Positions 1 to 64,000 of a stretch of 64,000 nucleotides of DNA are shown piece by piece. The translations under genes were made by a program, and so were the position numbers. A model generated the notes under the pieces. That model had not been told where the DNA came from. It ran no database searches and saw only the letters and a list, made by a program, of their open reading frames with translations. The stretch's first letter is position 1. Each line of letters starts with the position of its first letter. This DNA is from Penicillus capitatus (Eukaryota; Plantae; Chlorophyta), in the NCBI GenBank assembly GCA_965649825.1, contig OZ287716.1, forward strand, positions 17,678 to 81,677, in the 5' to 3' direction.

Positions 1-61
1 AAAGGGATACGCTTCGCTGAAGTCCATCGGGTCAAATAGCCCCACAGATTAAATCAAAGCG

Positions 62-3000
62 TTATTGACTCTCATTTAATAGTCCCTTGAAGAAGGCGGC
101 CGTTTTGGCAAAGCTCTGACCAAAAGGACACGGTTCCATGAGAGAGGGTCTGAGCCATCGAGGGAGCTTCTCTCGGATGGCCACATTTCCATAGCGTTCG
201 TCTGCCAGTACAATGCAGGCGTAGTCATGGATGTGTCGAATGGCACGGCCGATACACTGATTGACTGCTTTCATGCAGAGATCCTCATAATACTGGTGAC
301 GATCCAGGTGGAAAAGAGCATCCTTCGTCTTGTTAATGTGTTTCATGCGTTCCTGAAGTTCAGGATCATGAGCATTTGGAAAAGGCATGCCCAACAGCAT
401 GACGCATCTGGATACAGGCGAAAAATTGGATGAAGAGATCATGGACAGCGTGGGGAGAACCTTCCGAGGTGGTCGCCAAAATTGATACCCTCTGACATCT
501 TGCCACCCACGACACAGAACAGAATGGCTCCAGTTTTGCCATTTTCCTGTGATCAGTCGCCTCAGATGGGGGAAAGGGACAGGAGATGGACCTTTGACGT
601 GCACGCTGCCTTGTAATGTTTAAAAACCTTCTCCCCTTCAGCGACGCCTCGTGGCTCTACGAAGACTGCTTTCTTTAGCTTGATCCTGCTGTCCATGCCA
701 CTCTTCTCCAAATGCTGTTGCAGGGTAGAGAGATAGGAAAAAGATGGCACAAAGATGACAACGCCTTCGCCGATGATGGTGCAGAAGTTCAAGATCATTC
801 TTCCGATCTTCAAAGACGCAAGATCATCCACAAGACCAAAGAGTGTTTTTGAGACACACTTCAGCGAGCATCTCGGGTTTTGCTCTGTTTTCATAACGAA
901 GATCCAGTTGTTTTCGTGAAGGTCCATGAGTCAAGGTCAGAGCCAAAACCCGTTCCTTAGGGACAATGTGCGAACAGCTGAAGTTCGTTAGTCGATCCAC
1001 GTGATGTTTCTTCGAGAAGAGCTGAGATTTGATGAGGGACAATGGAGAGAGCGTGCCGCTGGCCAAGATGACGGAATGGCAAGCATCCAAGATCTGAAAG
1101 CACCTTTCTCATACAATACATGAATGCGATCGTGTGACCTGCTCAAAGTGAACAGCTGGGTTCAACAACACGAATCGAATCTGGATGCATGAATCGGAAG
1201 AGGTCTCGTCGGATGTCTTTTCTGTGAGGATGCATCCATTCTTATCGTCATTTTGCAGGACGTCTAGGAAAGATGAGAGGGCATGGATAGATCCGAGGTG
1301 CCCCGTTCCGTCTTCCTCTTGCTCTCTTCTGTGGTTCGAGACCTACAATGCAGCGAATCCTGTGAAGGACTGATTTTAGTATGTCTCTCTGCTTTGAATG
1401 GTAGACGGGATTCTCGCATCCAACGCACAGTCGTGATGAAGTTGACATCATGCAGGCCGCAATCAAAGAGAAATTGATTGACGGATTGCGTTCGGGATTG
1501 TGTGTGTTCAGAAGAGGCAGCCGTCTTGCAGTAACGCAGCAATTCTTGACAGATTCTGATGAGAGTCTTCAGATTGGTCATATTAGCTGGAGCTAAGCGC
1601 GTCTGAAAACGCTGAAGGTACATTTCCAACATCTCCAGATTCGTGGCCAACGACAGCTCTGTACATGATAGTAATAACGGAAAGTGTTAGATGATGCGTG
1701 ACCGGTGAGGATTGCTCTGTGTGCACTGTTGATGGCGTCCATGAGGTTATGTGCTTCGTCTACGATCAATACATTCCCCTCCATCTTGATTCCAAGAGAC
1801 TGACAGGTCAGTCGCCGTTTCAAAAGGAGAGAGTTGCGGAGTGGCTGTTTTACCTCTTTTGTTTGTTGTGAGAGGAGACTTGAATAAGGCACCAGGAGAA
1901 TATCTGCATCTTTCACAGCATTTCGCGTTGCATAGTATGGACAGACCATTTTGGATCGTCCCAATATACCCAGAGCCTGCTTCACCATTCTGTGCACAAA
2001 TCAATAGGCACATGACACCGAACCTCGATATCCAACGGCTCAGAGAGCAAAGTATCCACCATGCTTGCGTGTCTCTTGACATCGGTTTTATCTCTTTTCT
2101 TTAGGTAAGGGCAACTGCCACCTTGAGAAGCAGGGAGACGGCAGGAATGTTCATTTGTGGATCTTTTATCGACAGAAGAAGGTCGCGCTTTCTTTGAGGA
2201 TTTTTTGTTCTTCAGATCGAGACATTTCTCATTGATCATGGTGGCTGACGGCAGTCGGGCCACACTCGAATTCAGACACATGGCCTTTCGTGATGCCAGC
2301 GTTACCAACGAATGGTCCCGGGCAAATCCCGTGCGCTTAAATTCGCCTGGAACCACACTCCTCAGTGAAGTCTCCTTCATTCGTGCGATAATCAGAGATC
2401 TACTGATGAACTGAGATAGCTGTGAGTGGGTTCTGCTGACGATGATGATCTGTCTCCTCGTGCTTTGAGTGTCCGCATCTTCATCATCCTCTTCTGAGTC
2501 GTCGCTGTATCACACCCTTCAGACAGAGTGTCTTCTAAGCGCACAGCGGATATACCTGGAACCGTTTCCTGTTTCATCTGGATCGCTCAGGAGAAACTCG
2601 ACATCTTCCTGTGCACCGTGGCTGCGTTGACGTTTCTGTTCAAGGGATGCCAATCTGGACGGTTCATTGTAATTGGTTGGCGGTTAACTTGGTGAATGCG
2701 ATGGCGTTTCTTGTCGATTTTCGCGTCTCTGATGGCCGTTTTCTGACGAGATTGGCAAAAAGACATTTTCTGAAACTGCTCAAATATCCAAGGCGGTTCA
2801 TCTCCTTCAGGTTCGATTTCTTTATCTGGAGGGCGCTCTCGGTTGGCTTTAAGCCATTCAAGCGATCCACAGATGAGACTCAACGTCTTTCCCGTTCCTT
2901 AAAACGCACTTTCTCGCCAAAGCACCAGTAGAAAAGGCGTGATATACCAGTGGGACTCTCAAAGAGACCGATGGATCGGTTGTCCAAGGAGGCATAAAGT

Positions 3001-3089
3001 GATCGCATAAAATCCAGCTGAATGGAATAAGGCTTATGGGGAAATGACGAGAAGGGACGCTCTCCTTCGAGGGTCGCCGACGGATCCAT
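62..3089 (-). CDS. DDX11: ATP-dependent DNA helicase DDX11/Chl1 (XPD-family Fe-S helicase), multi-exon
   Basis: Spliced ORFs give [14 protein letters not shown]|TGKT (Walker A), [10 protein letters not shown], Fe-S cysteines (MCLN, KCLDL, SCPY, CPYY), [28 protein letters not shown] and [26 protein letters not shown]. Introns are GT-AG, about 45-60 nt. Confidence 0.95.
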
Positions 3090-3857
3090 TGAACGAACGT
3101 CCTCTGTCGGAACTCTCCGGAACGACGTCGTCCAGACGTGTACCCTATCGCCGGCGTCTCAGATTCTGGCGAAGATGTGACGTGTACTGGGCTGCCTAGC
3201 TACGCTGAGTTGACAATCACTCGAGGCAGACGAAAAAGCGCCCATGAGTCAGTCGTAACAATTGTCGAAGAAGTTTGGTAGAATTTTGGCACCGTCTGGT
3301 ATGCTGCAAAAGAGACGTTGGATGTTGCGTGGACTGAAAACAACGGCGTCTTTGTGAACTGTCTCTTCATTGGCTGTCAGAGGTTATCGTGACACGCCGC
3401 AGTACTTAACAACCGTTCTACAGCAGTAAAGCAGAGCTGAGGTGGAATAGTTTGCGTTTGAGACAACAGGATCATCGAATCACATCCTCTTTGAATAAAA
3501 TGCTTAGGCGACGAACCGTTCCGTTAAGAGAACGCAGTGGCAACAGACGAAGCGCACCCGACAGGGCCGGGCGCAGGAAGGTACGGATACCACTTCTTCC
3601 CTTGTGACGCAGCGAGCAACGCTGTCGGTTGTGTAGGCAGTGCTTAGTCGCGAATTGTCTTTCGACGCCGTCTCAGCCGAAACCAGTATACCGACTGCCG
3701 ACACAACTGCAAGGCACAAAAGACTCAGGCGCTGTAGAAACGCGGTGCGTGTTTTCTGTGCTGTGAGACGGGCTGGTTATATCCATGATGCTGCCAGGTA
3801 AACAAACGTTGTAGGCAGCTATTCACTAGGGGCGTCCATCACAGCAATTCCTCTTCC

Positions 3858-5273
3858 ATGACCTCAGAGACAAGCGATTCCCGACATCGTCAAAAGAATG
3901 CTGAGCGGGTCGATGATGACAGCTGTCCTGGGTGGAAGTCATTGCCGGAGGACATCTTCAACATCATCCTTGGCAAACTACCCTCAACGGACAACGCCAG
4001 AGGCCACTTGCGCGGCGTCTGTCACAGCTGGAAGGAGAGTGTGGACCAGTCACTCAGTGCACTGTCTCTGTCATTTGATGGTGTCCATCGCACCTCGGGA
4101 GAGAGCAGCATGAGAGCCATCTGTGTTCCCTTCCTCAATAGAAAGCTGGATGTCACACTGTGTGACAGAGTTCACTGTTTTCTTGATCGACTGTCCTGTT
4201 TAGACGCTCTCCATATCACACATACGGGTAAACTGAGTTTCAAAACCATCTTCGCCATGTTGCAATCGAGGAGTTCTCTGAGAACGTTGTGCTTGTCCTA
4301 CTGCAGCAACATCCAGGATGTCGATCTCAAGAGTGTGGCAACGTTGTCATCTCTCACAGCGCTGGATCTGTCTGGATGTCGTGACATCTCTGATATTGGA
4401 TTGGCTCAGATTTCACAGTTGCAAGAGCTGAGAGTGCTTAGACTGAAGAAATGTTGGAGACTGACGGACAGATGCATGGAACCGATATCCCAGCTCGAAC
4501 AGCTGGAGGAGCTTCTCATGCGTGACTGTTGGCGATTGACAGCGACAGGACTGTCCTGTGCATCGAGGCTATCGAATCTGAGAATTCTGAACGTGGAAAG
4601 ATGCTTCAGAATCGCTGAACAAGGGTTCCAGTCGCTCAGACAGTGCCAGAAGCTCGAATACTTAAACATGCGTGATTGCTGGGGACTCTCTGATGTTGCC
4701 ATGGAGAGTCTCGGCAAACTGCACGGTTTGACGTACCTGAACATCGAGCATTGTTTTAAAGTCACGGATACAGGTATTAGTAGTTTAGCTCGTTTGAAGC
4801 ATTTGCGGAAACTGAACATCAAGAATTGCTGGGGGTTGACCGACGTCTCTCTGCATACTTTTCTCCACTGCTCAAAACTGACAGTGCTCGATCTGCAGCA
4901 TTGTTTTCACTTTACGGATCAGGGTCTTTCAACTCTGCAGAATCTGATGCATCTGCGCCGTCTTTGTTTGAAAGACTGTTGGGCCATGCGTGATACCACT
5001 CTTTTGGGATTCTCCTCTCTGCGCTCGTTAGAACTCTTGCATTTAGAACACTGTTTTCAAATTTCGGATGCTGGTGTCATTGGCTTAAGAGATGCCCCGT
5101 GTCTCTTCTACCTCAACCTTAAGGATTGCTGGGGAATAAGTGATAACAGTGTCGATGTCTTCAAGTCAATGATCAAGCTGAAATACCTGAACCTAAAACA
5201 CTGTTTTAAGATCTCTCCCGAAAGAATCAATGAGCTACACGCATGCACACCCAAAATAACCATTGTGACCTGA
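3858..5273 (+). CDS. F-box/leucine-rich repeat protein (FBXL14-like), single exon, 471 aa
   Basis: N-terminal F-box (WKSLPEDIFNIILGKL...VCHSW) followed by 25-aa cysteine-containing LRRs (LxxLxLxxCxxLTD). Confidence 0.9.
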   Translation: MTSETSDSRHRQKNAERVDDDSCPGWKSLPEDIFNIILGKLPSTDNARGHLRGVCHSWKESVDQSLSALSLSFDGVHRTSGESSMRAICVPFLNRKLDVTLCDRVHCFLDRLSCLDALHITHTGKLSFKTIFAMLQSRSSLRTLCLSYCSNIQDVDLKSVATLSSLTALDLSGCRDISDIGLAQISQLQELRVLRLKKCWRLTDRCMEPISQLEQLEELLMRDCWRLTATGLSCASRLSNLRILNVERCFRIAEQGFQSLRQCQKLEYLNMRDCWGLSDVAMESLGKLHGLTYLNIEHCFKVTDTGISSLARLKHLRKLNIKNCWGLTDVSLHTFLHCSKLTVLDLQHCFHFTDQGLSTLQNLMHLRRLCLKDCWAMRDTTLLGFSSLRSLELLHLEHCFQISDAGVIGLRDAPCLFYLNLKDCWGISDNSVDVFKSMIKLKYLNLKHCFKISPERINELHACTPKITIVT

Positions 5274-5440
5274 TCCTTCTGAATGGTGTTGTTAGTTCCT
5301 TTGCTTTTCCCTATTCGCATTCTTTTGATCTCTCTCTTTTGATGGTTAGGGCAAGAATGGTGGATCGTATCTAATCGTTCCTTCTAGGCGTGATTTTTTG
5401 TCTCGTTTGTTTTTAGAATGTGAAAGGCATGGTATGAGGC

Positions 5441-6231
5441 TTAAAATGTCTTGTTCAGGCCACAGAAATAAGGGATCAAGAACCTGGCATTAACCTTGAA
5501 GACTTCGAACTCGGCGGCGGGGAGAGGAACAGAGACCTCAATGACGTTCTCCTCATCATCTTCTCCAGTTCGAGTCTTCATATGAAAGTACCATCCGACA
5601 TCCGGCTCTCTTGTCACTTGCAGCATCTTCGTTGTCCTTTCTTGATCACTAAGTGCACCCTTATTAGCGGGATCCGGTTCTGGTTTTCTTACTGTCGTGA
5701 GGTTATGTCTTGGACAAAATCGTGAGTTTCTTCCGGGGAACTGAGCAGTTGTCCAAGCTGGCTTGGATACAAAGCAAATGACTAAACACTCCATTCCATT
5801 TAACAACTGAAAAGTGCCGCGCATGAACGCACGAGCTTGTTCCTCCAATCGTAATCTCTTCTGCCTGTCCCTCTGGTGGTTTCGAGAAACAGAACACCCT
5901 GTTTTTTCATATGATATGTCCCTCTGAAAGTCATTCGAAACGTTGGAGGCATAGGTCTGAAGACGATGGCAGCATCATCGGCGTAGTAACTCCACTGAGC
6001 AAAGTAACCCGTTTTCGCACGGTGAAGTACCGGCAGTGCCGTCGACTCCGTTGACGCCTCGTCCACCCTGGACAGACCACACTTTATGAATTCAGCCTCC
6101 TTTTGAAAGCGAACACCGAACATTGCTGCAAAGCTTCGCTGAGCGTTTCCTCTGGTCAACAAGTTAGATCGCGCAGAAGGAGGTTCGGGTAAAGACGGGA
6201 GACAACGCAGGCGCTCGGTGCAAATCTGCAT
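5441..6231 (-). CDS. WHY: Whirly single-stranded DNA-binding protein with a probable organellar transit peptide, 3 exons
   Basis: After removing a 51-nt and a 44-nt GT-AG intron, the protein reads KKQGVLFLE..RDYDWRNKLSFALYPSQLGQLL..HDFVQD..KMLQV..VSVPLPAAEFEVF..FLIPYFCG, matching Whirly motifs. Confidence 0.85.
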
Positions 6232-6506
6232 GACACTGCCACTGCCGCAGTTGCTCGTGTTCGTTAACCCGCATATCTAAACACACGTTACCCTTGTCGG
6301 TTTTTCGCAAACGAACACAAGATCGGCTGAGTCGAAGATCGCGGGACGCGTATACCTACCTTTCTCCCGGTGACACCGTAAGTTCGAAAAACGCCGCAGA
6401 GGCGGCGTAGCTCTAGCAAACCCCGCATCATTTCCAATTCGACTGACGCCAAAGATTGTATCGTTTGTACATGCACAAAGGGAATCATTTGGACGACGGA
6501 CGACAC

Positions 6507-7557
6507 ATGACGTCCGCATCGTCATGCAGCAGCTGGGATGCCATGCCGGAAATCTATCAAAAGCGAAAAGACATGACAAACGGTGGATCTGAGGAGCCAG
6601 TCGATGATGCCGGTCATCGATGGTCTGCCAAATATCAAAGGGATTCGCCGCCAATGTCTGAACGATCTCTGGATTCCTTACCTCGGAGACCGTCACTTTG
6701 GATGAACACTGGCTCCGGTGAACAGGTCATCTATCCATTCATACCTTGGTATTGTTGAGATTCGATGGATGGTGGAGGAGGCAGAGGTTGCGCAATTTGA
6801 CACGATGGTATCCCTTGTAGCTGAGGTGCAGCACGTGATCGGTCTGAGGGAATCTCTCAAATCAGAGCTGGTGTTTCATGGATACAGTGACGTGGCAGGA
6901 AGAATGGGAGATTTGGGAGTCGACATCAGAAATGTCACACATTCTCCTTTGCAGATCCACGACATGCAAAGGCCCGTTTCGCGTTCTGCATCTAAGATAC
7001 ATGATACATGGCTGTGCAGGAAGACAGGCCGATCAACAGACAGTTTGCTGAATCCGGCAGTGATCCCGCAGGGCTCTCGCATTCCAGATCGTGAAAGAAC
7101 CGATGTGACAGATGAAGCGCACAAACGTACACAGGATTCGAGGAAAGCGATCCGACCGAAATCTTCCGTGAGAGCAGCCGTGCATCAAGATGGGTCGAGA
7201 ATTGCCAGATTCGCTGAGACAGGATTTCCATCTCAAGAATCTTATATGAAAGCGATCAGGCACTGTGGAGGAAGGGACCGTGAGCCGAAATCCGAGACAG
7301 TACCTTTATTGAGAAGATGGTTACCACCGGGACCTTCGAGAATTCCAAAGCCACCGGTCTCGAAAGACAACACCCTTATTTGCAGCGCTGGCAGGCACAG
7401 AGATACCTGGCCGAATCACACAGAAAGCTGCATTCCCCGAGACTCCGATCTCAATCACTCGAATAGCTTCTGCATTTTTACCCAGCAAGACAGCGGTAGC
7501 AGCCAGACTCCTATGGCCTGTGATCGGCGAGCGGGGAAATCCGCATCCCGTGTGTGA
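6507..7557 (+). CDS. Hypothetical protein; exon structure and 3' end uncertain
   Basis: Two long same-strand ORFs (6456-6758, 6718-7557) can be joined by a 34-nt GT-AG intron. No family recognised. Confidence 0.35.
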
Positions 7558-8223
7558 TGCTTGCGATGCCGTGATAACAGCACAGACGCTCATGCTTCAG
7601 CATTCCATGTCGGTGATCAACAAATACATGCAGGGAATAGAGATCAAAATTCGAAAGAGGGTGTCTCTGGTCGAGCACACAAATGAACACTCTCTCTTTC
7701 TCGCCGTCCTGAGAATTACGGCATAATTAATCGCTAACCAAAAAATACATGTTGCCTTGGAGAAGCTGAAGGAATGTTCATCGTTCGCTCAAGCAAATGG
7801 CCAAGTCAAGGTTCAAACATTGTTTTGAGGTGTCCCTTTTGAACTGATCGGAACCAACAAACTGATTTGTACGCGAACGGCGTGAAAAATCTATTCTAAG
7901 TGAACCCTGGGTACGGTTTCCAACACCCAGTGGTTGATAATTACCTCAGACCCACCGTTTCGCGCCCTCTGTCTCGTTTACACGTTTCCGACGCGCAAAT
8001 TTCACAGAGCCCTCTCTTTTCCAATAACAAACAAGGTCATGAGTACCGAAGCAATCAATGGAGACATTACTCCGGCGAAAAAGAAGACGCGAAAGCATTC
8101 AGTCAACAAATTCGCGCTCTCCTGTTCACATAACAAGACGCAGAAGACAGAACGAGATGCAAATCCTTCTGCCAATCATCGCCGGAGGGCAAAGTCGAAC
8201 AGCAACGGTGAGAAAAACGCTCC

Positions 8224-10128
8224 ATGGGGAGGCCCAGCACGCGCTTCGGTCAGCAAGACCACTTTGAGAGAATATGTACAAAAAACTGCCTGACGCATCG
8301 GGATGTGTTGTTTCTAGTACATGCTTTCTTGGATCGCTACGGAAGATTGGAGCACATCCTCAATCACCCGCAAGAGGAGCGGATCTGCTTTATTCATAAT
8401 CATAAGATTGTCCGCGCGGTGAAAGTGTACATCAATATCTACCATCTTTGGCAGAGCTGGGTGAATCGTGAGTAGAGCGACCACTTAAGCGTGTCGTTCG
8501 ATACGGTTTCTTCTAGGAACACTAAGGAGTGTTGGGCTGGGAGGAGGCTATCATACTGCTATCGAGGTCTTTGGGAGAGAATTTCATTTCGGCTGCTGTC
8601 CACAAATCGATGCTGGTATCTTTGAATCGGTGCCTTTGCACCAGATACAGAGATGTAGAGCAGCCGACAACGATTCTCCGAAGAATGACGCGATCGGTGT
8701 GTTCCTCAGCGCACATGATTCCATATTTCCTTGGTAACAGGTGACGAAGCCTGGATCGGCACCGAGATGGCTTCACGAATGGGTCCCCTCAAACAAAGAC
8801 ACGTTATTGGTCTGTGGTCAGGCAGTCAAGCCGATTTTGAGATCTTGCTGCGTCATCTCAAGGAAGAGGTGGGGTCCTCATGTCATGCAAGCTAAGGCGA
8901 AATCGGGTGTTCGACAGGGAAACTGGAAAGGACTCAATTATCGACTTCTTTCTTTTAACTGCAACCACTTTGTTCGAGATGCTTGTCAAACTTTGCTACA
9001 GCATTCAAGACATTTTCATCCAGCCCGAGGCAAGACCTCATCTGATAGTATGGTAATGAACGATACGGTCGGCTCTCGATGTCCATCAGGCAAGATTCTT
9101 AGGTTCCGTCGTATTTGTTCAAACTCACGTCATTCTTTAAGTCACGATATATGGCATGTGTGATCGGCGATATTGATGAGTCCGTTATCTCTCTGCCTCC
9201 TATATGTTGCTCACGAACTGCATGTATGCATAGGGAAGAAGTGCCCCCGACGGTTGAAGAGGAATTCGCGTTTCGAGGCAGAGCACGATTTAGCAAGCCA
9301 CGAGATTCCCCTTGCTTACGACAAACCACAAGTGTGTTTGAAATTGGAACAGTCTGTCCCGATGACCCTGTGCCATCAACAAGAAGGCAATCGCTTCCAG
9401 AGCTGAGGAACCTACGAATTCAAGCACTGGAGCGAAAGACAGGAATGCACAAGGGACAGAGAATACCAACAGAGAAGGGATATACATTACTGACGTCATC
9501 TGTACACAAAGACTGGCGTTGTGTGGGTCCTTCAACGTCATTGCCATACACTGTAGAGCACTGTTGCTGCATTCATTTTATTCAGAGCGTGTTCTGGTAG
9601 GACTCCATCGAAAAATCAACATGGGAGAGAACCGAACAATCGACGCTGTTCAGCATGTCGGATTCTGACGCACCCCTCCACAGAAGCGAGATGCATAGCC
9701 ACTCCACAGTTCTCGTGGACCCTTTCATTTCTCCGAGAACAGCGGACATGTCTGTCAATGATGCAAGTGCATCATCGCCTTCAAAGGCAAAAGTCGTCCG
9801 AACTTCGGGTTCTCGATCCGACGAGAGACAGTCACGTCTGAGGCGCTCTTCGAGTCTGCAATTTATCGATCCGCCTGCGAGTGCTGCTCCAAGTCCGCGC
9901 GCATCAGGACTGAGCCGTCCACAGCAGCGGCAAAGATCCAGTCGCCGAAAAAAGCACCAGAGTCTTTGGTCAGAATCCGAACATTTGCTGAAGGATGCGT
10001 CAATGTTCACAAAGGGGGCTTCCTTTGGAGAAATCTGCCAAAAAAGAGAAAACACCGTGTTCCCTGATGCGAAGAAGAAACGTCAAGAAGGAACGAACTT
10101 GAGTCTACCAGCTCGCTCTCTCCAATGA
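8224..10128 (+). CDS. PPPDE/DeSI-family peptidase with a long low-complexity C-terminus
   Basis: Spliced product contains VYINIYHL, GLGGGYHTAIEVFGREFHFG (catalytic His) and YRLLSFNCNHF (catalytic Cys). The start may lie further upstream. Confidence 0.8.
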
Positions 10129-10848
10129 ATCCGCTCTGAGTGGAAGACGAAGAAGTCGCCAAGGAAATAACGAATACGGATCTTGCTTAGCGTTTGCAAA
10201 TAATAATCTGGATCATTGTTAGACAACAAGTTCGAAGATTCTCACTGGGTTCTGCTAGGCCAAATCACTTCGCTTTATACATATAGGTTAAGAGCATGTG
10301 TACGCGCATGCAGCTGGAGTGTTTTCTCTTTTTCTTCTTGACATAGGACGGTGATTGCTGGGTAGTCCATTTAAGCTGTCACTGAGGATGAAGTACGAAT
10401 TTGTGCAATGCCTTTCTGTGATACATGTCGCTTTTCCAATCGGCTGATCTATTGGACGCTGTGGAGTGTCTGATTTGTGGCAGGGATTGGAGATATTTGT
10501 GACAGGAAGGACATGACGTCGGTGGGTCTGTTGATTTTGGGATTTATGACTTTTGACTGGCAGATTTGCGCAGAAGTCTTCAGCATCAGGTGGGGCTCCA
10601 ACGGTTATAATCGTTCCGTGATTTTTTATGTTTTCCGCTTTCAAAATCTTGGTAAACGTTGTTTGCGATGCAGTTTCGTGTCTTCCGTTTTATTGGTGCT
10701 TATTAATTTTCAGTATCATAACTATCAAGTGCGACAACAGAGGATGGGGATGACGCTGTCAACGTCACTCTCCTTGAACTGTTGCCAGGCACTGTATTCT
10801 TTTGTTACATATCAATTTCCACTTAGTGTAGCGCAGTTGTCACTCCTT

Positions 10849-11844
10849 TCATTCCTCCCCATTCGTACAAGACCTGCCAGTGTAAAGGGAGAAGTAATCT
10901 GGATCAAGTAACTGGCGCATCAAGGACTCGTAGTTCAAGAAACCCGTCGCCTCTGGATCGTAGACGTGATACAATGCCAGTAATGAATCGTCGTCCAACT
11001 GCATTCCGAACGATTCAGTCATCATGCGAAAGTCTTCCAACTGGATCTGCAGAAGATTGGGATGACGACCAAATTATATTGTACGTGTGTTACCAGTCCC
11101 GTGTTTTTGTGGTCGTACATTTTGAAAAGTTTTCGCAGTTTGAACGCATTGTCGTTTGCATTGCCGAGTTTGGCTTCCAGTCTTTCGCGCATGCGTGCCA
11201 ACATCTTGCCAAGGCGTTCTCTATGATATCACTCAAAATCCAACCACTCAAACCGTGCATGCTGTACGCACTGTCCAACTCGGTTGTAAGAGCCGGCGTA
11301 GTGATTCTTTAAACAGACGCCTGGTTGGGATAGATCATAGTTTCGCATGGGGCTTCGAATGCACTTGCTCTCCTCGAACGGAGCATCGAAATCTGTTGCG
11401 TACGATGTCCGAAAGGCGTCAATGCGACGGTCGCCTGGACAGCACCAGTGCACGCGATCTGCGGTCTCTCCATGACGTCTGTGCCTTACCGAGTGACACG
11501 CTGCTCTTCGGTGGAAGAAACGGATCGCGCTTTGCCGTGTGCTGAAGATTCGGCCAGAGATTTTCGGGTCGCGCTTTGCGTCCAACGTCTGGTTGATTGC
11601 ATGGATCATCCGAATGCGCTTCCGTCTTTCGGAAGCATTGCGTGCGATTCAATATAAAGCTACCCTCTTCCGGCTGTCGACATTCTTTCTGGCACAGAAT
11701 CGGCGTCTTCTTGAATGTTTCTTTGACCCCCTCGACGTATCCGGTATATCTACAGGGCGATCGAAATGCGGCGTCCATTTCGTATCGACGGTACCCCGGA
11801 ATCTTCCATTCGGTATCCGTAAAGGGTAGTTTCGTCGTCGACAT
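10849..11844 (-). CDS. EF-hand protein with an N-terminal IPGYTGY motif, candidate axonemal protein; 3' end uncertain
   Basis: Spliced WKIPGYTGYVEGVKETF, plus EF-hand-like segments LFKMYDHKNTGLIQLEDF and LYHVYDPEATGFLNYESL. Confidence 0.7.
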
Positions 11845-11991
11845 CCTGCGTCGAAGAAATCGATCGCCCTCTGCTGTGATGCATGACATGTCCTGTCACG
11901 TCATCGCCCTAAAATGAAACCTTCTGCTCATTCTCTCCACCTTCGCTTTTGAAAAGTCGCGGTTCACATTGCTCGAGCCTTCGGTCACGTT

Positions 11992-13181
11992 ATGTCGGAC
12001 GATACCGTCGCGGTATGTCTCGTCGTCGCGTTTTTCCTTCCACTGTGTCTCGTTGTCATCATGTCTTTGACTTTTCTCGTCGTCCAGGTTTTCTGTGGAA
12101 ACTTCGAATACGATGCGCGTGCAAGGGAGATAGAACGCTTGTTCGAAATCTACGGTCCCATCGACAGGGTCGAGATGAAAACCGGTGAGACATTCTTCCT
12201 TTCTTCTACACGTCGTAGTCCATCAATCAACCGAGACATGAATCCCTTTTCGTTCACACACACGCACTCACTGACTGTCCACAATCCACGTTCTGTCCTC
12301 CTTTCCATTCATGCACTCAATCAATCAATCAATCACACAACACTCGCATTTAAATCCATCCTCTTCCCTGTCACGAAAGGACAGGTGTACTGTCAACAAT
12401 GGACGATGTCATGCATCAGTGTTTTCATTGCTGTTGTCACAGGATTTGCATTTGTCTACATGAAAGATAGGAGAGACGCTGAAGATGCCATTCGTCGACT
12501 GGACGGGTAAGTCTATCCGTTATGCACAACCTGCATCTACCATCCATCCATTCATCCACCCACTCGCACGCATTCAGATGCGAATTTGGAGGAAAGAGAC
12601 GTATCCTGAGAGTGGAATTTGCAAAGGTGATACCGTTGCTGTTATGCTTATCTCTTGATGTGACACTTGTGTGTTTTTTTTTCAATGTAGGCAAAGACAG
12701 ACAGTCGCCGTCGGGCATCGACACCTTCCAATACTCTCTTCGTCGTCAACTTCGATGCACGAATGACCCGGGAGCGTGATCTGGAAGATCATTTTGAGAA
12801 ATACGGCCGTCTGCTGCGTGTCAATATCCGGCGCAACTATGCCTTCGTGCAGTACGAGACCGTGGAGGAAGCCACAGAGGCGCTAAAGCATACAGATGGC
12901 ATCAACTTCATGGGACGCCCACTGACAGTGGAGTACTGCATCAATGATGAAAAGAAGGCGCGGCGATCTCCTCCGCCTTATCGTCGGCCGTCACCTCCTC
13001 GCTTCAAGTACGTGCGAACGACGCAGGTCATACGATGTGGCACCGCAGTGCAAACAGGTCTTCGCCTCGTGGCTCTCCCGTCTATCGAAGATATCGATCG
13101 AGATCTCGATCCGGAACGAGATCACCAAGCCCCTTTCGTCGCAGTCGTAGCAGGACGTTTTCTCCGGAACCCAGATACTGA
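11992..13181 (+). CDS. Plant-type RS-subfamily SR splicing factor (RS31-like; two RRMs plus RS domain)
   Basis: VFCGNFEYDAR..RVEMKTGFAFVYM..DAEDAIRRLDG, TLFVVNFD..RRNYAFVQY..RPLTVEY and a C-terminal RSRSRS tract. Five GT-AG introns. Confidence 0.9.
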
Positions 13182-14497
13182 AGCACATCTTGCTGATTGA
13201 AAGCTGCTGATGCGTTTGTGAAGTGACGACGTGTTTTTTGACGTGTCTTGTATCTATCTGGAAGAGATTTGCGCGTTTGTGCTGTCGTCGTTTTTTCCGG
13301 ATCACTCGATCTCTGCAACGTTCCACGGGCATTGGCGTCTTCTTCACGCCTTCTGCCTAAATTTGAGTTGCTATAACAAAACAGTGCATAGTTAGAGGCA
13401 CGTTCAGCAAAGTGCACGCACGCTGTTCGCGTTGGAAAGATGCACACAGTCACCTACGAAAGTGATCGGCATAAGGAACCTTGCCACACATGCATATGCA
13501 TATCTCCTCGGTTCACGTGGTATAGGACACAATGATTACCGCTGAACTGTGGGACGAGTGGCTCACAGAAGGCGTGGAATATGAAATAATAATGAACGCG
13601 AGTTCGCATTTCTCGTGGACAGGGACACTGGCTGTGTCAATAGAGATACGGAGCGCAAGACAGACACAAAGTGAGAGAGACTCCTGCGTAGACGGGTTTC
13701 TGTGACCCTGAGAACCAAAAGTATTGTCGTCAGTTCTGTGTGGACATTACGTCCAAAGACCTGCGGATGACGATGTCAGTTTCGTCGTCTGCCCGAAGTT
13801 ATGTCCCGCGTCGAAATATTCAAACAGATCTCTCAAAGAAAATTCAAATTCAGGGGTACGCAACCAACAGTCTCTTGGCAATGCGCCGTTCTGCTTCGAG
13901 ACAGATGCGGGTCCGCCAACTATTCTAGAAATAAGCTTATTGAGCAGTTAGTCTTGAACATGATTCTTACAAGGTGTGTACACCAATACTTAAACACACA
14001 CGAGAATGGCACATCGTCGAGACGAAAGACGGTAGATCGGTGCTCGATTCTGCTATTTCTCAGTCTTTGTCCATGCATAAGAAGGTCGCAGTGAAGTTTT
14101 TTGTCTAGCGATTTTCGTTATCGGTGGACGAACTCGGTAATAGCAGTGTATTAATTCCAAGAATCAATAGTGTGACAAACCACGGGAGCGATTACACATC
14201 GAAGACGGTGTCCAGGACTGACGCCGTCTCTATGTCCAACATTTCTGTCCGAGAATCTTCAAAGTGATGTATTTGTTTCCGGGAATGAAGTCGCTGAGAT
14301 GCAAACGTCTTGTCTTTATGACTGTCTTTCTTGTCGGTTCAGTGCGAGACATATGGCAAAGTGATTCTTTCAAAGAAACGTATACCTCACAGCGCAGCCG
14401 ATCATCCGCATTAGATTAGACGAGTTACGTATGCATTGTCAACGCTGAACCCCCAACCGAGTGTGTATCGCCTTTTTCGTCTGTTTAGCACTGCAAC

Positions 14498-16257
14498 ATG
14501 AGTAACAAACTTGAGTATTCGGAAAGGGTGCTGTCGAATCCCGCCGGCGGATCTATTGAGGTTCATGCGAGCCGCAGACTGTCTTGCACGTCTTCTTCTC
14601 TCTGCAGTTGCGCATTAAGGAATTTCGTAAGTTCAAACATCAAGACATGTTTCAGAACGAACCCTTTGAGCTCGGCGGTGTTCAATGGTACCTTGGCATC
14701 CATCTTTGACTCTTCCTCAATGTACCATCTGCAGGAGACTGTTATTGTTTCGTCTTTGGGAGTTGTCGGAGACAGGTCCGAATAACGAGAAACTCATGGC
14801 GCGCCTGCTGCCGTGCACAAACGCTACTCTTGACTGCGAATACAACGTTTCTTTCCGAAACCGACAGGACCCTTCGAAGTGTCATTCTGAGACAGGTGGC
14901 ATGATATTCATCGCCATCTACTTGACATGGGTGTCTCTGTCAGTCGAATGGTATATCACCAATGCTTACGCCACTCGGCTGTGGGCCTGGTCACACACAG
15001 ACCTCGTAGATTATCAAGATATTGTCGAACCTGGGTCCGGATTTCTCTTAGAAGGAACTCTGGTTGTGTCGGCAGAGATAAGGAGAATCATAACGAGGCA
15101 AGATGAGTTAGAAAATTTGTTCAATACGTTGACGATGGAGACGGATCTGACTCTCTGCAACATCGAGTTCATTGGACTGCCGACGATTCTCGATCGGATG
15201 GATCACAAGAAGACCTACGGCATTGCCTCGACCTCCAGGAAAAGAATGCGTGTCGTCCACGCTGCCTCGACGCTCAATGTCTTACTGAATGTTCGTTAAT
15301 CTTCGATGGTCGGTCGCTCTGGAAGTTTGCAATGCGTGTAGGAAGTGCCCTGCCGTGTCTGGCTTTGCGATCAGTCTCCGAGTGGGAAAGTCTTCATACG
15401 GCATTGCCTCAACAAGATGCCGGAGACGATAACACTCCGCGACATTGCTGAAGTCCGCGGTGATGGGCAACTGTGGGCTCTGCTGTATGTAGAGCACGAT
15501 CTGAGTGAAACCCGTCGGCCAGTAAGTGACAATACCTCGATGATCTTCTGCAAGCTATACGATCCGGAAGCGTCAACTCTGACCTTCATCGGACATATCT
15601 TGATTGACGGAGACAGACGGTGCTTCAACCTCTTCTCCGAAATCGCCGATCTTGCTGCTTTGTCTACTGGAACGAAGTTCAACCTGTACCTTGAGATGGG
15701 CGAGCTGAGCGTCAAAGAGATCACGAATCCTTTCGAATCTCTCGACGGAGTAAGCGATCTGCCAGTGGAGGAAATAAAGACGATCTCCTTTCTAGAATGG
15801 ATTGGTCTCTGGTTCGGTCATCGTGATCCGTCTCAGAGAGGGAGAGGAGGAGGTATCCGAGGTGACCGTACAAAACGAGCTCTGCCTCATCTATGCCGAG
15901 GGTCTGGGTCTATCCGACGATGGAGAAGAGATAGAGGACTATGCGCCGGAACCGACAGCCGAGGTGTGCCGATCTCTGTCAGATGCACTCGAGCTGTTCT
16001 GGTGTCGCAGACGTCTGAAGAGGAGGAGGACGATGACGCGAATCTGTGCGTCGTCTGCCTATTTCAGCCCAGGACAGCAGGTTTTGTGCACGGAACATCG
16101 TATGCACTCTCATGCCCTCTTCTCATTTCCATCTCATGCCTCCAGGATGCATCGCTGTGTATGTGAGGATTGCGCAAAGCAGATTAATCAAACAGCAGAT
16201 CCAAGATGCCCCATGTGTCGTGCCGAGATTCAGCACACTATTTTTGAAATGTTTTGA
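14498..16257 (+). CDS. MATH domain + USP7/UBP12-like ubiquitin-like region + C-terminal RING finger (putative E3 ligase)
   Basis: MATH: EPFELGGVQWRLLLF ... PGSGFLLEGTLVVSAEI. USP7-C-like: MIFCKLYDPEASTLTFIGHILI. RING after splicing: CVVC..GFVHGTSMHRCVCEDCA..CPMC. Confidence 0.8.
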
Positions 16258-17281
16258 CAAGAGAATGCGTTCTGCATGTGGGGAGAAGCACATCCAAGAG
16301 AATTGGATTTCCTTTCCAGTCACAAGGATCGTCGCGTTATCTGGTCGCATGTGAAATGCGAATTGCGTGGGACAACCGACGAATGAGTTTTATCCAGTGA
16401 AATGACTCAACTGTTATTCCTTCCTTGCATTGTGTCGTGTACTTTGACACTTCTAAGTTTTTGACTGTCATGTTGCCAGTTCTGAAGTGTTATCTGTTCT
16501 TAAGTGTTATTTATGTTCATGAAAAACAATGACAAAAATTTTCATCCTGTGATTTGCGACTTAGACCTTTTCGCATCGCCCGAAGGGCATACCCAATCGT
16601 CAGTCGTCGAAATGGGCGTTTGCATTGAATGCAGTTGTATCCGACTGGACGCGTCAAGTTGAAACGACGCCGCTGTTCCTTTTGCGTCCAAGAGGGACAT
16701 GAACGCAGAGATATGTAATTGGAGTATCGACGACTGTGGGCAGAGCATTCTTGAAAGTGCCCATACCCGAGTGCGTCATGTACATCTGTCACGTCATCGA
16801 ATGCGCAGCCAAATGACTTCAAAAGACGGTGGCAAGTCGGCGAAATACGCGCAAAGATGTAGCACAGCCTAGGTCCGATCCTCCGTGATAAGAGCAACGC
16901 ATTCCATCGGAATTCCGCCGCAGAAATGAAATACATCGACACTCGAACCAGTAAATACTTTTGTTGAAAACGAGTGATTCGTGTTATCCTCTCTTTTAAT
17001 GAATTCACACATTGCGCAATCCACAAGGGTCTGTGATCCACACGGCGACGACTGCGCGCGCGTGTGTCTATCCAACACACACTCTCTCTCAAAGAAAGGC
17101 TCGTATATGCTAGAGTTTCGAGATGAAAGAAAACGGCCGTGTGCCTGAGTACGGCAGCCTCTTGCTTCTGCCGTCTTTGGGAGAGTCGTCACCGAGTACA
17201 ATTTATGCATCTGCAAAGCGGCTGATTCGATTTTGGATCGACCATTGTGTTGTCGAGTGTGACTCTTGACGAACACCGTGT

Positions 17282-19399
17282 ATGTCAACGACCAGCATGG
17301 CACATGGACTCGCCGCAGACACGAACCGCGTGCAGGTTATGGCGTTTGTCTTAAAGATGCAACGACAACGACAAGCAATCACGCATACAGGTCGTTGTTC
17401 GCACGCGTCCCTCTCGGACACATGAACTGCACGAGCCCGTCTGCGTCTCCTGTCCGTCAAATGGGCAGACGCTGCAGATCAAACAAACAAAAGACCTCGG
17501 AGGAAACAGAGAGGCAGAAGAGGCGCGCGTCTACACGTTTGACGCCTGCTTTAGCGGTTGTGTATCACAGGTAGGCTCGGATCCATATCTCGCTCGCACT
17601 TTAACGATCCCGTTGCTTCAGGAAGAGCTCTATACTCGTTGCAAGATTCGATCTCTTGTCGAGTCAGCCACGGAAGGATACATAGCGACTATCCTTGCTT
17701 TCGGCCAGACAGGATCTGGCAAGACGTTCACGACACTGGGAATGCGATTTGGACCCGGTCCTGCATCAGCAACGCATCCAGATTCCCTCGTCCCCAGCGA
17801 CGGCATCCTGCTTCGGGCCGTTTTTGACGCAATAGAGATGATGAGGGCGGCGAAATGGAGCCTGGAGGTATCTCCTGTTCGTGATACCTACCTTCTCGTC
17901 ATGCAATACTCGCAGATGCGACTGTCATGTTGCCAGATCTATAATGAATCGGTGACGGATCTGTTGGCAGACGATGGTGGTCGAAACAATGTACTCCCTG
18001 TGCGTTTTCGACGCGATCTCGGTGCCTTTGCCGTCAGAGGATTGACAGAAGCGTCATGTGACGAAGCCAGAGAGGTCGTCGCCAAACTTCGCAAAGCTTT
18101 GGCCAAGAGACATTGTCATGCCACCCGTGTCAACAATCAGTCATCGCGCAGCCACTGCTTGATCACAATGCACTTCTGCTCTCGCAAACATGGTATCCGC
18201 AGGTCATTCACATATCTCTCACACCTCTGTCTGCACTCGCTCAAATGGACAGATGCGGAAAATTCTCGATTGTCGATTTGGCAGGCAGCGAGAGATTGAA
18301 AAGCGCAGAACATGTGAGTGCGCAAGCGATCCGAGAAACCCGATGCATCAATCGAAGCTTATTTACTCTGGCACAGGCAGAGAACATCATGTCAAATGCT
18401 CCGAGGGGCGGATCGCTGTGTGGTAGGTGCTTTCGGCGGCTCGATCGATGTCCAAGAATCGACGCCGAGAAGTTCCCTATCGCGAGAGCAAGTTGACGCA
18501 GTTGTTGTGGGATGGCCTTCGAGGTCGCGGACGAACACTGATGATCGCGTGCTGCACTCCTTTTCTCCGACACTTGGCTGAGACATTACACACATTACAT
18601 TATGCCAGCACGGCCATTCGTATCAAGACCGTTCCTCAAATCGTCGCGGATTCACAAGAACAGCTGATTCGGAAACTGAGATGGGAAATAGCGAAGCTAA
18701 AACGAGAGAACGTGGAACTTGTGGAGAAGCTGCAAAGAGCCTCGCAACAATCTCCCCGTGCGGAAAACGATGCTCTGCTCACAGATTATTGCAGTCGAGG
18801 CAGAGACCTCCCTCAATGTGCAGCAACGGAAGGCGATGCCGTCGCTCTGTCGATGAATCCAGATGACGAGCAACTTGTCCTCGATGCCGTTGGCAATGCA
18901 GCGTCGACAGTCAACGAGGACACGCCTCACGTTGTTGATGATGACGAGAAAAACAACGCCGTGATGTTTGAAGAGGTCTTTCAAGGAGGTAAGCGATCGA
19001 ACAAATGAGAATCTCGTGTGCATTGACTGGTTGCAAGATCATGAAGCCGAGTTGCCGTCGCTGAACACATTCGTCGGCAGTGATGTGGGTTGCTGCGAGG
19101 CCCCCAAGATGAACAAACGAAAGCAGGATGACGGCAAGGTCACTCTGCCCAGATCCGTTCCAGAGAAATCGCCATACAGTGCAGCGTTGGCCCAACGCAG
19201 TCCATACGTTCAGCGAATTGCCTTCGGTGGCACGAGACACAGAAGACGTCCGATTCAGCCCACTTCTGCTCTAGAGGCATTTCAGTCGAGAATCGTGAGA
19301 GAACTGAATCAGACGAAGAGGCAGATCAAGAAACAGCGAGAGAATCTAGCGAAGAAGGTGCAAAATTCGAAGCGTCTAGAACAAGAATGGGTCAGTTGA
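17282..19399 (+). CDS. Kinesin motor protein (N-terminal motor, KIF12-like) with a coiled-coil tail
   Basis: VQVVVRTRP, YTFD, GQTGSGKT (P-loop), QIYNE, NNQSSRSH, VDLAGSER, INRSL and VPYRESKLTQLL. Confidence 0.92.
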
Positions 19400-19571
19400 G
19401 ATCGAAAACGAGTCCTTCATTTTTGTCAGCCTTCTCACATGTAAAGACACCTCGCGCGATAGGATTCGTCCTCGTCGTCACTTCCTTCGATCAACCGTCG
19501 TACATGACAAACGTCTACATTCTCAACTCAAGTTCCATACCTGACGTCACTTTCTTAAGACGCAGAAGAGA

Positions 19572-20910
19572 ATGAGCGCCGAAGAAAAGACAAAAGCTTT
19601 TCGGTAATGGACAAAAAATAGACACGCCACAATGCGCGACTTTGTTTAGATTGTTCGACTTCGAAAACAACGAACGCTGGAAGGAGTATTTGCTTCGAAT
19701 CGATATCTCCGGGCCTGGTTACAACGAAAAACTGTTGAAACTTAAGGCCAAATGGTACAAGAGAGAAGTGGTGAGCACAGAGAGCAATACTAAACACGAG
19801 GCACGACCTTCATACAGGACGCTGACTTTGACTTGACATGGTTGGCGAAACATGGAGCGGCAGATCTGAACAGTTCAGCATCTACAGCCACTCGTAATGG
19901 AGGTCACTCTTTAACGCGTCCAATCCTCTGTGTGACCACGGATGGGCTTTAGGAGGCGGACAGAGCAGTTCAGCTGCACCATCTCCTGATTCTGCAACCT
20001 CTGCACCGCGTTCGACCATGCCGCCGCAACAGAAGCGGCAGCCATTGACCATCACGGCATTGCATTTTGCTGTAACGGCTATTCTTTACTTCTAGACGAC
20101 ACAAGCGTTTCTCTGTATCTAGATCCTGATCACAGGACTGGTAAGTCTGCTGCCTCTCTGTCCGCGATCGATCCATCGAATCTTCCTTCAGCTTGTTGTT
20201 CGTAAGTACATGTCATTTTACTCAACGGCATTGCGTGAGCTGCGTGACAGTGTCGTCTATTTTGAAGATCGGGCACCAGTTTGGATGGCCGAAATTCACT
20301 CCGCTCAGCGAGTTGAAGGTCTGGGTCAGTCGGGTGATGAGCACTACTGACTGTCAGTATGGATTCATGGCACTCCTCTTCTTCCGACATATCCCGACAC
20401 GTCTCGTCTTTATCCCTTCGACCATCTTGGCGGCTTACCATGCATTTCACTTTCTCAATGGTCGTTTCTCAAACCGTGCACTCTGGAAGCGTTACGGAGA
20501 AAAGGCCTTCACGTTCATGGCCTCCCGTCAAGTATGCATCACCACAATCGTATGCAGACGATGTGACAAATGTCCCTTTTGGCAGAGTGATGCTGCGCTG
20601 CTCAATGCCGTGTCCGAAATTGGGACAGGCTTTGTGATGCTCCTGCAGATGTTCACGCCGACGAGGAACGTGCTTATCACCGTTATGTACTGGCAATGGC
20701 TACGCATGCGTTACTGGTCACCCGATTCCGCCGCCATCCATCGCCAAGTCTCTCTCCATCACACTCAACGCCTATCTCATTCCCCACTCGCTCTTTTTAC
20801 AGGCATGGGTCAATATTGGACACAAAGTCGATCCTTTGCTAAAGATGGTTCCCATTCTCCGCATTCCGATCAATCTCGTACAAAGATGGTTCACACAACG
20901 CCCTGTTTAA
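19572..20910 (+). CDS. TMEM33: TMEM33/Pom33-family ER membrane protein (plant-type N-terminal extension)
   Basis: N-terminal FDFENNERWKEYL..KWYKREV, hydrophobic segments (CQYGFMALLFF, AVSEIGTGF) and YWQWLRMRYWSPD. Confidence 0.75.
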
Positions 20911-20945
20911 TCGAGTCGATTGTTCTGTGATGCGCTGAATCGACG

Positions 20946-22391
20946 ATGCACTTCTCAGTGCCGCAGTCACTCGTTCGAGATACGCACTTCGTCCGCGTCT
21001 GGCACTTGCGATCATCGCGGCAACATGCTGTTCGTCACAGCCACGCCCCAGCCGAGCACCCGGAAGAGATAGACGCGCCGGCCGCGACACCTCCACTGAC
21101 GTGGGTCAAAGTAACAACATTACAGCTGTGCCCATCTCACAGCTCACACTATTAGAGCGTCAGAGAAACGCGCAATAGTATTGTAGCGTTCATGCACCGC
21201 CAGAACTTTGTTCCCGCTTTCGTCTCCCTGCTGCGAGGCGACGGCTCGGATCAGGAAGCCGTCGTCGTCGATCGCACAGATGCGGTAACGGTCGATACGA
21301 ACGCATGTCGTGTCATTCCTTTCGAACTCAACAAAGTAGACGTCTATAGTTTTCCATCCCTTCAATGCATTCAGCATCCGACGGTCCAAGTCATGATCGA
21401 TCGAAAGATGAAAAGAAGCTTGCCCAATCGACGGAGGGACAAATTCAAGTTAGGATTAGTCATCGAAGGAGGAGGCATGCGCGGAGCTGTATCTGGGGCG
21501 ATGTGCATGGAACTGCGTCGATTAGGATTCTTAGACGTTTTCGATGTTGTGTACGGCAGTTCAGCCGGTGCCATTAATGGAGCTTATTTTCTCACAGGAC
21601 AAGAAGCGGGGATGAATATCTACTTTGAGCATCTCACCAGTAAACGATTTATTGATTTTCGTCGTCTCTTTGGACCAGATCCCGTTCTGGATCTCAATTT
21701 CTTGATTGATGATATTATGGAAGATGTGGTGCCGTTGGATTGGAAGGCAGTATTGAAGTCCAAGATTCCATTGAAAGTCATTGCCTCTTCGTTGAATCAC
21801 ATGACATCCGTAACGCTGGGAGGATTCAGAGACAAAGCCGATTTGGTGACAGCCCTGAAGGCATCGTGCACTGTTCCCGAAATCGTGGGCCCACCCGAAG
21901 AGCTCTACGGACACAGACTGGTAGATGCCGCCGTCTTCGAGCCCATTCCGTACAGAGCTGCCATCCAAGACGGCTGCACACACGTCTTGTCACTCTGCAG
22001 TCGTCCCCGACCTCGTGGCGCAAGCGGACGCGTGCGTCGTGCAATGAAACAGATCTTGGATCGCACTATCAAGAGATTTGTATTGAGTCCGCCTTACATG
22101 GAAGGGGCGTGGAAGGTCGAAGTGGAGGAGATGCTGAAGGCTGGTGGGATGGATGCAGATGATCTGATGTTGCTGACCATGATGCAAGGATTACAAGGGA
22201 TGGAAACGACGCCGATGGACGGACACATCTTCGCCATTTACCCATCGCCCGATCACATCATCCCCCCGACGACCATCGACGGTGAGCTGCTGCGTGTTGG
22301 AGCAAGAGATGCACGGAAAGCAGTGGATGGACTGTTCGAGCCGTTGGCGAAGAATACCGAGACTCCAAACAGGTCTTGGCTTTTCGTTTGA
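20946..22391 (+). CDS. Patatin-like phospholipase with a probable N-terminal targeting exon
   Basis: GGGMRG glycine loop, GSSAG nucleophile elbow and DAA variant of the DGG motif. A 45-nt intron joins the 20946 ATG exon in frame. Confidence 0.85.
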
Positions 22392-22582
22392 TCCAAAAGT
22401 GAAGTGGCTTCGAATTTCTTATTGTTTGTCTATTTGTCTGGCAGTTACGATGAACAGTTACGAATGCTATGTGTCTGCTGATTGGATCGGTTTGCAACGT
22501 GTAAGTAAATGGACGGGTTGAGAAAGTTGTTTTTGTATACACACGCCCACTCACCCACTCAAGCAAACATGTCTCAGTGGGA

Positions 22583-25500
22583 TCATGAGTCGATGACATG
22601 GGAATTGTCACTTGCACAAGAAGCATCGGAAGAGACAGAAGTCTTTTTGCTTCCAAGAGAGGAACGCAGACGTCGTCTAAACTGTCCAAGTTTAGATGTC
22701 TGATCGTTGACCATGGCAGAGAGGATCTGTCTTTGGGCATTGTCGAGGTAAGAAGAGGCCACCTGCATCAGACTCTCCATCGAGGCGACCAGCTGACCAC
22801 GCAAAGAAGAATCGAGAATCTGGCATAGGCAGGGAAAGGGCCTTGCATTCTGTGATGCACACATGGAGTGACTCACTTCAACACCTTCCAGAATAAGCAA
22901 TGAATCGAAGATGGCTGTGGCAGTGAGGCGCAGTTGCAATGGAGTGGTCGCATCGGGAGAGGCCTCTTGCAAAGCATCCAAGAAGCCTGGAATTTGCTTC
23001 AGGACAAATGTGGCATGGACGTTGCATTGGGAGGCAGCTGATGAGAAAGCTTTCAGGGCAGTCAGTTTGACCTGAATGAAGGCACACGCTGCGACTCATG
23101 CATTTCAGAAGAAACAGAAGGAAGACCCGAGGCAGATCGGACGTCATGATGTGCTCCGCAGCAGCATACACCTTTTCCATCAGTTCTGAAGAATTGGGAT
23201 GCATGGTAGCGATCTGTCGCAGGGCTGTGATGACATGCAGTCTCACAGAGAGATCTGTATCTTTTGCCAGCCCAGAGAGCACTGTAGATAGCAGTCACGA
23301 GTGTCATGGCAACATCGAGACTGCAGGAATACCAGGTGCGATGGTGGAGAAGATATCTTGGTAGGATGCACGGAGGCACAATGCTTCAGCGATCAATGCA
23401 GCTCCGCATTTGAGTGTTCCTCCCGCGGAAGTGGAGAATTGCACCATGAAGTTCGTGAGGATTTTAAAGGTCGAGGGAAAATTACCCGAAAACACAACAG
23501 CTGAGATAAAAGCCTGCAATGCGAGACATCAGACATCGACCAGAGCGAACAATGATCCATGCCATACTTGCTTGTTTTCGATGGCCCATGGAGCTCTGGC
23601 AGGGTCATTCGTTTTGAGAAGAGAGTGCACGAAGTTGTGCAATCCATCTTCTTCGCCTTCCGAAAAGATACCGGCAAAACTGATAGGAAAAACGGAAGCT
23701 CTGTCTTCGCATTCCGGTTGCCGCCGCTGCATGACATCCATAAGCGCCTTTGATCTTGTCAGGCAGGCGATGGGATGCACATCATGCAGACCAGAAGCGG
23801 CCAAGAATAGAGGTTTCATGGCCCCTTCTGTGATACACCATTCTGAGAGAATCATAGGCATTCAGATGTGACAGGTCCTTTTCGCGAGTGACTGACCAAA
23901 CGCTTTGTGTGTTGCTCTGACAGTGGATACCAATCGCTCTCTTAGTTTTAAACACTCACTCACCGGAGCGATGTGACTGATGATCGAAATGATCGACGGG
24001 AGAATCTCTCGCACAAAGACGTGTGCTTCGGAGGTTGTTTCGGTCTCCTGGGTTTCGTCAAACCACTGCTCAAACGCCAAGGCTCTCTTTTCTGAGCCGT
24101 GTTCTGTGGTCATGGCATTCGTGGAAGATGAGAGACGGATTGTGAGCAGATATGACAGACCTGAATTCAGTGAATTGCGTTCCTTGTCAGCAGCGGGGGT
24201 CAATGGATCATTGCTCTCGGATTCTGACATATATGGCACTCAGCAGAATCCTGCGATGTTGATCGTGAAGTGCACTCACTTCTGAGATTGTGCGTCACCC
24301 AGAACGGAATGCCTTCCATACAGATCTTCGCAAATTGAGGCAAAACTGCTTCGAAGAGATTGAGTAAGCTCAGAATCTATTCTCATGCCATTTCAAGACT
24401 GTTTCCGAATGTACGGTATACCTTTTTCTGCTGAGGGCTCTTGGGAAGTCGACCTGGCATAGTTCCCGATTCGTCAGATGCCTTGTGAGTCTTGTTTGCC
24501 GCTGGAGCGCTCTCCAAAATCTCGTGAACGTCTTCGAATATTCGGCGTACGGCACGTCCGTCAAGATGCAGGCCTCCCCGGCTATCTCTCAGTACTGGCA
24601 CCAGTTCTGCAAATGCCGCATCAGAGACTGTGGCCTCTGCGTCTGTCACAAAATCGATCAAAAGGTCTTCGACCTGTAAACAGAGAAGATAGATGCTTAG
24701 ATACTGATGTCTGGTAAGTACGGCATGTTCTTTGTGCGATGGAAAGTCGGCCACTTTGAAGCAGGATGAGAGACTCATCAGTGCAGCTCTTCGTACGAGC
24801 ACATGAGGATCCGTACTGAGTTGGCGAATCAGAGAAAGCAAAAGGGAAGATCGGATGTCTTCTTCGACATAATGGCAAATGACTCCCAGTATCTCAGCCA
24901 CCATCAGACGCTTTTCGTGCCTCTTCGCCCAGACAATACACGAACGCATGATTCGATTCGACGAAAAGGGCATCTTACCTTATGGTTGGCAAGCTCACAG
25001 CATTGAGGGATAATCTCTTGGTTGATTCTTTGGCTGTCAACGCTCTCGGCCAGAAGCTCAATGCCATGAACCATGCTCTGATAGCCACTGTCAGCAACGA
25101 TAGCTGATGCGATATGCCTCTCTCACTTGTCTCTGCTCATCGTCTGGATGCTTGATCAGATTAAAGAGCATCGACTGCAGTGCCATTCTGCCAGACACAT
25201 CAGGGTGATCACGGGAGAGGGCAACCAGTACAGGAATGCAGTCTACAGACATGCTCATCGAACATGTTTGACAAGAGGCCATAGCTACCAGATCGTTTTT
25301 TGATGAGGACGTTGGGGACTATCTTTGGTAAGTATTCCATCAAGATGGTCAGCAGCTCGGTCGAAGGCATATGCATCGGCGTTTTTGGAAGTGTTGTCGA
25401 ATTCCATGGAGTCATTGGTTCACTGTCAACGTCACCGTCTGTTGACACACCCGTCAATGTGACATGCTTCGTAGAACTGACATCGGGTGTCATCACTCTT

Positions 25501-26549
25501 TCACTCTTCTCTGCTGAATCGGATGCAACACCATCGCTCTTGTTATCACCCTGTCAGCCAAAGCACAGCACGTCACGACTAACCTGACCAGAAAGGCAGC
25601 CAAACCACCTGTAGTTCGGGAACAGATGCGGCTGAAATTCCGTTCGCCTCTACTGCATCCCCACCCCCGTTACTCTTCTGTTGCATCCATGCCATTATGT
25701 ATAGTATTGATAAGATGACAGTGTACTTCAGAATCCTTTCCCTGTTCTTGGACTTGGTGATAGTATTGGGCTAATGTGTGCCCTGCTGGTTGTTTTTTCT
25801 CGAATTCAGGAAACGCTTCTTCTTGGAAGGTCAAGGCAGTCACTTTGTACCCGCATTGCAGCAGATATGCCATGACAACACTATTCAAGTGTTTTCTATT
25901 ACCAAACAAGACGTCACCTCTATTCAACCGCGAGAACGCATCGACGCACTTCTCATCTCCCACTCCGTTTTCTTGTTTTGGAGAAGAGGAGAATTCTGCT
26001 TGCATCTCGGGAGATATCGCATCCTCTGCGGATGTTGCATACATCCCAGAGTAATCCTGATCCCCATCGAGGTATCGTAGGGCGAATCCAATCTCTGTGC
26101 CTCACTTTGGTCTGTTTCAGATCTTCCGTCGCGACACGAAGTTCGTACTCTGCTAAACAGAGCTTCTGTTCTCGCTCTTTGGCCAACAGGATACTGCTCA
26201 GGGCTGGACAAGCAAAAATGAATGCGGTTGGGGGTATAGGGGGCAAGGGACGCACCATCTTCGCCTTGGAATCTCTGAACCTCCTCTGGAGGAAAGCGTG
26301 AGGTGTCGCTATAGAAGTTCTGCAGAAGGAAAATGATCATGTCGCTGCAGAGCGCTGCTTGCCTTCAGGAATCGCAGGTCAAAGCCTCCGAGTTCTTGCC
26401 CTTCCACCAAGAATTCCAGCCCTGTGAGGTAGAGCCCGTTGCCGATGAGATACTGTGAAACCTGAAAGAAACGACGCATCGTTTCCGTTCAATTCGAACT
26501 GAGGCAGCATTGCCTGTTCAGTTGTGAGAGCGCTTTGCACCGCAGCCAT
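22583..26549 (-). CDS. RELCH: LisH and HEAT-repeat protein RELCH/KIAA1468 homolog, multi-exon
   Basis: YLIGNGLYLTGLEFLVEG, NFYSDTSRFPP, LisH motif LNSVVMAYLLQCGYKVTALTFQEE, LPKIVPNVLIKKR, LFNLIKHPDDEQRQ and HEAT repeats. Confidence 0.88.
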
Positions 26550-27262
26550 GGCTGTTGTTCAAAATGCACCGTGCCTGAAACGACTTATTAATAGCGACGA
26601 ACGAATGACGGCAGAGCAGGCGAACGAACAAACAAACAGACGTCAGTCATTACACTCCGTCATCTACAGAGCCACAAGAGAACAGTCGATTTTGAAGGAG
26701 GGGGAGACAGAAAGCACGGGAGACAGTGGAGACTATCTCCTGCTTGGTTGGATACTGTCATTACGCATCCTTGTCTAAAAAGCCAACCCACAGCATATGT
26801 CATAAAGGCAGGAGCATCAGGGAAGGGCATGATGCATCCTCATCGGAGCGCAGGATCAAACAGAAGCCATGTGCACAGATGATGAATGGATGGGACGCAA
26901 TTACCGTCAAGATTCATCGAGCCTTGAAGGAGTGCGAGACGTCCGAGTTGTGTCTGGATCACCTGAAACGTGCGCAACGCCATGACATCACTGCGCATCT
27001 CTCGTTTCCATAATCTGAGCAACAGATCGGGTCACATCACGGAGAAGCAGCCCGTTGGCTCGGTAAATGCAGCAGTCTTACGCGTTTCTTCCAAGGAATC
27101 GCTTGCTCTCGCCACGCATACGACTGAGGGGCACGTTACTCTTTCCGCGAAGAGACGACGCTCCGTGTCGCATGTGGTGCATCAGACATCGACGGGCGGC
27201 TCTCGCGATCATGTGGTCGATGCGCGTCACGCAATGGCGATGATCGTCTGAAGGGTCGGTGG

Positions 27263-28086
27263 ATGAAAAGACCCCGATCTCTCATGGCACGAATCTTGGA
27301 CGCTTTTCGAACGGGATCCAGCACACGAGGGCGTCCCATGTTCATGTGGGAGCCTCCGTCTCCTTCGGTGTGTGAATGCCGTCTTGGCTGTGCTGCAGAA
27401 CAGACCGGCGAAGCATCAATCGCCCAGAGCTGTTGGAACTTTTTCGCCTGTCCCGAGGATCTGCTCAAAACGGTCCTGCATCCTAACCACCTTGTTCCCT
27501 TGAGAGAAGCATCTGTCCCGTTGTTCAGTCTCCGAGGCAAAGCTAGACAAAATCGTGGATTTTAGTTTAGCTGTTGTGGCGGGCTATATCACAGATCCCT
27601 TCTCATCGCGGACGGCCAGACGAAGACGCCTCGTTTCGTTCAGTCATGCGACAGGAGATGGCTTTATGGTGTTCTATGTTTGCCTCTTCTATCTCCCAGC
27701 TTCTGCTCTGTGACAGATTGGTTGTGTGGAAAGGGTATTGGTGCATCCATCGTTTGCATCGGATGTCATTCTGAAGAAGACCATTGAAAGAATCACGCAA
27801 GATCTGCAGCGCATGGGATTGGAAGAAATCTTTACCATTGCACCAGACGACTTTGAAGAGGTCTTTGCTTCCTGCGGATACGGACCGGATCCAGAGAAAC
27901 ATGTGCTACTGAGACTGACCCCTGACACAGCGTCTCTTTCAACAAAGACCGCAATGTTCACACAGACAGCGAAACAGAAACAATTGCTGCTTGGTGAGCT
28001 GTTCTGTCCCACTTCATTCCTCTTCAGATTCGCTTTCTTCGCTTTCTTCAGCTTCTCTGAGCCACTCCACAAACTTCTTTGCCTGA
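27263..28086 (+). CDS. GNAT-family N-acetyltransferase-like protein (plant plastid GNAT-like); start and end uncertain
   Basis: Spliced INRPELLELF..KLDKIVDFS..RLVSFSHATGDGFMIGCVERVLVHPSF..IERITQDL..FASCGYGPD follows the GNAT motif order. Confidence 0.65.
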
Positions 28087-30626
28087 GAGAAAGGGAATTG
28101 CAGGCAGCAACTCGTTTTGGTGTTGTCTTGCCTTGTTGTAAAATAAGAGATCGTCTGGATCCGTTGCGTTTTCTTTCTCTGAGGCCCATGCGAGGAAAGC
28201 GTCTTCGGTTACCACGTCTTCATTGTAAAGAAGCTGGCAGATGTTGGGAATTATGGGACCTAGCATGTGCCCCCAATGCAATGACTGATTGAAAACGTCC
28301 TCTCCCTTGAAGAACTCCTCGAACGAAAACATCAACTCCACCTTGATCGCATGTATCGTCATCGTGCAAGATCGGAAAGGATTGCAGAACCTGGTCATCG
28401 TCATCCTTCAGGAATTTCTGCAGAATCGGTGACCACTTTTCCAAGAGCCTCTTCAAGATGTTAAAGAACTGTTTCTGTTCGGGAGCTTGGTTTAAATCAA
28501 AACGTTCTTCGGAGAAGAGATGACGGTAGACTGGTCGAATGTGTGGCGGCGGCGGCATGCACATTTGGAGGAGGGTAATGAAAATGTACTTCGCACATTC
28601 CACAAACGTCCGCACCTCTGCCAATTTCAACCCGTTGAGCTCCAAGATCACATTCTCCTAGAACGAACAAACACAATGTGCCACTCCGATGAGCGATCAG
28701 AAATGCACCTCGCTGAACTGTTGATGGACACAACGAAGGAATGTCTCGGCCACTTCCCGTGCAAAGGACTGATCCGGATCCAGAACACCTGCCGATCCCG
28801 TGCTATCGTCTTCGGAATCGTCCCCATCGCTGTCGTCGAGTTCATCCAGATACCTGAAAGGGCAAAATTCCTGACAGATCTGTTCGGAGAGGTATCACTG
28901 TGGTAGCGGTTTGGCAATGGAGAGGAGTTTTTCATGAGTTCCGTGCGGAAGCGGCCACTTGACTCCGGCTCCGTGTTCACCGACAAGAGCATTGTCAAAG
29001 TACGCGGGTCGTTCAATTCGCACAATGGGTGCTCCATCCCGCAGACCACGTGCTGCTCGTAAAGCAATTTCTTCTGGACCCTTCATCTCGTGCAAACCGA
29101 CAGGAGAGTCCAAACTTTCATTCTCTTCCGATGTCTATCAAACAGACAACGTCTCATTGCTGTCGCATTCCTCAGGGCGATGCATGCTTTGGGAATGCAT
29201 GGTAGACAGAGGGAAAGATGATGGAACGGTGGGACAGTGTGATTTCGGGCAATGACCACACCGAATGACAACACATTGCCTTCATGAACGACAGCATTGT
29301 CGTGCACGACACAGCCAGAGCAAATAACAGATCCTGTGATTTGCACATTCTTGCCCACAACGACGCCGTCAAAGAGATAGCTGCCGGAGATGGCGCTCTC
29401 GCTGCCAATGGAACATTCCTTTCCGATCACAGACTCCGTCACGCTAGTGCGGTTTCGGATAACTGTCTTCGGTCCGATACAGACCCGGCCATTCAACTGT
29501 ACGGACAGCGGCAGCTTCAAATCGGATGCCAGATACTGATTGCCGCGTTGGATCTGGTAAGTCGCGCCGTAGATAGCCCTGGTAAAGATACGGGTATCGG
29601 GGGAAAAGGGATAGGTCCATCGGCCAAGAATATCTCGACTGACGGCATCATATCGACGCCAATGTCGCACACGTTGTGCATACTCCCTGCGACACTCATG
29701 GAAGAAGATCTTGTTTCCGAGCTCTTCTTCAGACAAGACACCACCGAGAAAATCGCACGAGAGGTTCTGGTAATCAAAGTTCTCGGAGAATGATAGCAGG
29801 ACCTCTGGAGCACAGATGTAGAGTTGAGCATCCAACAAATCTGTCCGCACCTGAGACACCTTCTCATCGCGGCCGACAGTAAAGGTGTGTGTCTACTTGA
29901 ACAGAATCGCGTTCAGAGAAGACATATGTCTCAAACTCCAGAGACGCAGATCTGGAAGCACGTTTCGGCAGGTGGTACTTCAAGAGCCTATGCGTTTCGC
30001 TGTCCACGACGGCATGGCTGAAGGATTCTCCCAGCATCCATCGCTGCTTGGTATCATGGCCACTTGTCATGACGACGGTTAAGATCGCATTGGAATCCTG
30101 CTTTCTTCGATGTCGATGTGCCTCCACTGCTTCTTTGAGTTTCAGATTGGCTACGAAGTCGCCATGTAGCACCAGGAAATCGCTCTTTATCATATGCATC
30201 TGATCCACAAAACGCATCGCGTCGCCAACGGAGCTGCAGTTCTGCCCGATGATCGTGCGGACTTTCATAAATTCGGAATCCTCTGACCACTTGGATTGTT
30301 TCAGATAAGATGTCACCTGTGCTGTATGATGACAGCAGAACACCAAAACCTTCTCGCACAGATTTCACCGTTTTCTCCATCTCACACTTTTTTCGCACCT
30401 CATCGACGTCATTAGCAGCCAACCACTCCAAGGAATACTCAATGAGAGGAACTTGAATCAATGGCAGCAGCACTGGTGCACACTCGACGCTCACAGGGGC
30501 AAGACTCTGGAAAACAGGATGCGAAGGGCAACATCAATCGTCGAAATGTACGTTGTCAAAGGTGTCTGCTAAGAGAATGGCCACTAGAGTCGTTCTCTCT
30601 TGAACAGTCTCTTTTCTGGGCGCCAT
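28014..30626 (-). CDS. EIF2B5: Translation initiation factor eIF2B epsilon subunit
   Basis: LVAILLADTF, VLLPLIQVPLIEYSLEWL, DFLVLHGDFVAN, hexapeptide (LbH) repeats, W2 domain and C-terminal FVEWLREAEESEE*. Confidence 0.93.
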
Positions 30627-30729
30627 CCGCGTCACGGCCAACAAGGTGCAATGTCAGCACACGATGATCCGAAACGGACAATTGTTCTCGACAGCAATTG
30701 CAACAACGACCGCACCCGTCTGTCGCAAA

Positions 30730-32588
30730 ATGGATAGGACACACCAGAGACGCATGGCTGTCGTGGCTGGACACGTGGTGAAAGAAAAAGCCGCGCCGAA
30801 GAAAGACAAGACTGGAACCCTGACGCTCACAGACAGCCGAACGAACGCAACTTACACCGTCGGTCGCACAACAGTGCATCCTCCGTCATGAGATATACCT
30901 CTCTAGATTCCCATCTCCAATCGAGGGACGGTCAAGGCTGTGGACTTCAGGAAGATCAAGATCAATGCAGACGATCCGGGACTGAAGCTCTACGATCCTG
31001 GGTAATCGATTTGTCCATCTCAACTCTCTTGTGAGGTGCTTTCGTTCTTAGCTACATGAATACGGCACCTGTGGTGTCCTCTATTTCGTTTATTGATGGA
31101 GAGAAGGGCATTCTGCGTTACAGAGGTTATCCCATCGAGCAGTTGGCTGAGAAATCATCGTTTGTGGAAGTGGCCTATCTGTTGATGTATGGGGAGCTGC
31201 CTGCACAAGAGGAGTTCGATCGATGGAATGAAGCAGTCATGAGACACACGGCGCTTCCTGCATCTGTCCGAGCGGCAATCGATGCACTGCCTCACGATGC
31301 CCATCCTATGGGAACCATCTTGACAGGAATGTGTGCTCTTTCGACCTTTCATCCAGAACAAAACCCAGCGATGTCTGGACAGTCCATTTACCAGAACAGA
31401 AACGTACAGGACAAGCAGATAGTCCGTATCTTGGGCAAGGTACAGAGTGTAATGGTAATGAGAGGAATGTACGAGACGAATGGATTGCTCTGTCTGTGCA
31501 GATACCGTCACTCGCAGCTCTGGCATACCATCGTGCTTCAGGCAGATGTGCCGCTGAGCCGAATCAGTCTTTGAGCTACGTCGAGAATTTCATGTACATG
31601 TTAGATGCCGGTCCCAGAACAGACTATCGACCGCATCCACGTCTCGTCAAAATCTTGGTAGGCCAATGCAGAAATGAGGGCGCATGACATCTGTCTGTGT
31701 GATGATGTTGACAGGACATCTTGTTTATTCTTCATGCAGAGCATGAGATGAACTGCTCGACGGCAGCTGTTCGTCATTTGGCATCGAGTGGTGTCGATGT
31801 CTTCACAGCTGTGGCTGGGGCACTAGGAGCTCTCTATGGTCCATTGCATGGCGGCGCCAACGAAGCCGTGCTGCACATGCTTGAATCGATCGGAGATGTG
31901 CAGAACATCCCTCACTTCCTGGAGAGGGTGAAGAAGAAAGAGGTCAAGCTCTCCGGATTCGGTCATCGTGTTTACAAGAATTTTGATCCGAGGGCCACCA
32001 TCATACGCACAGTGAGACCAGACAGACCGCTTGGTTGACTTAGTGAGAGGAATGTGTCTGTTGTTGCATCTCAGTTGGCAGATGAAGTGTTCAGCATTGT
32101 GGGATACGATCGGTTGATCGATGTTGCCGTGGCGCTGATGAAAACAGCATTGTCCGACAGTTACTTCATCGAGAGGAAACTCTATCCCAATGTCGATTTT
32201 TTCTCTGGATTAGTGTACAGAGCCCTTGGCTTTCCACCTCAGTACTTTACGGTCCTCTTTGCCATTCCTCGGTATCTCTGAATGACATTTCACACAATAT
32301 ACGAAAACATGCATAACGCATTTCTGTTTGCAGAATTGCTGGTTATCTGGCACATTGGAGAGAGTCTTTGGCCGATCCTGATGCGAAGATCATGCGACCG
32401 CAGCAAGATTACAATGGCATCGCATTAAGAGCTTATCAAGACATAGAGGACCGAGCACCGATGGGTGAGATTACAGGTCATCACACTGTTCTAAAAAAGC
32501 TTATTCGTGATCATCAGGCACCTCAATGAGTGACATCGCGCCCTCGAATGCCTACAAGCGACGCATCGCCGGAGCACATTGGAAATAG
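30730..32588 (+). CDS. CSY: Citrate synthase (plant peroxisomal/glyoxysomal type, PTS2-like [10 protein letters not shown]-terminus)
   Basis: [73 protein letters not shown] and C-terminal NAYKRRIAG. Confidence 0.96.
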
Positions 32589-32764
32589 ACGATGACATTT
32601 GTTTTTAGGAACGGGCCGTTACAAAGACGATCATTGAGAGTTCGGATCGTGTGTATAGTGGTGGTGGTGGTGGTGCTTGCAAGAATGAAATTGTACAGAA
32701 ACAATGCATCCAGTCCTTTGTCTTGATCGACTGCGAATCCGGTACTCTACAATGATACGGTTTT

Positions 32765-33624
32765 TCAATAGAGGAAAGCACATGGCCTTGCATCTTCTCC
32801 CAGACCCGCGATCTTTCCAGAGTGCTGTCTGACGTACTCCAGATTTGGGTAGTAGCGTTGAATCAGACGAAAAAATGTGCAAGCTGTCAGCAGACTGTCA
32901 GAGCCTGCTTGATGGGACGTGCCCACCCTCTTCACATCCAAAGCCTCTGCCAGTCGACTCAGCCCTCCCTGCAGCTCCGCCATGAATTTCACCACAGGAA
33001 GATACTTGATGTCGTAGAGATTAGGGAAGAACAATTTCACCAGCTCAAAGAAATCCGTTTCCTTTTCGGGTAGAGGACGACATGTGAGTGCTTTGAGGAG
33101 ATAACCAACATCATATTGTGTTGCAAAGCCGACCCAGTGGACCGTCTCGTTGAGAACCATACCCGATGTCATGAGCAGTTCAGAGAAGTGATGGATATCG
33201 ACTCCGTGGTCATTGTTCGTCTCGAAGTCGATACCTGCCTCTTGTAGCAATTCCAGACTGTCATGAGCATAGAGATCCACTTCGGGACTAAATTCCTTAA
33301 AATTCAGTTGCCATGAGCAGGGCCGACCCTCCACGACAGGCAGCTCCCCGTTTTCATCCATAAGAGTCACGCCTAGCTGAATCAATTTGAGCATATCGAC
33401 GTTCAGTTTCAACGCTTTGTATTCGCCCGCTTCGGTCTTGTCCAACGAGCTATGAACAGAGCCTCAGCAAAGACGCCACGATGCTGGCTGTCGCACCGGA
33501 CAAGTGTTCCAGGAAACTCCGTGTCGAAGGCAATGTAGGGGTAAATGTCGACGAGTTTCGACATCAAGTTTATTTCTTCTTCCAAGTTCACTTCCCAAAC
33601 GTTGCGAATAAACGGCCGTTCCAT
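32765..33624 (-). CDS. CAF1: CCR4-associated factor 1 deadenylase (DEDD nuclease)
   Basis: [47 protein letters not shown] and [10 protein letters not shown]. One 47-nt intron. Confidence 0.95.
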
Positions 33625-33702
33625 TCTTTTGTGTTGTCGTTGGCAATACCAGTGTGCAAAAGAGATGAAATCACGCAGAAAGGTGTCACGTCGTCGTCTC
33701 AA

Positions 33703-36700
33703 ATGGCTGGCAGCTCGAGACCCGATTTCAATGCACTTCCACAGCCGGCAAACTATGTCCCTGGATTGGGGCGTGGAGCCACAGGATTTACGACGCGGTC
33801 GGATATTGGTCCGGCACGTATAGGACCCGACCTCACAAACGACCCTGCGGTTCTCGAATCGTTCTTCTGGTTGATTGGTCCGAAGGTGGTCAGTGATGCT
33901 TTTAGGTTCAGGGTGGTGGTGCCCCCGAGAACGAAGAAGATGCTGAGGTGGATGATTCGAAATTCGACGAATTCATGGGCAACGATTCTGGCATCTTTGC
34001 TGCCGGAACGTACGGGGAGTATGATGAAGATGATCGCGAGGCCGATGAGATTTGGGATGCCGTCGATCAGCACATGGATTTGAGAAGACGCGACCGACGG
34101 GAACGACGATTGAAAGAGGAAATCGAGAAGTTTCGTTCCGAGAATCCCAAGATCACTGAACAGTTTGCCGATCTGAAACGCAAACTGATGGATGTGACAG
34201 ATGAAGAGTGGGATGCCATTCCTGCCATCGGTGACTACACCATTCGAAAAGAACCGAGGTGTGGATCGTGACCCAAGGAAAAAGAGTGAGTGATGTGTGA
34301 GACGTGTTGTAGGTTTCAGAGTTTTCTCCCCGTTCCCGATACCCTCTTGGCCAAAGCGGCAGCAGAGAAGGAATTGGAGACAAGTATACAGCCGGGCCTA
34401 GAGACGCCCTTTACCGGAGAACGGACAACGACAGATCTCACGGCTGTGGGTCCGTCACGCATCACACTTTTTCTCTTGTTTTCAAGAGGGCGATGTTGAA
34501 GGCGAGGGAAGAGGGACGGTGATTAAGTTGAAACTGGATACCATGGCGGACTCCGTTTCTGGTCAGACAGTCGTCGATCCGAAAGGATACTTGACGGATC
34601 TAAAGAGTGTCAAAATCACATCCGATGCCGAAATCAGCGATATCAAGAAAGCACGGTTGTTACTCAAGAGTGTCATCCAGACGAACCAGAAGCACGGCCC
34701 TGGTTGGATTGCAGCGGCCAGACTGGAAGAAATGGTTTTCCTTGGCATCTTCTCTCTCCATCTTTAAATGCATGCTTGCTGTGTTGCACCAGGCGGGACA
34801 TCTGCAGACGGCACGGAAGACGATACAGGAAGGCTGTGAGCTGTGTCCACACAATGAGGATGTCTGGTTGGAAGCGGCCAGATTGCATCCTGCTGAGAAA
34901 TCTAAAGCGATCCTTGCGCGTGGTGTCTCGAACAATCCAACATCTGTTAAGCTCTGGATGCAAGCCTCTAAACTCGAACAGGCAAGAAAGCATACAAGGA
35001 GGAGCACCATTTTCCTTAACGTTTTCTGCTGTTCAGGATGAAGATGCTAAAGCGCGGGTCTTGCGCAAAGCACTGGAGCGCATTCCCAATTCTGTCCGAC
35101 TGTGGAAGGCGGCTGTTGAGTTGGCCGATGAAGAAGATGCTCGACTTCTGCTGTCCAGAGCTGTCGAATGCTGCCCACAACACGTCGAATTGTGGTTGGC
35201 ATTGGCTAAACTCGAGACCTATGAAAACGCAAAGAAAGTGTTAAACAAGGCACGGCAAGCAGTGCCGACGGATACATCTGTTTGGGTCACCGCTGCAAAA
35301 CTGGAAGAAGCACAGGGGAATTTGAAGATGGTCCATAAGATCATCTCCCGCGGAATTGAGTCTCTCAGAGCAAACGGCGTCGTCATCGATAGGTCTAGAT
35401 ACAATGTCGTGCAGGATGGCGTACCATCTGGTGCTGCTCCTGTAGAGATTGGTGGCTGAAAGAGGCAGAGTATGCGGAACGCGCCACACCTCCATTGCTG
35501 ACCACATGCAGTGCCATCGTCGAACAAGTCTTGGGCATTGGCGTCGAGGCAGAGGATCGCTTGTCGGTATGGATTGCAGATGCAGACGATGCAGAGCGCA
35601 AAGGCAGCATTGAGACGGCAAAGGCCATCTACAGACATATGATCGCTGTCTTTCCAGAACAACAGGATGTCTGGAAGGGGGCTGCCCATCTGGAGCGCAC
35701 ACATGGAACACGGGAGGAACTCGATGCTTTGCTGTTGAATGCTGTGAAGCACTGTCCCAATGAACAAGTGCTCTGGTTGATGGCAGCAAAAGAGAAGTGG
35801 TTAGCAGGAGATGTTCCTGCAGCACGGCAGATCTTGGCTTCAGCTTTTGAGTCGAATCCTAACAGCGAAGACATTTACTTGGCTGCCTTCAAGCTCGAGT
35901 TTGAAAACAACGAACCAGAACGAGCAAAAGCCATTCTTGATAAGGTCTTTGTTTTTGACGGTTGGGGTTTGTGTGAGATATGGCGTGTTGTTTTCTGTTA
36001 GGCATTGCAGAGTTCCGTGATTCAATCGCCACGTGTCTGGATGAAGGCAGCCATTGTCGAACGTGAACTGGGTAATGCAGACATGGAACGTCATTTCCTC
36101 AAAGAAGGCATTCAAAAGTTTCCAACCTTTGCAAAGTTCTGGATGATGTTGGGGCAATTGGAAGCGAGAGTCAAATCCAAAGAGATCGCACGGAATGCCT
36201 ACACCGCAGGACTCAAAAAATGTGACGATTCTGTGCCGCTATGGATTGCTGCTGCTCAGCTAGAAGAGCAGGACGGTAGAGTCCTCGTTGCTCGCAGTAT
36301 CTTGGAACAGGCAAGAAGAAAGAACCTTGGTGTCCCTGAGCTGTGGCTGGCGGCCGTTCGTGTGGAAAGACGGTCAGAACACACACGTGAGGCCGAGTCT
36401 CTTCTGGCAAAAGGACTTCAAGAATGTCCCAAGAGTGGATTACTGCTGTCCGAATCCATTCGTATGGCCCCACGCGCTCAGCGCAAGAGCAAGTGTGTGG
36501 AGGCACTCAAAAGAAGCGAGAATGACCCACATGTCATTGCTGCCGTTGCCGAGCTCTTCCTTTTCGATCGCAAAGTACTGCCATCTCACTCTTTTGCTTT
36601 TCGCTGTGCTTAGAGGAACGGATGCGTCCTAGGTGGAGAAAGCACGTTCGTGGTTGCAACGTTGTGTGACATTGAATCCGGACATTGGCGATCATTGGGC

Positions 36701-36896
36701 GTTGCTTTACAGTCTGGAATGCCATCACGGGACAGCCGCCTCGCAGCAGAGTGTGGTGGATCGCTGTGTCGCTGCGCAGCCACATCACGGAGAGCGTTGG
36801 ACACGGATTTCTAAATCTCAAGAGAATGCGCACAACAGTACAGAGTCTTTACTAAAGAAAGTAGCTCAATATTTGGAATCCACCCCCATTCCTTGA
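33703..36896 (+). CDS. PRP6: Pre-mRNA splicing factor PRP6 (STA1), HAT/TPR repeats
   Basis: [69 protein letters not shown] and HAT repeats ending DIGDHWA. Confidence 0.97.
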
Positions 36897-37469
36897 GAAC
36901 AACCGAACGGAGCTATACATTGAGCGTGTTAATACGTCTGGCAGAGCTAGTCTTAAAGAAAGGCACCGGATTCACAAATGCCTTCCTTGCGAAATCTGGA
37001 TGGATGCCTCAAAATGACTAAACCCACACAAGCACATATTTCCCATTATGTGCATGGAATCGTCAGCACAGCGAAGCGATCCAGTTCCCAAAACAGTCAT
37101 CCGTGACAAAATTTTCTTGTCAAAGGTTAATGTCAAGGGTCTGCGCATATAGAGGGTCTCAATCAGAAAGTTGGAAGCTGACGAACAAACGTCTCGATGT
37201 CAAAAAGAGACATTCCGTCGTGGGTCGCGTCATGATCCCGTCTACATTGCAAAGAGAAAAACGAGCTTCCATTGATTTGTGTGGGCACAGCACCTGTGTC
37301 ACAACACCAAAACGGAGTTGAGCACAACAACGGAAGAAACAATGGACTGTGGCAAGAAACAACTGCTGTTCAGAGACTGAACAACAGCAAACATTGAAAA
37401 TAAAGATATTATGGGTGAGGGATAGAAGGATTGTGTTTTGATTTGGGCAGAGAAAAGAATCTGTGTCAT

Positions 37470-38865
37470 TCAAGAAAACAATGCTGTGGTGGGTGGTGTG
37501 GCCATTGGTGCGGCAGCTGGTGCAGCAGAAGCACTCTTTTCAGCCATCTTCCACAGTACCTTTGGCCGAGGTGCATCGTTCTTGGACAGGTAGAGGCCAC
37601 AGGCATTGCACAGCGGCAGTCCATCTTGTTTATCTTTCCTCCAAAATGGCGTCTCATTGGTACCACAATTTTTGCAGACCTGCAAGAAGCGTATGTCACA
37701 CTTCGATCACACTTTCTCGGCATACGCGTTCATCGTGTCTGGGCCGTCTGCCTTTTTTACTGCTACCGGTGTGCAGGTCTGAGTTGTGGGTTGCATCATT
37801 TTTGCGTCTTCTCTTCGTTCCACTGTTCGTTCCCTGTCCCTTATCATCCATCGTCATCATTTGCTGATAAAATGCTTCTTCTCCAAAACTGGCATAAGTT
37901 CCGTGTAATGCAGCGAGTCCTCCAGCTGTCGGCAATGACCACCCTAACTGCGTTGCCGAAGCAGTCATTCCCTTGGGACCCAACATTGTGTAGGCTCCCG
38001 ATAGATAAGCCTGCCACCACAGCATCATTACGGCCTGCTGCTGCTGTTGTTGCTGCTGTTGCATCTGCTGCCACTGGCATGCCACATAATAAGGAATGCC
38101 CATCACAACAGAGTCGACAGATGCTTCGGACGCATCGATCGCCTCTTCCTCCATCGTATCGCTCGAGGCATTCGGACCGTCTAATGGCAACGGACACTCT
38201 TCATGATCACTTCTCGTCGAGGACGAATTGCGTCCATCTTCCACATCTGCAGGAAATTGGGCGTAATTCTCCGCATCCATCTTCAGCGTCTCGTGCTCTC
38301 GGAAGAAACTGGACATGTCAAACAAATCGTGCCCAGCTTCGTCGACACAGAAATCCGATTTGTTCACAGCGTAGTCGCGCAGTTGTTCCCTTTTGGCTAA
38401 TGCATGTCGTTTTGCATTATCGAGGAAGCAGCAGTTGTTTTGTGCCCCATGCCAGGCTTCAACCGCAGACCTCTCGCCATATTCGCAATAACTGTGAAAC
38501 TCGGCCGAACGCGAGGCGGCAGTGAGATACCCCTTTCTACCACCATTCTCTTGTTGTCTACAAACGACGTAACGAAGGCGTTGGTGAGGTGCTTTGAGCG
38601 ACAAGGGTTCTTTGGCGGTTGACAATGATGGCGGCTTCTCACCTCCAGTCGACGGAATGCATCGAAGCTTGTTGTTTTGAAGAAGAAGAGTGAATCGCCG
38701 AACCCGACACACACGATGCACGTCCCTCCGCGCTTCTCGATGGAATTTCCACAAGCCTTGACGTGATGTGAAAGGCAGCCGCGATCCAAAAACGTGATGG
38801 TGACACATTTCTCGCATTTCTGAAACATCCAAGCCTATCAGAGCGTTGTGTACAACCCTCCTCAT
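37470..38865 (-). CDS. GATA-type zinc-finger transcription factor with a polyglutamine tract; start uncertain
   Basis: The last exon encodes CKNCGTNETPFWRKDKQDGLPLCNACGL (C-x2-C-x18-C-x2-C). It is joined to a long upstream ORF by a 46-nt GT-AG intron. Confidence 0.8.
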
Positions 38866-39033
38866 AGTTGAAAGAGGACGCTAACTGACTGACGGATGGA
38901 CCGAGACGCCTAGATATACCCTAAGGGCATGCCCATCAGATACTGTCTTAAACGGAGAGCAACAAGAACCCCACTATTAGACTGAAGAAGGCATCATACG
39001 TGCATGTCGAATAAATATAGCACAACAATCCAT

Positions 39034-40463
39034 TCATGTTGTTTTGGATGTTATGATGGCATTGTCTTCCAGCTCTCTTTGTGCAGGAGGCGGAGGACCT
39101 TCTGCACTTCCATTATCAATCAGACAGAGCAGTCCAGAGCAGGAGACATTTGTTATAGACGTCGTCTGTCCTTCATGGCCCCCACCTTCCGTCATCTCCC
39201 TGGCCACGGCCGTCAGGCTCTGAGGAGCGCTTGTGGAGGATGTTGGGTCATCTTGCGCTTCTTTCTTCAAGAGCACGGGTAGACTCGAGAGCAATTGCTG
39301 CATATCTGAAGGAGCACCTCCATCCTTATTGTGATTCACGAGAAGAGAAAGGGTCAACTGTCCTGTTCCAGTTGTGGGTGCCTGATTCACGGCCATATCA
39401 GATTCCTGTGCAGCACCTGACTTCGATGCGGCGCCCGATGTTGCCTGAACGGCGCCTGTGCTTTCCAGAGAGGGATCCGAAGACTGCTGAGCAGGTGTCT
39501 CATCTACCTGCATGTCTCGGTCACCCTGTCCGCTCGAATCTTGAGCTGCTGTCGTCGGCAACAGGATAATGCAATACTTCGATTCCGTAGAATGTGGAAT
39601 CGATACATAAGATCTGCACAATCAGGCAGAGTTCATACGACCACAGATGCACGGCATCGTCACCTCTGAGTCTGCGGAATAGAGTTGGCAGGGGTAGATG
39701 GCTGAGTCAGTGACATAACGGCCGGAAGGTTCTGTTCAAGTTCTGTAGTCGTCGTAGCATTTGTCGTCGTTGTCTTTGGATTCGCTTCATTCCTTTCAGT
39801 TTTCTTAAAGCTCATTGATCTTGATTTCTTTTCATGCGAATTCGTATGGGATGTTTGTTGCCTCTTGCGTCGAGGAGTGGAGGAGACACTGTGCTCACCG
39901 CTGGACATCGCCTCGTCTGGGTAAAATGTGCGTTCATAGGGCAATAGCCATTTCGTGAAAGCCCTTTTGATATTATTGGAAACATTCTTATCGGCACTCG
40001 TACCCCCAAATATTCTTCCAATCTGAGCCCAATGTTTCATCTCACACACCTATATGGCAGTCACTCTTTTGGTGACGGCGGTTCTCCCAGTCCGGCAGTA
40101 AACGCACCCGGCTCGAACCTCCACTTTTCCGCACGGCATGCCAGAGTTTCTCGAGATCTAGCGGCGCCCTATTGAACTTAGGAATCTGGAGAAGACACAT
40201 GTCTTATACGTTATGCTCCATTGGAGGAAATCGATTTTTGTCCGACGGTAAAGCGTTTTCAATCAAAACAGTGTCAGCCGCCTTCGTCGTGGCCGCGACG
40301 CGTGTGCAGGATGTCAAAGACAGCGGTTGAAGTGTGAAGGTCATAAACGCTGCCTTTTTGGGTGAAGGAGAGACATTACCTTCAAAGTCACTCCACGGAG
40401 TGAATGAAACCGCGTCAATTCTTCGACAAAAGCCGCTTTCGTCGCAGCGATTTGGTCACTCAT
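39034..40463 (-). CDS. ARID/BRIGHT DNA-binding domain protein
   Basis: Spliced AFVEELTRFHSLRGVTLK|IPKFNRAPLDLEKLWHAVRKSGGSSR|VCEMKHWAQIG..IKRAFTKWLLPYE, followed by a disordered tail. Confidence 0.82.
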
Positions 40464-40675
40464 TCGCACCCGGCAATCGTATCGTCCTTCAAAACCAGCT
40501 GAGTGTTTGGCAGCTCGGAAAATTATCTCATGGACAAAAAGTGATGCGACTGTTCAATGAAACGCTCGTCATCACAAACGTCCCATCACGAACATCTAGA
40601 CCGTAGTCAAGGGGAAACCACTTCACCCGCAAGGCGCTGTTTTGTCCAAGCGGACAGCTCAGCACACAGCCAATG

Positions 40676-42612
40676 TCAGGAAAGCACTTTCATGGTGTAC
40701 AGCATGGTTTGCGGTCGCTTTGAATCGTCCTGGCAATGGAGAGAGATAATGAGGCCTCGTGATAGGATATCCCGAGCAAAGCTGACAGTTCCAGTCAGAT
40801 TTCCAGACATCGAATGCTTCAAAGCCAATACTGTCTGACACCAATGTGTCGAGGGACTGTCTGGAGAGGTATCAATCTTGACGACAGGTGAAGTTTTCTG
40901 AAATTCGATATCGAACCACAAGACAATGGCAGAGATCTTGACATCGGATGACCTTGGAAACTTCGATATCAATGCAAACTCGGTCGTGAATTCAGAATCC
41001 TGTACCGCCATGCATCGAATGTCAAATTCCTAAGAAATCCGCATTGACCTTTGAAAGGGTTTTGGCAAGTGGGGATGGTTTGCTTACCTGGATGCAGAAA
41101 GCATTTGTGAGAATCTCTTCTGAAGAAACAGAATGGATCGTTGGCACTGATTGGGCTTGTTGAATGATATCGTCTGCGATGGACGTCATAGAGAAGCCGT
41201 AAACATCCTACCATCGAAACACACCTCTCCTGAGCACCCCGGATGTTTTTCTCACCTTCCAGAAAGCGGTATCCATAGCTCCCTCCGAAGCGCCGGCCAT
41301 CAGAAGCCGTGCTTTATCAGGGAAGACAAGACCATCGGGCTTTAACCACCGGTCACGTGCGTAGAGGACCTTGAAAGTGAAGGAATTGATTTGTGGAAAA
41401 GGGCAGGTATGTCTTACGGAGCTCAGCATGGATTCAAAGAGCAATGCGTAGCCCATCCACTCGCTCACAATAACATCCACGTTCTCGAGATCGACATCGA
41501 CATCGATGTCTTCCACTTTGCTGTGAAATACATGGATCCTGTCCTGAAACCCATTCTCGCTGACCACGCGCTCTGCCATAGAGGCTGGCCACCGACTGGC
41601 ATCCACAGCGTAAACACGTTCTGCTCCTGCTCTGCATGCCATCAAAGACAGAATTCCAGTGCCACAGCCGACATCCATTACGGTCTTCCCTCGAAACAGA
41701 TGACCATTGTCTTCAATCGCCCTCCGATATGCTTCTGTGCGCACCTGTATGACGACGATACATTCAAGAGGGCATGGCTCTCGTCTTTGGAGAGAAGAAC
41801 CTTATCAGAGAGCATTTCTCTATGAATCGATTCTAAGCTGTAGGACTGAAAGTAGGCTTTATCTGATGCACAGTCCGCATGACGAAGAGGGGATGACCTT
41901 GATAGAGTGATATCTCCCATCGCTTCGGATCGTAGGACTGACGAAATCCCTTCTCTTCCTGCATCATTTAGTTTAAGCCATTCCAATTCCTGCTTCAGTT
42001 TCAAGTTCTCCAGCCGTAAGGCGGTGATCTGTTCAGATCGCTCATGCATTGCCGTCTCCTCACTGCGCGTCGCATCACACATCTGACTGGCAGGAGAATG
42101 AAAACAGATATTGAATAGCGGCATCAGGAATGGCGTCCATCACTTTTTGATGAGCTCGCCAAAGTCCACAGAAAGGAAGGCATCCTCTGGGTCGGTCGGC
42201 ATTAAGTACGTTTCTCCTTGCCAGATTTTGTGTTGCTTTCCCTCTGATTTCAGTTCCTGACAGAATGCCATTACCGCTTTAACATCTGCTTCTAGGCTTC
42301 TCAGATAGTTGATCAACTTGATCACGTCATACTCGCCGAGGTCTAGCTGTATTCATACATAGGTCACTCTTCAGATCGCCAGCCGTCACATCAATGTCGA
42401 ATCACCTGTTGAATGAGAGCTAACAAGTCCAGGGAACCTTGTGTGATACGTCTGTCGTGATCGAGCGCTTCCATAAGCGTTTCGTAACACGTCTCTCCAA
42501 AGAAAGGCCGGAAGCGCAACGCGTCGTTGTCTTCATCAGAAAAATTCCAAGAGCAGTCATCCTCTTCTTCCCGGTTTTCATCTTCGGGGGTCTTTTGGAT
42601 TACAGTCGACAT
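40676..42612 (-). CDS. PRMT3: Type I protein arginine N-methyltransferase, PRMT3-like
   Basis: YFQSYS..IHREMLSDKVRTEAYR, VMDVGCGTGILS, VDVIVSEWMGYALLFESML and THWCQT. The N-terminal IKLINYLRS and YLMP..D motifs are typical of PRMT3. Confidence 0.88.
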
Positions 42613-42852
42613 TTACAACACGCGGTCACTCAGTAAAGAAGAATTGTTGCCTGTCCAATGATGTTATAAAGGTCCGACTTCCAGCGATCAAGGTGCCCGA
42701 GATGATGCTTCACACGTGAATAGCAGTCTAGCCCAATAAATCTACACTTGTTTGTTGTTAGCTTCCCTGATGTTTTTTAATTTCCACGCAATCCCTTCAT
42801 TACAGATCGCTTATTTTGCATGGTAAGTGAAGTACCCATCTGGGGTATAAGC

Positions 42853-43658
42853 TTAAGCTAAACTTTGCGCAATGGCTGTTCCATTACTCAATAAGTACTT
42901 GTTCTTCGACATCGTCTTTTTCTGAAAGAGTTCCCACTCAGTGTTTCGCGACACATGTGGCGTTGGTGCCCGAGTGGTAATGAAGTTTGCATACTTCGAT
43001 ATAAACTGCTCCTGGCAGTAACTTTCGACAGCGGACCGGCAGCGAAGCTTTCGAACTTTTGAAATAGCATCTGTCGGAGATGTAGCCATCTTTAATTTCA
43101 ATAGCAGACACGAGGCAATCAATCCCGCCCTCCCTACGCCGCCACGACAATGAATGATCATGACCTCTCCATCGGACAACCTATCGTCACCACACATATT
43201 TGACCGAGAATGCATTGGGGTGAACGAAAGGGCGACTTTGATTGCACGAGCTCGATGAATGCTGCCGCCTTCTTTAATGAATCCGGTGCAGCCATTTCGA
43301 CAATCGGGAAAGACAGGAATTGAATGCCTTTCGACCGAACGCCTTGTTCATAGTTTCGCAGCTTCAGACTCGCGAGTTCAGCTTGACTGAGGAGGCAGAG
43401 AATTGTGGTAACGCCGAAATTCGTTTTGAGTCGCTCTAAATCCATTTCCAGACTGCGTGACCAGCGCACTCCGCGACGACAGACAGTTTTTCCAGGGCAG
43501 AAAGTCAAACCAAATCGACCACCCGAACTGCTTTTCGCCACCCAACTGACGTTCATGGGATGCGTCTCTGATGTCCGCACAGGGGATGAGGGTGTCGGCG
43601 TTGCCGTCATATCCACGGGCGTTCTCCGCGCATTGCATGGAGGCGCGAACGTCACCAT
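42853..43658 (-). CDS. CDKN3-like dual-specificity/tyrosine phosphatase
   Basis: GLTFCPGK, RSLEMDLERL, FPIVEMAAP and an intact CX5R signature HCRGGVGRAG. Confidence 0.85.
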
Positions 43659-44441
43659 CTGTCTGGGGGGCGTTAAAGAAGGAGTGGTGTTTTAAATAAC
43701 GCAGAGCAAAAATTGGGAAACGTTTGTGGTATCAAAGAGTCGCTGCGCTCAAAATGTGGCATGTAAGCGAAATCATCGACGTACGTCGCGATCGTCGTTC
43801 GTTCATTTCAGTGGACATCGATTTCTCCGCACAGATTCTGATGGATCCAAGATCCGTCCGCATTTGACGAAAACGTCAGAGATCATGAACACCACAGAAA
43901 ATGAACATGACGACAGCTGTCAGGCAGAAATGCCACGAGAGGCATTCGGAGAGGATAATACTCGACCGCTTACCATTGTGTGGTCGCCGTTGCTCGATGG
44001 ACAGAGTCCGGGAAGGAACCAATGGTTCGGCTAAATGACACGAGCTTCGTTCGCTGCGATGCTCTGTGACTTCCGTTCATCCATGGACACATGATGCTGC
44101 GTGTCAACAACGACCACTTTGAGTGGACCTATCACGTCGGTCTTGAAGTCAAATGGCTCTTCGGCGTTCAGATGCATCTATCATATGTCGCTCACATATG
44201 AAGACAGCCATAGAATGCGCTCTTTCTCCTGTCATCGCAAGAAGGGCTTTACTCTGTCCAAGCGAACAGCGAATGCAAACAATGCAGCGGTGAAGAAGCT
44301 GGGGGTCTCCCGTCGAATGCCTCCAAAACCGTCATCGCGGTTGTGTAGCGTGTTGTGGTCGTGGGTGCGTTCGCCGAGTACGCTGCTTTTTCTGCTCTTT
44401 CATTTCCGTCCCTCCGGCACGTTTGAACATCAATTATTTAA

Positions 44442-44948
44442 ATGCAACTTCGAAGACGTGGAAATCGTGGAGGTCGTGCTGGAGGACGTCCAATTAGAGA
44501 AAAGGCAACGACAACGGTAGCGAACAGACGTCCGACCTTCTCGCCGTATCGTTCAAGAGGCACGCGCGGTGGTCGAGGGAGAGGCATTGTTTCGCGCGAA
44601 CGTCCTTCAACAACTGGCAGAGGGACCCCCGTCAAACGCCCATTCGCATCGAAAACGGGCTTCGTTTCTGCACGAGGCCGCGGCCGTGGACGTGTGCCCT
44701 TTGCTGGACGTGGTATTGATAAAAGACGTGGCCGAGGACGCAGCCGTGGTCGTGGTCGGACTGACACATCCAGACAAGCCATCGCCCAAAAGAAAGGCCT
44801 CAGTGGTGCTCAGTTGGATAAAGACCTGGAAGAGTATTTCAAATCCGATCCCGAATTCTCGGAGAGAAAGTTAGATACCGAAATGGAAGAGTATTGGTCG
44901 CATCGTCCGGCAGATGAAGAAGGGGCGATGGACGCCGACGCCGCTTAA
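44442..44948 (+). CDS. RGG-rich RNA-binding protein with C-terminal FoP/CHTOP-like duplicated motif
   Basis: RG/RGG-rich body, then LSGAQLDKDLEEYF and KLDTEMEEYW. Confidence 0.75.
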   Translation: MQLRRRGNRGGRAGGRPIREKATTTVANRRPTFSPYRSRGTRGGRGRGIVSRERPSTTGRGTPVKRPFASKTGFVSARGRGRGRVPFAGRGIDKRRGRGRSRGRGRTDTSRQAIAQKKGLSGAQLDKDLEEYFKSDPEFSERKLDTEMEEYWSHRPADEEGAMDADAA

Positions 44949-45010
44949 TGCTGTCTGTCTGTCATCTTGTGTTAATTGGATCTGCGTGGATTTAAAAGAA
45001 CCATCGCACT

Positions 45011-47121
45011 ATGCTGCCCACCGAGGAAGACGTGAAGCGCCGTCGCGTTGCGGAAAACTGGAGTCTGCGACGACGCCAAGCCAAACTGCATGCCGAATTC
45101 GAATTTCTCAGCCGCGAAGTAGGCGCTCCCTATCGCCGCCGTTTTCGACCGGTGCGTGTTACAGTGCGTTCAGCTTTGTCACAAACGCTTTCTCAAACCG
45201 TCCATCGATTCGATCGAACTCTCCGAGATCGAAGAGAAGTTCTTGAAGGACTTGAAGGAACGCAAGCTGAAAGAGGTGGTTACGAAACAGTGCCTCAGCG
45301 TCATTAAGTTTCTCATGAGCCAAAAGGTAAGAGACATCCATGGCTGAGCGCGTGCAGGTGATGATCCATGATGCATCGTGCAGTTGCTGTCGTATCCGTT
45401 CAACGAACCGGTAGATACCATCATGTACAGAGATTATCTAAACTATGTCCGGACGCCCATGGACTTTGGAACTATCAAAGGAAACATTTCCCAGTACAAG
45501 AATCCGACAGAGTTCGAAGCGGATGTGCGGTTGGTCTTTGATAACGCAAGGAAGTACAATGCCCCGGGGACAGATGTCAGAGAGATGGCACGTGCATTGG
45601 AGGCAAAATTCGAAGAGAAGTGGACGAAATCCGTTGTGCCTCGACTGGAGGAATTAAAAGTCAATGAGATCGAAGATCAGATCGCTTTTAAACAAAGCAA
45701 AGCTGACAATTCAACGATGGAGGCCGAGACAAGAGTCGACGAATGTTGTCGCCTGCTGCTGAATCGACTCCAGGTCCTGTTGTCTTTTATCCTGATGACA
45801 ATGATCTTAGAGATCTGATTGCGATATCTAGGTACTGTCCGAGGAATTAAAGTCGGTTCAGTGCCTGGCAGCAGCTCAATGTGTCACTTTGCCCGAGGAT
45901 GAACGATTGCGATTGGGATGGGAATTGACGACGTTGGCGCCAGAGCAGTTCCAACACGCTGTGAATTTAGTTCTGATGCGACATCCAGGATTGGTGGCGA
46001 CCATGCGAGATAACACAATCGAATTTGACATCAACAAAATGGATTGTCTTACTTTGAGGCAGCTGCAAGACTACATCCATGACTGCTCAAAAGAGAAGAG
46101 CAGGGCAGAGGAACGTGGTGGTCCGCTGGAAACGCCGCCCGTCAGAAAACGTCGTCGACGCTGGCCGTCGCCTTCACGTACACACATCTGCCTTTTCACA
46201 CGATCTCTATCTCACGACCTTCCGCAGGACATGTGGACGAAGGTGTCGATCCGTACTGGCCTGTCGAAGGACAAGGCGTTCACTGGCCAAAGGTCGCACT
46301 CGGTAATGGTCTGAAGCCCTACGATGCAGAAGTGGAACCATTCATTCCACCCAGTGCAGAAGAACCTCTGTCTCTACCCTTCTCGTCTGTTTTTATGCAT
46401 CATCAGCAAAACCTGCAGCGTGAATCCGATACCCCTCCTGAAAACTCTCCGGTACACATTCAAGTAGAAGACTCTGCGCTGTCTTCGCCGCCTTCGACAG
46501 CGGTCTCCACCAACCAGATCCCGATATTTCTTCCTTTGCCCCGCTCACCGAGGGATGCAGAGACGAATGCGTTTTACGGTGGAGATACTGCTGGTCTATC
46601 CGAAATCGTTTTGCCCCCACCCTATTCTGTTCTGTCGATGTTGCCTCCGCAGAGCACAGATCTTATGTATCAACAGCAGACATTGCCTGCAACACAAGAG
46701 GCCGTTTTGCAACCGATGTCCAACACGCCTTGTCTCAGTGGTAGGTCACATCTCACTTATGTTTGTAAGATTTTTGTCCTCTTTAGTTTCGGACATATCT
46801 CCTCCCACTGTGTTGGTCCCAACCGCTGGATTGGCGGCCATTCCGTTGGTTCCGGTATCTCAGCCGACGAGTCAGTTCCCTCCTTTCTTCACGGCAAATA
46901 TTCGGCCGCCATTTGCAGCGCCGTTGAATCCGAGTGCTCCCCTTCCTATATCACCACCTGAGTCTCCTGCCGTTGGACCTGCATCCCATCCATTCATTGC
47001 CGGTTTTCCTCCTTCCCCTATTCCAGAGCCTACAGCTACACTAGAGGCTTTCACTGCTCCAATTTCATCCACTGCGACAACAATACCAGTCACATCAAGC
47101 GGAGATATTCAACTGGGATAA
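45011..47121 (+). CDS. BET/GTE-type bromodomain plus extra-terminal (NET) domain protein
   Basis: PFNEPVD..DYLNYVRTPMDFGTIK..DVRLVFDNARKYN (bromodomain), ERLRLGWEL..IEFDINKMDCLTLRQL (ET domain) and a Pro-rich tail. Confidence 0.9.
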
Positions 47122-47409
47122 GGAGCTTAAAAGTTGAACATTGTACATAAAAGGAACGTTCGATAGAGGCATAAAGCATGTTCTTTGTTTTCGTTTAAAA
47201 TTCAAAGTTATAATCCAAACATGAGCTATCCACACGAAAAAATTCATCAAGCGTCGCACTACGGTCGGCGCTACGAATGGCAACAGAAAAAATTACACGT
47301 CCCTAAAACGCAACACCGATCGCCGAAAATTCTCAGATCTCTGCCAGCGTCACGGACGTCATCCGAGCAATCGAGATCTCACCGTGAAGCCCCAGGCTTC
47401 CAATCAGAA

Positions 47410-49560
47410 ACAGACGTCAGGTAAGACGCCCATGACTGCCTTCGATCGCTGTGAAGGCATCCAGTAGCAGCAGGAGATAGAGTAGGACGCCGCCACGACG
47501 GCCTCCAGTGGCCGAGAAGGCATCCAGTGGAGGCATGAGATAGGGTAGGATGCCCACGACGGCCTTTGCGCCGCCGCCAGACGTCAGATAGGACGCCGCC
47601 GCTGTGGCCTTCAATCGTTGTGAAGGCATCCAGCAGCAGAAGATAGAGTAGGACGCCCATGACGGCCTTTGCGCCGCCGCCAGACGTCAGATAGGACGCC
47701 GCCACGACAGACTCGAACGGCCGAGAAGGCATCCAGTAGCAGCAGGAGATAGAGTAGGACGCCGCCACGACCGATTCGAGTGGCCGAGAAGGCATCCAGT
47801 AGCAGCAGGAGATAGAGTAGGATGCCCATGACGGCCTTTGCGCCGCCGCCAGACGTCAGATAGGACGCCGCCCCTGCGGCCTTCAATCGCTGTGAAGGCA
47901 TCCAGTAGCAGCAGGAGATAGAGTAGGACGCCCATGACGGCCTTTGCGCCGCCACCAGAGGTCAGATAGGACGCCGCCGCCGCGGCCTTCAATCGCTGTG
48001 AAGGCATCCAGTAGCAGCAGGAGATAGAGTAGGACGCCCATGACGGCCTTTGCGCCGCCGCCAGAGGTCAGGTAGGACGCCGCCACGATAGACTCGAACG
48101 GCCGAGAAGGCATCCAGTAGCAGCAAGAGATAGAGGAGGACGCCGCCACGACGGCCTCCAGTGGCCGAGAAGGCATCCAGTAGAGGCAGGAGATAAAGTA
48201 GGATGCCCATGACGGCCTTTGCGCCGCCGCCAGAGGTCAGGTAGGACGCCGCCACGATAGACTCGAACGGCCGAGAAGGCATCCAGTAGCAGCAAGAGAT
48301 AGAGGAGGACGCCGCCACGACGGCCTCCAGTGGCCGAGAAGGCATCCAGTAGAGGCAGGAGATAAAGTAGGATGCCCATGACGGCTTCTCTTAGCCGCCA
48401 CCAGAGGTGAAATAGGACGCCGCCACGACGGCCTTCGGTCGCTGTGAAGGCATCCAGTAGAGGCAGGAGATAAAGTAGGATGCCCATGACGGCCTTTGCG
48501 CCGCCGCCAGAGGTCAGATAGGACGCCGCCACGACAGACTCGAGTGGCCGAGAAGGCATCTAGTAGCAGCAGAAGATAGAGTAGAATGCCCATGACGGCC
48601 TTTGCGCCGCCGCCAGAGGTCAGTTTGGACGCCGCCGCCAGAGGTCAGGTTGGACGCCGCCGCCGCGGCCTTCAATCGCTGTGAAGGCATCCAGTAGCAG
48701 CAAGAGATAGAGTAGGATGCCCATGACGGCCTTTGCGCCGCCACCAGAGGTCAGATAGGACGCCGCCGCCGCGGCCTTCAATCGCTGTGAAGGCATCTAG
48801 TAGCAGCAGAAGATAGAGTAGGATGCCCATGACGGCCTTTGCGCCGCCGCCAGAGGTCAGGTAGGACGCCGCCACGATAGACTCGAACGGCCGAGAAGGC
48901 ATCCAGTAGCAGCAAGAGATAGAGGAGGAGGCCGCCACGACGGCCTCCAGTGGCCGAGAAGGCATCCAGTAGAGGCAGGAGATAAAGTAGGATGCCCATG
49001 ACGGCTTCTCTTAGCCGCCACCAGAGGTGAAATAGGACGCCGCCACGACGGCCTTCGGTCGCTGTGAAGGCATCCAGTAGAGGCAGGAGATAAAGTAGGA
49101 TGCCCATGACGGCCTTTGCGCCGCCGCCAGAGGTCAGATAGGACACCGCCACGACAGACTCGAGTGGCCGAGAAGGCATCTAGTAGCAGCAGAAGATAGA
49201 GTAGGATGCCCATGACGGCCTTTGCGCCGCCGCCAGAGGTCAGGTTGGACGCCGCCGCCAGAGGTCAGGTTGGACGCCGCCGCCGCGGCCTTCAATCGCT
49301 GTGAAGGCATCTAGTAGCAGCAGAAGATAGAGTAGGACGCCCACGACGGCCTTTGCACCGCCTCCAATAGTCAGGTAGGACGCCGCCACGACGGCCTCCA
49401 GTGGGCGACAAGGCATCCAGTAGCAGCGGAGATAGAGTAGGACGCCCACGACGGCCTTTGCGCCGCCGCCAGACGTCAGGTAGGACGCCGCCACGACGGC
49501 CTCCAGTGGCCGACAAGGCATCCAGTAGCAGCAGGTGATAGAGTAGGACGCCCATGAGGG
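47410..49560. repeat. GC-rich minisatellite array A1, built from alternating ~45-nt and ~60-63-nt monomers
   Basis: Recurrent GGCCTTTGCGCCGCCGCCAGA(C/G)GTCAG(A/G)TAGGACGCC and GAAGGCATCCAGTAGCAGCAGGAGATAGAGTAGGA(C/T)GCC. Unit lengths are not multiples of 3, so reading frames shift. Confidence 0.95.
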
Positions 49561-49619
49561 CCTCCAATGTCGGCACAAGCAGTAAGTTGAACTTCCATGA
49601 TGTAATTTTCTCTCTAATC

Positions 49620-49985
49620 ACATTGTGACCATAATCAGACAGGCGATCCAGGTCGGTCTCCACAGCCTCAGCAGCAGTATGATCATCAGACAGGTCATCC
49701 AGGTCGATCTCCACAGCCTCAGCAGCAGTATGATCATCAGACAGGTCATCCAGGTCGGTCTCCACAGCCTCAGCAGCAGTATGATCATCAGACAGGTCAT
49801 CCAGGTCGGTCTCCACAGCCTCAGCAGCAGTATGATCATCAGACAGGTCATCCAGGTCGGTCTCCACAGCCTCAGCTTCAGCAACACATCAGACAGGTCA
49901 TCCAGGTCGGTCTCGACAGCCTCAGCTTCAGCAACATCATCAGACAGGTCATCCAGGTCAGTCTCGATAGCCTCAGCAGCAGCAA
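49620..49985. repeat. 51-nt tandem array B1 (degenerate copies continue to about 50250)
   Basis: Unit TCAGACAGGTCATCCAGGTCGGTCTCCACAGCCTCAGCAGCAGTATGATCA in about 4-5 near-identical copies, followed by diverged copies. Confidence 0.95.
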
Positions 49986-50608
49986 GACATCATGCAGGTA
50001 ATCCAAATCGGCCTCCGGCCTCCAATAACAGACAAACAGCACATAGATCATCCATAACAGCTCTAGCCTCAAATCGCAACAAAACGGCAGACAGATCATC
50101 CATGTGGGCCCTAGCGTCCGACAGCAGCAAGACATCATGCAGGTAATCCAAGTCGGCCTCCAATCACCGCCAGACATCGGGAGAAAACTCGCAGCCTTCT
50201 TACAGCAAAACGGCAGATTTAACACAGCCTCCAATATAAAACACAGCAAATGAGATTCCTACATTCTCCAGGCAAAAAAACAGCCAACACAGAGCCAACC
50301 ACAACAAAGCGGAGGTGGTATGGCAGAGAAACATCTAAGAACGAAAACAGCCCCTTTGCAGATTTTTGTTTTTTTTTATTTTTTTAGTCACACTTTTTAG
50401 AGTGTGACTTTCTTTATTTCTTTTTTTCTTTATTTTTCTCACACAGAAAAAGTGTGAGATGAGAGAAGAGAAGAAAATTTTTTGTGTTTTTTGTTTTTTT
50501 TCTCGCACAGAAAAAGTGTGAGATGAGACAAGAGAAGAATTTTTTGTGTTTTTTGTGATTTTTATGCCCACAAGAAAACAGATTGAAACCCCCACAGAGA
50601 CCTGGCCC

Positions 50609-51867
50609 CTATTCATGCCAATTCTGGACAGAAACCTACATAAAAAGCAAAGCATAAGAGTGACTAAAAAAGAGTTCGACTTACGCATTGTCCCGACATG
50701 AAGAACATGCGTTGCGGGATCACTGGCGGGCAGATTGCAACGCACTGGCCGGACATAAAATAGGGACGGGGATGGAATCCAGGTGGGCTGACTGAAAAGA
50801 TGAACGGACGGTGAGGGATCGGAGGTGGTTGATTCAGGGAAAAAACCGATGTCCGCACGGGGAAGGGAGGTGGACGTGCAGGTAGGGAGAAACGTAGGGG
50901 ACGAGATGGGATTAACGGCGCAGGAGATGCAGGAATGCAGAATACCTGTGGCCGTGGGGGAAACAAAGGAGATTGGGCATTCTGAAAGGAGGGTGGGGAA
51001 AGGATGGGCTGCGGAGTGGGAGAAGGGGACCATTCCATGTTGGGCGACTGGGCAGACTGGCTGGCAGGAGGAGGTGTAGCTGACTGACTGGCTGGAGGAG
51101 GTGAAATGGAAGAAGGGCACCACTCCATGTGTGGCGGCTGTAATGCTGGCGGCTGTGGCGCCTGAGGGACAGGAGGAGGAGCAGAGAAGGCAGGCTGGCT
51201 AGATGCCGGCTGCGAGACGGGAGGAGCGGCAGGATGGTCGGAGGCTGTCGGAGCGGCAGGATGGTCGGAGGCTGTCGGAGCGGCACGCTGCGAGACCGAC
51301 GGCGGCACGGTCTGCTGGGATGAGGGCGGCGGCGATGGTGGCCGGACGGGAGGCGGCTGAGCTGCAGGCTGGCCCTCTTGGGCCAACCGCGCTTGCCTCT
51401 CCGCGATCGAGAGGACCCTAGCCCTGCGCCCGGGCCGAGGCTGTGCGCGTTGGTCCCTATTGGGACCAAAGCGCACAGGAGGGGCCCGCTCCTCGAGGAG
51501 CTGTTGGCCCCTCAGAGCGGTCGATTGGGCCTTAAGGTCCCAATACAGCCGCTCCCTCTCGGCCGGGTCAATGCCCACGAAGGCCCTAGGCGGTCGATTG
51601 CCCAGGACCTCCTCTAATGTCACCTGGGCGAAGCTAGAAAACACACAGAGGTTAGTGAACCCTAGAAGAACAGGGCGGTCGCGCGTTCACGGCAGCGCGC
51701 AACCGCCGTCGTCTGGACTGCAGTTGGACGCTTGCATGTGCACAGCAAGCGTCCAGGCTGCAGTTGAAGAGCTCGTAAGCGCGCGACTCGTTGAAGCATG
51801 GCCACAGGACTCACGGTTTGCCCGGATAGCCGTAATCAGCTTCCGTAAACATGTGTGCGTCGGCCAT
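50609..51867 (-). CDS. Orphan proline-rich protein, copy 1 (4 predicted exons)
   Basis: ATG at 51867. Predicted introns are 51718-51814, 51634-51690 (CACTAAC branch point) and 50636-50684. The product reads MADAHMFTEADYGYPGK..FAQVTLEEVLG..(Pro-rich)..FMSGQCVSVQNWHE*. A paralog lies at 63381-64000. Confidence 0.65.
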
Positions 51868-51962
51868 TGTCGTGGAAGTCGGTTGTCAGAGAGAGCAGCA
51901 AAGATCGCCAGAAGCAGCAGAGAAACCCGAAACTCGAGTGCGGAAGGCTCTGCGATGCGACC

Positions 51963-51968
51963 TTTATA
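51963..51968 (-). promoter_or_regulatory. Candidate TATA box (CCTATAAAGG) of the Pro-rich gene
   Basis: An isolated TATAAA in a very GC-rich context, about 95 nt upstream of the ATG at 51867. Confidence 0.5.
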
Positions 51969-53384
51969 GGCCGCCTCGGTTGCCGAGCGCGGCCTGCGGC
52001 TGGCGGCTGGGAACCGTGGCCGTTTGGCGGCGTTGCATGCGCCGCCGGACAAAGAATCGGCCGCCAGACCTCTAGAGAGGCAGAGTACTGTCGTCGGGAT
52101 GCGCGTCGCGAGAGGGAGAGCGCTTCCGGAAGCTTAGCGAAGTGTTTTACAGGCGAAATTCCTTACAGTTTGTCCGTGTTCTCCGCTCTGAGTGTAACGC
52201 GCATGCGTTCTCTGCGGCCGTTTCGGCGCGGATCTCCGAACGGCCAACCGCTCGAGTCAGCTCCGCGTTGCCTGAGCAGAGGAACGCGGCGGGCGTTCTC
52301 TTTTGCAGAAGCGGCAAGGACTCTACGTCTGGACGGCCGTCTGCTCCGGGCGCCTCCGTCGCAAACGCCGTCGAGAGAGCGTTTTGCGCGGTGTAACGCG
52401 AGTCGGTTCCATGAACTGTCGACGGCCCTAACTCCCTCGAGCATGGAAGGCCGAACCGAACGACGCCTTCTGCGAGAACCAGACGGCCACGGAGTCGTCG
52501 TCTCAGTTCATGCTCGCGCACAGCGTCGAGGTAGCGTTTTGGAGGACGCCGTTCGCTGCGATCGACGCAGTCGGTCGCTTTCTATGACAGCTGTGCATGA
52601 CTGCTGCTTTGTCTGCCAAGCCAGCCATTGGGACTGTTTCGAGGATCACGTGTGCGACGGCACTGTTGATCGCGGTCGGGGCCAGTTGCGATCCGATGCC
52701 ACCGCCTACCTTCTCTCCGGCGTATTCCACTGTGCAGAGCGCACCAAAGAGGCAGATTGCCACAGGAAAGGGATGGCATGCTGCTGCGTCCTCGTTCGAA
52801 TCGTCTATGCCGTTCCGTTCTAGTGTCCTGCGAGTACTGATGCTGTGGTGGCTGTGACGGAGATTGTCCGTCTTCCGTTCGGAGACCGCTTAGCGAAAAC
52901 CTCTGTAATGAAAGACGAGCATCTACCGCCGAGTGTTCTGCGCGCGGACGTTCTGGGAAGATGTCGTCAGTGCTGTCCACGTGCTCTTGGTCGGTAAGTG
53001 CACTGTGTGGAATGCATGAACGGCAGAGACTGTAGTCACACCTGCTCTTGGCTCTGCCGTTTGGACTGTGATTCGGCATTCCTCGCAGAACACCGAGATG
53101 CCTGTCGACGTCGGCGCGTTGGACCGAGACCGAGGAATGCATCCGCATAACAAAGCGTCCTCGAAACAACGGTGCGAGAGAACATACATTACGTGATGCG
53201 GCTCTGCAGACGGTAAAACGATTTCAGATGCGAGAGAGTTTGTTCGGATGCTAAAAGAATGCGACTGTCCACTCCTCGATGTTTCGGCTGGCAAATCGAG
53301 ACGAGACAGAAAGGGATGAATCCAATCGTGGATTCAGTTCCTACCTTTCACTGCATCTACGCGAGCACCCTGCACAGAGAACGG

Positions 53385-54104
53385 ATGGATCTCGATATCT
53401 TTACGAGGCCAACACCTCCTGCGCTGAGAGCACGACGATTGACCGGTGAGTAGGTAGAGAAGCGAGAGATGCAAGGACATCTGGAAAGAGCTAACGCCGA
53501 CCTCGCTGAACGCATGCCTCACTTTAAGGAATGAACAGCGAAAACGAGCACGTGGCGAGAGAGCATGCTTCGATCGTTCGAGAACTGAAAAACAATGTGC
53601 ATCCCTGTGTCTCTCGTGTCGACGAATCGCGAATAATATGGCGTGCCTGCCTGCTTGCATGATCAGATTCTACAAGAGGAACTCAGGACGCGAGAAATGG
53701 AGATACGATTCGTCGCTGTCGCGCAAGAGAGTCTCGCCATGGTTCGTGATTTACTCGACCGAGCGACGCAAGAGATCGACGTCATTGGCAACGTGATGCG
53801 ACAGACTGTCATCAATACGAGCGAGCACCTGTCCCATCACGCGATACCTGAGGGAGAGGGCTCTGTGAATCTGTTGTGTAAATGTCTTCGCTTACCGCCG
53901 ACAGGACGACTTCGTCTGTTTCTTTGGACGTTTCGTCGATCGCCTCCATCACCAATCCCGCCGAAGTGGCCAAACTGCTCAATGATGTCATCCACGAAGA
54001 AAGGACAGTCGGCGGACAGCTGGAGGAGATGCTGCAGAGGCACAACGCTTTCGAGGACATGCTTCGAAGCGTTGTCCACGAGACTGAAGAAGTATTCGAT
54101 GTGA
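53385..54104 (+). CDS. Hypothetical small coiled-coil protein upstream of, and possibly overlapping, COG4
   Basis: ATG at 53385 plus two plausible GT-AG introns lead into ORF 53643-54104 (QEELRTREMEIRFVAVAQESLAMVRDLLDRATQEI). 3' end unresolved. Confidence 0.3.
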
Positions 54105-56593
54105 CATCCGCTTCGGTGGACAGTGAGAGTGGCCCAGGTCTTGGAGGTCGTCCATGCAGATGCTGAGCAGATGCTGAACTACGTGGAGGACGCATCGCAT
54201 GTGGCAGAAGGTATCAGTCACACCGTCAAAGCACTCGACACGACACAGTCGAATGTCAAAGCTGCCCTGGATCATATCAAACTGCTGACGGATCGGTCGA
54301 GATTCTGCTACGCGGCATCCCACACTGATTACTGGTTGGTTGGTGTGCAGGAGTTCCTGTGTTCTGCGTCTGCGCGAGAGCATGGACAAAGGGGAATACG
54401 AATCTGCTGCCGAGTGCATTGCCCGATTTCGCTCGTTGGAGAACGAACTCGCTCAACCGCCTGAGACACATCAGCGACAGGTGGCGACTCCTGCATGTTC
54501 TCTCTGGGTTTTGGATCATGGGTCCCGAAGATGGTGGAGGAATCTAAGACGATCTTGCTGGATCTCGTACGCAATCTCTTGAATAAGGCTGTCCAGAAGG
54601 ATGATACCGATGCTGTCCTGCGATTCACGATGCTCTTTCTACCTTTGGAAAGACGAGAGGAGGGATGTCAGCTCTTCTCTGGATATCTCAGAACGCGAGT
54701 GGCACGAACGGGCCATGAAGCTTACCAGAAGCTCTCGGCGGCGTTAGAGTCGCGCTCGGCAGCTTCGCCCTTTGTCGGCCATCTTTCAGATCTCTTTCGT
54801 TTCGTGGCTGTCGCCGCTGACAGTCATCAACAAGTTTGGACGCCGTCATGCGTGCCATCCATACATAAGTTTCAGACGGCAGGTTTTCGTGGATGCATTT
54901 GGCAAAGATGCTGCTTTGGACACGATGCTGCACCTGCACAATGAGTGCGATGCGTACGGATGCCGTATCTTGAAGAGATTCCTGGAAGAGCGAAATCTGA
55001 CGAGGATCGTTCAAGACATCCGTCTACACAGAAAGAAAGAACTCAGTAAGTGCTTGACAAAACATCCATGCTTCTCATTCAAAGTGCTGACAACCAACAG
55101 GAGCCGTCAGTGGAGCCGCCTCCAGTCTGGATCCAAGAAACGCGGAAACCAATTTGCTTGAGATTCTGGGTCTGGTGCGGCGATGTGAGGAGTACAACGA
55201 TCTCATGACGAACAAAGTGCATGACGTTTCGCATCCACATCCTCCAACACCATCCAAGTCGGATTCAATCTCCGTGGTTCTCTCTGAATCCGACTGTCAG
55301 GCTATCCGAGCTGCGTGAGAGTCAGATCGGTTCGCTCAGTCGCGAACTGTCTGGCTATTATGTCACTCTCGAAGAGTTCTACATGGAGGAGACCGTCAAG
55401 AAGGCCATCAGCATCAACAAGCAGGTCTGTCTCGGTATCCATGCACTTGGCCGGGGCTCAGGGGTGGGTGGTGGATGGCTGTTAGATTTCTGGCGGCTTG
55501 GTGACTTCTATGGTGGACGACGTTTTCTTCATCGCCCGCAAGAGCGCCATGCGTGCCATCTCTTCGCACAATGTCCCTTGCGTCTGTGCCGTGATGTCTT
55601 TGATGAACAGCCTCTTGACGAAGGATTACTTCGCCGCGCTGCAGAAATCGAACAACAACGGACCGACCTCCTTCCTCCACGCCATCCTTTCCGATCAAGA
55701 GGTCAGCCGCACAACGCACACCGCACGCAGAATGGAATCAGGGATCGCAGGCAGGAGAGGAAGTGCAGTCGTTCAGTCTGTTTCTGAACAACTTGCGCGT
55801 TTCGTTAACATACGCGACAAAGCTGAAGTCCGAACTGGAGGCGCATATCGCAGATGCGTTCCAGATCTCGAACGAAAGGGAAATCGCATCTTCGCTCTTG
55901 GGTGCGCTTCCAGAACAACAGCATCAACGTTCAGAACGAGACGAGTGTGAATCGACAGATGATCTGGAGACGATGGTCAGTGGCCTTGAGCGTCTGCTCT
56001 CTGCCAAGAGTGGCCATCTTAGCGACGCCATGATGGCAAAGCTCATGCCAGTCTTTCAAGAGATCGCAAGCATGGACTATCAACTCAATGAGACGACGTT
56101 CGAGCAGCTCGCCGACAGCGAGACCTGGGCCCATCGCATTGTCGCCGCTGTTCGCAGCTTCTCGGCAGCTCTCGAGGCGGTGTTCGTCCCCGACAACCAC
56201 TCAGAGGTCACGCGCTCGCTTCTCCGGAAAGAGAAGAGACTCTATCGCGTTGCGCAGATCCTGAATCGCGTGCTGCAGTCATTTGTCTCCAGATGTGAAG
56301 CTTACTTCATGCAGAAGACGTTTAACCAGTTAGGAGGCCTTCAGTTCGACAAAGACATCCGACTGCTACTTTCGCACTTCTCCGAGATCTACCAGAGCTC
56401 AGTCCGAGAGAGATTCGCACGTCTGACGCAGACGGCTACCATTCTGTGCTTCGAGAGCGTGGAGGAGATGTTGGATTACTGGGGAGATGAAGGAGAGAGC
56501 ATCAATTGGCGATTGAGTCCAGCCGAAATCAAAACCATTCTTAAACTGCGCAACGATTTTAGCGAGGCCGACATCTCAGCTTTGTTGCTGTAA
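53882..56593 (+). CDS. COG4: Conserved oligomeric Golgi complex subunit 4
   Basis: AKLLNDVIHEERT, VKALDTTQSNV, YYVTLEEFYMEETVKKAI, TSMVDDVFFIARKS, FNQLGGLQFDKDIR, VRERFARLTQ and WRLSPAEIKTILKLRNDF. Confidence 0.93.
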
Positions 56594-56595
56594 GA

Positions 56596-57584
56596 ATGCT
56601 TTCTGCTCCATCCCTAGTGCCTGGCGACGACGCGAGTCGACGTCAAGAGATCGACCGAACCTTACAGCGCCTGGCGGAACTGCGAGCACAACCTGAACAG
56701 AGTATCAAGGCCTGTCGCGATGGGTGGGTGCACGCACGACAGCTGTCTCGTCCATCTAGGTCCCTGTGAATGCGGCCGGATTCTTTGAAGGTCGGGTGCT
56801 GCACGCAGAACGTGTTTTCGTCGATCTTGGCTGTCAATACGTAGCAGAGTGCTCGGCAGATCAAGCTGATGCCATTCTCACACGCAGGCGACATTCCCTG
56901 GGTTTCCCTCCCTGTCAGACTTGACGGAGATGACTTGCTCCTTGCAGAGCCACCGGAGGAAACCTGCATGTCTGAAGAAGCCGATGCGTGCCAAGCGAGT
57001 GGAGCAGCCATGCAAGCCATGTCGACTGAACGAGGTCACCGATTGCAGGCGGAGATCTCTTCTGTGCGATTGCCTTTTGCCTTCAGAGATGAAGAGTGAC
57101 ATGACAGATGATGAAATCGAATCGATGCTGGAATCGCTGGAGAGACTCGAGAAAGAGACCGAAGCCGAATCTCGGCAAGGTACTTCCACAAAGACAGTCA
57201 GGTGCTTTGACAGAGGAGTTGGTGTCCCCGATAACTAAAGCTGAAAACAAGAAGGGACTGAAGAAAGGATTCCTGCTGCCGAGACAAGAACCAAACGCTC
57301 GGCCATCTGCAAAACCGAAGGCTGTTCACTGCTCTCTCCCCGTTTCTCTCGAATCAGGGACAGCGTCGGCGACGGCGACTGAGCAAAAGGATGAACAACC
57401 CGTCTGCGTCTCGGATACGGTGCGAGAGAGGGACACGCGAACGGAGGAGATCATAGAGGACACTGGCACCGAGAAGGTAGGCATCTCCGCATCGGCCAAT
57501 GTGTAACGGCTCGAAGTTCATTAGACAGACAAGAGGATGTCACTCTTCAAGAAAAGACTGCTCGAAGGACGCCGTAATATATAG
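56596..57584 (+). CDS. URI1: URI1/Bud27-like unconventional prefoldin (alpha type)
   Basis: QSIK|VPVNAAGFFEGRVLHAERVFVDLGCQYVAECSADQADAILTRR (prefoldin alpha), an acidic middle, LKKGFL and C-terminal KRMSLFK. Confidence 0.72.
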
Positions 57585-57755
57585 TTCCTCATCTGTCATG
57601 GCTTCTCACGGACAAGAGTAAAATGCTCACGGGGAAAGGCGCACTCCGCTGCTTGGGTCTTGATAAATAAGGTTGACGACTAAAATATCGTCGGACACAA
57701 GTTGACTGGCAGAGAGCACGAAGCACAACGCTGCACAAACCTGTTCTGAAAGTAC

Positions 57756-58712
57756 ATGTTTTCGATTCGGCGATATCCAACGGTCGACCCGTCAGACGTT
57801 TCGCGTTTGGCTTCTATCTGTCTGTGGCATCTTGCGCGTCTGCATACGCAATCCAGGGAAGCACACAGTAAGCTTCTCGCGGTACCTTTGCTCGGTATCC
57901 ATTCCAACACTCAAAGATGCGTATTGGCGACAAAAAATGAGAAGCTTCTGAAGTGCGAAACTGCAAGGTAACCGCATGCGAGGCTCTTATAAACGAACGG
58001 GTGCTCTTCGTTGTAACAATGTCTGCGGCTGCTGCTTTGTGTCCTCCACCAGAAATCTCGTGACTATTACTGCGACGCTTGACTGTGCAATTACCAACAT
58101 CCTGTGCCCTTTCACCGACACCTGGCGACGCGCCGTCACCTGTCTCCGTGTTCAGAGATGTCTCTTGCGCAAGGTCTGACGCAAAAGTGTCGTGCTCTTG
58201 CCTGAGACTGCGTTCTGTCGCTGCGCAGTGATTCTACTGCTGCTGTGCGCTGTCCTTCTCGCGTCGGTTGCCGCCGGAGGGCGACTGGGTCGTCGAGCAC
58301 CACTTTCCGTCCGGACCTGGCAATGATACCATCGTGCTGCAGGCACACAGCATTCTGAAGCTCCGAAAGGAAGCCACTCCATACGTGTACACAGGTGAGG
58401 AAAGGGAGCATCTCTCATGGACGTGGAAACCACCGAATCGGTTTTTGCATTCTAGGCTACGGTGCGGGCATCTGGACCAATCCCCAGAGTCCCCTGTTCC
58501 CAGCAGACAACCCTTTGACATGCAAACTGATAGGACTCTTCAATACGGACAAATGCGTCCTGTCCGGAGCGATGTTCAATCTTGAAACGACGGCTGTGGA
58601 TGCAGCTCTCTGGATATACGACGCCGAGAAGCTGAGCGGTTCATTCACCACAAGGCATAACGGATCTGCGATGCTCACCGCACTGAGTCATCATGTTATC
58701 AATCCCCTTTGA
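57756..58712 (+). CDS. Hypothetical spliced protein
   Basis: Consecutive ORFs joined by canonical introns, e.g. CETAR|NLVT and VYT|GYGAGIWTNPQSPLF. No family recognised. Confidence 0.4.
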
Positions 58713-59444
58713 ATCCATTGCTGAGATGTGTGTCGGTTTCGTTGATCAGTTTTCATCTTGCTTCTCCATGCAGCAGCCATTACTGCTCCCTTGATATGCT
58801 TTGTTACTGCCCATCAGCTTGCCGAAAGTTGCTGACCCAGATGCATACCGACGACTGAAGCAAGGAACCGCAGTCGGTTGTCGTGCGCATCGAGTTCCTA
58901 TTCATCGATGACTGGATGAGCGAGCGTACTTTCAGCTGGCACAGTCTACGACAGCCATCTCCTGCATTTTCTAAGACTGCAAAGTTGCTCCTAACGTTGT
59001 GAACTGTACTTCATCAGGTCGATATACCTTGTCCATTCTGACGCTGTGTTTCTGATTGTTTGCATACGGAAGCCGGCACACGTACATTGAACGTTGACAT
59101 CGCACACATTACACCATACAAATATTGTAAAAGTCGACACCGTTTCAAGATTTTTTTGTTGCATTTCGACGCGAATCAGCACACACGGACTCTTCACAAG
59201 TGCAGCATCTTCAAAGCTGACCAGATCTAGAACGACAGAAAGGTCAGAGATCCGAACAACGAACAAAGGGAAGGACTCACTGTCTTCATGTCACTGAACG
59301 ATTCAACGGCATCTCCTTGGCATAGACAGCCTTCAAGCCGACAGGTACACGGGCCTTGCCTCAGAAAAGACGACCTCTGAAACGGATCTTTCGGCAGAGA
59401 AAAAAGATTTTCTTGCAGCAACACAAGCAAGATGACGTATATCC

Positions 59445-62030
59445 TCCAGCAGCCGCCAGACAAAGAAAGGGCTAGGTGCCCACGGCGGACTTCAGCGGCC
59501 GCCAGGCTGAGGGCTAGGTGCCCACGACGGCTTCTCTCAACCGCCAGATGTCAAGTAGGACGCCGCCACGACGGCCTTGAGTGGCTGAGAAAGCGTCCAG
59601 TAGCGGCAGGAGATAGAGTAGCACGCCCACGACAGCCAATGCGCCGCCGCCAGACGTCAGGTAGGACGCCGCCACGGCGGCCTCTAGTGGCCGAGAAAGC
59701 ATCCAGTAGCAGCAGGTGATAGAGTAGGACGCCCACGACGGCTTTTCTCAACCGCCAGACGTCGGGATGATCATTTCTGACGGCCTCTCTCGGCCGCCAG
59801 ACGTCGGGATGATCATTTCTGACGGCCTCTCTCGGCCGCCAGACGTCGGGATGATCATTTCTGACGGCCTCTCTCGGCCGCCAGACGTCGGGATGATCAT
59901 TTCTGACGGCCTCTCTCGGCCGCCAGACGTCGGGATGATCATTTCTGACGGCCTCCACCGGCCGCCAGACGTCGGGATGATCATTTCTGACGGCCTCCAT
60001 CGGCCGCCAGACGTCGGGATGATCATTTCTGACGGCCTCCACTGGCCGCCAGACGTCGGGATGATCATTTCTGACGGCCTCCATCGGCCGCCAGACGTCG
60101 GGATGATCATTTCTGACGGCCTCCATCGGCCGCCAGACGTCGGGATGATCATTTCTGACGGCCTCCACTGGCCGCCAGACTGAGAGCTAGGTGCCCATGG
60201 CAGACTCCAGCGGTCGCCAGACCGAGGGCTACCAGCCCACGGGGGTTCTCTCGGCCGCCAAACGTCGGGCAGAGATCTTCGCTGACGGCCTCCACTAGCC
60301 ACCAGATGTCGGGAAGTATATGGCTGACGGCCTCCAGTGGCCGCCAGACAATAGAGCTAGGAGTTCCCCACAGGGGCTTCTCTCGGCCGCCAGATGTCGA
60401 GCAGGTGCCCACGGCGGCCCCTCTCGGCCGCCAAAAGAAGAAAGGGCTAGGTTCCCACGGCGGCTTCTCTCAGCCGCCAGACGTCGGGAAGATCATTTCT
60501 GACGGCCTCCACTGGCCGCCAGACGTTGGGCTAGGAGGTGCCCACGACGGCTTCTCTCAGCCGCCAGACAATAGGGCTATAAGCCCAGGATGGCCTCTCA
60601 CGGCCGCCAGACAATAGGGCTATAAGCCCAGGATGGCCTCTCACGGCCGCCAGATGTCGGGATGATCATTTCTAACGGCCTCCCTCGGCCGCCAGATGTC
60701 AGAAAGGTCATGGCTGACGACCTCTCTCGGCCGCCAGACAAAGAAAGGGCAGGTGCCCATGGCGGCTTCTCTCAGCCGCCAGACGTCGGGAAGATCATTT
60801 CTGATGGCCTCCACTGGCCGCCAGACGTCGGGATGATCATTTCTGACGGCCTCCACTGGCCGCCAGACATAGGGCTAGGCGCCCACGACGGCTTCTCTCG
60901 GCCGCCAGACGTCGGGAAGGACATGGCTGACGGCCGCCACTGGCCGCTAGACAATAGGGCGAGGAGGTGCCCACGACGGCTTCTCTTGGCCGCCAGACGC
61001 CAGGAAGGATATGGCTGACGACCTCTCTCGGCCGCCAGATGTGGGCAGGTTATCGCTGACGGCCTCCACTGGCCGCCAGACATAGGGCTAGGCTCCCACG
61101 ACGGCTTCTCTCGGCCGCCAGATGTGGATAGGTCATAACTGACGGCCTCCACTGGCCGCCAGACATAGGGCAGAGTGCCCACGACGGCTTCTCTCGGCCG
61201 CCAGATGTGGATAGGTCATAACTGACGGCCTCCACTGGCCGCCAGACATAGGGCAGAGTGCCCACCACGGCTTCTCTCGGCCGCCAGATGTGGCTAGGTC
61301 ATAACTGACGGCCTCCACTGGCCGCCAGACATAGGGCAGAGTGCCCACCACGGCTTCTCTCGGCCGCCAGATGTGGCTAGGTCATGGCTGGCGGCCTCCA
61401 CTGGCCGCCAGACATAGGGCAGAGTGCCCACGACGGCTTCTCTCGGCCGCCAGATGTGGATAGGTCATAACTGACGGCCTCCACTGGCCGCCAGACATAG
61501 GGCAGAGTGCCCACCACGGCTTCTCTCGGCCGCCAGATGTGGCTAGGTCATGGCTGGCGGCCTCCACTGGCCGCCAGACATAGGGCAGAGTGCCCACGAC
61601 GGCTTCTCTCGGCCGCCAGATGTGGCTAGGTCATGGCTGGCGGCCTCCACTGGCCGCCAGACATAGGGCAGAGTGCCCACGACGGCTTCTCTCGGCCGCC
61701 AGATGTGGATAGGTCATAACTGACGGCCTCCACTGGCCGCCAGACAATAGGGCAGGGTGCCCACGATGGCTTCTCTCGGCCACCAGACCGAGGACTAGGC
61801 GCGCCCGCGACGGCTTCTCTCGGCCGCCAAAGGTCGGGCAGAGATCTTCGCTGACGGCCTCTCTCGGCCGCCAGACAATAGGGCTATTAGCCCACGATGG
61901 CCTCTCACGGCCTCCAGACATCGGAATGATCATTTCTGACAGCCTCCACTGGCCTCCAGACGTCAGAAAGGTCATCGCCGACAGCCTTTCTCGGCCACCA
62001 GCAAGCAAAGAGGGAAATGTCAACTGCTCC
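59445..62030. repeat. GC-rich minisatellite array A2: ~20-nt constant core plus 21-26-nt variable segments
   Basis: Core GGC(C/T)TC(T/C)(C/A)(T/C)(C/T)GGCCGCCAGA recurs every ~41-46 nt. There are ten 42-nt units at about 59750-60180 and 83-nt dimers at about 61040-61760. Confidence 0.95.
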
Positions 62031-62960
62031 ACTAGCAGCAAAGAGCGAACAGATCATCAAACACGGCCGCCAGGCCTTCAATGACAGCAAGGTAGGGAAC
62101 AGATCATCAAACACGGCCGCCAGGCCTCCAAAGACAGCAAAGAGCGAACAGATCATCAAACACGGCCGCCAGGCCTCCAAAGACAGCAAAGAGCGAACAG
62201 ATCATCAAACACGGCCGCCAGGCCTCCAAAGACAGCAAAGAGCGAACATATGATCCAGCACGGCCGCCAACCAGGCATTCAATGACAGCAAAGAGATAAA
62301 TATAATCAAGCACGGCCGCCAAGCCTTCAATGACAGCAAGGTAGGGAACAGATCATCCAGCACGGCCGCCAGGCCTTCAATGACAGCAAGGTAGGGAACA
62401 GATCATCCAGCACGGCCGCCAGGCCTTCAATGACAGCAAGGTAGGGAACAGATCATCAAACACGGCCGCCAGGCCTCCAAAGACAGCAAAGAGCGAACAG
62501 ATCATCAAACACGGCCGCCAAGCCTCCAAAGACAGCAAAGAGCGAACAGATCATCAAACACGGCCGCCAACCAGGCATTCAATGACAGCAAAGAGCGAAC
62601 AGATCATCAAACACGGCCGCCAACCAGGCATTCAATGACAGCAAAGAGCGAACATATGATCCAGCATGGCCGCCAACCAGGCCTCCAAAGACAGCAAAGA
62701 GCGAACAGATCATCAAACACGGCCGCCAACCAGGCATTCAATGACAGCAAAGAGCGAACATATGATCCAGCATGGCCGCCAACCAGGCATTCAATGACAG
62801 CAAAGAGCGAACATATGATCCAGCATGGCCGCCAACCAGGTCTCCAAAGACAGCAAAGAGCGAACATATGATCCAGCACGGCCGCCAGGTCTCCAATGAC
62901 AGCAGGGTAGGGAACAGATCATCCAGCACGGCCGCCAGGCCTCCAATGACATCCAGTAAT
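62030..62960. repeat. 49-53-nt tandem array B2
   Basis: Units such as CACGGCCGCCAGGCCTCCAAAGACAGCAAAGAGCGAACAGATCATCAAA and a GGTAGGGAAC variant, repeated across about 0.9 kb. Confidence 0.95.
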
Positions 62961-63380
62961 CTGGTAGGATATCCAGCACGGTTTCCAGCCACCAATCACA
63001 ACGAGACATCGGGTAAGACACGCCAGCCTCCGGGCGGCAAAACAGCAAGTATAGCACAGCAGCCTCCACGTCAGATGCAGCAAATAAAATTCCTACAGCC
63101 TTCAGGTAAAAAACAGTTAAAACAGAGCCACCCACAACAAAGCGGAGGTGGAATGGCAGAGAAACGCGTCGGAAAAAAGAAAACAGCCCCCTTTGCATCT
63201 TTTTTTATTTTTTTTTAATTTTTTGTTTATTATTCAGTCACACTTCAGAGTGTGACTTTTTTATTTTTATTGTTTATTTTTTTTCTCACACAAAAAAAGT
63301 GTGAGATGCTTGAGAAGAAAATAAAAATCTTTGTTTTTTTTAATTTTTATGTCTACCCCCGTGTAGACAGGTTGAAAAAA

Positions 63381-64000
63381 TTAAACAGATCTGGCCCCCC
63401 ACACGGGCCAATTCTCGATGGAAACCTACACATCAAACAAAGTATAGAAAAGACAAAGAAGGGAAATTTACTTACACACTGCCCCGACATGAAGAAGAGG
63501 CGTTCGGGGATGGCAGGCGGGCAGATTGGAACGCACTCGCCAGACATAACAAAAGGACGGGAAGGGAATCCGGATGGTTTAACAGGAAAAATAGAAGGAC
63601 GGGGAGGGATGGGAGGTGGTTGATTAAGGCAAAAAAGCGATGTCCGTATGGGGAAGGGAGGCGGACAAGCAGGGAGGGAGAAAAGTAAAGGACGCGAAGG
63701 AATTAGGGGGGGAGGAGATGCAGGAACAGAGAATACTTGAGGCCGCGGTGGAAACGGGGGAGGTTGGATTTGCGGCACAGAGGGTGGGGAAAGGATAGGT
63801 TGTGGTGGCGCAGGAGCTGGGGACCACTCCATCTGTGGCGACTGGGCAGACGGCGCGGCTGGAGGCGCAGGAGCTGGGGACCACTCCATATGTGGCGGCG
63901 GCGGCGTGGCTCCAGGCCATGAGGCTGTCGGCGGCGCGGTCGGCTGGGAGACTGGCGGCGGCGGCGGCGGGGCTCCAGAGCACGAGGCTGGCGGCGGGGC
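63381..64000 (-). CDS. Orphan proline-rich protein, copy 2 (5' part beyond the window end)
   Basis: The peptide aligns with copy 1 (MEWSP, PQPILSPPS, FPPRPQVF, LIPSRPL, NQPPPIP, FMSGQC). The last intron (63426-63475) is at the same position and is followed by VSIENW. Confidence 0.65.

Follow-up and report, generated by a model that had tools for sequence, protein, structure and literature searches.

A repeated gene and minisatellite unit flanking COG4 in Penicillus capitatus, probably belonging to a dispersed green-algal gene family

What kind of unit combines an orphan gene with tandem arrays and occurs twice in the window (the whole 64,000-nucleotide stretch of Penicillus capitatus DNA analysed here)? 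A preliminary description had offered three options: a non-autonomous mobile element not described before, a gene whose 3' region is laden with repeats, or a chromatin or segregation element. The second option agrees best with our results, which reveal, at many loci, a coding gene that has conserved flanking sequence and a minisatellite on its 3' side. We therefore interpret the modules, with a probability of roughly 0.6, as old paralogues within a lineage-specific gene family of green algae that has many copies, recombines, is segmentally duplicated and carries a non-coding 3' minisatellite, and not as a transposon. With similar confidence, we take the repeated heritable unit to be about 5-8 kb long, each module representing one member of this lineage-specific multigene family.

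The window carries two copies of the unit in the same orientation (47.4-53.4 kb and 59.4-64 kb). Read along the minus strand, each unit starts with a conserved 5' region, continues with the Pro-rich gene and its three exons, and then has an A/T tract, a conserved block and the tandem arrays (Table 1). A duplicated module with shared order and orientation had been described previously, and every element listed was found approximately where it had been placed. To this description we add the conserved non-coding 5' region as part of the repeated unit, as well as an intron 2 (47-51 nt) and a short exon 3 in the gene. The unique parts are homologous and well diverged, as had been claimed, with 50156-51082 matching 62988-63876 at 71% over 948 nt (E = 3e-129).

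Table 1. Coordinates of the two module copies and of the genes between them (positions in the window)
Feature	Position	Strand	Basis
Copy 1 distal minisatellite (array A)	47400..49563	-	TRF, repeat families, offset scan, six-frame stops
Copy 1 proximal array B region	49631..50224	-	TRF, repeat families, alignment
Copy 1 conserved 3' block	50225..50345	-	Core pattern scan, 9-copy alignment, alifold
Copy 1 3' UTR / A-rich tract	50346..50608	-	TRF, repeat families, motif scan
Copy 1 gene	50609..51867	-	Sequence, conserved splice sites in paralogues, dN/dS, motif count
Copy 1 gene, exon 1	51867-51815	-	
Copy 1 gene, intron 1 (181 nt)	51814-51634	-	
Copy 1 gene, exon 2	51633-50685	-	
Copy 1 gene, intron 2 (49 nt)	50684-50636	-	
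Copy 1 gene, exon 3 (VSVQNWHE, then stop)	50635-50609	-	
Copy 1 conserved non-coding 5' region (promoter / 5' UTR)	51868..53400	-	Paralogue alignment, no coding frame
COG4 gene and prefoldin-domain exon of URI1-like gene, single copy, between modules	53700..57100	+	Pfam
Copy 2 distal arrays	59450..62001	-	TRF, repeat families, offset scan
Copy 2 A1-type relics	59536-59744	-	79-84% identity to copy 1 unit
Copy 2 42-nt array	59737-60240	-	
Copy 2 mixed 42/87/129-nt units	60240-61017	-	
Copy 2 83-nt array, then mixed tail	61017-61787	-	
Copy 2 proximal array B, 49/53-nt units, ~18 copies	62036..62951	-	TRF, repeat families, offset scan
Copy 2 conserved 3' block (core 63128-63151)	63055..63165	-	Repeat families, alignment, core pattern scan
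Copy 2 A-rich 3' tract	63195..63380	-	Motif scan
Copy 2 gene, truncated by window end	63381..64000	-	
Copy 2 gene, exon 3 (VSIENWPVWGARSV, then stop)	63425-63381	-	
Copy 2 gene, intron 2	63475-63426	-	
Copy 2 gene, exon 2	from 63476 to past 64000	-	

The copy 1 gene encodes a protein of 342 aa whose N-domain (88 aa) is helical, whose middle is Pro-rich and whose C-domain carries five PxxPxR motifs. The Pro content is 23% overall and 32% in the linker between the two domains, which is hypervariable across the family. The exon 1 pattern M[AST]D..M..E.DYGYP..P and the GT donor after it are kept in 12/12 copies for which exon 1 is available, and in all of these an intron 1 of ~164-257 nt leads into exon 2. 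The spliceosomal introns are conserved across the examined paralogues (intron 1 in 12 copies, intron 2 in 11). Among paralogue pairs, dN/dS is 0.11-0.45 for the N-domain and 0.08-0.24 for the C-domain. Given the conserved splice sites and this range of values (0.08-0.45), the Pro-rich gene is real and constrained, and its paralogues are under purifying selection, as befits a dispersed multigene family.

The spliced Pro-rich orphan gene reported earlier is thus upheld: it lies on the minus strand, its splice sites are kept in paralogues, and its product has no named homologue and no match in Pfam or, by sequence or fold, in PDB. The product lacks a signal peptide and transmembrane segments and is therefore unlike a surface antigen. 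Its Pro-rich composition and C-domain motifs recall SH3 ligands (class II PxxPxR), formin FH1-like proteins and green-algal HRGPs. This likeness to Pro-rich scaffold or ligand proteins is one of motif, with no Pfam, PDB or fold match, and in contrast to the green-algal HRGPs the family protein lacks a signal peptide and Ser-Pro(n) HRGP motifs.

Homologues were sought among 1.84 billion representatives, yielding 16 by word index and 27 profile matches, all of them ENA contigs. At least 5 of the weaker profile matches are repeat artefacts (P0151, P0155, P0157, P0160 and probably others). The architecture was readable in 12 complete members from three related genomes or haplotypes, and all 12 modules with downstream sequence have the order gene, A-rich tract, block, arrays. 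The conserved non-coding 5' region is 0.7-2 kb long across the family. The unit recurs at many loci, and therefore its architecture is truly kept while repeat units turn over, as had been proposed from the window copies.

Family modules adjoin unrelated housekeeping genes (COG4, HSP70, a glycosyltransferase, NSUN2 and kinases). COG4 and URI1 had been placed between the two window copies; the former is secure (Pfam COG4_C at E = 2e-30), but the latter comes down to a weak prefoldin match. The syntenic locus matches Pfam COG4_N and COG4_m, again with a weak Prefoldin match. The module-COG4-module layout also occurs in L009, where the COG4 DNA is 83% identical, and the C-domains of the two window copies differ by a dS of 0.71. 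The modules on either side of COG4 therefore represent an old duplication, their arrangement kept in a relative that is ~17% diverged. The preliminary description had allowed for an old local duplication found only here; the duplication is indeed old and local, but modules are present at many other loci.

We conclude that the family spread by segmental duplication because pieces of flanking host genes were copied along with the modules. COG4 exon 1 and intergenic sequence have a copy beside HSP70 (L005 17270-19151, 88% identical to window 53814-51931), and a bromodomain 3' fragment (3' exons) was duplicated together with a module in L001. The homology of the copy 1 5' region to one paralogue extends to 53814, into COG4 exon 1. 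The 5' homology limit varies among copies, and the duplicated segments include unrelated neighbouring sequence. Such variable boundaries and co-copied exons are typical of segmental duplication and NAHR, as are the same-orientation tandem pairs and the structurally different haplotypes. The difference is that here one unit of roughly 6 kb was copied again and again and reached many loci, which goes beyond a sporadic event.

A non-autonomous mobile element with a captured gene and internal satellites would also be multi-copy and dispersed among unrelated housekeeping genes. Conserved non-coding ends, hairpin palindromes and an extra module copy in one haplotype (L001 18.5-21 kb) fit this explanation, but other observations make it very unlikely. 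The sole inverted repeats from a TIR scan of 46900-53900 were an internal pair of 16 nt (50380/50656) and, in the 5' region, a pair of 17 nt with 82% complementarity. We found no TSDs or sharp common ends, and the distal array edges adjoin unrelated sequence without a shared terminus. There are no LTRs or LTR-like flanking direct repeats, since all direct-repeat families represent array units or homology between copies 1 and 2. Pfam searches revealed no transposase, RT or Rep match in ORFs of the window module and its flanks, nor in ORFs within modules at eight related loci, and no integrase domains in module ORFs of the window or related loci. No viral relatives of the family were found.

The earlier failure to see a transposase, RT, TIR, LTR or TSD was therefore repeated here. 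The mobile element suggested at that time is not supported in view of the missing common termini, TIRs and TSDs, the co-copied host-gene fragments with their non-uniform 5' limits, and the presence of a module at the same site in the ~17% diverged relative. With no termini, TSD, transposase or RT, spread is therefore assigned to segmental duplication. A retroposed copy was also considered, and conserved spliceosomal introns rule out retroposition; furthermore, the A-rich tract is internal, being followed by the block and arrays. CACTA-type and Helitron-derived satellite carriers resemble the module as multi-copy units of several kb with satellites and hairpins. However, our searches revealed neither termini nor TSDs nor relatives of a transposase or Rep. 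The gene in the module is of host type, has introns and is under purifying selection, and the module keeps its position across ~17% divergence. As for Helitron features, there is no Rep/helicase domain, the hairpins are internal and not subterminal, and the copies have no shared ends that define termini.

Downstream of the gene, the ~120-nt conserved block claimed for both copies was recovered, with its best 58 nt (50275-50332 / 63108-63165) being 91% identical between them. Each copy includes a 24-nt core (CCACCTCCGCTTTGTTGTGGTTGG, 50295-50318 in copy 1), for which 0 chance matches are expected. The ~190 kb scanned (window and loci) contain just ten exact matches to the core pattern, one per module, and both L009 modules carry the core with one loop substitution. 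In copy 1, the core sits within the hairpin GCCAttCCAC-12 nt-GTGGtTGGC. The block aligns across nine copies, and alifold predicted its hairpin without covariation. Across the family, the block is a near-invariant, GU-rich, hairpin-bearing element of ~60 nt. Rfam covariance models gave no match to the window at the gathering score, and only chance-level matches (E = 0.7-0.9) at 49900-53500.

Two GCTGTTTTC motifs bracket the A-rich tract, which in copy 1 has an internal 64-nt duplication (50410-50565). Palindromes are located at 50388-50407 and 50439-50457 in copy 1 and at 63238-63255 and 63286-63304 in copy 2. The pattern TCACAC..GTGTGA occurs four times in the window (0.1 expected), confined to the two A/T tracts, in line with the palindrome-bearing AT-rich tract described before. 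With its AAUAAA-like motifs and flanking U-rich elements, located upstream of the arrays, the tract looks like a poly(A) region. If, as these motifs suggest, polyadenylation takes place within the tract or just beyond it, the arrays would be 3'-flanking DNA between convergent genes and not mRNA. They could instead lie within a long 3' UTR.

The arrays consist of 42-106-nt units of ~60% GC and extend over 0.4-4 kb with higher-order periodicities. Array A of copy 1 has 106-nt units (63 + 43 nt) with variants of 169, 212 and 277 nt, and a higher-order repeat of 620 nt. After array B proper (49631-50016, 51 nt x 7.5), degenerate GGAGGCTG...TGCTG units extend as far as the conserved block. The A1-type monomers noted at the left edge of copy 2 are present (Table 1). 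Tandem units of ~10-100 nt, arrays of at least 0.5 kb and a shared core are the marks of a minisatellite. We infer that the arrays go back to a single ancestral unit of ~42 nt located in the 3' flank, and that their units turn over by unequal exchange, a history that would leave the window copies with a shared layout and different amplified monomers.

Could the arrays encode protein, as repeat exons belonging to the Pro-rich gene or another gene? Long ORFs do cross the arrays of some relatives (780 aa in L001, 848 aa in L002), and the 51-nt and 42-nt units translate to plausible peptides. However, a stop-free GC-rich unit whose period is a multiple of 3 gives an open frame by chance, and the orthologous window arrays have stops in all six frames (13-46 per frame). 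About 10/27 dominant periods are multiples of 3, with no preference for such values, and periods of 106, 83, 53, 50, 85, 77 and 125 nt are not. The period distribution and the stops in every frame show that the arrays are non-coding, leaving coding repeats highly improbable.

Different amplified monomers with shared cores had been reported. Across the family, GGAGGCYG is kept on the gene-sense strand of 12/12 arrays at 1.0-8.0 per kb, compared with 0.02 per kb in the background, and is almost absent from the antisense strand. In all arrays, the sense strand is A-poor and T-rich. Retention of this 8-nt core in every array, despite saturated synonymous sites among the paralogues, exceeds the expectation for a purely neutral minisatellite. 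The strand-locked core and the hairpin are probably functional sites, which may serve for terminating transcription or forming 3' ends, for binding proteins or for recombination. The array cores (TCTGGCGG, GGAGGCYG) may resemble Chi or human minisatellite cores.

Jeffreys-type GC-rich minisatellites share with these arrays a short core common to otherwise different arrays, strand-asymmetric composition and a strong length difference between haplotypes (here metagenome contigs). For example, array A next to a 99.07%-identical flank is 2.2 kb in the window versus 4.0 kb in L006, a comparison made with metagenome contigs, where misassembly is possible. Unlike Jeffreys-type minisatellites, the array here has the same position and orientation on every family member, and its core is locked to the sense strand.

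This strand bias, the A-poor and T-rich sense strand throughout and the position kept in the ~17% diverged relative would also suit arrays that are transcribed as a long 3' UTR or downstream non-coding RNA. GGAGGCYG could then form a multivalent binding platform, or the arrays could be a small-RNA source for the family. We regard such transcription as unlikely, given the probable poly(A) region upstream of the arrays, the unusual length of a 3' UTR of 3-4.5 kb, and the twofold variation in array length between haplotypes.

The same gene pairs have a dS of 0.13-0.17 in the N-domain versus 1.1-1.4 in the C-domain, and the best-matching paralogue switches along the module. By this tenfold gap between gene halves and the switching best match, the aligned paralogues are mosaics, which points to continual reshuffling through gene conversion or ectopic recombination. 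L006X combines segments of c1 type and c2 type in a mosaic, and a breakpoint falls between its arrays A and B. Between haplotypes, flanking genes are 97-99% identical and the module 50-85% (metagenome contigs, possible misassembly). The copy 1 5' region has 72-98% identity to paralogues, reaching 96-98% for several. In the gene-family interpretation, segmental duplication has scattered the unit, and ectopic recombination or gene conversion would keep reshuffling its paralogues.

A bolder proposal gives the arrays and hairpin a working role in diversification by a cassette-like system, in which the homogenised 5' region, block and core minisatellite serve as homology or recombination-initiating tracts for swapping gene bodies among paralogues. 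It would accommodate a 5' region nearly identical to several paralogues beside a gene body without a close match, the unequal dS of the gene halves, the L006X breakpoint, the strand-locked core in all arrays, and an allelic module diverged far beyond its flanks. We consider it doubtful. Both alignable domains have dN/dS < 1, so diversifying selection is not supported, and ordinary promoter or terminator constraint could equally explain the conserved flanks. Moreover, no observation supports a start of recombination in the arrays, and a protein without a signal peptide or transmembrane segment is unlike a surface antigen. Equally tentative is the idea of a cassette-type locus, of a kind undescribed in green algae, whose homogenised 5' region, invariant hairpin and strand-locked GGAGGCYG minisatellite would jointly serve as substrates or initiators of recombination. 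Hypervariable Pro-rich gene bodies would thereby be shuffled among paralogues numbering in the dozens, perhaps even from one coenocyte nucleus to another. If true, it would explain why arrays have long been retained at every copy despite unit replacement.

Recombining families with conserved flanks include the VSG cassettes of Trypanosoma brucei (70-bp repeats and a conserved 3' element) and the var genes of Plasmodium (ups regions). Like these, the algal modules have variable coding bodies between a conserved 5' flank and a short conserved 3' element, a repeat array on one side, mosaic paralogues and high allelic divergence. In contrast, their repeats are downstream and not upstream, and their loci lie among housekeeping genes and are not visibly subtelomeric. 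The algal protein also has no signal peptide or membrane anchor, its alignable domains are under purifying selection, and we saw no sign of switching.

The last option of the preliminary description, a chromatin or segregation element, is unlikely for arrays of just 2-4 kb scattered among housekeeping genes. We give almost no credence to a centromeric or segregation satellite or to an assembly artefact, for which the presence of tandem repeats is the one argument. The arrays occupy many euchromatic intergenic sites, in every case together with a family gene. Window 41061-54948 is matched at 100% by an ENA contig, which may stem from the same reads, and the same layout is found in two diverged haplotypes or genomes.

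The Pro-rich gene of the two modules in the window belongs to a family of constrained protein-coding genes with conserved non-coding flanks. The 342-aa product of copy 1 contains 23% proline and starts with an 88-aa N-terminal domain (N-domain); a hypervariable Pro-rich linker, in which MEW[SC]P motifs occur, connects it to a C-terminal domain (C-domain) with five PxxPxR motifs. Pairwise dN/dS values are 0.11-0.45 in a 106-codon N-terminal region and 0.08-0.24 in a 112-codon C-terminal region, which marks the family members as genuine protein genes under constraint. Paralogues conserve exon 1 together with its donor, the GTAAG donor that follows GQC, and the ...TGTAG/GTTTC acceptor. The protein has no match in Pfam or among PDB sequences, and the AlphaFold model of the N-domain (three helices, pLDDT 72) has no match among PDB folds, so the label “orphan” used in the preliminary description is fair. 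An ExoX-like or DUF3820 identity for the N-domain, hinted at by the protein match P0160, finds no support from Pfam.

A word-index search yielded 16 relatives with 49-69% identity, all from ENA and five of them on a single 572-kb contig. An exhaustive search of 1.84 billion representatives with an N-domain profile gave only 27 hits, and 10 of the 10 hits that were looked up come from ENA assemblies. Repeat translation accounts for at least five of the weaker matches to the profile; P0155, P0157, and P0160 were judged by eye to be repeat-amplified weak matches. Likewise, P0151 is spurious, reflecting a 61-nt satellite in an unrelated organism of 46% GC with no family member nearby. At locus L008 (8260-10875), a 61-nt satellite in an unrelated organism of 46% GC, with 43 copies that are 97% identical, can be translated as an ORF of 975 aa that matches the N-domain profile with E = 1.6e-24 through repeat-amplified weak matches, and profile hits resembling it call for caution. 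We found nothing in the literature on Bryopsidales about this family or such modules. The analysis defines an unannotated, lineage-restricted gene family of siphonous-type green algae, together with the full structure of its unit.

This architecture is unusually strict. Downstream sequence is available for 12 modules: the two in the window (copies 1 and 2), one each at the related loci L001, L003, L004, and L006, and two each at L002, L005, and L009. In all 12, the gene is followed on one strand by an A-rich tract, a conserved block, and tandem arrays. We conclude that this is an uncharacterised yet conventional object, namely a lineage-specific multigene family whose members recombine and carry a 3' minisatellite. 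Nested tandem repeats were mapped with Tandem Repeats Finder and a repeat finder, and both nested-repeat blocks noted in the preliminary description were recovered as described. Its observation that architecture and sequence cores were kept while monomers were replaced is also right, and extends to the whole family; the copy-1-type monomers said to survive in copy 2 are seen at 59536-59744 with 79-84% identity.

Features of the two modules in the window (positions in the window; nucleotides unless stated otherwise)
Feature	Positions	Strand	Detail
Copy 1 distal array	47400-49563		106-nt units (63 + 43 nt)
Copy 1 proximal array	49631-50016		51-nt unit
Copy 1 exon 3	50635-50609	-	VSVQNWHE, then stop
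Copy 1 intron 2	50684-50636	-	49 nt
Copy 1 exon 2	51633-50685	-	ends ...MSGQC, then GTAAGT
Copy 1 intron 1	51814-51634	-	181 nt
Copy 1 exon 1	51867-51815	-	MADAHMFTEADYGYPGKP, then GTGAGT
Copy 2 distal arrays	59450-62001		
Copy 2 distal, 42-nt array	59737-60240		
Copy 2 distal, 83-nt array	61017-61787		
Copy 2 proximal array	62036-62951		49/53-nt units

The arrays are non-coding and hypervariable, and share a common core. Their periods vary from copy to copy between 39 and 400 nt, and the distal array of copy 1 additionally contains 169-, 212-, and 277-nt variants and a 620-nt higher-order repeat. A coding role was rejected on the period statistics, with only about 10 of 27 dominant periods being multiples of 3, and on stops in all frames (13-46 per frame in the window arrays). 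ORFs of 780 aa (L001) and 848 aa (L002) over arrays in relatives are what results when a stop-free, GC-rich unit has, by chance, a length divisible by 3. Prokaryote-style gene callers had called arrays ORFs on related contigs; for annotation, the result guards against this and against calling the unit a transposon. Elsewhere in the window the array units have no match, and a search for units derived from the exons of the gene or dispersed elsewhere gave no hits. Adjoining the conserved block are degenerate first units common to paralogues, and an old edge with a homogenised centre is the expected look of such an array.

The core motif GGAGGCYG occurs in the arrays of all 12 modules, where it is confined to the gene-sense strand at a density of 1.0-8.0 per kb. 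The antisense strand has 0-0.4 per kb, the remaining 47 kb of the window have 0.02 per kb, and shuffling the arrays gives approximately 0.1 per kb. One array subfamily has a second core, TGGCGGC, in common. A single ancestral unit of roughly 42 nt ([TCTGGCGGCC][GGAGGCCGTC] with a T-rich tail) may have given rise to the arrays, with turnover presumably running by unequal exchange. The unit as defined for the family includes this 8-nt motif, restricted to a single strand in all of the attached minisatellites. The strand-locked motif and the hairpin of the 3' block may serve in termination, binding, or recombination.

The unique sequence to the right of the arrays (50156-51082 versus 62988-63876) is 71% identical between the two copies over 948 nt (E = 3e-129), and the best-kept piece is 58 nt at 91% identity. 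Each of 10 modules contains the core pattern of the block, CCACCnnCGCTTTGTTGTGGnTGG, exactly once, and ~190 kb of sequence show no further occurrence; in both modules of L009 the pattern differs by one substitution in the loop. It sits within a predicted hairpin (GCCAttCCAC-12 nt-GTGGtTGGC) that is invariant, and covariation therefore neither supports nor contradicts the structure. Because the block is confined to modules, it was rejected as a signal that this genome uses at 3' ends in general. Reading it as a C-terminal transmembrane exon was rejected on a 1-nt T-run indel and an early stop in copy 2. A search of JGI metagenomes with the block gave no match. This highly conserved, family-specific 3' hairpin belongs to the newly defined unit.

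Between gene and block, the A-rich tract carries AAUAAA-like motifs, with U-rich GCTGTTTTC elements on both sides, and its sequence appears to resemble a plant-type poly(A) region. If it is one, the mRNA would end just before the hairpin block and arrays, which would then occupy the space separating convergent genes. The direct repeat (G)GCTGTTTTC brackets the tract in all copies (in the window at 50560-50580 and 50340-50360; both strands, each module), and could represent either elements of a poly(A) signal or the trace of a small insertion in the distant past. All four TCACAC..GTGTGA palindromes of the window fall within the two tracts (0.1 expected). They are frequent in the family, not universal, being missing from L003, L005a, and L009. 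A 64-nt tandem duplication (50410-50565, 2.2 copies) doubles one palindrome in copy 1, and the tract of copy 2 has a single unit of this sequence.

On the other side of the gene, 0.7-2.4 kb upstream of exon 1 is 72-98% conserved among paralogues, exceeding intron 1, with no evident coding frame. A second gene here was rejected: in tblastx several frames of either strand are about equally conserved and contain stops, and Pfam gives no hit; we treat this 5' region as non-coding.

Comparison with metagenome contigs revealed that the paralogues are mosaic. Window positions 41061-54948 are 100.000% identical to L007, a 22-kb, 16x ENA contig (ERZ25074695 ctg322679). L006 and L001 lie on the 572-kb, 41x contig of ERZ25074695, from a haplotype or strain about 1-3% diverged, and L009 is an 88-kb, 9x contig from a more distant relative or homeologue. 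For three pairs (P0002/L006X, P0002/L002a, and L002a/L002b), dS is 0.13-0.17 in the N-domain versus 1.1-1.4 in the C-domain, and two halves of one gene can thus have very different histories. The best-matching paralogue of copy 1 switches every few hundred bases; its 5' region is 96-98% identical to three different paralogues, and its gene body has no close match. Module L006X combines A1-type (copy-1) arrays and a copy-1-type N-domain with a copy-2-type array B (the proximal array), block, and C-domain, and adjoins a flank 99.07% identical to the window. Between the window and L001, identity is 97-99% over COG4 and the URI1-like gene and drops to 50-85% from the 5' end of the Pro-rich gene onward. 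From the URI1-like gene to the copy 2 arrays (58270-59553), identity to the other haplotype is 88.6%, with divergence rising toward the module. These comparisons, resting on metagenome contigs, point to the modules as hot spots of conversion and structural change. Module loci diverge strongly between otherwise near-identical haplotypes and are therefore useful as markers. The family is also a tractable case for asking whether gene-adjacent minisatellites are passengers or promoters of gene conversion.

The C-domains of the two window copies differ by a dS of 0.71. L009 keeps the module-COG4-module order and orientation, with COG4 83% (DNA) and 85% (protein) identical to that of the window; the duplication is therefore old and positionally stable. 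In L009, the arrays of the second module start approximately 430 nt (11050-11478) after the conserved prefoldin-domain exon, and the 2.4 kb following this exon in the window (57.0-59.4 kb) have no detectable counterpart there.

Two copies carry pieces of former neighbours. L005b has COG4 exon 1 plus all of the intergenic sequence between COG4 and the module (88% over 1,895 nt), now beside HSP70, and L001 has a 2.1-kb bromodomain 3' fragment (95.7%) whose intact gene is at L006. The COG4 exon 1 copy (MEMRFFAVVQESLA..., with an in-frame stop; L005 17270-17420) came with the module and directly adjoins HSP70. Furthermore, the 5' limit of homology differs from copy to copy. The preliminary description had listed an undescribed non-autonomous mobile element among its readings; we found no TIRs, no LTR-like repeats, and no transposase, RT, or Rep domains in module ORFs at any locus. 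IMG/VR, searched by DNA pattern and by protein, yielded no relatives, and a viral origin was rejected. Together, these features fit segmental duplication rather than transposition. Segmental duplication accounts for the spread of the family, and the unit does not qualify as a new mobile element.

Three regions of the 572-kb contig (125-146, 369-390, and 475-572 kb) contain modules, set among housekeeping genes, the last region including L006 (475-495 kb) and L001 (550-571 kb). Relative to the window, the genes of the last region are rearranged: 475-495 kb reads PRMT-FoP-bromodomain-module, and 550-572 kb reads bromodomain fragment-module-COG4-URI1-module in inverted orientation. The rearrangement could reflect two haplotypes or strains, or misassembly. 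The third, extra module of L001 (gene start 20309) is missing from the equivalent position of the window, and the ~1 kb between the duplicated bromodomain fragment and this module (L001 17467-18516) has no match in the window. Elsewhere in the window, the closest named matches of an intronless patatin-like ORF (21192-22388, 399 aa) are from Bryopsis sp. KO-2023 (55%) and Ostreobium quekettii (47-50%), with other chlorophytes next; judged by this one protein, the source of the window is probably a Bryopsidales-like ulvophycean green alga. A 389-aa ORF on the minus strand (37696-38865) contains a polyglutamine run (QQMQQQQQQQQQ).
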